Assembly: GCA_016875315.1 (NCBI GenBank)
Contig: VGRQ01000001.1
Span: 1-51,982, forward strand
Direction: 5' to 3'
DNA: 51,982 nt
Origin: Deltaproteobacteria bacterium
GTDB lineage: Bacteria > Myxococcota_A > UBA796 > SXON01
The notes beneath the pieces are model-generated. The model ran no database searches and was not told the DNA's origin. It saw only the letters and a program-made list of their open reading frames with translations. Below, in pieces: positions 1-51,982 of this stretch (positions are counted from its first letter, which is position 1; each line of letters opens with the position of its first letter). Made by a program: the position numbers and the translations under genes.

Positions 1-552
1 GCGGCCGGCACGTAGGCGGCCACGGCGCGGGCCTGGTTCATCGGCGCCGGGGGCGGGATGGGACCCGGCACCTGCATCGAGGGTGGCGGCGAGGCGGCGG
101 CGCGCGGCGGGCCCAGGTTCTCCGGCACCAGCGTGGTAGTGACGTAGCTGGTCGGCGACTGCACGATCGTCGAGGCGTCCGACGGCGCCTGCATCGCGGC
201 GATGGCGCGGTCGGCGGCATCGTCCCGGGGCACGGTGGCCTCGGTGTGGGAGTTGTCGGGCGACACCTGGGTGGGGCGAGGGTCCATCGCCGCGTCGTCG
301 AGGCCCGACTGGCCCGCGTTGCTCGCCCGCATCCGCGCCTGCCGCTCCAGCTCGGCGGCGCTGGTGATGAGCGTGCGCTCCTCGGTGCTGGGGTTGGGCC
401 CGTGGGCAGCGGTTTCCTTGGCCGCCATCTCGGGCCGCCGGATGAGGATCGGGTTCCCGCACTTCCGGCACGTGGCCTTGTTCACCTCGCGGGTGAGCTT
501 GGAGTCGGGGATCTTGTAGGATGCACCGCAGTTATCGCAGACGACGCGCATG
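1..552 (-). CDS. MJ0042-type zinc-ribbon domain protein (partial; C-terminus lies outside the window)
   Basis: Absent from the ORF track because it runs off the window edge. Minus-strand ATG at 552 (cat at 550-552), open to position 1. My translation: MRVVCDNCGASYKIPDSKLTREVNKATCRKCGNPILIRRPE... It has two CxxC pairs forming a zinc ribbon, then a Pro/Ala-rich low-complexity region. Confidence 0.6.
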
Positions 553-607
553 ATTTTCGACCCGGGCGAAAAAGAACGGGCGAACCTACGGGGATCCGCC
601 TGATTTG

Positions 608-1651
608 TCAATCATCGGGGGACACGATGGACACGCTCCAGGCGTCCTCGTCGTGAACTTCAACGACCTCTGGCGGCTGGGCGAGCACGATGGCGGCGGC
701 GGTACTGCCGCCGATCACGCCCACCAGCGCCGTCCAGAACCACCAGCGCGAGGTGACGGGGCGGTCGTCGTAGCGCACCGAGCCGCTCTCCTTGATGCGC
801 ACTGGTCGCGAGGAGGTGGGCGGCGCCTCGCGCGTGGGCGCCGGGGCGACCGTGGGCGTGACCTCGTCCTCCGGCGCGGGCTCCTCCTCCTCTTCCGCCC
901 GGGCTGCGATCGACCGAGGCCCCGCGAGGCCGGCGAGCTGCGTGGCCATGATGCCCCAGGCTTCTTCCATCGAGTCGATGGGCACGCCCACCCGGTCGCT
1001 CACCTCGCGCTCGGTGCCGTCGGGCTCGAAGCTGCGCAGGCGCACGAGGCCGGTGGCGTCGATGACGCCCACCACCAGCAGGTCGGGCCCGGCCGCCCTG
1101 AAGAGATCGTCCAGCACGTCGCCATCGGGCGGTGCCCAGGCCTGGCGCGCGAGCCCCAGCTCCACCTCGGCGAGCATCTTGGTGGGTACCGGCCCCGCCG
1201 TCCCGCGCGTCCGGGTGTACCCGGGCCACGCCGCGGCCACCTTCTCGAGCTCGGCGCGCCCTTCCAGCACCCGCCCCTCGCGTAGCAGGCACTGCGCGAG
1301 AATCCAGCGAGCGTCGGCCACCTCGCCGCGTCGCGTCCACTCCGATCTCGCGATGCCGTGAAGCCGCAGCGCCTCGATGAGCGCGGAGATGGCCAGCTCG
1401 GTGTCGGCGGCCTCCCATGCCTTTCGCCCTGCCGCGTAGCGCTCGCGTGCCTTGCGGAGCTCCGTGTCGTGGCCGTCGAGCAACAGGTCGGAGAGCGCCG
1501 TCGCCGTGGGCACCTCCACCGAGCCCTCGGCGGCGAGCGCGTCGCGCAGGGCCTCCGTCGCGTCGGCGGCCACGTTTGCATCCACGCCACGCCCGTCGAG
1601 GGGCAAGAGCGCCACGGAGGCGGCGAGGGCGGGCGAGAGGCCGAGGAGCAT
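608..1651 (-). CDS. hypothetical secreted protein with a C-terminal membrane anchor
   Basis: 347-aa ORF with a balanced, non-shadow composition. N-terminal signal-like MLLGLSPALAASVALLPL, an acidic EEEEEP linker, and a C-terminal hydrophobic helix WWFWTALVGVIGGSTAAAIVLA. I recognise no family motif. Confidence 0.45.
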   Translation of the reverse strand: MLLGLSPALAASVALLPLDGRGVDANVAADATEALRDALAAEGSVEVPTATALSDLLLDGHDTELRKARERYAAGRKAWEAADTELAISALIEALRLHGIARSEWTRRGEVADARWILAQCLLREGRVLEGRAELEKVAAAWPGYTRTRGTAGPVPTKMLAEVELGLARQAWAPPDGDVLDDLFRAAGPDLLVVGVIDATGLVRLRSFEPDGTEREVSDRVGVPIDSMEEAWGIMATQLAGLAGPRSIAARAEEEEEPAPEDEVTPTVAPAPTREAPPTSSRPVRIKESGSVRYDDRPVTSRWWFWTALVGVIGGSTAAAIVLAQPPEVVEVHDEDAWSVSIVSPDD

Positions 1652-1704
1652 CTGGGGGTGAACGCCGTGGGGGCGGGGAGCTTACAACAACGGCGAGCCC
1701 CGGC

Positions 1705-4245
1705 CTACTTCCCCACCGAGTCGTCGCTGTCGGGCGGCTCGATCGTCTCGCCTGCCTCGTCGTCGCCCGGGTCGTCCACGCGGGCCAGGCCGACGATCTT
1801 CTCGTCGCCGTCGAGGCGCATCAGGCGAACGCCCTTGGTGTTGCGGCCGACGGTGCGCACGTCGCTGACCTTCATGCGGATGGCGCGGCCGGTGTCGGTG
1901 ATGAGGAACACCTGCTCGCTGTCGCCCACGATGAGGTTGCCCACCACGTGGCCGTTGCGCTCGTCGGTGACGATGTCGATGACGCCCTTACCGGCTCGGT
2001 TCTGGCAGGGGTAGAGGCCCTCGTCCTCGCCGGTGCGCCCCCCGGTGCCGAGCGGGGTGCGCTTGCCGTAGCCGCGCTCGGTGACGGTGAGGACAAAACA
2101 ACTGCTGGTGTCGGGCGGGCACACCGCGAAGTCGACCACGCTGTCGCCGTCTTCCAGCCGGATGGCCCGGACCCCGCGCGCCGCGCGCCCGAGGGGACGA
2201 AGGCTCGACTCCGGGTCTTCCGCGTTGTCGATGCGGAAACGAATCGACATGCCGTCGGCGGTGGCGAACAGGAGCTGGCTGTCGCCGCTGGCATGCACCA
2301 CGCCGAGGAGGCTGTCGCCCTCGGCCACGTCGACGGCGATGATGCCGTTGCTGCGCACGTTGCCGTAGGCGGCGAGCTCGGTGCGCTTCACGAGGCCGTT
2401 CTTGCTGGCGAAGATGAGATCGCCACCCTCGTCGAAGTCGCGAATCGGGAGCACGGTCGCGACACGCTCGCCCTCGGCGAAGGGAATGAGGTTCTGGATG
2501 GGCTTGCCGCGCGCGTTGGCGGCGGCCTCGGGGAGATCGATCACCCCGAGGTCGAACACGCGGCCGGTGTTGGTGAACACCAGCAGCCGCCCGTGGGTGT
2601 TGGCCACGAGCACGTCTTTCACGAAGTCGCCCTCGCGCGCGTTCATGCCGGTCTTTCCCATGCCGCCGCGACGCTGGGTGCGGTACTCCGAGAGCGGCGT
2701 GCGCTTGACGTACTGCTCGTGCGAGAGGGTGACGATCTGGTCTTCCTCGGCCACGAGATCGAGGCGGTTGAGGTCGGAGGCCGCCTCCTCGATGGTGGTG
2801 CGGCGGGCGTCGCCGAAGCGGCGCTTCACCTCCAGGAGCTCGGCGCGGATCACGCCCCACAGCTTCTGCTCGTCGTCGAGCAAGGACTGCAGGTACTCCA
2901 CCTGCCGCATCAGCTCGGCGTACTCTTCCTCCAGCTTGTCGCGCTCCAAGCCGGTGAGCTTGGCCAGGCGCATGTCGAGGATGGCCTGCGCCTGGAGCTC
3001 GCTCAGCCCGAAGGTCGACATGAGCCCGTCGCGCGCCTCCTCGGTGGTGCGGCTGGCGCGGATGAGCGCGATCACCGCGTCGATGTGGTCGAGCGCGATG
3101 CGCAGCCCCTCGAGGATGTGCGCGCGTTCCCGGGCCTTGCGCAGCTCGTAGCGAGTGCGCCGCACCGTGACCTCGCGGCGGTGCGACAGGAAGAGCTGGA
3201 GCATGTCGCGCAGCGGCAACACGCGCGGCCGCTGCTGGACGATCGCCAGCATGATGATGCCGAAGGTCGTCTGGAGCTGGGTGTGCTTGTAGAGGTGGTT
3301 GACCACCAGGTCGCGGATCGCGTCGCGCTTGAGCTCGATCACCACCCGCGTGCCCTCGCGGCTGGTCTCGTCTCTCAGGCCGTGGATGCCCTCGAGCCGC
3401 TTCTCGCGCACCAGCTCGGCGATGTGCTCCTGGAAACGCGCCTTGTTCACCTGGTAGGGCAGCTCCGTGACGATGATCGCCTCGCGGCCATCGATGTCTT
3501 CGTACTCCACCCGCCCGCGGATGGTGAGGCTGCCGCGCCCGGTCTCGTAGGCGTCGCGGATGCCGGCGCGCCCGCAGATGATGCCGTGGGTGGGGAAGTC
3601 GGGCCCGTGTACGTGGGCCATGAGCTGCATCGAGGTGATGTCGGGGTTGTCGATCATCGCCACGCAGCCGTCGATCACCTCGCCGAGGTTGTGGGGCGGG
3701 ATCTTGGTGGCCATGCCCACGGCGATGCCCTCGCTGCCGTTGACGAGCAGGTGGGGGAAGGCGGCGGGGAGCACGTCGGGCTCCTCGTGGCTGCCATCGA
3801 AGTTCGGGCCGAAGTCGACGGTTTCCTTGTCGATATCGGCGAGGAGTTCCTCGGCGAGCGCCGTCATGCGGCACTCGGTGTAGCGGTAGGCGGCGGCGTT
3901 GTCGCCGTCGACGCTGCCGAAGTTCCCTTGCCCGTCGACCAGCAGGTAGCGGAGGTTCCAGGGCTGGGCCATGCGCACCAGCGCGTCGTACACGGCGTTG
4001 TCGCCGTGGGGATGGTACTTCTTCAGCACCTCGCCGACCACGCCGGCACACTTGCTGTAGCGACGGTTGCTGAGCAGGCCCTCGCGGAACATCGCGTAGA
4101 GGATGCGGCGGTGTACCGGCTTGAGCCCGTCCCGCACGTCGGGCAGGGCGCGGCCGATGATGACCGACATGGAATAGTCAAGGTACGACGAGCGCATCTC
4201 GTCTTCGATCTGCACCTTGACGAGATTGCGGGCGATGGGGTCCAT
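1705..4245 (-). CDS. gyrA: DNA gyrase subunit A
   Basis: 846 aa. N-terminus ...[32 protein letters not shown]...[22 protein letters not shown]...[21 protein letters not shown] carries the catalytic Tyr region. The C-terminus has the repeated beta-pinwheel and an acidic tail. Confidence 0.97.
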
Positions 4246-4321
4246 CTGGCGGGGTCCGGAAGCCCCGGCTTCTAACCCACCGTGAATGGCGGGCCGCCTC
4301 GCGCGTAGCTATTGACTCCTC

Positions 4322-4831
4322 ATGAAGCCGCTCCACGCCGCGCTGGTGTTTGCTGGCCTCGGTGCCGCCCTCGTCGCGGGCGGGGCCGCCTACGTGCTCT
4401 CGCTCCAGCCGGCCGGCCAGATCGAGGGCACGGTCGCGACGCCGGCGCTGAGCGGCGCGGTGTCGGCGCCTCGCCTGTCGCTGCCCCGCGAGCAGCCCTG
4501 TCTCTCGGGGCCCAGCGAGGTGGACGAGGGCGAGGAGATGGGCGTGGCCGCCTCGGCCGGCCTCGACGTCGACCAGGTGCAGGGGACGATGCGCGGCTTC
4601 TTGCCAAAGGCGCTGGATTGTTTCCGCGACGCGCCCTCGGGCACGCTGAGCGTGGAGCTCAACGTCGCCTGTTCCGGCCGGGTGACCAGCGCCCAGGTGC
4701 TCGACGATGGCGGCCTCGACGACAGCGTGGCCCGCTGCGTGACCGAGCGCCTGGCCTACGCGCCCTTCCCCGCGCACGACATGCCCGACGGCTTTTCCTT
4801 CGAGTACCCAATCCGCTACACGGCGCCGTAG
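4322..4831 (+). CDS. membrane-anchored protein with an AgmX/PglI-type (TonB-C-like) C-terminal domain
   Basis: 169 aa. N-terminal TM AALVFAGLGAALVAGGAAYVL. C-terminal pattern ...FLPKALDCFRDAPSGTLSVELNVACSGRVTSAQVL...VARCVTERLAYAPFP resembles the myxobacterial AgmX/PglI C-terminal domain. Assigned from memory. Confidence 0.5.
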   Translation: MKPLHAALVFAGLGAALVAGGAAYVLSLQPAGQIEGTVATPALSGAVSAPRLSLPREQPCLSGPSEVDEGEEMGVAASAGLDVDQVQGTMRGFLPKALDCFRDAPSGTLSVELNVACSGRVTSAQVLDDGGLDDSVARCVTERLAYAPFPAHDMPDGFSFEYPIRYTAP

Positions 4832-4852
4832 GCACGGGGATAGGGCGCGGGG

Positions 4853-5689
4853 ATGCTGATCATCCCCTTCCTCCTCGCCTGCGTCCCCAAGAAGGACTTC
4901 GACGCCCTCGCCGCCGAGCTGGCCAGCGAGAAGGCCGCCCACGCCGACACCAGCGCGAAGAAGCAGGGGGTGGAGGCCGAGCTGGCGGCCGAGTTGGAAA
5001 GACTCGCGGCCCTGCGCGAGAAGGAGGCGAAGCTCTCCGCCGATCTCGAGTCGGCCCGCAAGACCCTCGACGGTGAACGTTCGGCGTGGATCGAGGAGAA
5101 GGCGGCGTTGATGGGCGACCGCGCCCGCCTGAAGTCGAGCGTGGCCGAGATGGAGGGCGCCTTGCGCGAGGCCGCCGAGCGGCGCGCGCAGGCCGAGGCG
5201 CGGGTGGCCCAGTTCCGCGAGCTCTTGCAGAAGTTCCAGAAGCTCATCGATGCCGGGCAGCTCCGGGTGAAGATCGTCGATGGACGCATGGTGGTGGAGC
5301 TGGCCACCGACATCCTGTTTGCCAGTGGCAAGGCGGATCTCTCCGAGGCGGGCAAGACATCCCTCGCCCAGGTGGGCGCGGTGCTTGCGAGCCTGTCGGA
5401 GCGCAGCTTCCAGGTGGAGGGCCACACCGACAACGTGCCGATTCAAACCGACAAGTTCCCCTCGAACTGGGAGCTGGCCAGCGCCCGGGCCATCGTGGTG
5501 GTCAAGACCCTGGTGGCCGCCGGCGTGCCGGCCAGCCGCGTGAGCGCCGCCAGCTACGCCGACACCCGCCCCGTGGCCGACAACGCCAGCGTGGACGGCC
5601 GCGCCAGCAACCGGCGCATCGAGATCGTGGTCGTGCCCGACCTGTCACAGTTGCCGGGGTTCGAGGAGCTCAAAGCCGTCTCGAGGTAG
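4853..5689 (+). CDS. OmpA/MotB-family lipoprotein with an N-terminal coiled coil
   Basis: Lipobox MLIIPFLLAC, a long heptad-like Ala/Glu/Lys region, then an OmpA_C-like domain: ILFASGKADLSEAGKTSLAQVG...VEGHTDNVPI...SNWELASARAIVVVKTL...NRRIEIVV. Confidence 0.8.
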   Translation: MLIIPFLLACVPKKDFDALAAELASEKAAHADTSAKKQGVEAELAAELERLAALREKEAKLSADLESARKTLDGERSAWIEEKAALMGDRARLKSSVAEMEGALREAAERRAQAEARVAQFRELLQKFQKLIDAGQLRVKIVDGRMVVELATDILFASGKADLSEAGKTSLAQVGAVLASLSERSFQVEGHTDNVPIQTDKFPSNWELASARAIVVVKTLVAAGVPASRVSAASYADTRPVADNASVDGRASNRRIEIVVVPDLSQLPGFEELKAVSR

Positions 5690-5746
5690 CCAGCGGGTTG
5701 ACTCTCCCCGCCCCGGTGCCTACCCGCTCGCGCCGGAGACCTTCAC

Positions 5747-7567
5747 ATGGCCGACACCCTGCCCTTCCAAGCCGAGGTCAAGCAACTCCTCGACCTCGTG
5801 GTTCACAGCCTCTACTCCGACCGCGAGATCTTCCTCCGCGAGCTGGTGTCCAACGCGTCCGACGCCATCGACCGCGCGCGTATCCTCGGGCTCACGCGCA
5901 ACGACCTGGTGGCCGCCGAGGGCGAGCCGGCCATCGAGATCGAGGTCAACCGCGACCGCGGCGTGCTCGTGGTGAGAGACAACGGCATCGGCATGACCCG
6001 CGAGCAGGCGGTGGAGCACCTCGGGACCATCGCCCGCTCCGGCACCAGGGCCTTCGCGCAGTCGCTCAAGGAAAAGGGCGACACCGCCGACGGCCTCATC
6101 GGCCAGTTCGGCGTGGGCTTCTACGCGAGCTTCATGGTGGCCTCTCGCGTGGAGGTACACACGCGCTCGGCGGAGCCCGGCGCCGAGCCGGTGATCTGGA
6201 CCAGCGACGGCGGCGGCGAGTTCTCGGTGGAGCCCGGCAGCCGCGCCACCCGGGGGACGGCGGTGACGCTGCATTTGCGCTCCGACTGTCACGAGTTTCT
6301 CGATGGCTGGAAGATCAAGGACATCGTCAAGAAACACAGCGGCTTCGTCGCCTACCCCGTGAAGTTCGACGGGGAGCAGCTCAACGAGCCGCAGGCCCTG
6401 TGGATGCGCAGCCCCGCCGAGGTGAGCGACGACGACTACAAGGCCTTCTACATGCAGGGTCTCGGCGAGTGGGACGAGCCCTCGAGTTGGGTCCACTTCC
6501 GCGCCGAGGCGCCGCTCGAGTACCAGGCGGTGCTCTTCTTCCCCTCGCGCAAGCCCTACGATCTCGACTACCCGGATGGCAAGCGCGGGGTACGGCTCTA
6601 CCAGCGCCGGGTGCTCATCGCCGAGGCGAGCGACCAGTTCCTGCCTCGCTACCTGCGCTACGTGAAGGGGGTGATCGACGCGCCCGAGGTGTCGCTCAAC
6701 GTGTCGCGAGAGATCCTGCAGAACACGCCCGTGTTGCGCTCCATCAAGAACCAGGTGGTCAAGCGCGTGCTGCGCCGCCTGCGCGAGCTGTCGCGCGAGG
6801 ATGTCGCGACGTACACCCAGTTCTGGGAGGCCTTCGGCGCCACCCTGAAAGAAGGCGTGGCGGAAGACCGCGACAACCACGACAACCTCGTGCCGCTCTT
6901 GCGTTTCCGCACCACGGCGGGCGACGAGTGGCGCGAGCTGGCGCAGGTCAAGGCCGACATGAAGGACGGCCAGAAGGAGATCGGCTACCTCACCGGCCTC
7001 GACCTCGGCCGCCTGCGCAACTCGCCCCAGCTCGAGCGCTGGAAGAAGAAGGGATGGGAGGTGCTCTTGCTCTCCGACCCGGTAGACGAGTGGGTGGTGA
7101 TGAACCTCAACGAGTTCGACGGCGTCAAGCTCGTGAGCGTGGCCCAGGGCGACGTGGAAGCCGACGACGACCCCATCGCCGAGGAGGCCCGCAAGCAGGC
7201 CGAGCCCTTCACCGCGTGGGCCAAGGAGCTGCTCGGCGAGCTGGTGGCGGGCGTGCGTCCCAGCAAGCGCCTCACCGACAGCCCGGCCGTGCTGGTGGAC
7301 GAGGGCAACGTGAGCGCCAACCTCGAGCGCATCCTCCGGGCCGCGCGGCAGGACGGCCCGAAGGCGCGGCGGGTGCTGGAGGTCAACCCCGAGCACGCGC
7401 TGGTGAAGAAGCTGGTGGCGATGCACGCCGCTGGCGACACCGCGGGCGCCGAGCCGCTGGCGCGCTTGCTCTACGACTACGCCCAGCTCGCCGAGGGGCA
7501 CGTCGACGACGTGTCGGGGCTCACGCAGCGGCTGTCCGCGTTGATGTTGCGGGTGGCGGGGGGCTAG
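5747..7567 (+). CDS. htpG: molecular chaperone HtpG (Hsp90 family)
   Basis: 606 aa. FQAEVKQLLDLVVHSLYSDREIFLRELVSNASDAIDR ... DNGIGMT ... GQFGVGFYASFMVA are GHKL ATPase motifs typical of Hsp90. Confidence 0.95.
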   Translation: MADTLPFQAEVKQLLDLVVHSLYSDREIFLRELVSNASDAIDRARILGLTRNDLVAAEGEPAIEIEVNRDRGVLVVRDNGIGMTREQAVEHLGTIARSGTRAFAQSLKEKGDTADGLIGQFGVGFYASFMVASRVEVHTRSAEPGAEPVIWTSDGGGEFSVEPGSRATRGTAVTLHLRSDCHEFLDGWKIKDIVKKHSGFVAYPVKFDGEQLNEPQALWMRSPAEVSDDDYKAFYMQGLGEWDEPSSWVHFRAEAPLEYQAVLFFPSRKPYDLDYPDGKRGVRLYQRRVLIAEASDQFLPRYLRYVKGVIDAPEVSLNVSREILQNTPVLRSIKNQVVKRVLRRLRELSREDVATYTQFWEAFGATLKEGVAEDRDNHDNLVPLLRFRTTAGDEWRELAQVKADMKDGQKEIGYLTGLDLGRLRNSPQLERWKKKGWEVLLLSDPVDEWVVMNLNEFDGVKLVSVAQGDVEADDDPIAEEARKQAEPFTAWAKELLGELVAGVRPSKRLTDSPAVLVDEGNVSANLERILRAARQDGPKARRVLEVNPEHALVKKLVAMHAAGDTAGAEPLARLLYDYAQLAEGHVDDVSGLTQRLSALMLRVAGG

Positions 7568-9111
7568 CCCCCAACCAGGTGCATGGTCCGCCCCTCGCTC
7601 ACGACGGTCTCGGTCCACATCCGCTGGTCCCAGGTTCGTCCCGGGCGCTGGTCGAAGATGAATAGCCAGCCCTCGGTCTCGCCGAGACTCGCGAGGTAAC
7701 GCCCGATCTGGGTCAGCCCTTTCTCGCGAATCCGCTCGAGACTGTCGCGACCGGCACGCACGCGCTTGATCTCGACGACGAACCGCTCGCCACCGAAATG
7801 CACGACGAGGTCGACCGCGCCGCGCCCGGCGGCGAACTCCCGCTCCACGCGCCCGCCGCCATTGACCACGCGCTGGAGGAAGCCCATCACCGCCACGTGC
7901 GCCACCGCCTCGGGGTATCCCGGAACCGTTTCACCGAGGAACTCGCCGTTGTCGCGCCACCACTCGCGGAAGGCCGCCACCAGCGCCGGGAAATCGAGCT
8001 TGCCCGGGGCACGTTCCCAGGGCCACCACGGCAGGGGCGCGTTCTCCTGCATGTTGTACGACACCTCGCGGGCCAACACTTCCCGGTAGATGGGGTTGGC
8101 GGGCTCGGCGCCGGCGCGGGCGCGTCGCAAGAGGCCCAGGTCGATCGTGTACTGGAAGTCGTCGTGACCGTAGTCGATGGCCTCGTCGCCGAGGAGCACC
8201 GCCTGCACGACGCGCGCCACGCGGGGCTCGCGGAGCCGCTGAGCCAGGGCGTCGAGGTGCGTGGTGCGCGAGAGCACCAGGCGCTCCTTGGCCTCGTCGA
8301 TGTGCCCGGCCTCGATCACCACGGAGCGGTCGGTCGCGAGCACGTCGACACAGGTGGCGGCGAGCTTGTTCACGAGGAAGGGCTGCCCTTGTGTCCAGTA
8401 GAAGCCCCGGGCCACGGCCGCTGGCGCGAACGGCTGGCCGGTGTCGGCGGTGTGCTGCGCGTAGAGCTCACCCACCTCCGCCTCGGTGAAGTTGCGCAGG
8501 GTGATCGACTCGCTCTTGATGTTGAAGGGCGAGCCTGGGTTCACGGGCACGCCGTCCTTCGAGGCCGTGAGGTAGTCGCGGAGGTCGCGCATGCCAACGA
8601 GCGCGACGGACGCGGGAAATCCGCCGGGCCGGTCGGGAAAGCCCGAGCGGAGCTGGCGCAGGAGGTTCACCATGGGCACGCCGGTGACGACGTCGGCCTC
8701 GTCGAGGAACAACACCAGCGAGCGTGGCGCGACAGCGCTGGCCCAGGCCTGGAACCACGCCGCGAGTCGCGTGCCGGGCGCGGCCCCAGGGGGCGCAGGT
8801 GGGCGGTCGCCGGGGGGTAGATGTGCGGCCGACCAGGCGATCGCGCTGATCCAGCGGGCCTCCGCCGCGGCCACGTCGGCTTCCTCCTGGCTCGCTTCCA
8901 GCGTGGTGTGCAGCGCCACCATGCCTTTCCCGCGCAGTCGCGCGGCCAGCGCCCGCATCGCCGTCGTCTTGCCCGTCTGCCGGGCGGCGTGAATCACGAA
9001 GTACTGCGCGCGCTCCACCAGCGGCAGGAGGTCGGGCAACCGGCTCTCGGGCGGCAGCATGTAGTGCCGTTCGGGGTCGCAGGGACCGGTGGTGTTGAAG
9101 AAGCGGCGCAT
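7564..9111 (-). CDS. AAA-ATPase-like protein with a C-terminal PD-(D/E)XK nuclease-like domain
   Basis: 515 aa. MRRFFNTTGPCDPERHYMLP... then Walker A-like HAARQTGKTT and Walker B-like LVLFLDEAD. The C-terminus GRGAVDLVVHFGGERFVVEIKR fits a D...E-x-K nuclease core. Its 3' end overlaps the htpG 3' end by 4 nt. Confidence 0.7.
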   Translation of the reverse strand: MRRFFNTTGPCDPERHYMLPPESRLPDLLPLVERAQYFVIHAARQTGKTTAMRALAARLRGKGMVALHTTLEASQEEADVAAAEARWISAIAWSAAHLPPGDRPPAPPGAAPGTRLAAWFQAWASAVAPRSLVLFLDEADVVTGVPMVNLLRQLRSGFPDRPGGFPASVALVGMRDLRDYLTASKDGVPVNPGSPFNIKSESITLRNFTEAEVGELYAQHTADTGQPFAPAAVARGFYWTQGQPFLVNKLAATCVDVLATDRSVVIEAGHIDEAKERLVLSRTTHLDALAQRLREPRVARVVQAVLLGDEAIDYGHDDFQYTIDLGLLRRARAGAEPANPIYREVLAREVSYNMQENAPLPWWPWERAPGKLDFPALVAAFREWWRDNGEFLGETVPGYPEAVAHVAVMGFLQRVVNGGGRVEREFAAGRGAVDLVVHFGGERFVVEIKRVRAGRDSLERIREKGLTQIGRYLASLGETEGWLFIFDQRPGRTWDQRMWTETVVSEGRTMHLVGG

Positions 9112-9177
9112 GGGGGGCTCCAGGTGCCGTATAGCGCCTCACCGCCAAACGGGTGAAAGGGCCGGCCCGGAGACGTC

Positions 9178-10299
9178 ATGCGCATCGGAGTCGTGCGGGA
9201 AACTCGGGCCGACGAGCGGCGAGTCGCCGCCACGCCCGAGACCGCCAAGAAGCTGATCGGCAAGGGGCACGAGCTCCTCGTCGAGAACGGGGCAGGTTCG
9301 GCCTGCTCGATCCCCGACGCCGAGTTCGTGGCTGCCGGGGCGAAGGTGGTCGCGTCTGCCGAGGCCTGGGGCGCCGACATGGTGCTCAAGGTGCAGAAGC
9401 CCACCGCCGAGGAAGCGGCCGGCCTGCGCGAGGGCGCGGTCGTCGTGAGCTTCGTGTACCCAGGCGGCGACGACGAGCTCGCGGCCGTGCTGCGCCAGAA
9501 GAAGGCCACGGTGTTCGCGATGGAGGCCGTCCCGCGCATCAGCCGTGCGCAGACGATGGACGCCCTCTCCTCGATGGCCAACATCGCCGGCTACCGCGCC
9601 GTGATCGAGGCCAGCTACATCTTCCCTCGCTACCTGCCGCTGTTGATGACCGCCGCCGGGCGGGTGCCCCCGGCGCAGGTGCTGGTGGTCGGCGCCGGCG
9701 TGGCCGGTCTCTCCGCTATCGCGACGGCGAAGCGCCTCGGCGCGGTGGTGAAGGCCTTCGACACCCGCCCCGCCGTGAAAGACCAGGTGAAGTCGGTGGG
9801 CGGCGAGTTCCTCCAGCTCGACGCGACGCAGGCCGACGCGGAAGACAAGGGCGGCTACGCCCGCGCTGCGAGCGAGGAGATGCTCGGCAAGATCCGGGCC
9901 CTGCTCCACGACGCCGCCGTGCAGAGCGACATCGTCATCACCACCGCGCTCGTGGGCGGGCGCACCGCGCCGCGGCTCATCGAGGCGCACACGGTGGAGC
10001 AGATGAAGCCCGGCAGTGTCGTCGTCGACCTCGCGGTGGAGGGCGGCGGCAACGTGGCATGCACGCGGCGCGGCGAGGCGGTGGAGGTCAACGGCACCAC
10101 CGTCATCGGCTACACCAACCTCGCCGGGCGCATGCCCTTCGATGCCTCGCGGCTCTACGCCCGCAACATCCTCAACCTCCTGGTGCACATGCACGGCAAG
10201 GAGGGCTTCAACATCGACCTCGCCGACGAGATCACCGGCCCCGTGAGCATCATGCACGGGGGCGAGGGGCGCGTCGACGCCTGGAAGGGAGCCAACTGA
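9178..10299 (+). CDS. pntAA: NAD(P) transhydrogenase subunit alpha, part 1 (dI domain)
   Basis: 373 aa. [40 protein letters not shown]... plus the Rossmann motif [22 protein letters not shown]. Alanine dehydrogenase/PNT family. Confidence 0.9.
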
Positions 10300-10577
10300 T
10301 GGAAGCCTTTGTCCAGCACCTCACCGTCTTCGTGCTCGCCTGCTTCGTGGGCTACCAGGTGGTGTGGAAGGTCACCCCGGCCTTGCACACGCCGCTGATG
10401 AGTGTCACCAACGCCATCAGCGGCATCATCGTGGTGGGCGCGATGTTGTCGCTCTCGCCCGAGCTCAGCTCGGCGCAGACCATCCTCGCGGCGATTGCCA
10501 TCTTCGTGGCCAGCATCAACGTGGCGGGTGGATTCCTCGTCACCCAGCGCATGCTCGGCATGTTCAGGAAGAAGTGA
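10299..10577 (+). CDS. pntAB: NAD(P) transhydrogenase subunit alpha, part 2 (membrane)
   Basis: ATG at 10299 overlaps the pntAA TGA by 1 nt. 92 aa: [48 protein letters not shown]...[14 protein letters not shown]. It is the tail of track ORF 9153..10577. Confidence 0.85.
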
Positions 10578-11962
10578 TGGTCGAGCTTGCTTATCTCGCC
10601 GCCGCCGTGTGTTTCGTCCTGTCGCTCGGCGGGCTCAGCGCCCCGTCCACGGCGCGCCGCGGCAACACGCTGGGCATCGTCGGCATGGCGATCGCGCTCG
10701 TCGCCACCCTGCCGGCCACCCAGAGCCTCGCCGCCTTCGCGGGCGCGCTGGTGGTGGGCGGCACCATCGGCGCGGTGCTCGCCAAGCGCGTGGCGATGAC
10801 GGCGATGCCCGAGCTGGTGGCCATCCTCCACAGCTTCGTGGGCCTCGCCGCCGTGCTCGTGGGCGTGGCCGGCTACCTCGCCCATCCCCACGGCGAGCTC
10901 GACGCGCTGCGGGTGATCCACCTCGTTGAGTGTTTCCTCGGCGTGATCATCGGCTCGCTCACCTTCACCGGCTCGGTGATCGCCTTCGGCAAGCTCAAGG
11001 AGCTCATCAAGAGCAAGCCCCTGGTGTTCCCCTTCCGGCACGGTGTCAACGCGCTCCTGGCGTTACTGACACTCGCCTGCCTTGGCTGGTTCGTCGTGGC
11101 CCAGGCCGGACTGCCGCTGTACCTGGCGATGGTCCTCTTCGGCGTTCTCGGCGTGCTCCTCGTCATGGGCATCGGCGGCGCCGACATGCCGGTGGTGGTG
11201 TCGATGCTCAACAGCTACTCGGGCTGGGCGGCGTCGGCCACGGGCTTCTTGCTCGGCAACGACCTGCTCATCATCGTGGGCGCGCTCGTGGGCAGCTCGG
11301 GTGCCATCCTCAGCTACATCATGTGCAAGGCGATGAACCGCAGCTTCGTGTCCGTCATCCTCGGTGGCTTCGGCGCCGAGGCCAGCGGGCCCGACGATCG
11401 CGCCGAGGCCTTCTCGAAGAAGGGTGTCAACCGGGCCGGCCCGGAGGACGTGGCCGAGATGCTCAAGTCGGCGCGCAGTGTCATCATCGTCCCCGGCTAC
11501 GGCATGGCGGTGGCGCAGGCGCAGCACGCGGTCCGCGAGATGACCGAGTTGATGCAGAAGAATGGGACGACGGTGCGCTTCGCCATCCACCCGGTGGCCG
11601 GGCGGCTGCCCGGTCACATGAACGTGTTGCTCGCCGAGGCCAACATCCCGTACCCCATCGTGCTGGAGATGGACGAGATCAACCCCGACATGGTGGAAAC
11701 CGACATCGTGCTGGTGCTCGGGGCCAACGACATCGTCAACCCCGACGCCCTGGAGAACCCCAAGTCAGCGCTGGCCGGGATGCCGGTCTTGGAAGTGTGG
11801 AAGGCGCAGACAGTGGTGGCGGTGAAACGCTCGCTCAACCCGGGATTCGCGGGGATCGACAACCCCCTGTACTACCGCGACAACACGCTGATGTTGTTTG
11901 GCGACGCGCGCAAGATGGTCGACTCGCTGGTGGCCCAGCTCAAGGGGACAGTCAGCCACTAG
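10577..11962 (+). CDS. pntB: NAD(P) transhydrogenase subunit beta
   Basis: ATG at 10577 overlaps the pntAB TGA by 1 nt. The protein starts [21 protein letters not shown]... The C-terminal dIII region reads [21 protein letters not shown]...[21 protein letters not shown]...GANDIVNP. Confidence 0.9.
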
Positions 11963-12551
11963 CCCGAGTGATCTCCACGCCCTCGTAGATGGCGTCGAGA
12001 TCCAGCACCACCTCCACCCCAGCCAGGCCGATTCGCCCGCCGGCGTCGACGGGGCGCAGCGTCCAGGTGCCGTCGTCGTTGCGGGTGAAGTGATCGACGT
12101 GGTTGCGCCCGGTGGTCACGAGCAGGAAGTCGCGGAGCGAGGGGAAGGTGCGGTAGTGCTCGAACTTCTGGCCCCGGTCGTAGGCCTCGGTGCTGGGGCT
12201 CAGCACCTCGACGATCACCGTGGGGTTGGTGGCGGCGTCGGGGTCCTCGGGGTGGGGTCGCATGGGGCCGCAGATGACGACGGCGTCGGCGTAGGTGGCG
12301 AGCCCGGTCGTCTCGCTGCGAAGGCGCTGGTTCGACTCGAAGGGGCGGCAGGGGCCGCCGCGGAGCGCAGCGCGGAGCTCGGCGCCCACGGCCAGCGACA
12401 GGTACGAGTGCTCCGGCGTGCCCCCGGCCATCGCCAGGACGTGACCGTCGTACCACTCGTGCTTCTCGGTCGCGATGGCCTCCTTCGCGAGGTACTCGGC
12501 GTAGGTGACATACTTGTGGGCGAGCGCGGCGGCGGGCATCGACACAACCAT
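11952..12551 (-). CDS. Uma2 (DUF820) family PD-(D/E)XK-type endonuclease
   Basis: 199 aa. ...[33 protein letters not shown]... ADAVVICG...[12 protein letters not shown]...[21 protein letters not shown] matches the Uma2 pattern (D...E-V-L-S-P-S core). It starts 9 nt after the upstream DUF2779 gene ends. Confidence 0.75.
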
Positions 12552-12560
12552 AGCACGCCC

Positions 12561-14036
12561 CTAGCCCCCGCTGGTGATCCCCCCCCGTCGCATCAGCGCC
12601 TCGCGCACCTTCACCATCGCGAGGGAATCACGCGCGCAGTACGCGAGGAGGTGGGTCTCCAGGCGCTCGCGCTCCTCGCGGCTGGTCCGAGCGTCCACCA
12701 TCCGGAGCCAGGCCCGAGCGGCGGTGAACCCGTCGGCGATGGCGAGGTCGCCGTAGCCCAGGTCGGGACAGGCCGCGCCGAGCACCGCCTTCATGCTGAA
12801 ACTGCCGCGAAGTTCGGGATGGTAGTAGTGGTGGCGCAGGATGGGTTGGAAGTCGACAATGCGGTCATGCACCTGGTCCAGGTCGCCCCACATCTCGGGA
12901 AAACGCGCGGCGAGTTGGCGGACGATAGCTGCCTCGAAGGCACCATATACGATGATGGAACCCTCGCTGCCACACGCGGCCACGAGCGAACGCGCGAACG
13001 CGGGGCGGGGATCGGTGTCGTCGACATGCAGGAACTCGGCGTGTGACAGCTTCCCGCCGGGCACGAGGGTGTGGATCGACCACTGGGTGGGGATCTGCTC
13101 GAAGGGCCGCGACCCGGGCCAGCGGGGCACCGCTGGATTGCAAGCCTCAAAATCTACGAATCGCAGCGGCCATGCGAGGCGACCCAGCGCGGGCGCGAGT
13201 CCCTGGCCGACGTATTCCTTGCCCTCGGTTATCGCCCACGCCGCGTGCTGCTGCGTGGGGTTCATCCGGATCTCGCTCGGGATCTTCCTCACGTCGTGGA
13301 TGCCCCGGGCGAGGAGCTCCTGGTGGAGCCGACCGCCGCCGGGCAGGAGCTGTACGCTGTAGGGCCCGGGCGCGGCGATGCAGTGGTCCTGGAACGGGCA
13401 GGCGCGCGGGGAGTGGCACTGCGGGCCGGGCGCCACCTCGGGCTCGGTGCGCGCTGCGGCCGCGCGGACGAGGCGGTCGCGGTCCTCGGCAAAGTCGACG
13501 GGGTCGACCTCGCTCGAGACGAACAGTTGCGCCGGATCGACGGGGCCGTCGCCCCGCGTGTAGTCGCGATCGAGGTGAAACAGCCGCAAGCCGGTGACGG
13601 CCACGCCCGCGCCGGCGGCCACCCACCCCACCGCCGCCACGTCGAGCTCCTGGGCGAGGCCCACCGTGTTGGCCACCTTCGACTCGGCGACCATCCATCC
13701 CTTCCCGTCGCGCACCAGGATGCTGGCGCGCACGGCCACGTCGTCGGCCACGAAGGTGGCGTCGAAGAGGGCGGGCACAGCCTGCGCCATCGCCGCGCGG
13801 GTTCGACTCGCCCGGTCGGTCCAGGTGCCCGCCTGCGAGATGGCCACGCCCCCCGGGTAGAGGGCCCGCGCCAGCGCGCGTACCTCGTCGATGTCCTCCG
13901 GCCGGGGCCCGCCCACGCCCTTGACCGGCAGCTCGATGGTGGCCGTCTGGGCGGTGGGGCGGGGGCTCAGGTGCAGCCACGCCCGTCGCTCGCACTGGGC
14001 GGCGGCGAGGAGCTCGGATCGCGAGAAGGGCGGCAC
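12561..14036 (-). CDS. DUF2779 domain protein (N-terminal nuclease-like region plus DEDD-like exonuclease-like C-terminal region)
   Basis: Track ORF 12561..14285. I place the start at the GTG at 14036 (VPPFSRSELLAAAQCERRAWL...), matching the usual DUF2779 N-terminus. An ATG at 14108 is an alternative. The characteristic segment is LRFVDFEACNPAVPRWPGSRPFEQIPTQWSIH, followed by IVYGAFEAAIVRQL and AYCARDSLAM. Confidence 0.65.
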   Translation of the reverse strand: MPPFSRSELLAAAQCERRAWLHLSPRPTAQTATIELPVKGVGGPRPEDIDEVRALARALYPGGVAISQAGTWTDRASRTRAAMAQAVPALFDATFVADDVAVRASILVRDGKGWMVAESKVANTVGLAQELDVAAVGWVAAGAGVAVTGLRLFHLDRDYTRGDGPVDPAQLFVSSEVDPVDFAEDRDRLVRAAAARTEPEVAPGPQCHSPRACPFQDHCIAAPGPYSVQLLPGGGRLHQELLARGIHDVRKIPSEIRMNPTQQHAAWAITEGKEYVGQGLAPALGRLAWPLRFVDFEACNPAVPRWPGSRPFEQIPTQWSIHTLVPGGKLSHAEFLHVDDTDPRPAFARSLVAACGSEGSIIVYGAFEAAIVRQLAARFPEMWGDLDQVHDRIVDFQPILRHHYYHPELRGSFSMKAVLGAACPDLGYGDLAIADGFTAARAWLRMVDARTSREERERLETHLLAYCARDSLAMVKVREALMRRGGITSGG

Positions 14037-14094
14037 GGGGCGGGCGGTATCCCGGCCGCTGGATACCGGGGCGGCCCACCCCCGCGGAGCGCCC

Positions 14095-15993
14095 TTGCCC
14101 GACCCCATTCTTGTCCTCGGCGCCCCGCGCAGCGGCACCACGCTCCTGCGCGTGATGCTGGCGGGACATCCCGAGTTGTTCTCGCCGCCCGAGATGGTGA
14201 TCGCGCCGTTCGCCACGATGGCGGAGCGCCGGAAGAAGCTCGACGAGCGCTTCTGGGAGAAGGGCGGCCTGCGCCGGGCGATCATGGAGCTTCAGGCCTG
14301 CGGCGTGGACGAGGCGAAGGCGGTGGAAGCGTCGCTGGAGGAACGCACCGTTCCCGAGGTGTACGCCTGGATCCAGGCCCAGCTCGGCGAGCGGGTGCTG
14401 GTGGACAAGTGTCCCCACCTCTCCGCCGATCCGGCGGCGCTGTCGCGACTGGCGCGCTGGTTCCCGGCGGCGCGCTGGGTGTGGATCGTGCGCCACCCCG
14501 GGAGCGTCACCCGGAGCATCGAGAACATGCCCATGGCGGAGGTGATGCTCCAGGGCTACGCGCCCGACGCGCGCGACATCTGGTACTTCGCCAACCGGAC
14601 CATCCAGAGCTTCCTCGGTGATATTCCCGAGGGACGCAAGGCGACCATCCGCTACGAGGACATGGTGGGCGACGGTCGCAAGGCGATGCATGTCCTCTGT
14701 CGCGACATCGGACTCACATTCCACGAGGCGTTGCTCACGCCCTACGAGGGCGACCGGATGCGGGAGGGCCCCTCGGGGGCGCGAGCGGTCGGCGATCCGA
14801 ACCTGGCTGGCCACGGCAAGGTCGACCCGTCGCTCGCCACGAAGTGGCTGGAAGGCTTCGACCCGTCGAGCGTCTCGCCCGACACGCATCGCCTCGCGCG
14901 CGAGCTTGGCTACGACCTCGGCGCGCTGGCGGCGCCGCCCATGGCCAGCGTCAGCTCGGCGATGGCGGCCCTGTTCGACAGCGCCCGCAAGCTCGAGTCC
15001 GACATGCGCATGCCCAGCGATCTCGACGCGGTGGAAGGGCGGCGTTTCCTGTTGCGCATGCTCTCCATGAGCGTGGACCTGATGGTGGAGCAGGGCGACC
15101 CAGACCGTCCCCAGTTCCACCACGCCGAGGGCCCAACCCGCAAGATGTTCGCCGACAACCCCGATGCTGACTACTGGCGGGCCCCGGTGCGGCTCGGCGA
15201 CGGACGTCGTTACCGGGTGTCAGGAACCGTCCCGGCCGGCACCACCTACATCGGCATCCTCTACTACCGGAAGGGCGGCGTGGTGGGCCGCTACATGCCC
15301 GATCGCGAGTTCGTCAAAGACGGGCGCTTCGAGCTGATTCTCTCCGCTGGCGAGGGGGCCGACTTCCGCGGCGAGGGCGACGAGACGGCGGTGATGGTGC
15401 GGCAGTACTTCGCGGATCGCGCCGTCGAGGCGCCGATCGACCTGCACATCGAGTTCCTGGGCCACGCCTCTCCGTCGGCACTCGAACCTCGCGACCTCGC
15501 CCGCGACCTCGACCGCGCCCGTCGCAACCTCGAGGCCGTGTTTGCCCGCACCCTCGGCACCTGGCAGATGGCCCGCGTGGGCCTGCTCAACCGCTTCGTG
15601 CAGCTCGACGGCGCGGCGCTCTTCCCCACCCCCGACAACACCTACCTCGCCTGCTGGTACCGCTTCGGGCGAGACCAGGTGATGTACATCCGAGGGAAAG
15701 CACCGGGGGCCCGCTACTGGAGCTACTGCCTCTACAACGTGTGGATGGAGTCGGGGGACTACCGGCACGCGCGCGTGTCGCTCAACCACGCGCAGGTGAC
15801 ACTCGATGGCGACCGCTACGAGATCTGCCTCGCCCACCGCGACCCGGGGCACCCCAACTGGATCGACACCACCGGGCACCTCGCCGGCTACGTGCTGTTG
15901 CGATGCCTCTTGCCCGAGGGCGACATCGAGGTGCCCACCATCGAGGTGAAGTACGAGGCCGAGATCAGTAGGAGTACACCAGCCACGAGGTGA
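14095..15993 (+). CDS. fusion protein: N-terminal sulfotransferase domain plus C-terminal DUF1214-like domain(s)
   Basis: Track ORF 13891..15993. The start is uncertain; I propose the TTG at 14095, just before PDPILVLGAPRSGTTLLRVML (5'-PSB PAPS loop). IVRHPGSVTRS fits the 3'-PB motif. The C-terminal half has ADNPDADYW...GTVPAGTTYIGILYY and PTPDNTYLACWY...GKAPGARYWSYCLYN, which resemble DUF1214 signatures. Confidence 0.6.
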   Translation: MPDPILVLGAPRSGTTLLRVMLAGHPELFSPPEMVIAPFATMAERRKKLDERFWEKGGLRRAIMELQACGVDEAKAVEASLEERTVPEVYAWIQAQLGERVLVDKCPHLSADPAALSRLARWFPAARWVWIVRHPGSVTRSIENMPMAEVMLQGYAPDARDIWYFANRTIQSFLGDIPEGRKATIRYEDMVGDGRKAMHVLCRDIGLTFHEALLTPYEGDRMREGPSGARAVGDPNLAGHGKVDPSLATKWLEGFDPSSVSPDTHRLARELGYDLGALAAPPMASVSSAMAALFDSARKLESDMRMPSDLDAVEGRRFLLRMLSMSVDLMVEQGDPDRPQFHHAEGPTRKMFADNPDADYWRAPVRLGDGRRYRVSGTVPAGTTYIGILYYRKGGVVGRYMPDREFVKDGRFELILSAGEGADFRGEGDETAVMVRQYFADRAVEAPIDLHIEFLGHASPSALEPRDLARDLDRARRNLEAVFARTLGTWQMARVGLLNRFVQLDGAALFPTPDNTYLACWYRFGRDQVMYIRGKAPGARYWSYCLYNVWMESGDYRHARVSLNHAQVTLDGDRYEICLAHRDPGHPNWIDTTGHLAGYVLLRCLLPEGDIEVPTIEVKYEAEISRSTPATR

Positions 15994-17569
15994 GCAGCAG
16001 GTTGCCGCCGCCGCCCTCGTAGAGCTCGCCCTCCCAGAAGGCCTCGTAGTCGAAGCTGTTGGTGCCGCCGATGGTCACCTCGGGGGTGATGTCGACGAGC
16101 ACGTGCTCCACCTCCTTGCCGGGGCACCAGCCGTTCCGGCCGTACCACCACGTGCCGTACTGGTTGGGCACGGTGCCGTCGTTGACCTGCTCCATGCAGC
16201 CGTAGGTGCTGCCCGCGATCGGAAACTCCACCACGTGCTCAGTGCCGTTGACGTAGAAGTGATGGTCGAAGTTGCAGAACTCTGCGCAGGCCTGGTTGCC
16301 CTCCTGCCCATGCCCGCTGAAGCTGATGGCGATCTCGACCCGGGTGGCGGTGGCCGGGATGTCGATCTCCACCGGGTCGCGCTCGTTGTAGGTGGCGCTG
16401 GTGTAGCCGCCGCTGATGAAGGTCTGCAGCTCCTGCGGCCGGACGTCCTTGCCCTGGTTGGACAATCGAAGGTCGAGTGACACCTCGTAGGGCTGCTGGG
16501 TGTAGTAGGCGAAGGTGAAGTTGCCGCCGGCGTTGAAGTACGGCAGCAGCGACGACACGTCGTGTACCCACCGTCCCTCGCGGTGGTAGGTCGTGATGTA
16601 GCGACCGAGCTCCACGCAGTTGGACTGGTCGGCATCGCACACCAGCAGCCAGTTGATGTAGTCCCACGCGGGGCAGGTGCCGTACTCCCCGTCGCCCACG
16701 CACCCGAGGTAGTGATCGAGTGTCAGGGTGTCGAAGGTCTGCATCGTGGCCGCGTCGGGCAGGGTGACGGTGACGTAGTCCATCTCGCCGGCCCAGCCGG
16801 GGTCGCTCACCTCCTGGCCGGTGAACACCGGGACCACCGTGGCGCCCTCGGCCTCGAGCGCCATCTCGCGGGTGGCCTCGAAGTTGTAGAACACCGCCTC
16901 GTTGGCGGCCATGGAGATGTCGGGCTCGAACCAGCCGTAGCTGCTGTTGTAGCGCTCGGGGTTGGCGAAGCTGCCGATGTAGCGGAGCCGCTGGAAACGA
17001 TCGATGCCCACGCCCCAGTTGGGGCTGCGCATGTTGTCGGTGAGCCAGCCGCCGGCGTCGCGGTAGTCGCTGGTGACGCGCAGGATGTGGGCTTCCCAGT
17101 GGGCGCGATCCTCGTCGGACAGGTCTTCCAGGAAGTTCTCGATGCCGCTGTCGAGCAGCGCCAGCTCGGCGAGGCGGTCGGCCTCGTCTTTCTCCGACGA
17201 GATGAAGATGACATAGGTGTTGCGGGGCAGGGCCTCGAAGAGACCCTTGGTGTCACGCTTGTTGTCCCAGAGGTGGTCGGGCCAGCCGGTGGCCTGGTCG
17301 GGCTGGGAGGGGATGATCAATACCGTGTCGCAACCGGTCCAGTGCTCGGACAGGGTCCACCCACCCTCGGCGGTCTGGATCGTGAAGTCGGTGACGGTGG
17401 CGTAGAGCGCGTCGCTCTCCTCGGCCTCCACCCAGGGCACCACCGGGGTGCCGTCGTCGCAGGTGGTCGCGGGCGGGCTGCCGGTATCGCTGGTGTCGGG
17501 GACGCCGGTGGCCTCGGTGTCGCCCGTGTCGCTGGCGTCGGGACAGGCAAGGAGGAGGGACAGGAGCAC
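15965..17569 (-). CDS. lipoprotein with a PNGase F-like (peptide-N-glycosidase F family) C-terminal region
   Basis: 534 aa. Lipobox MLLSLLLAC followed by an acidic DTGDTE linker. The C-terminal part ...NQACAEFCNFDHHFYVNGTEH...WWYGRNGWCPGKEV... recalls the conserved AEFC...H and GWCPG segments of PNGase F-type domains. Recognised from memory, not verified. Confidence 0.55.
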   Translation of the reverse strand: MLLSLLLACPDASDTGDTEATGVPDTSDTGSPPATTCDDGTPVVPWVEAEESDALYATVTDFTIQTAEGGWTLSEHWTGCDTVLIIPSQPDQATGWPDHLWDNKRDTKGLFEALPRNTYVIFISSEKDEADRLAELALLDSGIENFLEDLSDEDRAHWEAHILRVTSDYRDAGGWLTDNMRSPNWGVGIDRFQRLRYIGSFANPERYNSSYGWFEPDISMAANEAVFYNFEATREMALEAEGATVVPVFTGQEVSDPGWAGEMDYVTVTLPDAATMQTFDTLTLDHYLGCVGDGEYGTCPAWDYINWLLVCDADQSNCVELGRYITTYHREGRWVHDVSSLLPYFNAGGNFTFAYYTQQPYEVSLDLRLSNQGKDVRPQELQTFISGGYTSATYNERDPVEIDIPATATRVEIAISFSGHGQEGNQACAEFCNFDHHFYVNGTEHVVEFPIAGSTYGCMEQVNDGTVPNQYGTWWYGRNGWCPGKEVEHVLVDITPEVTIGGTNSFDYEAFWEGELYEGGGGNLLLTSWLVYSY

Positions 17570-17586
17570 GGGCGCCTCGCGGGGGC

Positions 17587-18816
17587 GTGGAGGGTAGCAC
17601 AGGCGTTCGCGCCGTCGCTGGTGGGGTTAGCGTCGTTGCCATGCTCCTCGGCCTGTCCCTCGTTTTCGCGGCCGAACGGCCCGTGGTGTACGGCTACCAC
17701 GCATACTGGACCGACGACCCGGTCACCCTCGACTTCGACTCGCTCACTCACGTGTCGATCTTCAACGTCGACGTGGAAACCGACGGCACCGTCTCGTCCA
17801 CCAGCCGCTGGACCAGCGTGGCCGCCGGCGTGGTGGCTGCCGCGCACGCCCAGGGCGTGAAGGTACACCTGTGCGTCACCGCCTTCGACGACTCGCAGCA
17901 CGACGCCGTCTTCGGTAGCGACACGGTGCGGTCGCGACTGATCGGCGAGCTGGCGGACCTCGTGCGCGACTACGGCGCCGACGGCGTCAACGTCGACTTC
18001 GAGGGCCTCTCCAGCGCCTACCGGGAAGACATGGTCGACTTCGTCATCGACCTGCGCGCCGAGGTGGGGGAGGTGGTGCTGGCCACGCCCGCCGTCGACT
18101 GGTCGGGGGCCTGGGACTACTCGGCGCTCAGCGACGCCTCCGACGGCCTGTTCATCATGGGCTACGGCTACCACTACACCGGCAGCAACCCGGGGCCGAA
18201 CGATCCACTCTACGGCGGCGACCCCTGGAGCGACTACTCGCTGGACTGGTCTGTCGATGACTACCTCGCCCACGACGCCGACCCCGCCAAGGTGATCCTC
18301 GGCCTGCCGCTCTACGGGCAGGCCTGGGAGGCCAACCACGAGGTGCCCGGCAGCGCCTACGAAACCGGCTGGGCGGTCACCATGGTCGAGGCGATGGCCG
18401 AGGCCGAGGTGTACGGCGCCCTGTACGACGACGTCACTCGCTCGCCCTACTACCTGCCCAGCGGCGAGCAGGTGTGGTACCCCGACCACGACAGCGTGCG
18501 CGAGCGGATCGAGTACGCGGTCGACCGAGAGGTCGCCGGGGTCGGTTTTTGGGCGCTCGACTACGAGGGACGCGACCCGGCCTTCTGGGCGATGGTCGAC
18601 GACGCGGCGACGTGGCCGGTGCCGGTGGACGGGGGCGATGACGAGCCCGGGGACGACGGGGGCGGCGCCGACCAGCCCGACGCCCCGGCGCCGGGACAGG
18701 CGACGCTCTCCCGGCCGGAGTCCCCCGCGAGCTGTAGCGCCTTCGCGACACCCCTCGTCGCGCCGCTGGTGCTGGCGGTGCCCCTGGCACGACGTCGGCG
18801 TCGCGGCGCCCGGTAG
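17587..18816 (+). CDS. glycoside hydrolase family 18 protein (chitinase / endo-beta-N-acetylglucosaminidase-like) with a C-terminal sorting-signal-like tail
   Basis: 409 aa from the GTG at 17587; an ATG at 17641 is an alternative. GH18 catalytic strand DGVNVDFEG, with the Glu codon at 18001-18003. The conserved GFWALDYE lies near the end of the barrel. The tail is [29 protein letters not shown]. Confidence 0.75.
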   Translation: MEGSTGVRAVAGGVSVVAMLLGLSLVFAAERPVVYGYHAYWTDDPVTLDFDSLTHVSIFNVDVETDGTVSSTSRWTSVAAGVVAAAHAQGVKVHLCVTAFDDSQHDAVFGSDTVRSRLIGELADLVRDYGADGVNVDFEGLSSAYREDMVDFVIDLRAEVGEVVLATPAVDWSGAWDYSALSDASDGLFIMGYGYHYTGSNPGPNDPLYGGDPWSDYSLDWSVDDYLAHDADPAKVILGLPLYGQAWEANHEVPGSAYETGWAVTMVEAMAEAEVYGALYDDVTRSPYYLPSGEQVWYPDHDSVRERIEYAVDREVAGVGFWALDYEGRDPAFWAMVDDAATWPVPVDGGDDEPGDDGGGADQPDAPAPGQATLSRPESPASCSAFATPLVAPLVLAVPLARRRRRGAR

Positions 18817-18885
18817 CAGAGGTAGATTCCCGGCCGCGGCCGGAGCTGGCATGCGCTTTGCTTTGATGCAGACCGGAGTTGAACC

Positions 18886-19236
18886 ATGATCCTTGTCCTG
18901 TTGCTCGCCTGCGCCCCGGAGGTCACCACTCGCACCCTGGAGGACGAGGGCAGCGTGTGCCTCGACGACGAGGGACAGGTGCAGGTCACCTTCCCCGACT
19001 GCCTGTCGTCGTCGTGCGACACGCTGGTGAGCGCCGAGTGTACCGCCGAGCTGGTCGACGGCGTCCTGGAGGTCCACGCCAAGGCGGTGATCGAGTCGCA
19101 AGGGGAGGTATGCACCACGGACTGCGGGCTGGTGCAGGCCACCTGCGAGATGCCGCTGGTGGAAGACCCCGGCACCGTGCAGTTCAGCTACGGCGGGGAG
19201 CTGACCGACCTCGACGCGGCCTGCGAGGGCGTGTAG
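18886..19236 (+). CDS. small Cys-rich lipoprotein (hypothetical)
   Basis: 116 aa. Lipobox MILVLLLAC, with 8 further Cys in the mature part and an acidic composition. No recognisable family. Confidence 0.5.
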   Translation: MILVLLLACAPEVTTRTLEDEGSVCLDDEGQVQVTFPDCLSSSCDTLVSAECTAELVDGVLEVHAKAVIESQGEVCTTDCGLVQATCEMPLVEDPGTVQFSYGGELTDLDAACEGV

Positions 19237-19258
19237 TCCCCCACGCGGCGCGGGCGTT

Positions 19259-20254
19259 CTACCGGCGCTCTTCCACTCGCCCGTCGGCGTGGCGCGCGAA
19301 GCGGCCCTGCTCGCGGGGGTGCACCGGGTCGGGCCGCGCGAAGGGCCAGCCGCCGAAGCGGGTCCGCTGGTAGTCCGCGTAGGCCTGGTGGATCTCGCTC
19401 GCCGTGTTCATCACGAAGGGACCGTGTGCCGCCACTGGCTCGCCGATGGGCTGCCCCTGGAGGACGAGCACCTCCGCACCGGCGGCGGCGCTGAGTGTGG
19501 TCGCGACATCCGCGCGCAAAGCGAGCAGCTGTCCCGGGGCGACCGCCTGCCCGTTCACCTCGATGACGCCTTGCCAGGCGTAGAGCGCACGGTTGATATC
19601 GGGTCGCGACAGCGCCAGCTCGACCCGGCCACCGGGAGCAAGGGCGATGGTCCAGATGCCGACCTCGTGTGCCGGGTCGGCCGCCCAGGAGTCGGGCGGG
19701 GTCCCCGGGCCGGTGATGCCGTCGAAGCGTCCCGCCACCACCGTCACCCGGGCGCCCTCGCGCTCGATCACCGGGATGCTGTCGGCCCAGAGCATGGTGA
19801 AGTAGGGGGCGACCATCTTCGACTCCCGCGGGAGATTCAGCCAGATCTGGAACAACTCCGCGTGGTTGTCGCCGTCGCGGCGCAACAGGGGGAACATCTC
19901 GCTGTGTACCACCCCCCGCCCGGCCGTCATCCACTGCACGTCGCCGTCGCCGAAGCGCGCGGTGGCGCCCAGCGAGTCGCTGTGGTCGATGCGGCCTCGC
20001 CGCGCCAGCGTGACAGTCTCGAAGCCGCGATGCGGGTGCGCGGGGAACCCAGGCACGTCGCGACCGTGGTACATGCTCCAGCCGTCGCGACTCGAGAAGT
20101 CGGATCCGATGTGGCGACCGGCGAGCGAGGACGCGGGCCCCATCTGGTCGTTGCCCGCCGGGTAGCGGTCGTCGTGGTGCACGCAGAAGAGGAAGGGGTC
20201 GAGCGTGGGCCACGGGGGCGACCGCAGCGGCGCCACCTGTCGGATGGGGTTCAT
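19259..20254 (-). CDS. pirin family protein (bicupin)
   Basis: 331 aa. GFPAHPHRGFETVTLARRG...DSLG...GDVQWMTAGRGVVHSEMF is the pirin N-terminal cupin metal site. GPFVMNTASEIHQAYADYQ is the C-terminal pirin motif. Confidence 0.9.
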   Translation of the reverse strand: MNPIRQVAPLRSPPWPTLDPFLFCVHHDDRYPAGNDQMGPASSLAGRHIGSDFSSRDGWSMYHGRDVPGFPAHPHRGFETVTLARRGRIDHSDSLGATARFGDGDVQWMTAGRGVVHSEMFPLLRRDGDNHAELFQIWLNLPRESKMVAPYFTMLWADSIPVIEREGARVTVVAGRFDGITGPGTPPDSWAADPAHEVGIWTIALAPGGRVELALSRPDINRALYAWQGVIEVNGQAVAPGQLLALRADVATTLSAAAGAEVLVLQGQPIGEPVAAHGPFVMNTASEIHQAYADYQRTRFGGWPFARPDPVHPREQGRFARHADGRVEERR

Positions 20255-20276
20255 GCGGCCAAGCTAAACGCGCGGG

Positions 20277-21701
20277 CTACGGGAACTCGTTCTCGGCGAG
20301 CAGGCCGTAGTGCATCACGCACATCTCGTCGAAGGCCTTGTCGCCCACGGTGACGTCGAAGGGCTCGGCGAAGCCGTCCTTGACCAGCGCGTCGCGAAGG
20401 CGGTCGTTGTCGAGGGTGTTGTCGTAGTGGCAGGTGATCTCGATCTGGTCGTCTGGCGACAGCGTGGGGAGCTCGTCGATGGGCGCGTCGTAGAGGTAGG
20501 TCTGCTGCCACGCCGAGTCGAAGCGCTCGATGTGCGAGAGGCACTGGGTTTCACCCTCCACGTTGTGGAGGTCCATCCGGATGTCGAGGCCCGCGTAGTG
20601 CATGTGGGGGAAGACGCCCCAGATCGGGTACTCGTTCTCGGAGAAGCCATCGTCGCGGTCTTGCTGGCCCCAGGTTTCCAGCCACACTTCCTCGTGGTTG
20701 TACTTGCCCGAGGGGATGCCGAAGTGGCCGTCGGACCAGCCGCCGCGGTAGGCCACGGGGCTCCAGTTCACCTCGGTGGCGTGGGCGCCGCCGAAGCGGT
20801 CCATCCACACCCGGTAGCGGGGCTTCTGGTCGAGCCAGCGCACCGCGATCGAGGTGTTGTCGTACTGGGCCTCGTCGGCCTGGTGGTAGTGGAAGGTGAG
20901 GATGATCCGTTCGTTCGGCTGGACGGTGAGCCCCGAGTTGGGCGGGAAGTACATGGGACCGGTGTTGGTGATCCACGTGAACAACAGGCGGGTGTCGGGG
21001 ATCTCCTGCGTGGGGCAGCTGTTCACCCCGTTGCTGCCGTCGGCGGGCGCGGTGACGCCCGTGGGGTCGGAGGCCACGATGATGTGGTGGATCATGTTCC
21101 CCGGGTCGGGGATGATCTGCAGGGCGTCGATGTAGCCCTCGACCCCCTGGCCAAGAGGGAAGCTGAAACACAGGTTGTAGTCGAGGGAGTCGGGGTCGCC
21201 GGGGATCTCGGCCTCGGGACCGGGCAGGAACTCGACGTTGTCGCCGGACAGCATCGGCGGGGGGACGGGGGTGACGTCGACCGCGGTGGCCTCGTCGCCG
21301 AGCTGCATGCCGCCGGTGAGCCAGCGGCGCACCGTGTCGATGTCCTCGTCGGAGAGCCGCGGGTCGTCGAGCCAGGGGGCAGGCGGTGCGCACGTCTTGG
21401 AGTCGGGACTGGGCCAGGGTGGCATGACGTAGGGCGCGTGATCGTCGCCCACCATCTTCTCGAGCGACAGCTTCCCGTAGGCGCCGAACTGCTCGGGGTT
21501 GCCGAGCACGATGGGGTTGTAGCCCTCCTGGTGACACGCCGTGCAGTTTTCCGCGACAATCGGCCGCACGTCCTGGAACCAGGTGGGGGCGGCTTCGCTG
21601 CCGAGGCTGGAGTCGGCGCCATCGGCCGCGCAGGCGGCCAAGGTTGTAAGCAGCAAGGCGGACGCGAGGCGTACGACGGCGAACATGGGCGGGAGCGACA
21701 T
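20277..21701 (-). CDS. lipoprotein: N-terminal CxxCH (planctomycete-type cytochrome c) module fused to a PHM/DBH-type copper type II monooxygenase-like domain
   Basis: Track ORF 20277..21737. Likely start at the ATG at 21701 (MSLPPMFAVVRLASALLLTTLAAC lipobox) or at 21686. FQDVRPIVAENCTACHQEG is a heme-c motif. The His/Met pattern is NMIHHIIVA, ILTFHYHQ, FPHMHYAG (fits H-x-H-x2-G) and DEMCVMHYG (the E-M-C Met ligand region of PHM/DBH). Confidence 0.6.
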   Translation of the reverse strand: MSLPPMFAVVRLASALLLTTLAACAADGADSSLGSEAAPTWFQDVRPIVAENCTACHQEGYNPIVLGNPEQFGAYGKLSLEKMVGDDHAPYVMPPWPSPDSKTCAPPAPWLDDPRLSDEDIDTVRRWLTGGMQLGDEATAVDVTPVPPPMLSGDNVEFLPGPEAEIPGDPDSLDYNLCFSFPLGQGVEGYIDALQIIPDPGNMIHHIIVASDPTGVTAPADGSNGVNSCPTQEIPDTRLLFTWITNTGPMYFPPNSGLTVQPNERIILTFHYHQADEAQYDNTSIAVRWLDQKPRYRVWMDRFGGAHATEVNWSPVAYRGGWSDGHFGIPSGKYNHEEVWLETWGQQDRDDGFSENEYPIWGVFPHMHYAGLDIRMDLHNVEGETQCLSHIERFDSAWQQTYLYDAPIDELPTLSPDDQIEITCHYDNTLDNDRLRDALVKDGFAEPFDVTVGDKAFDEMCVMHYGLLAENEFP

Positions 21702-21840
21702 TAGCCCCACATCTGGAGGTCGGCAAGTGACGGGCATTGTTCCTCGGTCAAGCTACCGATATCGAGTCGGGCGAGGCGTGCTCCCGCGCCGCCCGCGATC
21801 CCCGCGCTTTCTGTCCCGACGCGGAGTATGATCGGCGCCC

Positions 21841-23427
21841 ATGTCGAATCCCCTGGCGGAGCAACCGAGGCTCCACCTGCACGTGAGCGAGGTCCTGCGC
21901 CGCCAAGCGGCGGAGGCGGTCCACCTCGCTCGCGACGTGCGACGCGACCCCGACCTGCTCGACGCGCTCGAGGGAATGGTGGCCCGCGTGCGCGACACCG
22001 CCAGGACGCTGGGCTTGTCTCACGTGGAGCGGGCGGCGCTGCGGGCGCTGCGGGGCCTCTCGTCACCCGAGCGCGACGAGATCCTAGAGGAACTGCTCGA
22101 CACGTGCACGGGCGGGCTGCGCACCACGGCGCTCCTCCGGCCGATCGTCGCCGTGGGCACGCGCGACAACACAACTGCGCTGCGAGCCAGCGCCGCCGTG
22201 CTGGCCACCGCCATCCGGGTGGTGCCCGACGTCGCCACCGCCATCCACACCGCCATGGCCGACGATGCAGGCGCCGTCGTGGCCCCGGTGTCGGCCGTCC
22301 CCGAGCTCGCGAGCCACTGCCGCGCCGCGCTGCGCGACCGCTTGCTGCTGGTGTATGGGCCCGACAACGACATCGGCGCTCGCCTCCAGGCGGCGCGCAT
22401 CGGCGCCGTCCAGTACCTGCCCGAGCCCCTCGACCTGCGGGCGGCGCTGCGCGAGGTCCGCGGGCGCATCGCCGCGTGGCGCACCAGCGCGTGGCGGGTA
22501 CTCGTGGGGGATCGCACGGAGGAACGCGCCCAGTGCCTCGCTGCCGCCATCGGCTCCGAGGAGATCGCGACGCTCACGGCGGTGGGGGGCTTCAAGCTGC
22601 TGGAGGCGATCGAGCGCCACTCGCCCGACCTCCTCGTGATCGGTCTCCCCATGGACGGCATCCCCGGCCCGGACCTGGCGGCCATGTTGCGCACCCACCA
22701 GCGTTACTCGGCCTTGCCGCGCATCTTCGTGCGCGACCCCGACGCGCCGCCGCCGCCCATTGCCGGTGGTCACGGGGTGATCGATCGCGACGTGCGCCCC
22801 GAGGTGTTCCGCGCGCGCGTGTTCGGCCTGCTCGACGAGCGGCGCCGGGAGCGCGCCATGCGCGAGCACGACGAGCTCACCGGTAGCCTTAGCCAGGGGG
22901 CCATCCTCAACGCGGCCGACCGCGAGGTGGCCCTCGCGCGGCGGCGGGGCGACGCGCTCGTTGCGGTGCGCTTCGAGCTCGACGAGCCGCTTGAGCTCGC
23001 CCGGCGCGCGGGCGCGATTGCCACCGACGGCGCCATGCGCCTGCTCGCGCGCACCGTCGGCGTGTGCGTGCGCGACACCGACAGCGTGGGCCTCATCGGG
23101 TCGTATGGCTTCCTGCTCCTCATGCCGGGCTTCTCGCTGGCCCTCGCCCGGGAGCGCGTGGACGGCATCCGGCGCCGCTTCGGCCTCCAGGTGGCCGCCG
23201 ACGAGCGCATCGCGGGCGCGGGCTTCAGCGTGGGCATGGCCGAGGGCCCCGACGACTTGCTCCTGCGCGCCGAGCGGCAGTTGCTCAAGGCGAGGGGCCT
23301 GGTCGACCGGCCGCCGGAGGCCGACCCGTTCCACGTGCTTCTCGGGGGCAAGGAGGAGTCGGGTGCGCGGCGCGCCGAGGCACCCCCGCTGGCGCTCGCC
23401 GCCAGCGTCTTCACCGGCGACGACTAG
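21841..23427 (+). CDS. response-regulator-like protein with a degenerate GGDEF output domain
   Basis: 528 aa. Receiver-like segment RVLVGDRTEERAQCLAAAIGSEEI...PDLLVIGLPMDGIPGPDLAAML. Then HDELTGSLSQGAILNAADREVALARRRGDALVAVRFELD is a typical GGDEF-domain start. The signature position reads IGSYGFLLL instead of GGDEF/GGEEF. Confidence 0.65.
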   Translation: MSNPLAEQPRLHLHVSEVLRRQAAEAVHLARDVRRDPDLLDALEGMVARVRDTARTLGLSHVERAALRALRGLSSPERDEILEELLDTCTGGLRTTALLRPIVAVGTRDNTTALRASAAVLATAIRVVPDVATAIHTAMADDAGAVVAPVSAVPELASHCRAALRDRLLLVYGPDNDIGARLQAARIGAVQYLPEPLDLRAALREVRGRIAAWRTSAWRVLVGDRTEERAQCLAAAIGSEEIATLTAVGGFKLLEAIERHSPDLLVIGLPMDGIPGPDLAAMLRTHQRYSALPRIFVRDPDAPPPPIAGGHGVIDRDVRPEVFRARVFGLLDERRRERAMREHDELTGSLSQGAILNAADREVALARRRGDALVAVRFELDEPLELARRAGAIATDGAMRLLARTVGVCVRDTDSVGLIGSYGFLLLMPGFSLALARERVDGIRRRFGLQVAADERIAGAGFSVGMAEGPDDLLLRAERQLLKARGLVDRPPEADPFHVLLGGKEESGARRAEAPPLALAASVFTGDD

Positions 23428-23432
23428 CAGCC

Positions 23433-23819
23433 CTACATCAACTCGGCGGCCTTCACCCTCACCGAGCCCTTCACCAGCTCGGCGCGACAGGCCAGGCGCA
23501 TGGTGCTGGGGAAGCCGTTTTCCTTGAGAGTGGCCCGCTCCCGGGGCGACTGCTCGGCGATGCCCTCGGCGCCGTCCAGGACCTCGACCCGGCAGGTGCC
23601 GCAGCTCGCCTCCGAGCAGCCGGTGGCGATGGGGCGCTTGAAGCGACTGGTGCCGCCGACGATGGTGGTGCCCACGTCGACCTCGGACGACTGCTCGCTG
23701 CCGTCGGGGCCGACCACGACGAGCTGGACCTTGGGAACTTCCTCCCGGGGCGCGGCGGCCTGGTCGCCGAGGCCGAGCAACTTCTTGAGGCGACGGCGGA
23801 GACCGAGTGGCGAGGGCAT
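23433..23819 (-). CDS. 2Fe-2S ferredoxin-like protein
   Basis: Start moved to the ATG at 23819 (MPSPLGLRRRLKKLL...) within track ORF 23433..24050. Plant-type cluster pattern CSEASCGTCRVEV...LACRA (C-x4-C-x2-C...C). Confidence 0.7.
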   Translation of the reverse strand: MPSPLGLRRRLKKLLGLGDQAAAPREEVPKVQLVVVGPDGSEQSSEVDVGTTIVGGTSRFKRPIATGCSEASCGTCRVEVLDGAEGIAEQSPRERATLKENGFPSTMRLACRAELVKGSVRVKAAELM

Positions 23820-23901
23820 GGGACGCTCCGGGGTGGGCTTGGGGCGGCGGCGCGTAACGCAGGCGCGCTGCCCAGCCTGTTGCCCGCGATACTCGCCGTC
23901 G

Positions 23902-24333
23902 ATGATCGACTGGGTGGAGCTGGCGCGGTCCATGCACGGGCACGCGGGCGTGCTCGCGGCGGCGGCGCTGCTGCACCCGGTGGTCTTCCTCCGGCCGGGA
24001 CGCCCCCTGTCGAGGCCCCAGCGCTGGGCCGTGGGCGCGGGCGCGGGCATGCTGGCCGCGGTGTACGCCTCCGGCCTCGCGCTGTACCCCGGCTACCGGG
24101 AGCGAGAACGTCCCGCGTTGATGCAGCAGGACTTCCCCCTCGCCCTCTGGTTCGAGCGCAAGGAACACCTCGCGTTCGTTGCCGTGGTGCTCGCGGGCAC
24201 CGCCGCGTTGATGGTGCTCTCGCGTCGCGACGGCAGCCACAACCGTGTCGCTCGCTGGATGCTCGGGGTGTCGGCGGCGCTGGTGCTCGTCGTGGCGGCG
24301 GTGGGCAGCGTGGTGGGGGTCTGGACTCGCTAG
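23902..24333 (+). CDS. hypothetical integral membrane protein
   Basis: ATG at 23902 in frame with track ORF 23500..24333. 143 aa with about 4 hydrophobic helices: MIDWVELARSMHGHAGVLAAAALLHPVVF..., MLAAVYASGLALY, LAFVAVVLAGTAALMVL, MLGVSAALVLVVAAVGSVVGV. Confidence 0.45.
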   Translation: MIDWVELARSMHGHAGVLAAAALLHPVVFLRPGRPLSRPQRWAVGAGAGMLAAVYASGLALYPGYRERERPALMQQDFPLALWFERKEHLAFVAVVLAGTAALMVLSRRDGSHNRVARWMLGVSAALVLVVAAVGSVVGVWTR

Positions 24334-25082
24334 AGCTGGAGCAGCGCCCAGGCGTAGAGCGCGAGGGTCAGCGCGCGGGCGGCCCAGCGAGCGAGGTCGC
24401 CCGACTCGCCATGGTCGGTCACCCGGTTGCCGTACGCCGCGCCGAGGACGAGGCCCCCGAGCAAGCCACCGACGTGGGCGCCGTTGTCGATGAAGGGGAG
24501 CACCACGCCCAGCGCGAGGTTCCCCGCCACCCACGGCCACAACAGCGGTCCAAACCAGCGCCGGGTGTGAGGCGAGAGGCGCCCGCCCCAGCGCCAGCCG
24601 AAGGCCACCATCGCGCCGAGGAAGCCGAAGGCGCCTCCGCTCGCCCCCACCGTCACCTCGCCGCCGCCGATCATCGAGCCGATCCCGCCCGTGATGGTGG
24701 AGAAGGCGAAGAGCATCAACACCCGGGTGGGCCCGTAAACCGCCTCGAGGACCTCGCCGATCGCCCAGAGGGCGGCGACGTTCATCGCGAGGTGCCCCGC
24801 GTTCCAGTGAAGGAAACCGTAGCGCAAGAGACGGTAGTACTCGCCGTCGTGCACCAGGTCGCCGGTGCGCGCCCCGAGATCGCCCATGAGTTCGCGGGTG
24901 CGGTTCCAGGCCAGTGCCTTCCACCACGGCTGCCCGCGACCGAAGTCAGCCACGCAACTATAGGCATAGAAGCCCACGAGGAAGAGGCAGAGGCCCACCG
25001 TCGCGAGCGGGCGGTCGCGCAGGTAGAAGTCGAGGCGCTTCTCCGCCCGCTCCCAGCTCCGCTCCTCCTGGGGCGTTGCCAC
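24330..25082 (-). CDS. rhomboid family intramembrane serine protease
   Basis: This is the last 250 codons of track ORF 24330..28346. The GTG start at 25082 shares its G with the upstream gene's TAG (TAGTG). Motifs: YRLLRYGFLHWNAGHLAMN, VGASGGAFGFLGA (catalytic GxSG) and NGAHVGGLLGG (catalytic His). Confidence 0.85.
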   Translation of the reverse strand: MATPQEERSWERAEKRLDFYLRDRPLATVGLCLFLVGFYAYSCVADFGRGQPWWKALAWNRTRELMGDLGARTGDLVHDGEYYRLLRYGFLHWNAGHLAMNVAALWAIGEVLEAVYGPTRVLMLFAFSTITGGIGSMIGGGEVTVGASGGAFGFLGAMVAFGWRWGGRLSPHTRRWFGPLLWPWVAGNLALGVVLPFIDNGAHVGGLLGGLVLGAAYGNRVTDHGESGDLARWAARALTLALYAWALLQL

Positions 25083-26602
25083 TAGCGCACCTCGTAGAGC
25101 GTGGCGGCCGCCAGCGGGCCGTGGCCGAGCGCCACCGGGAGCGGCCCGAGGGTCTCGGCGTAGAGGCCCGCGCCGGCGCGCACGTCCACCACGCGGAGCG
25201 GGAAGCGGCTGGTCGACACCACGCGGGCCATCGGCTCCCAGGCGGCGGGCACCGCGCCCCCCGACTGCTCGTCGACGGCCACGAGGGTGCCGGGCGTGGG
25301 CTCGTCTACCCGGGAGGCGCCGGCCGCTTCCATCGCGTGACGGAAGGTCCACTCCCCCCGGAACAGCGAGGCGCGGTGCTGCTCGATCATCCCGGTGGCG
25401 ACCTCCGCCGAGGCCCGCGCGTAGGCCCAGTCGGCGGCCACGGTGGCCAGCCCGAGTGCCCCGGCGAGGCCGGTGGCCACGGCCAGGGCGCGCTTGCCGT
25501 GGGCCACCTCCTCGGCGGAACGGGCGGCGAGGATGGCCACCGGCACGGCGGCGGGGAGGAGGTAGCGGGCCGAGGCGTAGTTGTGGACCCCGACCACGCC
25601 GAGGACGACGGCGATGACGACGCTGCCGAGCATGAAGGAATCGAGACGGTCTCCCTTGCGACGGCGGGTGACGGGCGAGACGCAGGCGAGCGCCGCGCGC
25701 GACAGGGCGGTGCCGCCGAGCGCGGCGAACACCAGCAGGGCGAGGGCCCCGCTGGCGTCGAGGCCCCCGGGGCGCACCCAGAGCAGCGCCGCCAGGCCGA
25801 GGGCGGTGCCCGCCACGAGGTGGACGGGCGCGGCCAGCGCGAGGCCGAGGCAGGTGGGCAGCAGCGCGAGGCGCGCGAGCGTGCCCAGCGCCCGCCCCTC
25901 CAGGGGTCCGCTTGCGATGATGTCGCGACTCTCCCAGGCCACGAGCGGGTGAAAGGCGCCGTGCTGCACGTAGATCGCACCCTCGATGGCCGCGGGCAGG
26001 GCGATCAGGGGCAGGAACAGGGCCGCGGCGTGGCGCGGCGACAACCGGATGCGAAAGGCGTGGATCGCGACCACCCCGGCCACCAGTACCGCCGGGTACT
26101 TGGTCTCGATGGCCGCGCCGAGAGCGAGGCCGGCGACCGCATAGATCCCGCCGGCGTTGTCGCGAGACAAGGCCTCTCGGTAGGCAGCGAGACCGGCAGT
26201 GGCCAGCGCCACCATCGGCAGGTCGATCATCAGGCTGTCTTGCAGGCCGAGCAGCACCGTCGATGACGCGAGCCAGGCGGCCGCGGCGTACCCGGGGTGC
26301 TTGCACGCGCGCGCCATCCACGTGGCGGCGGCCCAGGCGTAGAGCGCCACCCAGCCGAGCGCAGGCAGGCGGCCGCCGAGGCCGAGAGGCGAGATCAGCT
26401 TCATCCACCACAGGTGGAGCGGCGGGTGGGCGTAGAGGAAGCCGTCGCCCCCCTGCCAGGACCGCGTCCAGGCATAGGGGTCGGCCCAGCCCACCGTCCG
26501 CCCGAGCCAGAGGTAGGACTCCTCGTCCACCACCGGTGGTTTCGGCAGCGCCATCGCCGCCACGGCCACGGCCGCGAGCACCACGCGGAGGGTGAAGCTC
26601 AC
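25082..26602 (-). CDS. GT-C fold glycosyltransferase (ArnT/PMT, GT39/GT83-like)
   Basis: 506 aa, polytopic. The first loop has VVDEESYLWLG (DE motif of ArnT/PMT-type enzymes). There are many TM helices and a soluble C-terminal domain. Confidence 0.7.
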   Translation of the reverse strand: MSFTLRVVLAAVAVAAMALPKPPVVDEESYLWLGRTVGWADPYAWTRSWQGGDGFLYAHPPLHLWWMKLISPLGLGGRLPALGWVALYAWAAATWMARACKHPGYAAAAWLASSTVLLGLQDSLMIDLPMVALATAGLAAYREALSRDNAGGIYAVAGLALGAAIETKYPAVLVAGVVAIHAFRIRLSPRHAAALFLPLIALPAAIEGAIYVQHGAFHPLVAWESRDIIASGPLEGRALGTLARLALLPTCLGLALAAPVHLVAGTALGLAALLWVRPGGLDASGALALLVFAALGGTALSRAALACVSPVTRRRKGDRLDSFMLGSVVIAVVLGVVGVHNYASARYLLPAAVPVAILAARSAEEVAHGKRALAVATGLAGALGLATVAADWAYARASAEVATGMIEQHRASLFRGEWTFRHAMEAAGASRVDEPTPGTLVAVDEQSGGAVPAAWEPMARVVSTSRFPLRVVDVRAGAGLYAETLGPLPVALGHGPLAAATLYEVR

Positions 26603-26605
26603 GGC

Positions 26606-27664
26606 CTAGCCAACGAGAAAACGCTCGAACTGGAGGTAGCTCTCCTCGATGAGCGCCACCTCGGCGTACTCCCCGGCCTGGTGGGCCTGTGCCGCGAGGC
26701 CCGGCCCGAGGTTCACCGCGTCGATTCCCCGCGCGGTGAGTCGCGCCACGTCGGTCCACGCCTGCTTGGCCGCCACCGCATTGCCGTTGCGGGCGAGAAA
26801 CTCGCGCAGGAGCGGGTTCTCGGTGACCACCCGGCCGCTGGGCGCTGCCTCCACCACTTCGATCTCGGCCTCGCCCACCAGGGCGCGGACCTCGTCGATG
26901 GCCTCGTCGATCTCGCGCCCGGGGGCGAAGCGGAAGTTGAGGTTGAGCGAGAAGTGGTCGGGGATCACGTTGCGGGTGTTGCCCCCCTGCGCGAGCGTGG
27001 CGGAGAGCACCTCGCGAAAGGTGAAGCCGTCGATCGCGACGTCGCGCGGAGGTCGCGACGCGAGGTGCGAGAGCAGCGGCGCCGCCTTGTGTATGGCGTT
27101 GTCGCCTTGCCACGGCCGGGCCGAGTGCGCGGCGCGGCCACGGTAGGTCACCCGCAAGTGCAGCGTGCCGAGGCACCCGACTTGCACCACGTTGTCGCTC
27201 GGCTCGAGGCAGAAGGCGAGGTCGGCGCGGCCGAGCCAACCCACCTGGTCGAGCACCGGGCCGAGGCCGCTGTCGACCCACGGTCCCTCCTCCCGGTCGT
27301 AGAACACCAGGCCGAGGTCGAAGCGGGCGCGCGCGGCGACGGCGACGGCGATCTCCAGCATCACGGCGAGGCCGCCCTTCATGTCGCTGGCGCCCACGCC
27401 CCGCACGCGGCCACCCTCGATGCGCGGTGGACCGTCGCCCGGCCGCGGCGGCACCGTGTCGGTGTGGCCCACCAGCAGCACCAGCGGGCGACCCCGTTGC
27501 GGCGTGCGCGCCATCACGCTGTTGCCGAGTCGCGACACGCCGAGCCCGGTGTCGCGCAGTTGCGCCTCGACGAGGTCGGCGCAGGCGGCCTCGTCGCCGG
27601 TGACGCTCGGCACGCGGCACAGCTCGAGCGTGCGCCGGGCGATCCGCTCCCTGAGCGTCGTCAT
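26606..27664 (-). CDS. dapE: succinyl-diaminopimelate desuccinylase-like M20 metallopeptidase
   Basis: 352 aa. LVLLVGHTDTVP, RGVGASDMKGGLAVML and FYDREEG are M20 motifs. It lies 9 nt downstream of dapD. Confidence 0.8.
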   Translation of the reverse strand: MTTLRERIARRTLELCRVPSVTGDEAACADLVEAQLRDTGLGVSRLGNSVMARTPQRGRPLVLLVGHTDTVPPRPGDGPPRIEGGRVRGVGASDMKGGLAVMLEIAVAVAARARFDLGLVFYDREEGPWVDSGLGPVLDQVGWLGRADLAFCLEPSDNVVQVGCLGTLHLRVTYRGRAAHSARPWQGDNAIHKAAPLLSHLASRPPRDVAIDGFTFREVLSATLAQGGNTRNVIPDHFSLNLNFRFAPGREIDEAIDEVRALVGEAEIEVVEAAPSGRVVTENPLLREFLARNGNAVAAKQAWTDVARLTARGIDAVNLGPGLAAQAHQAGEYAEVALIEESYLQFERFLVG

Positions 27665-27673
27665 GGCGCCTTC

Positions 27674-28456
27674 CTACACCGCGACCGCGAAATCGCGCAG
27701 GGCAGCGTTGAGCGACACCTTCTGGTCGGTGCTGGCCTGGCGGCGGCCGATGATGAGCGCGCAGGGCACGCCGTAGTCGCCGGCCGGGAAACGTTTCTGG
27801 CGGGTTCCGGGGATCACGACGCTCCGGGGCGGCACGTGGCCCTTGTAGACCACCTCCTCTGGCCCGGTGACGTCGATCACCTGGGTGGAAGCGGTGAGGA
27901 CGACGTTGGCGCCGAGCACGGCCTCCTCGCCCACCACCACGCCCTCCACCACGATGCACCGGCTGCCGATGAACGCGCCGTCTTCCACGATGACCGGCCG
28001 GGCGCCGGGCGGCTCGAGGACGCCGCCGATGCCCACGCCGCCGGACAGGTGTACGTTGCGGCCTACCTGGGCGCAGGATCCGACGGTGGCCCAGGTGTCG
28101 ACCATCGTGCCGCTGCCGACGCGCGCGCCGATGTTGACGTAGCCGGGCATCACGACGGCGCCCCGCTCGAGGAAGGCGCCGTAGCGCACCGTGCCTGGCG
28201 GGACGACGCGCACCCCAGCCGCCGCGAGCCCCCGCTTCAGGGGGATCTTGTCGTGGAACTCGAAGGGTCCCACCTCGTGGACTTCCATCTGCGACACGCC
28301 GAAGAAGCCGAGGATGGCCTGCTTCACCCAGGCATGGACCACCCACTCGCCATCGACCTTCTCGGCCACGCGGAGCTCGCCCCGGTCGAGCCGAGCGACG
28401 GCCTCGCGGATGGCCTCGGGATCGCGGGCCTCGACCGCAGCTTGCAGGCTGTGCAT
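27674..28456 (-). CDS. dapD: 2,3,4,5-tetrahydropyridine-2,6-dicarboxylate N-succinyltransferase
   Basis: 260 aa. Left-handed beta-helix hexapeptide repeats (VNIGARVGSGTMVDTWATVGSCAQVGRNVHLSGGVGIGGVLEP...) and the N-terminal DapD region EWVVHAWVKQAILGFF. Confidence 0.9.
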   Translation of the reverse strand: MHSLQAAVEARDPEAIREAVARLDRGELRVAEKVDGEWVVHAWVKQAILGFFGVSQMEVHEVGPFEFHDKIPLKRGLAAAGVRVVPPGTVRYGAFLERGAVVMPGYVNIGARVGSGTMVDTWATVGSCAQVGRNVHLSGGVGIGGVLEPPGARPVIVEDGAFIGSRCIVVEGVVVGEEAVLGANVVLTASTQVIDVTGPEEVVYKGHVPPRSVVIPGTRQKRFPAGDYGVPCALIIGRRQASTDQKVSLNAALRDFAVAV

Positions 28457-28506
28457 CGGCGTCGGCTAACGTGCTCCCAGGGGGGGCGTGCTAGGATCGG
28501 CGCCGC

Positions 28507-29220
28507 GTGGAAGCACAGGTCATCATCGCGTGGGCGGCCCTCGGGCTCGGCACGCTCGCGCTCGTGCTCGGCCTCGTCTTCGGCGTGCGCACGTTCCGCC
28601 TCGCGCGCGTGCTCAGCGCCACGCCGCCCACGCCGATCCCGGCGCTGGAGCCCGGCCTGCACGAGGTTCTGGGCGTGGTCCACGGCGAGGGCGCGGTCGA
28701 GTCCCCTTTGTCGCGACAGACGTGTGTCTACTGGCGCATGATCATCGAGCAGCGACGTCGCAACCGATGGGAGACACTCGTCGACAAGCGCGAGGCGGTA
28801 CCCTGCTGGCTCGACGACGGCGGCGGCCGCGTGGCAATCTCGCCGATCGACGCCGACGTCATCGTCACCCTGGGCGCGCGGGGGACGGGCGGTATCTTCG
28901 GGTACCCGAGTGCCCAGTTGTCGGAGGTGCTGGAGCGGTTGCGCGAGGCGCCAGAAGGCCTGGCGGGCCCCTACCTGCGCTACCGCGAGGAGGTGGTCAA
29001 TCCGGGCGACCGGCTCCACGCTGTCGGCACCGTGGTGAACACGGGTGACGGGTGGGAGATGCGCAAGGAGAACGATGTCTACGTGATCAGCGACCGCGAC
29101 GAGGCCGACATGGTGCGCAACCAGGAGCGGCTGGCGCTGCGCTGGGCGGGCCTCGCGGTGGCGGGGGCGCTCGCGATGGCCTGGGGTTTCTTGAACAGCA
29201 ACGCCGCGGCGCTGTTGTAG
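28507..29220 (+). CDS. two-TM membrane protein with a GIDE-like domain
   Basis: 237 aa. N-terminal TM IIAWAALGLGTLALVLGLVFGV and C-terminal TM WAGLAVAGALAMAWGFL. The middle region (SPLSRQTCVYWRMIIEQRR...PCWLDDGGGRVAISP...) resembles bacterial GIDE-domain proteins. From memory. Confidence 0.55.
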   Translation: MEAQVIIAWAALGLGTLALVLGLVFGVRTFRLARVLSATPPTPIPALEPGLHEVLGVVHGEGAVESPLSRQTCVYWRMIIEQRRRNRWETLVDKREAVPCWLDDGGGRVAISPIDADVIVTLGARGTGGIFGYPSAQLSEVLERLREAPEGLAGPYLRYREEVVNPGDRLHAVGTVVNTGDGWEMRKENDVYVISDRDEADMVRNQERLALRWAGLAVAGALAMAWGFLNSNAAALL

Positions 29221-29224
29221 GCGC

Positions 29225-29635
29225 TCAGCCCACCAGCCGGCGGTGCTCCGGCATCATGCAGCGGTCTTGCACCACCTCGATGCCTGCCGCCCGGAGGCGC
29301 GCGGCGGCCTCGTCGTGGCGGATCCCGAGCTGGAACCAGGCCACGCGCGGCTTCCAGGGCAGGGCGAGGATTTCCCGGGCGTGGCCGAGGAGGAACTCCG
29401 GCCGCCGAAAGATCTCGATCACGTCGACGGGACCGAGCTCGGCGAGGGTGGCCAGCGCCGGCGCGCCGAGCCAATCCCCGCGGAGCTTCGGGTTGACGCC
29501 CACGACGCGCCACCCGTGCTGGCGCAGGTAGGCGGGCACGTAGAACGCGGCCTCGTGGGGAGAGTCCTTGGCACCGAGCACCGCCACCGAGCGGTTCTCG
29601 GTGAGGATGCGGCGGAGGTCGCCGTCGGTGGGCAT
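29225..29635 (-). CDS. CoA-binding domain protein (YccU-like)
   Basis: 136 aa. ILTENRSVAVLGAKDSPHEAAFYVPAYLRQHGWRVVGVNP...DVIEIFRRPE...VAWFQLGI is the typical CoA_binding_2 pattern. Confidence 0.85.
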   Translation of the reverse strand: MPTDGDLRRILTENRSVAVLGAKDSPHEAAFYVPAYLRQHGWRVVGVNPKLRGDWLGAPALATLAELGPVDVIEIFRRPEFLLGHAREILALPWKPRVAWFQLGIRHDEAAARLRAAGIEVVQDRCMMPEHRRLVG

Positions 29636-29659
29636 GTGCGAGTCTAGTCCACCCTCGGA

Positions 29660-31930
29660 TCAGGCGGCCTTCTCCTTCACGAGCCCCCGCGGCAAGAGCG
29701 CCAGCATCGCGGGCAACACGAGCAGGTCGCCAAACACGCCCGTGCCGAGCGCGAGGGCCACCAGCAGCCCGAACCACGCCACCGACTTCACCGCGGCGAG
29801 GCCGAGGACCGAGAAGCCAAGCGACAAGCCGAGCGCGGTGATCACGAGCGACCGTCCCACCCCGCGCACCGTCACCCGCGTCGCCTCGTTGACGTCGCCT
29901 CGCGACGCCAGCTCGTGCTGGAAGCGGTAGAGGAATTGCACGGTGTCGTCGACGACGAGGCCGAGCACGATGGCGCCGATGGTGACGGTGGCCACGTCGA
30001 GGCGGATGCCGGCGAAGCCCATCACCCCGAGGGTGAGCAGGATGGGCACGAGGTTGGCGGGCACGGCGAGCGCGGCGAGGCGCAGGCTCCGGAACAAGAG
30101 GGCGATGAGGCCGAAGATGAGGACGAAGGCAAGGCCGAAGCTGCTCAGTTGGCTCTGCACGATGTAGTCCATCATGTGGACGTAGAGCGGGAGGTAGCCG
30201 GTGGGCGTGACGGTGACGCCCGCGGGCAACTCCGCCATCGCGACGAGCCGGGTGATGAGCTTGCCCATCTCGGCGGCGGAGAGCATCGGGATCCCCACCG
30301 TCACCCGTGCCGACTTCCAGTCACCCTCCACCTGCGCGGAGAGGTCGATCTCCGGGGAAGACTGGTACAACAGGAAGGCCTGCGTCAGCGCCGCTGGATC
30401 GGCGGGCACGGTGTCGCTGCGATCGACCGACAGCTCGCGGTTGAGGCGCTTCGCCACGTCGGCCACGCTCGACGCCCATGCCACCTCGGGGTCGGCCTCC
30501 ATCCGGCGCTCCCAGCGGTCGACGGCGGCGAGGAGCGCGGGGTCGTCGACCCGGTCTGGGCCCCGGACCACGAATTCCAGTGGCGTGTAGGGACCCACGG
30601 CTTGTTCGATCCACGCGGAGTCGACGCGCACCTTGTGCGACTCGCGGAAGTAGTCCAGCGAGTAGGTGTCCACCACGATCTTGCTGATCCCCAGCATCGA
30701 CACCAGCGCCAGCACCGCCGTGGCGGCGAGCACGGGTAGCGGTCGCGACAGGGCGAGTTCGGCGCAGGCGTCGACGAAGGCCTGGAGCTTGCCGTGGTTC
30801 GACACGGTGGGCTGGAAGGCCGGCCACAACAGCGCCACGGGGCAGAAGATGAAGGCGAGGAGGAAGGCCACCGAGAGGCCGACGGCCGCGTAGACACCGA
30901 GGTCGCGGAGCACCGCCATCGGCGCCGTGGCCAGCGAGGCGAAGCCCACGACCGTCGTGACCGTGTTGAACAGGCAGGGCATGAACACGAAGCCAGCGGC
31001 CTTCCGCACCAGCTCCCAGCGCGTGCCCGTCCACCCCTCGCTCAACTCGGCGGTGTGGTTCATCACGTGTACGCAGTCCGACACGCCGATCACCAGCACG
31101 AGGGTGGGCAAGATCATCGTGACCATGTTGATGTCGCGACCGGCCAGGCCGTATGCTCCCATGAGCCAGGCCGCGCCCACGCCCACCGACACCATCGCCA
31201 CCCCCATCGCCGCCACCCGGCCCATGAGCACCCACAGCACGGCGACGATCAACAGGTAGCTGGCACCGATGAACACCACCGAGTCGACGGTGGAGAGCCG
31301 GTTCAGCGCCGCGTAGATGACGCCGATCCCTGCCTCGCGATGGTCGGTGCCAAGGAGCGGATCGACGGCGCTGCGCAGGTCGGCAAGCACGCGATCTCGC
31401 GCCTGGTCGAAGCCCGCCATCGTGGCCATCTGCACGATGACCAGCGCGGTCTTGCCGTCGGGCGACAGCAGCCGTCCCGCCACCTGCGGGTCGCCGAGCG
31501 CGCGCGCGGCGGTGGCCGCCCAGTCGGGATCCTCGTCCACCAGGTTGCCCACGGTGAGCACGGGGAAGCCGTCGGCGTCGAGCTCGCCGCGGATGTCGTC
31601 GACGGTCGCAATCGACGTGACCCTCGCCACGCCATCGACCCGGGCGGCGGCCTCGCCCACGTCGCGCACCCTCTGCATCGCCGCGGGCGTGAAAATGCCG
31701 GCCTCGTCGTGGACGGCGATGGCCACCACCTCGTCGTTACCGAAGGCACGCTGGAAGTCGTGGTAGGCCACCAGCGCCGGGTCGCCCTCGACGAACCACA
31801 CCTCCACCGCGTTGTCGACGCCGATGCCGCGGGCCCAGTGCGCACATAGCCCGGTGACGACGGCGACGAGCGCGAGCAGCGGCCAGCGCAGGCGCAAGAT
31901 CCACTCCACGACGCGCTCGCCGACGCTCAT
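29660..31930 (-). CDS. MMPL/RND-superfamily (sterol-sensing-domain type) transporter, HpnN-like
   Basis: 756 aa with two repeats, each a periplasmic domain followed by a 5-6 TM bundle. ...FQRAFGNDEVVAIAV..., VVFIGASYLLIVAVLWVLMG..., LPTLVLVIGVSDCVHVM..., and a second half ...IVLGLVVDDTVQFLYRF... Confidence 0.85.
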   Translation of the reverse strand: MSVGERVVEWILRLRWPLLALVAVVTGLCAHWARGIGVDNAVEVWFVEGDPALVAYHDFQRAFGNDEVVAIAVHDEAGIFTPAAMQRVRDVGEAAARVDGVARVTSIATVDDIRGELDADGFPVLTVGNLVDEDPDWAATAARALGDPQVAGRLLSPDGKTALVIVQMATMAGFDQARDRVLADLRSAVDPLLGTDHREAGIGVIYAALNRLSTVDSVVFIGASYLLIVAVLWVLMGRVAAMGVAMVSVGVGAAWLMGAYGLAGRDINMVTMILPTLVLVIGVSDCVHVMNHTAELSEGWTGTRWELVRKAAGFVFMPCLFNTVTTVVGFASLATAPMAVLRDLGVYAAVGLSVAFLLAFIFCPVALLWPAFQPTVSNHGKLQAFVDACAELALSRPLPVLAATAVLALVSMLGISKIVVDTYSLDYFRESHKVRVDSAWIEQAVGPYTPLEFVVRGPDRVDDPALLAAVDRWERRMEADPEVAWASSVADVAKRLNRELSVDRSDTVPADPAALTQAFLLYQSSPEIDLSAQVEGDWKSARVTVGIPMLSAAEMGKLITRLVAMAELPAGVTVTPTGYLPLYVHMMDYIVQSQLSSFGLAFVLIFGLIALLFRSLRLAALAVPANLVPILLTLGVMGFAGIRLDVATVTIGAIVLGLVVDDTVQFLYRFQHELASRGDVNEATRVTVRGVGRSLVITALGLSLGFSVLGLAAVKSVAWFGLLVALALGTGVFGDLLVLPAMLALLPRGLVKEKAA

Positions 31931-31986
31931 GCGACGCCGAGTAACGCGCCGCTACCGCGGGCTCCTCTCCCACGCCCGGCACGCTC

Positions 31987-33096
31987 CTACGTCACCGTCT
32001 CCACGTTGAACCCGCCGTACACGAAGGCGCGGTCGCGGGCGAGCAGCGACGCCGCCCGCTCGGGATCGGGCCGCAGTTGCCCGGCGAGCGACTCCGGTCG
32101 CGACCGGGGGACGAGTAGATTCCAGTAGGCGAGGCGGGCGCCGGGGGCGGCGTGCTGGATGGAGAGATCGAGCAGGGCGACGTGGTGCGGGGCTGGCACA
32201 TACTCAAACAAGTTCGAGTAGTTGAACTTGCTGAATGACCTGGGGGCCCGGGGCAAGTAGTCCTCGAGCGAGGCGTGGACGAAGCACAGCTTCTCCGCGG
32301 CAGCCCTGAGCTTCGCGTGCCCGCCGGTCGTGAGCCAGGGCGGCCCGAGCTCCAGGTCGCCGTGCTCGCCGGTGAGCATCCAGCGGAGGAAGAAGTTGTC
32401 GGCCACCGGGATCTCGGTGAGCGCGTGCTTCGCCCGCGCGAGGAACCGATCGGCCACCGCGCCCTCCACCTGGGCGAAGTGCTCGGGGCTGCGACCGCTG
32501 CGTGACATCACGAAGCGCGAGAAGAACAGCTTGAACAGGCCGCGCCAGCGCCAGGTGTCCCAGCGTTCCGCGTACAAGGCGCGCTGCTCGTCGAGCGAGG
32601 TACAGGCGAGCATCGCGTCGATGGTGTCGCGACCGTGAACCAGGGGCAGCACGCGGGTGCGGAAGGTGTCGAGGTAGCGCTCGAAACGACCCTGGCCGAG
32701 CAAGCCGAGGCGGATCAGCTCCTCGTGGTGGTCCCAGTAGGCGCGCACCTCGGGACGGAGGTTCTCGCGGACAGAGTGGTAGAACCACACGCGACGCCCG
32801 AAGTGACCGAGCCCGAACATCGAGCGCACCGACTGGACGGGGAGCGCGCGCACGGCGGCGAGCTTGAGCTCGGCGAGCGCGATCTGCGGGAAGGAGAGGT
32901 CGATGCAGGTGACGGAACGCGCCCCGGCGATGGCCAGCGCGAAGCTGTTGTCGCCGGCCGAGCAGATGGAGAGCACGTCGTCGCCGGGCTGGATGTCGAG
33001 CGCCGCTTCCAGCACCGCGGGATCTTCCCAGCACTGCGCGTAGGAGATCGCGCGGGCGAGGATCGAGCCCTCCACGGTCGACCGCAGTTCGCTCAC
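31987..33096 (-). CDS. BtaA-like DUF3419 family SAM-dependent 3-amino-3-carboxypropyl transferase-like protein
   Basis: The GTG start at 33096 overlaps the upstream TGA (GTGA at 33093-33096). 369 aa. ISYAQCWEDPAVLEAALDIQPGDDVLSICSAGDNSFALA... is the hallmark N-terminus of DUF3419/BtaA. It is in frame with track ORF 31987..33384. Confidence 0.75.
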   Translation of the reverse strand: MSELRSTVEGSILARAISYAQCWEDPAVLEAALDIQPGDDVLSICSAGDNSFALAIAGARSVTCIDLSFPQIALAELKLAAVRALPVQSVRSMFGLGHFGRRVWFYHSVRENLRPEVRAYWDHHEELIRLGLLGQGRFERYLDTFRTRVLPLVHGRDTIDAMLACTSLDEQRALYAERWDTWRWRGLFKLFFSRFVMSRSGRSPEHFAQVEGAVADRFLARAKHALTEIPVADNFFLRWMLTGEHGDLELGPPWLTTGGHAKLRAAAEKLCFVHASLEDYLPRAPRSFSKFNYSNLFEYVPAPHHVALLDLSIQHAAPGARLAYWNLLVPRSRPESLAGQLRPDPERAASLLARDRAFVYGGFNVETVT

Positions 33097-35507
33097 AGCT
33101 TCTCCACCTTCCCCGTGGATCCGTCCATGCGGAGGCGATCGCCGGTGCGCACCGCCGCGGTGAGGCCGGGGATGCCGATAATCGTCGGCAGGCCCATCTC
33201 GCGCGCCACCACCGCCGAGTGGCTCAGCAGCGAGCCCCGCTCCACGAGGAGCCCGGAGATCGCGGGGTAGAGGGGCACCCAGCCGGGGTCGGTGCGGAAC
33301 GCGGCGAGGATCTGGCCGTCGAGCCTCGCCCCCTCGTGCGGGTCGGCGAGCACCATCACCTCCTTCTCCACCACGCCGGGGCACACGCCGGTGCCGACCA
33401 GGCCCTCGCCGGTGGTCGCTGTTCGCGGGCGCTTGAAGGGGTTGTGAAGGTGGACCGCGCCTCGCGTGTAGAACCGGTCGTCGGGCACCGCGCCTGCCTG
33501 GTAGCCCTCGAATTCACGGCGACGCAGCGCGATGGTCTCGCGCAGCGCCACGCTCACCGCCGTCCCGCGCACCATCCCCAGCAGCTCCGGGACGGCGAGG
33601 TAGAACACGTCTTCCACGCGGTCGATGGCGCGGGCATCGACGAGGTGAGCGCCCAGGGCCCGGAAGATGTCGCGGCACAGGCCGAAGATGCGGGTGCGAA
33701 GGAAGCGGAGGTTCTCCCGGTCGCGCACGCGCGCCCGCGCCTGGGCGAGCACGCGGGAGAAGGCGAGCTTTCGCCAGCCCGAGAGGCGAGCGAAGGCTCT
33801 CTGCTCCGCCTCGGCCCGCACCCGTCCCTCGGCGCTGGGATCCATCGGCGGCGCGCGCAGGTAGTTCCGCAGCGACGCCACGAGGAAGGAAGGGTCCTGT
33901 CGCAACGACGGCGTCTCGAGCTTGAGCTCGTTCACGCAGCGGTCGCCGTACTTGTCGATGTAGCTGTCCCAGGCCGCGACGAAGCCCGGCACGGCGCGAG
34001 CCTCGTCCAGCGAGAACTCAGGCACTACCTTGCCGCGCAACAGCTCCGCCATCGCCAGCGCAGCATGCATGGGCGCCACGCTCTCGAGGCCACCCTCGCC
34101 GCTGAGCAACTCGTTGTGGAGCTGTCCCTGCGCGCCCTGGGCATCGACATCGCCGCACCAGCTCGCGCACAGCTTCCGCAGCGTGCCGTAGAAGATCATC
34201 GTGAGGAAGTCGTTGACGATGGGGGTCGACCAGGCCCAGAGGAGCTCCCGCTCGAGCACCTCGTAGGCTTCCACCAGGTCCTCCGGCGCCATGCGGGACA
34301 GGTCGCGCCTGCGCCAGGGCTGGTACACCCGGTCGAAGTGGGCGTGGAAAGTGGCCACGTCGCCATCGATGGTGCGGAGACGCCAGCCGAGCACGCCGAT
34401 GAGCTTCAAGAGTCGCAGGCCGTCGCGCAGCGAGCGGGCGGGCTTGGCGTCGCCCACGTCTTGCTCGCGGGCCACCTCGGCCACGCCCATCATCTGTTCC
34501 ATGAACGCGGCGTTGTACTTGTACCCGGGCAGGATCTGCACCAGGCGGTACCAGGCGTTGAGGTTGTAGTAGACGCGCCCGCGGACGAGGCCGATCATGC
34601 GCGGGTACACCGAGCTCTGGGCGAGGATCTCGGCCTCGCTGACGCCCATCACCCGCAGGAACAGCTGGTAGACGATGGTGTAGGCGTGCTGGGCGAAGCT
34701 GTAGGTGAGCGGCGTGGTGACGCCGTTGTAGCTCTCGATGATGTTGCTGTTGTCCCACAACAGGCGTCGGCCGCGCGGGATGGGCGTCGTCACCGGTCGT
34801 GCCTGGAGGAACCACACCTTTCCGCCTTCGACGGTGAACTCGATGTCGAGCTCGTGGCCGAAGCTCTTGCGCAGGCGGCGCGCCCCCGTAGCGAGGTCGC
34901 GGACGGCGTCGTCGGCGAGGACGGGGTCGCGACGGTCGATCGTCACCTCGCGCGGGGCGCCGTCGACGAGGACCACGGCCGCGTCCTTGTGGACCACGGT
35001 GGCCTCGACCTCGCCCGCTTCGGTGACCCGGTAGGTGTCGCATGGGACCGATCCCTGCACCACCCCCTCGCCGAGCCCGAAGGCGGCGGAGACGAGCACC
35101 CGGTCGGGGTCGTCGGGGGTGGCGGTGAAGCACACGCCGCTCGCCTCGCCCACCACCATGCGCTGCACCACCACCGCCACCGGCGAGGGCTCGATGCGGT
35201 GCGCCGCGCAGTAGGCGAGTACGCGATCGCTCTGGCCGGATGCGCGGCAGGTCGCGACCGCGTTGAGTACGCCGTCCCAGGACGACACGCCCAGCACCGA
35301 CACGTACTGGCCGGCGAAGCTGTGGGTGGCGCTGTCTTCGCCCAGGGCGCTCGACCTCACGGCGAGGGGCAGGCCGAGCGCCTCGATGGCCCCGCGCGCG
35401 GCCTCGGGGTCGGCGTCGGGTTCGATGACCACGTACGGCGGCACGGCCACCCCGGCTTGCTGCAGGCGGGCGAGGCCGGCTGCCTTGCCGCCGATGCGCG
35501 GGCTCAC
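33093..35507 (-). CDS. PEP-utilising phosphotransferase with rifampin-phosphotransferase-like three-domain layout
   Basis: The GTG start at 35507 overlaps the upstream TGA (GTGA at 35504-35507). 804 aa. N-terminal ATP-grasp / PEP-pyruvate-binding motifs are IGGKAAGLARL and VRSSALGEDSATHSFAGQY. A roughly 400-aa central region is unrecognised. The C-terminal swivel domain reads GLLVERGSLLSHSAVVAREMGLPTIIG (phospho-His). It is the 3' part of track ORF 33093..37205. Confidence 0.8.
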   Translation of the reverse strand: MSPRIGGKAAGLARLQQAGVAVPPYVVIEPDADPEAARGAIEALGLPLAVRSSALGEDSATHSFAGQYVSVLGVSSWDGVLNAVATCRASGQSDRVLAYCAAHRIEPSPVAVVVQRMVVGEASGVCFTATPDDPDRVLVSAAFGLGEGVVQGSVPCDTYRVTEAGEVEATVVHKDAAVVLVDGAPREVTIDRRDPVLADDAVRDLATGARRLRKSFGHELDIEFTVEGGKVWFLQARPVTTPIPRGRRLLWDNSNIIESYNGVTTPLTYSFAQHAYTIVYQLFLRVMGVSEAEILAQSSVYPRMIGLVRGRVYYNLNAWYRLVQILPGYKYNAAFMEQMMGVAEVAREQDVGDAKPARSLRDGLRLLKLIGVLGWRLRTIDGDVATFHAHFDRVYQPWRRRDLSRMAPEDLVEAYEVLERELLWAWSTPIVNDFLTMIFYGTLRKLCASWCGDVDAQGAQGQLHNELLSGEGGLESVAPMHAALAMAELLRGKVVPEFSLDEARAVPGFVAAWDSYIDKYGDRCVNELKLETPSLRQDPSFLVASLRNYLRAPPMDPSAEGRVRAEAEQRAFARLSGWRKLAFSRVLAQARARVRDRENLRFLRTRIFGLCRDIFRALGAHLVDARAIDRVEDVFYLAVPELLGMVRGTAVSVALRETIALRRREFEGYQAGAVPDDRFYTRGAVHLHNPFKRPRTATTGEGLVGTGVCPGVVEKEVMVLADPHEGARLDGQILAAFRTDPGWVPLYPAISGLLVERGSLLSHSAVVAREMGLPTIIGIPGLTAAVRTGDRLRMDGSTGKVEKL

Positions 35508-36397
35508 GCGAAAGCCGCCCCGGCCCAGAGCGAGCCGAAGTCGAGCAACATCGCCAGCGAGGCGGCCAGCTCCACCCTTTTCTGCGGCATCCCCGCCCGG
35601 GTGAGGAAACGACCGAGCAAGGCGCCCACGAGCGCGGGGATGGCGTAGCGCCAGTCCCGGGTGAACGAGGTCAGCGCGCCCACGGTGAGCACCCCCGACA
35701 CGGCAACCAGCGCATAGACCATCGTCCCCGCTCGCTCGCGGCCATGCACCGACGAGTAGCTCTCGACGCCCGGCACCTCCTCGGCGGGCAGGCGCGTCTT
35801 GCGGGCGATCTCGAAGGCCAGGCTCGTGGTGGAGGCCAGCCAGATGAACCAGTTGAACCGGTCGTCCCAGCGACCGTGGGTGGTGGCCCAGGTGAACACC
35901 GCGAGCAACGCCACCACCGGGTTGTGGGTAATGGCGTAGACGAGGATGTGCTTGTTGAGCCAGCGGCCCACGCCGAACTCGAAACGCATGGCCACGGTGA
36001 ACGCGAAGACCGCCGCCCACCAGATGAGCACGTCGCGTCCGCCGAGCGCCGCCAGCACCACCTCGGCGGCGATGGCGACCGCGCCCCAGGCCTTGAGCAT
36101 ACGCAACGTGACGACGCCCCGGGACAGCAATCGCTCGGGATGGGAGATCCTGTCCTTCTCGTGGTCCTTGTGCTCGTCGAACACCCGCAGGTGGAAGAAG
36201 ACCAGCAGGATGACCGGCGCCAGCCACCAGGTGGGCGTGCCGCGGCACACCCGGTGCGCGAAGACCGCCCCCGCGCCATAGAAGCTCGCGACGAGCAGCG
36301 CGTAGGGCCCGGGCGGGAAGCGCTCCTTGAGGTAGGCGAGGAAGACCACGCCGCCGTCTATGCCGCCCCGGCGGCGGGGGCTTAGACGCCGCGCCAT
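35504..36397 (-). CDS. UbiA-superfamily-like integral membrane prenyltransferase
   Basis: About 297 aa from the ATG at 36397 (an alternative GTG at 36349 gives VVFLAYLKERF...). About 8 TM helices. Asp-rich loop RVFDEHKDHEKDRISHPERLLSRG resembles the first D-rich motif followed by the R-P/L-x-x-G of UbiA-type enzymes. I did not find a clear second DxxxD motif. Confidence 0.5.
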   Translation of the reverse strand: MARRLSPRRRGGIDGGVVFLAYLKERFPPGPYALLVASFYGAGAVFAHRVCRGTPTWWLAPVILLVFFHLRVFDEHKDHEKDRISHPERLLSRGVVTLRMLKAWGAVAIAAEVVLAALGGRDVLIWWAAVFAFTVAMRFEFGVGRWLNKHILVYAITHNPVVALLAVFTWATTHGRWDDRFNWFIWLASTTSLAFEIARKTRLPAEEVPGVESYSSVHGRERAGTMVYALVAVSGVLTVGALTSFTRDWRYAIPALVGALLGRFLTRAGMPQKRVELAASLAMLLDFGSLWAGAAFA

Positions 36398-37505
36398 GCC
36401 CGTGTTCATCCGCAGCACCGCCGAGCTCCGCCACTGGGTCGAGCGCCTCGCGAGTTGCCAGGTGCTCGCCGTCGACACCGAGTTCCACCCGGAGCGCAAG
36501 TACTTCCCCGAGCTGATGCTCGTGCAGCTGCGGGGCGACGAGGGCGAGGTGCTGCTCATCGATCCGCGCGGCGACGTCGACCTGCGACTGCTCAGCCCGC
36601 TGATCGAGTCGAAGGTGCTCCTGGTGCACGGCGGCGAGCAGGACGTCGACCTGCTCGCCCGCGCGACCGGCGGCCGCGCCACCCGGTGGTTCGACACCCA
36701 GGTCGCGGCCGGTTTCTGCGGCCTCGGCTACCCGCGCCGGCTCGGCGACCTCGTGCTGGCCGTGCTCGGTCGCGCGATGGACAAGGGCGAGACGCTCTCG
36801 GACTGGTCGCGTCGCCCGCTGAGCGCCGAGCAGCTGCGCTACGCGGCCGACGACGTGCTGGTCCTGGCTCCGCTGGCCACGGCGCTCCGGGAAAGGGTGG
36901 AGGCGATGGGACACGCGGCTGGCCTCGAGGCCTGCCTCGGAGAGCGACTGGCGGAGGCGCACGCGGCGCCGGCCGACGAGCTGGCCTGGCGCCGGGTGCC
37001 CAGCGCCCACCTGCTCGACGATCGCGAGCGCGCCATCGTCGCCGCGCTCGCGGCCTGGCGCGAGAAGTCCGCGCGCTTCTCCGACGTGCCCCCCCACTCC
37101 ATCGCCCCCGACCACGTCCTGGTCGACCTGGCCCGGCGCCGCCCGCAATCCGCCGAGGCGATGCGCGAGAATCGCCGCATGCCGTCGCAGGTGTGGAAGC
37201 AGCACGGGGCCACGATTCTCGGCATTCTCGCCGGAGCGGACCGGTTGCCGGTCCCGCTCGCGCCGATCACCGGCCTTGCCGCCGACGCCTTGCGCCTCGC
37301 GGCTCGCCTGGCGGAGGTGGAGGGAGGAGTTGCCGCGGCCCTCGTCCTGCAGGAACGTGAAGTAGACTACATTCTAAAAGGATTGCAGATCGCGCACTGG
37401 CGGCTCCAGGCATTGGGTGCGGCGTTTCTAGATTTTACCCGAGAAAGGACGGCTATTTCCGTGCGAGGAAAGTGGAGTCCAACAATAGCGATAGACGACA
37501 GATAG
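36396..37505 (+). CDS. rnd: ribonuclease D (DEDD 3'-5' exonuclease plus HRDC)
   Basis: ATG at 36396 within track ORF 36360..37505. VLAVDTEFHPERKYFPELMLVQL (Exo I), LVHGGEQDVDLL (Exo II), YAADDVLVL (Exo III), then an HRDC-like region PHSIAPDHVLVDLARRRPQS. The last ~145 nt are visibly AT-richer. Confidence 0.85.
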   Translation: MPVFIRSTAELRHWVERLASCQVLAVDTEFHPERKYFPELMLVQLRGDEGEVLLIDPRGDVDLRLLSPLIESKVLLVHGGEQDVDLLARATGGRATRWFDTQVAAGFCGLGYPRRLGDLVLAVLGRAMDKGETLSDWSRRPLSAEQLRYAADDVLVLAPLATALRERVEAMGHAAGLEACLGERLAEAHAAPADELAWRRVPSAHLLDDRERAIVAALAAWREKSARFSDVPPHSIAPDHVLVDLARRRPQSAEAMRENRRMPSQVWKQHGATILGILAGADRLPVPLAPITGLAADALRLAARLAEVEGGVAAALVLQEREVDYILKGLQIAHWRLQALGAAFLDFTRERTAISVRGKWSPTIAIDDR

Positions 37506-37536
37506 GGTTTTTTGTGTTTTTGACCCTGATTGATGG

Positions 37537-37564
37537 TTGCCTTGCCCGACGCCGAGCATATGAT
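37537..37564 (+). promoter_or_regulatory. sigma-70-like promoter candidate for flp / the tad operon
   Basis: TTGCCT (37537-37542), a 16-nt spacer, then TATGAT (37559-37564), about 50 nt upstream of the flp ATG. A GAGGAA Shine-Dalgarno sits at 37601-37606. It lies in the only AT-rich stretch of the window. A TTGACC at 37520-37525 is also present. Confidence 0.35.
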
Positions 37565-37612
37565 GGTGGTGCCCCCCAGGGCTCGGCTCTCTCTCACCGT
37601 GAGGAACACCCC

Positions 37613-37774
37613 ATGATCAAGCAGTTCATCAACGACGAAGCCGGCGCCACCGCAATCGAGTACGGCCTCATCGCCGGCCTCGTCTCGGTCGCCATCATCG
37701 TGGCGCTCACCGCGCTCGGCACCAGCCTCGACGACCTGTTCTCCACCATCAGCAGCACCATCAGCGGCGCCTAG
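37613..37774 (+). CDS. flp: Flp/Fap family type IVb pilin
   Basis: 53 aa: MIKQFINDEAG/ATAIEYGLIAGLVSVAIIVALTALGTSL... It has the canonical Flp motif, a G/XXXXEY processing site and a hydrophobic helix. It is in frame with track ORF 37472..37774. Confidence 0.9.
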   Translation: MIKQFINDEAGATAIEYGLIAGLVSVAIIVALTALGTSLDDLFSTISSTISGA

Positions 37775-37795
37775 AAACCGGGCCGCAGAATCACG

Positions 37796-37838
37796 CGGGC
37801 GGGGGGTCCACACGGGCGCCCCGCCCGTCGTGTTTGTT
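37796..37838 (+). terminator. rho-independent terminator / attenuator-like hairpin downstream of flp
   Basis: CGGGCGGGG (37796-37804) pairs with CCCCGCCCG (37819-37827). A 14-nt loop is followed by the T-rich tcgtgtttgtt (37828-37838). Confidence 0.5.
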
Positions 37839-37871
37839 AGCATAGCGGCGGCGCGCAGGGAGTAGCACACG

Positions 37872-38885
37872 ATGCAAAGACCGCAGTCCCCGGGACGTTC
37901 CCGAGCGGGCCTATTTCTCGTCGGCTCGCTGCTGTTGGCGGTGCTCGCGGCCGGGCTCGTCTTCCGCATCGTCAAGCGGAGCCAGGAGCAGCTCAACGAG
38001 GCGGCGAAGCCCAGCAATACCGTCGATGTCGTGGTCGCCCAGCGCGACCTCTACATGGGCCTGTCCATCGGCGACCAGGACGTGGTGCTGCGCCAGTTGC
38101 CCCTGGGCTCCGTGCCCGAGGAAGGCATCTTCAGCAGCCTCGACGACGTCGTGGGTCGCACCCCGAAGGAGCGCATCCTCGTCGACGAGCCCATCCGCGA
38201 CGAGCGACTCGCGCGCCCGGCGCAGGGCATTGGGCTCAACGCCGTGGTCACCCCCGGCAAGCGGGCGATGACGGTGGCCACCAACACCGAAGACGCAGTG
38301 GCGGGCTTGCTCCAGCCGGGCAACTACGTCGACATCATCGTCACCATCAAGCCTGAAGACCCGGCGGCCGCCAACGCCAAGTGGGCCACCGACACCATCC
38401 TGCAGACGATCAAGGTGCTGGCCGTGGGCGGCTCGCTCTCCCAGTCCGCGGCCGACCAGACGAAGACGGTCACCAGCGCGCCCGGCGAGGACGGGAAGAA
38501 GCGCACCACCACCACCGCGCAGCCGGGTAGCCAGCAAGACATGATGCGACGGATGAAGCCGAGCATCACCCTCGAGGTCACGCCCGAGGAGGCCGAGAAG
38601 CTCGCGCTGGCGGTTGCGCAGGGCGACATCCACGTTGTGCTCCGCAGCGACATCGACAACTTCCAGTACACCGACCACGGGCCCATCACCTCGCGCGCGC
38701 TCATCGGCTTCCCCGCCGGCCCGCCGTCGCCGATCGACCAGCCGAAGACCGACAAGCCGCCGTCGCAGCCCGAGAGTTCCGGCCCCTCGGCCACGGTGAT
38801 CGTGGGGAGCAGCCGCACCGACGTGAAGTTCAACGCCGACGGCACCAGCACCGAAACCACCGACAAGCGGAAGAAGAACCGATGA
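37872..38885 (+). CDS. cpaB: Flp pilus assembly protein CpaB/RcpC
   Basis: 337 aa. N-terminal TM LFLVGSLLLAVLAAGLVF, then a SAF-like VDVVVAQRDLYMGLSIGDQDVVLRQLP, and GKRAMTVATNTEDAVAGLLQPGNYVDIIVT. The C-terminus is a Pro/Ser-rich tail. Confidence 0.85.
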   Translation: MQRPQSPGRSRAGLFLVGSLLLAVLAAGLVFRIVKRSQEQLNEAAKPSNTVDVVVAQRDLYMGLSIGDQDVVLRQLPLGSVPEEGIFSSLDDVVGRTPKERILVDEPIRDERLARPAQGIGLNAVVTPGKRAMTVATNTEDAVAGLLQPGNYVDIIVTIKPEDPAAANAKWATDTILQTIKVLAVGGSLSQSAADQTKTVTSAPGEDGKKRTTTTAQPGSQQDMMRRMKPSITLEVTPEEAEKLALAVAQGDIHVVLRSDIDNFQYTDHGPITSRALIGFPAGPPSPIDQPKTDKPPSQPESSGPSATVIVGSSRTDVKFNADGTSTETTDKRKKNR

Positions 38886-40258
38886 ACCGATGGAATCTGG
38901 CCGCAGCCGTGGCTGCGGCCCTGCTGGTCAGCCCCTACTCCGCCCGCGCCGACGACGGCCTCGTCATCGACGTGGGCGTGGGCACCTCCACCATCGTGCG
39001 CGAGGGTCGCCCCATCACGCGGGTGCTGCTGAGCGACCCCGACGTGGCGGAGCTGCGGCTCCTGGAAGAGGGCCAGTACCAGGTGCGCGGCCTCGAAGTC
39101 GGCAACACCGACCTCTACGTCTGGTTCCGGGGCGACGAGGCGCGGCCCAAGTCCTACCGCGTGCTGGTCACCAACGACCTGAGCGACATGGAGCGTCGCA
39201 TCAGGGAAACCGTGCGCGGCGCCGAGCCGCCACGGGTGTACCCGCTGAGAGATCGCCTCTGCGTGGAGGGTCCCGTCCCCGACATGGACACGCTCGAGCG
39301 CATCGCGGCGATCGCGCGCGTCTACGATCCCGAGTTCATCAACCTGATGTCGGTGCAGGGCGACCACCAGGTGCAGCTCCAGGTGGTCTTCGCCGAGCTG
39401 AGCCGCACGGGGCTCCGGGAGATGGGGCTCAATCTCATCGGCAGCGCCGGCACCGCGCTCGGGGGCATCCAGGGCCCGCAGTCGAGCTCGGCCTTCGACG
39501 CATCGCTGTGGGATCCGGAGGCGATTCCCAACGTGAATTACGGCGCGGCGCAGGCGGCCTCGGCCGAGGCGTTCAGCGTCGTCGGCATGGTCACCGGCGC
39601 GGTGAACATCGCCAGCGTGCTCTCGGTGCTCGAGCAGTACAACCTCGCCAAGACCCTCGCCCAGCCCAACCTGGTGGCCTTGTCGGGCCAGCAGGCCGAG
39701 TCACTCGTGGGCGGCGAGATCCCCATCCCGGTGTCGCAGGTCGGCAACCGCATCACCATCGAGTACAAGGAATACGGGGTGAAGCTCATCTTCGTCCCGA
39801 CGGTGCTCGAGGGCGAGGTGGTCGACGTGCGGATGTACGTCGAGGTCAGCGGTGTCGACCCGAACACTTCGACCCGCCTCTCGGGTATCGAGATTCCCGG
39901 CATCGTATCGCGCAAGTACAAGTCACACGTGCGCGTGGAGAACGGCAAGACCTTCGCCATGGCCGGCATCCTCGACGAGCGCGTGGAGGCCACCCGCGCT
40001 GCCGTCCCGCTGCTGGGTGATCTCCCGGTGGTGGGCGCCCTCTTCCGCTACGTCAAGCACGAGCGCAAGGAGACGGAGCTCGTCGTGTTCGTCACGCCGC
40101 GGCTGGTGCGGCCGCTGGCACCGGGCGAGGTGCCGCCCGCGCCGGGCACCACCGAGGGCTACAATCCCAACGACTTCGAGCTGTTCATGATGGGACAGAT
40201 GGTCGAGGCCGGCACCCGCACCGCCCAGCCCACGGGCGCCTTCGGCATGAAGCGGTAG
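38882..40258 (+). CDS. cpaC: Tad secretin CpaC/RcpA
   Basis: The ATG overlaps the cpaB TGA (ATGA). Signal peptide, then a pilus-formation N-domain (RVLLSDPDVAELRLLEEGQYQVRGLEVGNTDLYVW). Secretin core: AKTLAQPNLVALSGQQAESLVGGEIPIP...VPLLGDLPVVGALFRY...ETELVVFVTPRLV. Confidence 0.9.
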   Translation: MNRWNLAAAVAAALLVSPYSARADDGLVIDVGVGTSTIVREGRPITRVLLSDPDVAELRLLEEGQYQVRGLEVGNTDLYVWFRGDEARPKSYRVLVTNDLSDMERRIRETVRGAEPPRVYPLRDRLCVEGPVPDMDTLERIAAIARVYDPEFINLMSVQGDHQVQLQVVFAELSRTGLREMGLNLIGSAGTALGGIQGPQSSSAFDASLWDPEAIPNVNYGAAQAASAEAFSVVGMVTGAVNIASVLSVLEQYNLAKTLAQPNLVALSGQQAESLVGGEIPIPVSQVGNRITIEYKEYGVKLIFVPTVLEGEVVDVRMYVEVSGVDPNTSTRLSGIEIPGIVSRKYKSHVRVENGKTFAMAGILDERVEATRAAVPLLGDLPVVGALFRYVKHERKETELVVFVTPRLVRPLAPGEVPPAPGTTEGYNPNDFELFMMGQMVEAGTRTAQPTGAFGMKR

Positions 40259-40264
40259 CGCACG

Positions 40265-41449
40265 ATGCGGCAGTCCACGCCCAGCACCGCCTCCAACGCC
40301 GCCACGGTCATCGTCGTCGGCGTCGATGCACGCGCCATGGGCCAGATCCGCGAGACGCTAGGCACCGAGGCGGTGCTGCCGGTGGCGCCGGTGCAGTACG
40401 AGGAGGCCATCCACGCGGTGCGAAAGCAGCGTCCCGACGTGGTGATCACCGGCTTCGACAGCGACTTCGAGGAGGCGGTGCGGCTCGCCCCGGCCATCCT
40501 CCAGGAGAGCTCGCGCACCCATCTCGTCGCGTTGTCCTCGGGCGCCGACCCGGATCGAATCCGCGCCGCCATGCGCGCGGGCTACCGGGAGTTCGTGGTC
40601 CTCCCCGCCGACGCCGAGCTGCTGCGCCAGGCCGTGCACGAGGCCACCTTCGCCGAGGAGAGCGACGACGAGTCGGGCGAGGTGGTGGCGCTCTGGGGCA
40701 GCAAGGGCGGCGTCGGAACCACCTTCCTCGCCGTCAACCTCGCCGGCGAGTTGAGCCCGGTACACCGCGTGGTGGCGGTCGACCTCGACTTCGCCATGGG
40801 CGACGTGGCGGCCTTCCTCGACGTGGCGGTGCCCCAGTCGATCGCCGACGTGTTCCGCAACATCAGCCGGCTCGACGAGCGCATGCTGTCGGGCAGCGTC
40901 GCCGTCCACGCCAGCAAGGTGCATGTGCTCGGCCAGCCGGTCGATCTCGAGCAACGGGAAGAGCCGCGGGGCGATCTCGTCATGCGCGTGCTCACGGCCG
41001 CCTCGCGCAGCTACCAGTACGTGATTGCCGACTGCGGGGCCTCCCTCGACGAGGCCAGCGTGACGGCCGCCACCGTGGCTGACCACATCATCATCGTCAC
41101 CACGCCCGACATCCCGTCGGTGAAGAATACGTGGCGCCGCCTGCAGTTCGTCGAGAAGCTCGGCCTGGAGCGCGAGTGCATCCGGCTGGTGGTGTCGCGG
41201 TGGGATCGCAAGACGGCCGCGTTGAGCCTCGACGACATCCAGCAGAACCTCGGCCGGAAGGTGGATGCGACGATCGTGGAGGACAAGCTCGCCATGCGGG
41301 CGGTCAACGAGGGGCGGCTGCTCCGCGAGATCGACCGGAAGTGCCAGGGCGCCCGCGACATCGAGGCGGCGGTCGGCCTGCTCACCGGCGAGGAAGTCCA
41401 GGCCGAGGCCCGTTCCAATAGCTTCATGTCACGCCTTTTTGGGCGCTGA
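40265..41449 (+). CDS. cpaE: TadZ/CpaE: atypical receiver domain plus MinD/ParA-like ATPase
   Basis: 394 aa. Pseudo-receiver N-domain (VIVVGVD...PDVVITGFDSD..., with the acceptor Asp position apparently not conserved). Deviant Walker A: VALWGSKGGVGTTFLAVNLA. Confidence 0.85.
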   Translation: MRQSTPSTASNAATVIVVGVDARAMGQIRETLGTEAVLPVAPVQYEEAIHAVRKQRPDVVITGFDSDFEEAVRLAPAILQESSRTHLVALSSGADPDRIRAAMRAGYREFVVLPADAELLRQAVHEATFAEESDDESGEVVALWGSKGGVGTTFLAVNLAGELSPVHRVVAVDLDFAMGDVAAFLDVAVPQSIADVFRNISRLDERMLSGSVAVHASKVHVLGQPVDLEQREEPRGDLVMRVLTAASRSYQYVIADCGASLDEASVTAATVADHIIIVTTPDIPSVKNTWRRLQFVEKLGLERECIRLVVSRWDRKTAALSLDDIQQNLGRKVDATIVEDKLAMRAVNEGRLLREIDRKCQGARDIEAAVGLLTGEEVQAEARSNSFMSRLFGR

Positions 41450-41457
41450 GGTGACCG

Positions 41458-42801
41458 TTGTCTTCTCGCCTCATTGACCGTGTCCGTGGCGCCCAGGCGC
41501 GGTTCCGCCAGGCCCCGGGCTCGACCAACCAGGAGGAGTACGAGCGCATCAAGCGCGCCCTGCACAACGAGATCATCGAGTCGCTGGACTTCGAGCAGGT
41601 GGGCTCCACGCCGCGCGACGAGCTCGCGGAAAAGCTGCGGGAGACCCTGACCATCGAGGTTGAAGGACGCGCGTTGCCGCTCAACCGCATGGAGCGGGAA
41701 CGGCTCGTCGAGGAGATCCTCGACGACATCCTCGGCCTCGGGCCGCTCGAGCCCTTGCTCAAAGACCCCGACGTGAGCGACATCCTCGTCAACGGTTTCG
41801 ACCAGGTGTGGGTGGAGAAGCGCGGCCTCTTGCAGCGCGTCGACGCGCGCTTCCACGACAATCGACACCTGATGCAGGTGATCGAGCGCATCGTGTCGGC
41901 GGTCGGCCGCCGTATCGACGAGACGAGCCCGATGGTCGATGCCCGACTGCTCGACGGCAGCCGCTTCAACGCCATCATCCCGCCGCTCTCGCTCGACGGC
42001 CCGGCGGTGTCGATCCGGCGTTTCGGCACGCGCCAGATCACCCACGAAGACCTCATCGCCTTCGGCTCTTGCCCCCGGCCGATGATGGAAGTGCTGCGCG
42101 GCGTGGTCCGGAGCAAGCTCAACACCATCATCTCGGGGGGCACCGGCTCGGGGAAGACGACCCTGCTGAACGTGCTCTCCGGCTTCATCCCCGATGGCGA
42201 GCGCATCATCACCATCGAGGACTCCGCAGAACTGCAACTCCAGCAAAACCACGTCGTCCGACTGGAAACGCGCCCGCCCAACGTGGAGGGGCGTGGCGAA
42301 GTGACACAGCGCGAGCTGGTGAAAAACTGCCTGCGCATGCGGCCCGATCGCATCATCCTCGGCGAGATCCGCGGCGGCGAGGCGATCGACATGCTCCAGG
42401 CGATGAACACCGGTCACGACGGCTCCCTGGCCACGATCCACGCCAACAGCACCCGCGACGCCGTGGCCCGCCTCGAGACGATGGTGGGCATGGGCATGCC
42501 CAACCTGTCCGACAAGAACATCCGCGAGATGATCGCGCGCGCGGTCGACGTGATCGTCCAGCTCGATCGCCTCAACGACGGCGCGCGGCGCGTGCTCGCC
42601 GTCACCGAGGTGATCGGCATGGAAGGCAACGTGGTGACGACGCAGGACATCTTCGTGTTCGACCAGCGCACCATCGACGAGGAGGGGCGCGTGCGCGGCG
42701 CCTTCCGCGCCACCGGCGTGCGTCCTCGCTTCGCGACACGTCTCGCGAAGTTCGGCATCGATCTCCATCCTGAACTATTCAGGTTTGAGCAGGATGTCTA
42801 G
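41458..42801 (+). CDS. cpaF: Tad secretion ATPase CpaF/TadA
   Basis: 447 aa with a TTG start at 41458. Walker A IISGGTGSGKTTLLN, Asp box and Walker B RPDRIILGEIRGGEA, His box NTGHDGSLATIHANS. Confidence 0.95.
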   Translation: MSSRLIDRVRGAQARFRQAPGSTNQEEYERIKRALHNEIIESLDFEQVGSTPRDELAEKLRETLTIEVEGRALPLNRMERERLVEEILDDILGLGPLEPLLKDPDVSDILVNGFDQVWVEKRGLLQRVDARFHDNRHLMQVIERIVSAVGRRIDETSPMVDARLLDGSRFNAIIPPLSLDGPAVSIRRFGTRQITHEDLIAFGSCPRPMMEVLRGVVRSKLNTIISGGTGSGKTTLLNVLSGFIPDGERIITIEDSAELQLQQNHVVRLETRPPNVEGRGEVTQRELVKNCLRMRPDRIILGEIRGGEAIDMLQAMNTGHDGSLATIHANSTRDAVARLETMVGMGMPNLSDKNIREMIARAVDVIVQLDRLNDGARRVLAVTEVIGMEGNVVTTQDIFVFDQRTIDEEGRVRGAFRATGVRPRFATRLAKFGIDLHPELFRFEQDV

Positions 42802-43741
42802 CACCGACAACGTCCTGCTCGCCATCGCGGTGGCGGTGGTCGTGGCCGCGATGATCCTCTTTGGCCAGTTCGCCTACTGGACGTGGATGTCGCGGCGCGA
42901 GGAGGAGCAGCGGGAGTTGGCGCGGCGCATCGGCAACGTGCAGGAGGCAGTCGCCTCGCCGCTCATCAAGTTCCAGGAAAAGCCCCGGGGGAGCGAGGGC
43001 CTGCTGCAGGCGGTGGAGGAGAACCTCCGCCAGGCGGGTAGCCCCTACCCCGTCGCGTCGCTGTACCAGCGCTGCGCGCTCGGTGGCCTCGTCGGCATGG
43101 CCGTGGCCTTCTTGCTCTTCCGCAACGGCCTCGCGGTCGTCGGTGCCGTGGGCGTCTTCGTCCCGTTGCTGATCCTCTCGCAGCAGGCCGAGGCGCGGAT
43201 GAACAAGCTCACCGAGCAGTTGCCCGACGGGCTCGACTTGCTCGCGCGATCCTTGCAGGCGGGGCACGGGATGGGCGAGAGCATGCGCCTGGTGGCCGAG
43301 GAGATGCCGGAACCCCTCGCCAGCGAGTTCGGGCGGGTGTTCGAGGAGCAGAATCTCGGTCGCGATACCCGCGAGTGCTTCCAGAACTTGTGTCGTCGTA
43401 ACCCCCGTAGCTTCGACCTTCGCATTTTCGTCAGCTCCGTGCTGCTGCAGCGCGACACCGGTGGCAACATCGTCGAGATCTTGCAGAGCATCGCCAACAC
43501 CATCCGCGGGCGATTCGTCTTCCAGGGCAAGGTGCAGGCGCTCACCTCGGAGGCGCGCTTCACCGCGTTCGTGCTCGGCGGCCTTCCCTTCGCCATCGGC
43601 ACGCTGATCACCGTCTTCTCCCCCGCCTACATCCGCCCGCTGTTCACCGACCCCTTCGGGCACCTGCTCCTCCTCGTGGGCGCCACGATGTTCGGCCTCG
43701 GCGTGTTCATCATGCGCGAGCTGGCGCAGGTCGACCTGTGA
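42794..43741 (+). CDS. tadB: TadB-like T2SS-F family platform protein
   Basis: The ATG at 42794 overlaps the cpaF end by 8 nt (a TTG at 42785 is an alternative). T2SSF domain: LPDGLDLLARSLQAGHGMGESMRLVAEEMPEPLASEF. TM helices lie at both ends. Confidence 0.85.
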   Translation: MSSTDNVLLAIAVAVVVAAMILFGQFAYWTWMSRREEEQRELARRIGNVQEAVASPLIKFQEKPRGSEGLLQAVEENLRQAGSPYPVASLYQRCALGGLVGMAVAFLLFRNGLAVVGAVGVFVPLLILSQQAEARMNKLTEQLPDGLDLLARSLQAGHGMGESMRLVAEEMPEPLASEFGRVFEEQNLGRDTRECFQNLCRRNPRSFDLRIFVSSVLLQRDTGGNIVEILQSIANTIRGRFVFQGKVQALTSEARFTAFVLGGLPFAIGTLITVFSPAYIRPLFTDPFGHLLLLVGATMFGLGVFIMRELAQVDL

Positions 43742-44679
43742 ACGACCCGCTCATTCTCGGCGCGGTCGCGGCCACGATCCTGTTCGTGCTGTTCCTGGCC
43801 TATGGCATCTGGCAAGTGGTGTCGCCCGCGCGGAGCCCGGTCGACAAGCTCGCGGAGTTCACCGGCGGCCCGGCGGCCGACACGGCCTTCCCCACGCGCC
43901 TGAACGTGCTCACCCGGCAGGCGGCGCGGCTCGCCTCGGGCACGGAAACCGAGCTCGCGGCCACGCGGCGGTGGCTGGTGCAGGCGGGTTTCCGCGGCAA
44001 GGCGGCGCCCGAGGTGTACAGCGCCTCGCGGACGGTGGGCCTGGTGTTCGGGGCGCTGGCGGTGTTCTTGCTCCTGATGCTGATGCGCAAGACCGAGTTG
44101 CTCTGGCTCGCCTCCGGGGCCATGGTCGGGGCGGCGGGCGGCTACTACGGTCCCTTCATCTACGTGACGAACACGCTCCAGAAGCGCAAGGAGCGAATCC
44201 TCCGCGGCTTCCCCGACGCGCTCGACTTGCTGGTGTCGGCGGTGGAGGCGGGTCTCGGCCTGGACAGCGCGTTCCGGCGGGTGGCCGACGAGATGGACAT
44301 CGCGGCGCCGGAGCTGGCCATGGAGCTCCAGCTGGTGTCGCACGAGGTGATGGCGGGCGTGCCGCGGGTCGAGGCCCTCCGTCACCTCGACGAGCGCATC
44401 GGCCTCGACGAGGTGGGATCGCTCGTCAACGTGCTCGTGCAGGCCGAGCGTTTCGGTTCCTCGGTGTCGCGAGCGCTGCGTATCCAGTCCGAGCACATCC
44501 GCGTGAAGCGGATGCAGCGCGCGGAAACCAAGGCCGCGCAGGTGTCGCCCAAGCTCACTATCGTGATGATCATCTTCATCCTCCCCACCCTGCTGATCAT
44601 CCTGCTCGGCCCCGCCGCGATCTCGATGAAGAACATCCTCATCCCCGCCGCGGCCGCGCGGCCCACGGCGAACGAGTGA
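43738..44679 (+). CDS. tadC: TadC-like T2SS-F family platform protein
   Basis: The GTG start overlaps the tadB TGA (GTGA). FPDALDLLVSAVEAGLGLDSAFRRVADEM... is a T2SSF domain. C-terminal TMs: LTIVMIIFILPTLLIILLGPAAI. Confidence 0.85.
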   Translation: MNDPLILGAVAATILFVLFLAYGIWQVVSPARSPVDKLAEFTGGPAADTAFPTRLNVLTRQAARLASGTETELAATRRWLVQAGFRGKAAPEVYSASRTVGLVFGALAVFLLLMLMRKTELLWLASGAMVGAAGGYYGPFIYVTNTLQKRKERILRGFPDALDLLVSAVEAGLGLDSAFRRVADEMDIAAPELAMELQLVSHEVMAGVPRVEALRHLDERIGLDEVGSLVNVLVQAERFGSSVSRALRIQSEHIRVKRMQRAETKAAQVSPKLTIVMIIFILPTLLIILLGPAAISMKNILIPAAAARPTANE

Positions 44680-44681
44680 AC

Positions 44682-45410
44682 ATGCTGTTGCTCGCCACGC
44701 TGGCCCACGCGCTCGCCGATGCACCCGAGGGTGCCGGTCCCGACCTCGCCGACCCCGCGGTGAGGGAGGCCACCCAGCTCGACGTGCTCGACGCGCTGCT
44801 CGACGCTGGGATGGCGGAGCAGGCGCTGGAGATGGTGAGCGAGATGCGGAAAGCGGGGTCGTTCGGCGTGCGGCTCGACGTGGCGCAGGCGCGCGCCATG
44901 CACATGCGTGGGCTCGCCACCGACGCCACCGAGCTCTTGCTCGGCGTGGTGAAGAAACACCCGCGCGAGGCCTCGGCCTGGTCGCAACTGGGCGTGGTGT
45001 ACGCCGACGGCGGCAAGCTGGACGAGGCCGAGACGGCGCTGCGCCGGGCCGCCAAGCTGGCGCCTGGGAACGCAGACATCCAGAACAACCTGGGCTTCGT
45101 GCTCCTCTCCGCCCGGGAGAACGAGGCGGCGATCGACGCCTTCCGGGCCGCACTGAAGATCGACCCCGCGTCCAGGCGCACGCGCAACAACCTCGGCTTC
45201 GCGCTGGTGCGCCTGGATCGCTACGACGAGGCGCTCGAGGCCTTCCGCGCCGCCAACGCCGAGCCCGACGCGCGCTACAACTTCGGCGTGGCCTGCGAGT
45301 CCGCAGGCGATCGCGCCGGCGCCATCACCAGCTACCAGGCAGCCGTTTCCGCCCAGCCGGGCCACCCCCAGGCAGCGGCCGCCCTCACCCGCCTGCTCCA
45401 GGAGTACTGA
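44682..45410 (+). CDS. TPR-repeat protein in the TadD position
   Basis: ATG at 44682, 2 nt after tadC. 242 aa with 4-5 TPR units (ASAWSQLGVVYADGGKLDEAETALRRAAKLAPGNADIQNNLGFVLL...). It is in frame with track ORF 43971..45410. Confidence 0.7.
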   Translation: MLLLATLAHALADAPEGAGPDLADPAVREATQLDVLDALLDAGMAEQALEMVSEMRKAGSFGVRLDVAQARAMHMRGLATDATELLLGVVKKHPREASAWSQLGVVYADGGKLDEAETALRRAAKLAPGNADIQNNLGFVLLSARENEAAIDAFRAALKIDPASRRTRNNLGFALVRLDRYDEALEAFRAANAEPDARYNFGVACESAGDRAGAITSYQAAVSAQPGHPQAAAALTRLLQEY

Positions 45411-45412
45411 CC

Positions 45413-45645
45413 ATGATCGCGCTTTTGACGCTTTTCGCCTGTGGCCAGCCCGCCCACCTGCAGTACGACTTCGGCCGCTCCTTCAACGAGGCCACCGCCA
45501 CGCAGGCTACGCTCGATCGCGCCTCGGCGGCCGACGACGCCTACGCGCTCGCGGGCAAGGATGCCCTCGCCACGCGCGAGCAGGTTCGCAAGGCCGCCAC
45601 CGACACCGAGAAGGGCACCCCCACCGTCACCGCCACGGTCGCGCA

Positions 45646-45649
<4 letters not shown>
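45413..45649 (+). CDS. small lipoprotein (hypothetical) in the tad operon
   Basis: 78 aa. Lipobox MIALLTLFAC. It starts 2 nt after the TPR gene and its stop overlaps the next ATG (ATGA). No recognisable family. Confidence 0.5.
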
Positions 45650-46584
<935 letters not shown>

Positions 46585-46654
46585 GATTTTTGTCTTTGAC
46601 ATGTTGCGGACAGCGGCCGCCTGTTCTAGGCTCTGCGTACCGCAGAGGTACGGG

Positions 46655-47887
46655 ATGATGTGGACTCAGCCCGACCCCCGGGCACGCCGTGCGTGTCGCC
46701 GGGGCACGGTCTCGATCGTCATGCTGGTCGTGACGCTCACGCTGTTGCTGTTCGCGGCGCTGGCCATCGACTTTACCTACGTGCGAACTACTCAGTTCGA
46801 GTTGCACAACGCCGCCGACGCGGCTGCGCACGCCGCGCTGGTGGAGTTGCGACGCTCGGGCGACCAGCGGGCCGCCACCCAGCTGGGACAGGAGCTCGGC
46901 GAGCTCAACGTCGCGGCCGGCGAGCACGTCACCATCGACTCGTCCGCCTTCACCTACGGCGAGTGGGACTACGCCTCCTCCACCTTCCTCCCCGGCAGCG
47001 CGCTGACCAACGCGGTGCGGGTTCGCGCCGACCGCAGCGAGGCGGTGCCCGATGGCCCGGTCGCCCTCCTGCTCGGCCCGATGTTCGAGTTCGACAGCGC
47101 CGACGTGGCCGCCGACGCCGTGGGCGCCTTCCGTAGTCGCGACGTGATGCTGGTGCTGGACGTCACGGGCTCGTTCCTCGAGGAGATGAACGACGCCGCC
47201 GCCGCGGTGGTGTTGTTCCTCGACGAGATGAACTCCCGTCGCCTGCCGAACGATCGCATCGGGCTCAACACCTTCACCGGTGGCAGCCAGATGGTCACCA
47301 CGCTGCGCGAGATCGACGGCAACTACAGCTCCATCCGGTCAACCTGGTACGGCGACGGGCGGTTGAACAAGGACCCCCGCAAGACCCGGGGGCTGACCAA
47401 CTGCTACCAGACGGCCTGCGGCAACCGCAGCTACTGCGGCAGCATGTACCGGCGCAACATCCCGGGCTCCTGGATGCAGTCGTGCAACATGGTGGGTGAC
47501 GACGGCGTGAGCGGCTGGACGAGCCAGGGCCCCGGTCTCCGCGTCGCGCGCCAGCACCTCGACACCAACGACACCTATGGCAACACCAAGGTGATCGTGC
47601 TCATCAGCGACGGTCGCCCCACCTGCCCCGGCTACAGCAACAGCGAGAACAACCCCTGCGCCCTTGCGCGCGCCGCCTACGCATACTCCCAGGCCGACGC
47701 TGCCTACGCCAGCGGCACCAACATCTTCACGGTGTCGATGAACACGTCGCGAAGCACGGCGCAGGAGGCGTTCATGGCCTCCCTGGTGCGCGGCTACGGC
47801 AAGGCCTACAACACCGCCCGCTCCAGCGACCTCCAGGAGATCCTCCTCGAGATCGCACAGTCGATCCCCATCGCCCTGGTGGAGTAG
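46655..47887 (+). CDS. tadG: TadG-like pseudopilin/adhesin with an N-terminal Tad_N helix and a vWA domain
   Basis: ATG at 46655 in frame with track ORF 46382..47887. RRGTVSIVMLVVTLTLLLFAALAIDFTYV is TadE/G-like. DVMLVLDVTGSF is a MIDAS-like DxTGS motif. KVIVLISDGRP is a vWA beta-strand. Confidence 0.75.
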   Translation: MMWTQPDPRARRACRRGTVSIVMLVVTLTLLLFAALAIDFTYVRTTQFELHNAADAAAHAALVELRRSGDQRAATQLGQELGELNVAAGEHVTIDSSAFTYGEWDYASSTFLPGSALTNAVRVRADRSEAVPDGPVALLLGPMFEFDSADVAADAVGAFRSRDVMLVLDVTGSFLEEMNDAAAAVVLFLDEMNSRRLPNDRIGLNTFTGGSQMVTTLREIDGNYSSIRSTWYGDGRLNKDPRKTRGLTNCYQTACGNRSYCGSMYRRNIPGSWMQSCNMVGDDGVSGWTSQGPGLRVARQHLDTNDTYGNTKVIVLISDGRPTCPGYSNSENNPCALARAAYAYSQADAAYASGTNIFTVSMNTSRSTAQEAFMASLVRGYGKAYNTARSSDLQEILLEIAQSIPIALVE

Positions 47888-47890
47888 ACT

Positions 47891-48301
47891 GTGCGCATGC
47901 GGCTCCGCCGAGGCACGACGTCGATCGAGTTCGCGATGATCATGATCGTGTTCTTCGGCATGATTTTCGCGATCATGGACTGGGGCTGGTACTTCTTCCA
48001 GCGCAGCCAGTTCATGGACGCGGTGCTCGACGGCACCCGCCGCGCCGTCACCCGCTCGCAGAGCGACGCCACGCTCGACCCCGCCAGCGCCGCCGTCCAG
48101 TACACCGAGGAGAACCTCACCGACTACGGCATGGACCCAGCGCTCACCACGATCTCTGCCACCTACGAGGGCAGCACCCCGAGCGAGGTGCTCATCGTGG
48201 CAGCGTCGATGCCCTTCGAGCCGTTGATCGGCCTGTTCACGTGGCAACTGCCCGACAACGTCAACGCCCAGATGTCGATGTACCTGGAGATGCAGGACTG
48301 A
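47891..48301 (+). CDS. tadE: TadE-like pseudopilin
   Basis: 136 aa. RRGTTSIEFAMIMIVFFGMIFAIMDWGWYFF is the TadE/TadG N-terminal motif (G/xxxxEF). Confidence 0.75.
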   Translation: MRMRLRRGTTSIEFAMIMIVFFGMIFAIMDWGWYFFQRSQFMDAVLDGTRRAVTRSQSDATLDPASAAVQYTEENLTDYGMDPALTTISATYEGSTPSEVLIVAASMPFEPLIGLFTWQLPDNVNAQMSMYLEMQD

Positions 48302-48723
48302 TGCGCGCGCGCCCTTCTCGCCGAGGCGTGGCCGCCGTCGAGTTCGGCCTGTGGTTGCCGGTCATCTCGGTGATCCTGCTCGCCATCGTGGAGTACGGCT
48401 GGCTCCTGTACCGCCGCAGCGAGGTCACGCGCGCGGTGCGCGAGGGCGTTCGCTACGCGGTGGTGATGCCGCAGACCAGCGTGCCCGACCCCATCACGCT
48501 GGCGGAAACGCGCTGCGAGACCGTGCTCACCGACCTCAACTTCGACCTGAGCGCCGCGACGATCGCCGGAAGCTACAGCGACATCACGGGCGATGCTGCC
48601 GGCACGCCCGACACGCTCACGCTCGATGTCCAGGTGCCCTACGCCGAGGTGACCGGGGGGCTGGTGCCCACGCCGCCCTTCATCGCGGTGTCGATGTCGA
48701 TGATGTTGCAGGACAGCGAGTAG
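48301..48723 (+). CDS. TadE/TadF-like pseudopilin
   Basis: The ATG at 48301 overlaps the preceding TGA by 1 nt. MRARPSRRGVAAVEFGLWLPVISVILLAIVEYGWLLY is the TadE-like motif. 140 aa. Confidence 0.75.
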   Translation: MRARPSRRGVAAVEFGLWLPVISVILLAIVEYGWLLYRRSEVTRAVREGVRYAVVMPQTSVPDPITLAETRCETVLTDLNFDLSAATIAGSYSDITGDAAGTPDTLTLDVQVPYAEVTGGLVPTPPFIAVSMSMMLQDSE

Positions 48724-48738
48724 CTTAGGCGCGGCGCC

Positions 48739-49764
48739 GTGAGCGCCGAGCCCGAAGTCCCGAGCCTAGAAGGTGCCGCGCGGCGGGGGCTCGGCTGGGC
48801 GCTGGTCTTCATGGTCCTTGCCCTCGGCGTGGCGGCGGTGGTGACCACGGTGGGCGAGCAACGCGAGGCGGTCGGCGCCTTGCTCTCGCGCCTCTCCGTG
48901 CCGTGGCTGCTCGCGGCGGCGGCGGTGATGTCGGCCGGCGTGGTGTGCCTCGCGCTCCGCTGGCGGGCGTTGTTCCCGCCCGGCGTGCAGGCCGACGTGG
49001 CGCCGCTGACCACGGTTTTGCTGGTGGGCACGTTGCTCAACTACGCGCTCCCGGGCCCGGTGGGCGAGTTCGTGGGCGCGGCAATGGCGGGGCGACGCTT
49101 CCGCTTCCCGGCGGAGGCCGCCTTCGCGGCCGGGGTCCACGCCCGCTTCATCGGCCTCGGCCTCTCGGGGCTCGGGGCCATCGCGATGGTGAGCAGCGGG
49201 GTGGTGCCGCTCCCGGAGGGGGCGGACACCTGGATCGAGCTGGCGACGGTGGCCATCGGCGGCGGGGCCGTGGTGCTGGCCACGCTCTCGGCGTTCCCGG
49301 CGCGGCTGGCGGCGCTCTCCACCGCCACCCTGGGACGGGTGCGGCTGCTCCGGCGGCTGGATGCCTCCGTGCATCGTTTCGCCGAGGCCCTGGCGCTGCT
49401 TCGCGGCGCGGGCCCGGTTCCCTACCTGCGGGCGGCCGGCTGGGCCCTGGTCGGCCACGGCTGCGTGATGGGGGGCGTGTGGATCGCGGGGTACGCCATG
49501 GGGCAGGCGCCCTTGTTGCCCGGGCTCGTGTTCACCTACGCGGCGAGCACGGCCGGGGCGATCGTGCTGTTCGCCTTCCCGGGCTCTCAGCTCGGCTGGG
49601 ACGCGATGTTCGCCAGCCTCCTCGCCACCTCTGCTGGCGTTGATGTCGCGACGGCGGTTGCGCTGGCATTACTGGTGCGACTGCAACAGTTGGCGCTCGT
49701 CTCCCTGGGCGCCATTGCGCTCACCGGCTGGATGAGGGATGAGTCCGGGGCTCGGCGCGGTTAA
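48739..49764 (+). CDS. UPF0104 / LPG-synthase-TM (flippase-like) integral membrane protein
   Basis: 341 aa, about 8 TM. LALRWRALFPP...LLNYALPGPVGEFVGAAMAGRRF resembles the conserved loop of the lysylphosphatidylglycerol-synthase TM / flippase-like family. It starts 15 nt after the last pseudopilin gene. Confidence 0.7.
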   Translation: MSAEPEVPSLEGAARRGLGWALVFMVLALGVAAVVTTVGEQREAVGALLSRLSVPWLLAAAAVMSAGVVCLALRWRALFPPGVQADVAPLTTVLLVGTLLNYALPGPVGEFVGAAMAGRRFRFPAEAAFAAGVHARFIGLGLSGLGAIAMVSSGVVPLPEGADTWIELATVAIGGGAVVLATLSAFPARLAALSTATLGRVRLLRRLDASVHRFAEALALLRGAGPVPYLRAAGWALVGHGCVMGGVWIAGYAMGQAPLLPGLVFTYAASTAGAIVLFAFPGSQLGWDAMFASLLATSAGVDVATAVALALLVRLQQLALVSLGAIALTGWMRDESGARRG

Positions 49765-49774
49765 ACCGCGCGCC

Positions 49775-50371
49775 ATGATCGCCTTTCTCCTTTCCGTAGC
49801 CCTCGCCGACGACGCGCCTGCTGCCCCCGCGGAGGGCGCGAGCAGGCCCAAGAACGCCAACCTCAGCGTCACCCTCACGCGGGCCGACGGCAGCACCCAG
49901 AAGCTCGCCGTCACCGGCATCGAGCGGAGCGTCGACTTCATGGGCGACCAGGGCTGGTCGAGCGAGGCCAAGGACCTGAAGATCACCATCGAGGTGGGCT
50001 CCACCGAGAAGAACGTCGCCTGGACCGACATCAAGAGCGTGTCGATCACGCCGGCGGCCGTCACCGACGCCGACTGCACCTATTCCTCGGACTTCTCGCC
50101 CTGGATGTACGAGTGTACGCTGAAGACCACGGCCAACCTCGTCATGAAAGACGGGAGCAAGGGCGTGGTGAACAACCGCCACAAGTGGCGCTTCACCACC
50201 GACGACGGCGCGGCGGCGGAGTTCTGGCTCTACAAGCACACCGCCCGCGAGCAAGACGAGCCCAGCGAGAACGGCGAGAACGAGGAAGACATGGGCATGT
50301 ACACCAAGCTGCAAGACCAGCTGCGCACCGAGGTCAAGACCACCCTGGTCAAGTCGGTCGCGGTGAACTGA
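49775..50371 (+). CDS. secreted hypothetical protein
   Basis: ATG at 49775, 10 nt after the previous stop. Signal peptide MIAFLLSVALADDAPA. 198 aa, Lys/Thr/Asn-richer than its neighbours, with 2 Cys and an acidic segment EQDEPSENGENEED. No recognisable family. Confidence 0.45.
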   Translation: MIAFLLSVALADDAPAAPAEGASRPKNANLSVTLTRADGSTQKLAVTGIERSVDFMGDQGWSSEAKDLKITIEVGSTEKNVAWTDIKSVSITPAAVTDADCTYSSDFSPWMYECTLKTTANLVMKDGSKGVVNNRHKWRFTTDDGAAAEFWLYKHTAREQDEPSENGENEEDMGMYTKLQDQLRTEVKTTLVKSVAVN

Positions 50372-51167
50372 AGCCGAGCAGGGCGAGGCGATTGGCCACG
50401 GCGGTGGCGAGGAAGGCCATCTCGCGGAGCTGCTCGTCGGTGAAGCCCCGCGGATCGTGCGTGTCGACCATCTCGATGCAGCCGAGGGCTCGCCCGATGC
50501 CCGCGGTGATGGGCACGCACAGGAGCGTGCGCGTGCGGTGGCCGGTGTGGCGGTCGACGTTCCGGTAGAAGCGGGGGTCGGCGTAGGCGTTGTTGACGAT
50601 GAGCGCGGTGCCGTGGCCCACGCTGTAGCCGGCCACGCCGGCAGTGGCAGGAATGCGCATGGCGCGCAGCCGATGCGCGTGGTCGCCGACGACGTAGCGG
50701 AAGCGCAGGCTATCGCCCTCGCGGAGGAGGGCCGAGCCGCCCAGCGCCCGGGTAAGCCTCACGCCGGCCGACACCGCGATGCCGAGCGCGGCCTCGGTGT
50801 CGATGGCGCGGTTGATGGAGTCGATCGCTACGTTGAGCACTTGCGACGTCGGCGCCACGTCTTCCGTCTCGAAGTCGAGCCGGCTCGCGTTGTCTTCTTC
50901 CTCGTCGGGCGGGGCGCTGAACAGCTCCTCGCTGGCCTCGTCGGGCAAGGGCTCGGCGTCGACCTCGAGCGGCTGCACGGCGAAGCCCTCGCCGCTGCGC
51001 ACGTCGCGCACGAGGAATGTGCCATTTGGAAGGCGCTCGCAGGCGATGCGGTCGGGCGAGGTGCGCACGCCGAGCCGCTCGAGGCCCTCGCCCATGGCGA
51101 TGAGCCAGTTGGCGGCCTCGAGATCCACGCTGCCATGAACCCGCGAGCTGACGCGGAAAACGGGCAT
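50349..51167 (-). CDS. GAF domain-containing protein
   Basis: 272 aa. The C-terminal half GGSALLREGDSLRFRYVVGDHAHRLRAMRIPATAGVAGYSVGHGTALIVNNAYADPRFYRNVDRHTGHRTRTLLCVPI...LGCIEMV is a typical GAF fold pattern. Confidence 0.7.
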   Translation of the reverse strand: MPVFRVSSRVHGSVDLEAANWLIAMGEGLERLGVRTSPDRIACERLPNGTFLVRDVRSGEGFAVQPLEVDAEPLPDEASEELFSAPPDEEEDNASRLDFETEDVAPTSQVLNVAIDSINRAIDTEAALGIAVSAGVRLTRALGGSALLREGDSLRFRYVVGDHAHRLRAMRIPATAGVAGYSVGHGTALIVNNAYADPRFYRNVDRHTGHRTRTLLCVPITAGIGRALGCIEMVDTHDPRGFTDEQLREMAFLATAVANRLALLGFSSPRPT

Positions 51168-51195
51168 GCGGGCGGTTATCCCGGGGCCTGTGCGG

Positions 51196-51982
51196 ATGCC
51201 GTCTCGCCGGGCTCTCCTCGTAGCGGTGGTGATCGTCGCCCTCGCCCTGCGCGTGGTGGGCGTGCAGTTCGGTCTCCCGATGGCGGAGGCACGGCCCGAC
51301 GAGCAGACGATCGCCTACCAGGCCATGAAGTTCGGCCGCGGCGACCTCAACCCTCACTCCTTCAACTACCCGAGCCTCTTCAAGTACATCGTGTTCGTGC
51401 TGTTTGGTGGCGACTACGCGGTGGGGCGCCTGCTCGGCCGCTTCGCTGGGCAGGACGACTTCCTCCGCGCCTTCTTCGCGGCTGAAAGCGAGTTCCGCTT
51501 GCTGATGCGCTTGTGGAGCGTGGCGATGGGTACCCTCGGCGTGGCGCTACTGGCGCGGGCTCCTGGGCGCCTGTGGGGGGCGGCCTTGCTCGCGGTGAAC
51601 TTCCTGCACGTGCGTGACAGTCACTTCGGCGTCACCGACATCACGATGACCACGGCGGTCACGGGCGCGGCCTTGCTCGCGCACCGCTACACGCGCGACG
51701 GAGATCGGCGCCTGTTGCTCGCGGCCGCGCTGGTGGCGGGGTTGGCCACCAGCGTGAAGTACAACGCCGCGCTGCTCGCCGCGCCGATCGCCCTCGCGGC
51801 CGCCTTGCGTCGCGATGCCCGCGCCGGCGCCGCAGCCGCGCCGGTCATGCTCCTCGGCTTCCTCGCCGGCACCCCCTTCGCGCTCCTCGACTTCCGGCAG
51901 TTCATCACCGACTTCCGCTACGAGTTGTCGCACCTCGCCGAGGGCCACCACGTCGACGTGGGCACGGGCTACGTTCATCATG
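51196..51982 (+). CDS. GT-C fold glycosyltransferase (ArnT/PMT-like), partial; continues beyond the window
   Basis: Absent from the track because it is open at the window edge. My translation from the ATG at 51196: MPSRRALLVAVVIVALALRVVGVQFGLPMAEARPDEQTIAYQAMKF...NYPSLFKYIVFVLFG...LATSVKYNAALLAAPIA... It has the DE motif in the first loop and multiple TMs. Confidence 0.65.
   Translation, partial: MPSRRALLVAVVIVALALRVVGVQFGLPMAEARPDEQTIAYQAMKFGRGDLNPHSFNYPSLFKYIVFVLFGGDYAVGRLLGRFAGQDDFLRAFFAAESEFRLLMRLWSVAMGTLGVALLARAPGRLWGAALLAVNFLHVRDSHFGVTDITMTTAVTGAALLAHRYTRDGDRRLLLAAALVAGLATSVKYNAALLAAPIALAAALRRDARAGAAAAPVMLLGFLAGTPFALLDFRQFITDFRYELSHLAEGHHVDVGTGYVHH

Follow-up and report, generated by a model that had tools for sequence, protein, structure and literature searches.

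Two described systems serve as comparisons for the locus presented here. In btaA-btaB operons the gene for BtaA is followed by that for BtaB, and hopanoid hpn clusters use the exporter HpnN. The locus lies in a window of 51,982 nucleotides (contig VGRQ01000001.1 of a Deltaproteobacteria bacterium), in which the first-pass annotation had described a five-gene operon as a candidate pathway for an envelope lipid. The window is core chromosome with gyrA, htpG, rnd and the Tad pilus genes, and the synteny of the operon with rnd is retained in relatives; this setting is suggestive of stable inheritance. Five ORFs running in one direction on the minus strand span positions 29225–36397 when the longest starts are taken, and GC3 values of about 0.92–0.94 in all five frames indicate that they are coding. 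The features of the locus are as follows:

35504–36349, minus strand: gene A, UbiA-superfamily integral membrane protein, 281 aa (297 aa if started at 36397)
33093–35507, minus strand: gene B, soluble RPH/PigC-like dikinase, 804 aa
31987–33096, minus strand: gene C, DUF3419 (BtaA-family) SAM-dependent transferase, 369 aa
29660–31930, minus strand: gene D, MMPL/HAE3-type RND transporter, 756 aa
29225–29635, minus strand: gene E, small CoA_binding_2 protein, 136 aa
35504–35507, minus strand: GTGA, overlap of the A stop and B start (translational coupling), with the same 4-nt overlap in loci L089 and L090
33093–33096, minus strand: GTGA, overlap of the B stop and C start (translational coupling), with the same 4-nt overlap elsewhere
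36350–36395, no strand assigned: divergent intergenic region of 46 nt between A and rnd, the sole non-coding space for an operon promoter

Checks of the ORFs and junctions confirmed the five co-directional genes, both GTGA overlaps and the gaps of 56 nt (C/D) and 24 nt (D/E), the latter carrying the Shine-Dalgarno-like GAGGGTGG. A domain search of the flanks likewise agreed with the bracket reported earlier, namely a divergent rnd gene (DNA_pol_A_exo1 and HRDC domains) and a convergent GIDE-like gene (28507–29220, plus strand). The reported extent of the five genes holds except at its upper end, as 36397 would be the start of gene A only in its longest reading frame and is unlikely to be the true one. 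Independent gene calls on a contig with identical proteins give 281 aa for the UbiA-like protein and 369 aa for Rnd, which places the respective starts at GTG 36349 and ATG 36396. Lengths of the homologues also support the 281-aa form, and 36349 is the most likely start of gene A. A scan of positions 28400–37000 detected neither a sigma-70-like promoter nor an intrinsic terminator, which is uninformative at 70% GC. Genes A to D are one translationally coupled unit, with which gene E is probably co-transcribed.

Linkage was counted in 43 related loci having at least 4 kb on each side of the DUF3419 gene. The dikinase gene B is present in 40 of them, A together with B in 34, and the MMPL exporter gene follows C in 27, so that the UbiA/dikinase/DUF3419/MMPL quartet is widely linked. 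The two computational checks proposed in the first-pass annotation, domain searches and co-occurrence in related genomes, thus both came out in favour of the operon. Gene B lies directly upstream of C (within 151 nt) in 33 of 41 loci, and their 4-nt overlap is repeated in L001, the P0070 contig, L089 and L090, which are loci with gene calls. The same gene order is seen in dozens of unrelated contigs. A reciprocal search from B homologues returned A-B-C-D in two of three contexts, the third being an extended cluster on a contig ending right after B. Conservation of the core is well beyond chance. Genes A and D are absent from some loci despite ample flanking sequence; the strictly conserved pair is the dikinase and the DUF3419 protein, while UbiA and MMPL are frequent but dispensable. 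A homologue of gene E is located 3' of D in a single locus of the 43 (L002, a 93%-identical relative) and gene E is therefore placed outside the conserved module, which reduces the proposed five-gene operon to its recurring A–D core. As judged from record titles, the loci cover about 15 phyla, including Myxococcota, Bacteroidota (with Salinibacter/Salinivenus), Planctomycetota, Acidobacteriota, Cyanobacteriota, Actinomycetota, Pseudomonadota and Bacillota. Cultured carriers include Brevibacillus (B. laterosporus B9), Calothrix (PCC 7716), Fluviicola and Roseinatronobacter (sp. S2), where the cluster is plasmid-borne.

Profile searches placed the proteins above the cut-offs of all the expected families (DUF3419, UbiA, PPDK_N/PEP-utilizers, MMPL and CoA_binding). 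For gene A the Pfam UbiA score is barely over the threshold (36.5 bits against a curated cut-off of 34.2); the assignment is confirmed by the predicted fold in a high-confidence AlphaFold2 model (pLDDT 97.5). Foldseek matches of this model include DGGGP synthase (6m31, E 2e-5, TM 0.65) at the top, ApUbiA (4od4, TM 0.70) and DPPR synthase (8j8j, TM 0.69). The first Asp-rich motif, D-E-x-K-D-x-x-x-D, is invariant in the alignment of homologues, while the second motif reads E-x-x-R-K...E and not DxxxD, and the chemistry may consequently depart from prenyl transfer.

The gene B product consists of an ATP-grasp domain (PPDK_N, 174 bits against a cut-off of 27), a substrate domain of Rph type in the centre and a phosphohistidine swivel domain (PEP-utilizers, 71.5 against 23.1 bits). 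PF27448 (Rph_4th) is recorded on an identical protein, the score against NCBIfam NF004881 is 727 bits (cut-off 883), and no transmembrane segment was predicted. The catalytic His763 within T-D-P-G-W...G-x-x-L-S-H-x-A-x-x-x-R-E-x-G-x-P is invariant over 60 homologues, and so are the ATP-grasp residues. Scores against rifampin phosphotransferase (270 bits), RedH (260) and PigC (232) put the protein equally far from all three, which leaves room for an ATP-dependent condensing enzyme in place of a kinase.

Gene C matches DUF3419 over its full length (203 bits against a cut-off of 28.2; profile positions 10–382 of 385). Its AlphaFold2 model (pLDDT 91.4) weakly resembles known structures of class-I methyltransferases and nicotianamine synthase. 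The protein shares 21–27% identity with canonical BtaA, with 26% for Sinorhizobium and 21% for Chondrinema, both of which have genuine btaA-btaB operons. Among 63 residues conserved in the gene C subfamily, 21 are common to BtaA, including Y-x-x-x-W-E-D, S-x-G-x-N and D66, and 42 differ. By sequence, gene C falls into a subfamily of its own, separate from canonical BtaA, although the SAM-site motifs common to this subfamily and true BtaA are invariant in the gene C homologues. Catalytic motifs are thus retained in A (first Asp-rich motif), B (swivel His and ATP-grasp) and C (SAM site).

The gene D product matches MMPL in two stretches (78 bits against a cut-off of 20.5) and also the Sterol-sensing family. 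Its best NCBIfam model is HAE3 (TIGR00921, 172 bits), with all curated cut-offs missed. The hydropathy profile, with 14 hydrophobic windows in two clusters and big loops at about 26–211 and 411–589, is RND-like. Gene E matches CoA_binding_2 (118 bits against a cut-off of 22.8).

The window carries a reduced, Myxococcota-type form of a larger multi-phylum cluster. Outside its Myxococcota clade the extra genes encode HMG-CoA reductase, a prenol-kinase/CdsA-like membrane protein, GNAT, acyl-CoA ligase and tailoring enzymes such as P450 and sulfotransferase. HMG-CoA reductase (365–393 bits) adjoins A in 11 of the scanned loci L002–L081 and likewise in Brevibacillus; it is nearest to the NADPH-type model TIGR00533, the degradative NAD-type model being far weaker. 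The membrane protein family, termed X/Y, directly follows C in 25 loci and has the motif LADxAAALxGxRYG...KSxEGS...DNLxVP. It matches DUF92 (the VTE6 family) and CTP_transf_1 weakly (E 0.008–0.036; hhalign probability 2%), and on these scores together with the motif it is a putative prenol kinase. In Fluviicola a CTP_transf_1 gene abuts A. In a subclade with B-C-D, a LolA_like and a DUF1302 protein are encoded divergently upstream. A planctomycete locus (Phycisphaeraceae MAG) has MFS in place of MMPL, together with sulfotransferase and P450. No MMPL gene is present in the locus of Brevibacillus, which is monoderm. These neighbours and replacements, taken with the RND-like hydropathy of D, link the unit to export.

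As the operon recurs over about 15 phyla yet fits no described pathway, its product is probably an undescribed isoprenoid-linked amphiphile that is also exported by it. The linkage across phyla, the retained motifs and the HMG-CoA reductase and X/Y partners argue for such a reading. We see an even chance that the A–D proteins produce an amphiphile with an isoprenoid anchor and a head group of amino-acid type and move it to the outer envelope, the substrates, step order and product being inferred. The earlier proposal of an envelope-lipid pathway stands to this extent in its domains and linkage, now with four genes in a reduced form and with steps and product still conjectural. At the D-E-x-K-D-x-x-x-D site of A, a divergent enzyme of the UbiA fold, a polyprenyl (or other) diphosphate would be ionised and its chain attached to an oxygen nucleophile within the membrane. 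In B, ATP would load His763, being converted to AMP and Pi, and the phosphoryl group would be accepted by a hydroxyl on the hydrophobic substrate bound in the central Rph-type domain, giving a lipid phosphate or an alcohol activated for the next step. C would transfer the 3-amino-3-carboxypropyl group of SAM to a lipid oxygen with release of methylthioadenosine; as BtaB is missing, the head group would stay unmethylated, zwitterionic and of the homoserine type. Driven by the proton gradient, D would pull the product out of the inner membrane in the direction of the outer one, and E may be a lineage-specific passenger. In other phyla, HMG-CoA reductase and the prenol-kinase/CdsA-like protein would serve isoprenoid supply or activation, N-acylation of the new amine would fall to GNAT and acyl-CoA ligase, and tailoring of the product to P450 and sulfotransferase.

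Tailoring enzymes of this kind would be as much at home in specialised metabolism as in bulk membrane lipid synthesis. It is conceivable, though rather unlikely, that the cluster makes a secreted small amphiphile (signal, surfactant or metallophore-like) and not a membrane constituent. The aminocarboxypropyl transfer by C would then be of the nicotianamine/staphylopine type, in line with nicotianamine synthase among its weak structural matches, B would be a PigC/RedH-like condensing or activating enzyme, as its equal scores against RedH/PigC and RPH allow, and MMPL or MFS would secrete the product. Tailoring and export genes differ by locus (P450, sulfotransferase, MFS, an AurF-like oxygenase, and an NRPS-like reductase in Calothrix) and the distribution is patchy; the tailoring genes and the Roseinatronobacter plasmid suggest a specialised metabolite over a structural lipid. 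In Brevibacillus, whose locus contains a P450, FecCD iron-siderophore permeases lie just upstream, and HMG-CoA reductase with CoA ligase and GNAT resembles the mevalonyl-CoA/N-acyl logic of fungal SidI/SidF. However, tailoring genes are absent from the cluster in the clade of the window, where its conserved core-chromosome setting, syntenic with rnd and Tad pilus genes, looks housekeeping. Moreover, A is an integral membrane protein of the UbiA fold, D belongs to the lipid-exporting MMPL/HAE3 branch, and the LolA_like/DUF1302 partners point to delivery of a hydrophobic cargo to the outer membrane. This explanation overlaps with the isoprenoid-anchored amphiphile, sharing its chemistry and differing in destination.

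It is improbable that C is a functional BtaA acting on diacylglycerol to give diacylglyceryl-homoserine, a phosphate-sparing, phosphorus-free lipid exported to the outer membrane by D, with A and B accessory or unrelated. The full-length DUF3419 match and the kept motifs would suit this function, JGI labels many homologues as SAM-diacylglycerol 3-amino-3-carboxypropyl transferase, and a PI-PLC-like gene between C and D in L014, a possible diacylglycerol generator, would fit a diacylglycerol acceptor and counts against the isoprenoid-anchored amphiphile. Yet neither the window nor any of the 80 related loci of the genome scan has a BtaB-like methyltransferase, whereas canonical BtaA genes from the same search each have one after them. 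The low identity and the 42 differing positions also count against it, as does the coupled, near-obligate dikinase, which has no role in DGTS synthesis, and the isoprenoid-related partners would be left without explanation. An archaeal-style isoprenoid ether phospholipid route, with A akin to DGGGP synthase, B supplying or regenerating phosphate, a CarS/CdsA-like enzyme activating and C adding the polar head, is very improbable. The best structural and profile matches of A are to the archaeal DGGGP synthase, and the NADPH-type HMG-CoA reductase and the CTP_transf_1 or CdsA-like genes of some loci agree with such a route. However, A shares just 14–16% of its residues with DGGGP synthase, for which ApUbiA and DPPR synthase are matches of equal quality, the accessory genes that were scanned, a selection of the ORFs in these loci, gave no hit to the families of GGGP synthase (PcrB), glycerol-1-phosphate dehydrogenase, geranylgeranyl reductase or CDP-alcohol phosphatidyltransferase, and the window itself contains no CdsA/CarS-like or HMG-CoA reductase gene. 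That the genes share no pathway, B being a PEP synthase or rifamycin-resistance kinase with chance neighbours, would explain the NCBI name of the identical protein ('phosphoenolpyruvate synthase') and the best solved homologue, Listeria rifampin phosphotransferase (5fbs, E 7e-56). But B scores far below the cut-offs of PpsA (176 against 598) and Rph (270 against 999), the Pfam search gave no match to a C-terminal PEP/pyruvate-binding domain, and the recurrence of the same neighbours from phylum to phylum, their stop and start codons overlapping, effectively refutes this explanation.

No description of this cluster was found in the searchable literature, and the first-pass annotation was right to separate the operon from both btaA-btaB and hpn. 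Against the HpnN model the gene D product scores 42.6 bits, far under the cut-off of 752. In comparison to btaA-btaB, where BtaB follows BtaA, the operon of gene C is without BtaB and has a dikinase partner instead.

Five co-directional genes are present on the minus strand of the window, flanked by a divergent rnd gene and a convergent GIDE gene, as the first-pass annotation had described. From upstream to downstream these are:

35504-36397 (at the longest start), minus strand: gene A, UbiA-like (UbiA 36.5 bits, Pfam cut-off 34.2)
33093-35507, minus strand: gene B, RPH-like dikinase, 804 aa (PPDK_N 174 bits, cut-off 27; PEP-utilizers 71.5 bits, cut-off 23.1)
31987-33096, minus strand: gene C, DUF3419 protein, 369 aa (DUF3419 203 bits, cut-off 28.2, full length)
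29660-31930, minus strand: gene D, MMPL exporter, 756 aa (MMPL 78 bits, cut-off 20.5, in two stretches; also Sterol-sensing)
29225-29635, minus strand: gene E, CoA-binding protein, 136 aa (CoA_binding_2 118 bits, cut-off 22.8)

Every domain assignment of that annotation is backed by a Pfam profile search, and its GTGA stop/start overlaps at 35504-35507 and 33093-33096 and gaps of 56 nt and 24 nt are correct. GC3 values of 0.92-0.94 mark the five frames as coding (window GC 70%). Genes A to D form a coupled operon. The start of A is most likely the GTG at 36349, because gene calls on an independent contig encoding identical proteins give 281 aa for A (and 369 aa for rnd) and its homologues are 279-298 aa long; that of rnd is most likely the ATG at 36396. 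The longest ORF of A, which begins at a minus-strand ATG ending at 36397, would run head-to-head into the likely rnd ATG (36396-36398). With the two likelier starts, only 46 nt separate the divergent genes, and therefore both promoters would lie in, or overlap, coding sequence. A promoter and terminator scan of 28400-37000 detected none and is uninformative at 70% GC, while Rfam and tRNA scans of the whole window returned no matches, so that no SAM or other riboswitch is present there.

Just past rnd, a Tad/Flp pilus cluster occupies 37872-47887 and encodes RcpC/CpaB, a secretin, a ParA/CpaE-like ATPase with a receiver domain, a T2SSE ATPase and TadE/G-like proteins with VWA. This block and rnd are syntenic with the A-B-C-D operon even in relatives of 50-57% identity (L001, L089 and the contig of P0070). 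On the other side, past the GIDE gene, three co-directional minus-strand genes at 25082-28456 encode a tetrahydrodipicolinate N-succinyltransferase-like protein, an M20 peptidase (DapE-like) and a 506-aa membrane protein with a weak PMT/GT-C match (polyprenyl-phosphate-sugar-dependent glycosyltransferase).

A profile of C searched against one genome per GTDB species recovered at least 80 loci, which were mapped by tblastn and family seeds, and linkage was counted in the 43 loci where the DUF3419 gene has 4 kb or more of sequence to either side. Accessory families were mapped with seed-based tblastn, not by single-linkage clustering of stop-to-stop ORFs, which merges neighbouring genes and yields spurious antisense 'families' in high-GC loci. 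B is found in 40 of the 43 loci and, in 34 of them, together with A; D is found in 27 loci and E in one. The UbiA/dikinase/DUF3419/MMPL quartet, whose co-occurrence the first-pass annotation had proposed to check, does recur in related loci. The CoA-binding gene, claimed there as a pathway member, drops out, its only homologue in these loci being in a 93%-identical relative (L002). In 33 of 41 loci the gene directly upstream of C is B. The order A-B-C-D is the usual one in a Myxococcota-type clade (L001-L034, L043, L051, L052 and L064), in which synteny with rnd and the Tad/Flp pilus genes is often kept and all junctions can be 4-nt overlaps. A reciprocal search from three B homologues returned A-B-C-D in two and, in the third, the extended cluster described below (contig ending directly after B). 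A is not found nearby in one sub-clade and D is missing downstream of C in a 91%-identical relative; therefore, B and C form the firm core, which A and D often accompany. Co-inheritance of the genes extends across phyla. The pairwise identities of A, B and C correlate (rho 0.70-0.77), as a shared species tree alone would make them do. Thousands of DUF3419 and dikinase matches are present in the protein database, a number that is E-value-limited and not restricted to this subfamily.

Several loci carry insertions. In Scytonematopsis contorta (L053, 9080-9884) a MafB19-like deaminase toxin and an Imm1 immunity gene split the dikinase/DUF3419 pair, a PI-PLC-like protein is inserted between C and D in L014 (11101-12450), and an opposite-strand arylsulfotransferase between B and C in L025 (3121-4560). 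The organism labels of some MAG records (L004, L005, L008, L015, L017, L020 and L026-L028), titled 'Klebsiella pneumoniae', 'uncultured Klebsiella sp.' or 'uncultured Enterobacterales', are evidently wrong, as these records carry the Myxococcota-type cluster at 64-73% GC.

The DUF3419 match of C (203 bits) covers profile positions 10-382 of 385. Genuine btaA-btaB pairs were recovered from Sinorhizobium and Chondrinema as references, and C is 26% and 21% identical to their respective BtaA proteins (21-27% to canonical BtaA overall). Residues Y19, W23, E24, D25, S46, G48, N50 and D66 are shared with both (Y-x-x-x-W-E-D, S-x-G-x-N and D66). Among 63 subfamily-conserved residues of C, 21 are common to the two BtaA proteins and the other 42 differ; this divergence, together with the low identity, argues for a different acceptor pocket. 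When two BtaB sequences were used as tblastn queries, neither the window (best E 1.6) nor any of the 80 related loci listed gave a match; the sole one came from the control, the canonical S. meliloti btaA-btaB locus (L084). Because BtaB is missing, identity is low and the partners are a dikinase and a UbiA-like enzyme, the acceptor of C is probably other than plain diacylglycerol. BtaA reportedly transfers the 3-amino-3-carboxypropyl group of SAM to the oxygen of a lipid, and by analogy C should transfer the same group to a lipid oxygen. A PDB sequence search with C as a single sequence found no solved DUF3419 structure. The AlphaFold2 model of C (pLDDT 91.4) gave weak structural matches to class-I methyltransferases and to nicotianamine synthase, which is itself an aminocarboxypropyl transferase.

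B is soluble, with no transmembrane segment predicted, and consists of an ATP-grasp domain (PPDK_N), an Rph-type central domain (PF27448, Rph_4th) and a His swivel domain (PEP-utilizers). Across 60 homologues neither the swivel His763 nor the motif around it varies, and the best solved relative is Listeria RPH (5fbs, E 7e-56). RPH converts its substrate and ATP to phospho-substrate, AMP and Pi (PMC4844700), and HapC/PigC condense pyrroles on the same scaffold (PMC13534948). Orthology of B was rejected for RPH (NCBIfam NF041857 and NF000283, 270 vs 999 and 211 vs 1700 bits), for PigC and RedH (232 vs 1300 and 260 vs 1350 bits) and for PEP synthase or pyruvate,water dikinase (TIGR01418 165 vs 740, NF005057 176 vs 598 bits). 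Pfam gave no PEP-utilizers_C match for a C-terminal PEP/pyruvate-binding TIM barrel, and the protein ends at the swivel domain. The nearest model is the uncharacterised NF004881 (727 bits, under its cut-off of 883). The match to this model begins at profile position 98, and N-terminal truncation of B was considered and rejected because an IGGK motif lies near residue 5 and independent gene calls also give 804 aa; in the alignment B is only ~15-20 residues shorter than its homologues. A second, more divergent dikinase paralogue adjoins the DUF3419 gene in some loci (L037 7203-9272; L062 6259-8328; L077 7872-9962; L046 11862-13943; L039 5311-7392). Its identity is about 31-33% where measured (L037 and L062); it is additional to the cluster-type dikinase in L046 and L077 and the sole copy detected in L037 and L062.

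A is an integral membrane protein whose match to PF01040 is a marginal pass (36.5 vs 34.2 bits), with homologues at other loci scoring 43-57 bits. Its AlphaFold2 model (pLDDT 97.5) has the all-helical transmembrane UbiA fold, as judged from Foldseek matches to 6m31, 4od4, 4tq3/4tq4/4tq5 and 8j8j (probability 1.00, TM 0.58-0.70). A PDB search with A as a single sequence found no match, and a profile of A gave a marginal match to DGGGPS only (E 0.028). The first Asp-rich motif reads D74-E75-x-K77-D78-x-x-x-D82, against the Mg2+/diphosphate-binding reference N-D-x-x-D-x-x-x-D, and aligns with the DGGGPS motif; 36 homologues all have D74, K77, D78 and D82. The second Asp-rich motif, D-x-x-x-D, was not found in the equivalent loop, which is conserved as E196-x-x-R199-K200-x-R-x-P-x-x-E207 and whose acidic residues may substitute for it. 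One Foldseek match, 8djk, is human UBIAD1 in complex with HMG-CoA reductase, and an HMG-CoA reductase gene is typically directly upstream of A in the extended clusters (L045, L047, L065 and L083); the correspondence is probably a coincidence.

D shows two clusters of hydrophobic windows with large loops at about residues 26-211 and 411-589 in a crude hydropathy scan which, together with the Pfam matches, indicates two MMPL bundles and two large loops. Its nearest family is HAE3 (172 vs 352 bits). D was rejected as HpnN (TIGR03480 42.6 vs 752, NF052374 18.9 vs 1100 bits) and as an MmpL orthologue (93.8 vs 875 bits), and no hopanoid genes were found in the window. In the 91%-identical relative (L003, 10381-13394) an unrelated 440-aa ORF takes the place of the MMPL gene downstream of DUF3419, owing either to true loss or replacement of the gene or to a join made in MAG assembly. 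In the B-C-D sub-clade, where no A is found close by, the region upstream of B carries a divergent LolA_like (PF17131) gene (L028 5647-6423; L032 4434-7267, where DUF1302 is also present; L034 5966-6727), and LolA_like and DUF1302 are possible partners of the MMPL pump in the periplasm and outer membrane. L090 has, beyond rnd (797-5908), a second lipid-related block beside the A-B-C-D operon, made up of two LPG_synthase_TM (MprF-type flippase-domain) genes and a further MMPL transporter.

Outside the Myxococcota-type clade, the core occurs in an extended cluster which adds isoprenoid-related and acyl-transfer functions. According to record titles, its carriers are Salinibacter/Salinivenus, Planctomycetota, Thermoanaerobaculia and other Acidobacteriota, several Bacteroidota including Fluviicola, cyanobacteria including Calothrix PCC 7716, Actinomycetota, Methylomirabilota, Marinimicrobia, Hydrogenedentota, Zixibacteria, Gemmatimonadota, gammaproteobacterial MAGs, Brevibacillus laterosporus B9 and the alphaproteobacterium Roseinatronobacter sp. 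S2, where the cluster is on a plasmid. A GNAT-domain protein of ~330 aa is present in 29 loci, an acyl-CoA-ligase-like AMP-binding enzyme of ~520 aa (nearest PRK09274, 'fatty acid CoA ligase family') in ~23, and an HMG-CoA reductase nearest to the NADPH-type model (365-393 bits) in 11 scanned loci and Brevibacillus, in most cases beside A. The X/Y family, a polytopic membrane protein, is found in 25 loci, usually immediately after C, with the motif LADxAAALxGxRYG...KSxEGS...DNLxVP, which we take to resemble that of phytol and dolichol kinases. Its profile weakly matches DUF92 (the VTE6 phytyl-phosphate-kinase family, E 0.008) and CTP_transf_1 (E 0.036) and found no match among PDB sequences; hhalign against two CTP_transf_1 (CdsA-like) proteins aligned D..A..G...K(S/T)xEG with a probability of 2%. 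The ORF L041:10783-12048 was discarded as a family representative, being in the wrong frame over a true X/Y gene. In Fluviicola, A is directly adjoined by a genuine CTP_transf_1 gene, and P450, sulfotransferase, MFS and AurF-like genes occur in individual loci. No homologue of any of these additional genes is present in the 52-kb window.

Judged by sequence, each protein retains the residues its family needs for catalysis, with E-x-x-R-K...E as the second motif of A. We see a roughly even chance that A-B-C-D makes an isoprenoid-anchored amphiphile of the aminolipid type and exports it. A would move an isoprenoid chain onto an acceptor in the membrane, and B would phosphorylate or activate a hydroxyl of a hydrophobic intermediate via a phosphohistidine, turning ATP into AMP and Pi as RPH does (PMC4844700). 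C would alkylate a lipid oxygen with the aminocarboxypropyl group of SAM to give an unmethylated zwitterionic head group, and D would export the product. The tight coupling of B and C makes it attractive to regard the product of B as the substrate of C; speculatively, C could alkylate a lipid phosphate, giving for example a phospho-homoserine head. In the extended clusters, the GNAT protein and the ligase would N-acylate the new amine. More tentatively, the cassette might define a new class of bacterial membrane aminolipid in about 15 phyla, with a prenyl or prenyl-phosphate anchor and an unmethylated SAM-derived head of the homoserine type (N-acylated in extended clusters). The first-pass annotation had read the five genes as making and exporting an undescribed envelope lipid. 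Its domains, their conservation and their non-identity with known pathways hold up, the tests of BtaB pairing, HpnN, RPH, PEP synthase and PigC/RedH having all failed; the inclusion of E, with a homologue in one of 43 loci, does not.

The variable tailoring genes, the carriage on a plasmid and a PigC-like option for B would also suit a secreted specialised metabolite in place of a membrane lipid. However, the window's clade has a core-chromosome, tailoring-free form of the cluster and the exporter D is of lipid type, so that we regard such a product as rather unlikely. Plain diacylglyceryl-homoserine synthesis for phosphate sparing would fit the DUF3419 membership of C and the single PI-PLC-like insertion in L014, but it is improbable given the lack of BtaB in the loci listed, the low identity of C to BtaA and a near-obligate dikinase partner (40/43 loci). 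An ether phospholipid route of the archaeal type appears very improbable, since no scanned accessory gene matched the GGGPS, G1P dehydrogenase or CDP-alcohol transferase families. Chance adjacency of the genes, or B acting as a PEP synthase or rifampicin-resistance kinase, is contradicted by the linkage data and is scarcely credible.

If the cassette does define a new class of membrane aminolipid, B would be the first RPH-type dikinase in lipid biosynthesis, C the first BtaA-family enzyme with a non-diacylglycerol acceptor, and D the first dedicated MMPL/HAE3 pump delivering an aminolipid to the outer membrane, with LolA-like/DUF1302 partners in some lineages. This would widen the chemistry of BtaA-type SAM alkyl transfer, RPH-type dikinases and UbiA-type transferases. 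The cluster spans freshwater and marine Myxococcota, cyanobacteria, planctomycetes, Bacteroidota and a Bacillus relative, and because the cassette is common across phyla, environmental lipidomes could contain its product as a lipid or amphiphile that has been overlooked; unassigned aminolipids and betaine-like lipids in such lipidomes serve as biomarkers and phosphate-stress markers. The existence of cultured carriers (Brevibacillus laterosporus B9, Roseinatronobacter sp. S2 and Calothrix sp. PCC 7716) makes the question directly testable.

The four enzyme families are well known, but no description of their combination was found in the searchable literature, nor any report of a role of RPH-type dikinases in a lipid pathway. 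In the papers retrieved, DUF3419 is mentioned once in a natural-product context, only as a flanking gene of the cly cluster, and the lipocone paper was rejected as a match since it describes a different UbiA neighbourhood. Public names are generic or wrong: '4-hydroxybenzoate polyprenyltransferase' for A, 'phosphoenolpyruvate synthase' or 'pyruvate,water dikinase' for B and 'SAM-diacylglycerol 3-amino-3-carboxypropyl transferase' for C. At NCBI, the protein identical to B (P0241; window 33093-35507) is called 'phosphoenolpyruvate synthase'.

Compared with known systems, C belongs to the same Pfam family as BtaA of Rhodobacter, Sinorhizobium and Agrobacterium and algal BTA1 and keeps their N-terminal motifs; in contrast to the DGTS pathway, A-B-C-D is without BtaB and has a dikinase and a UbiA-like enzyme as partners, which DGTS does not use. 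B shares the three-part architecture and the catalytic His of RPH and PigC/RedH/HapC, but forms its own subfamily nearest to NF004881 and is coupled with DUF3419. A resembles UbiA-superfamily members such as DGGGP synthase (6m31), ApUbiA (4od4), AfUbiA (4tq3) and DPPR synthase (8j8j, Rv3806c) at 12-16% sequence identity, and differs from the superfamily, including 4-HB polyprenyltransferase and UBIAD1, in having E-x-x-R-K...E in place of the second Asp-rich motif. Phytol salvage in plants and cyanobacteria uses the phytol kinase VTE5, the phytyl-phosphate kinase VTE6 and the UbiA-type transferase VTE2. The extended clusters are similar to this tocopherol route in pairing a VTE5/VTE6/CdsA-superfamily-like membrane protein with a UbiA-type enzyme, a pairing that by analogy suggests that a free prenol is first activated and then transferred by the UbiA-type enzyme. 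However, the similarity is weak (E 0.008-0.036), the gene is absent from the window, there are no aromatic-acceptor enzymes, and the VTE route has no counterpart of the dikinase or DUF3419. D, although an orthologue of no named transporter and without hopanoid or polyketide genes nearby, is like the RND exporters HpnN, MmpL3 and MmpL7 in having two MMPL/sterol-sensing bundles and in being encoded beside biosynthetic genes, as in the hpn and mycobacterial lipid loci. As a whole, the A-D operon resembles the loci that combine lipid synthesis with an RND exporter (hpn/HpnN and mycobacterial MmpL) and uses BtaA-, RPH- and UbiA-type chemistry.
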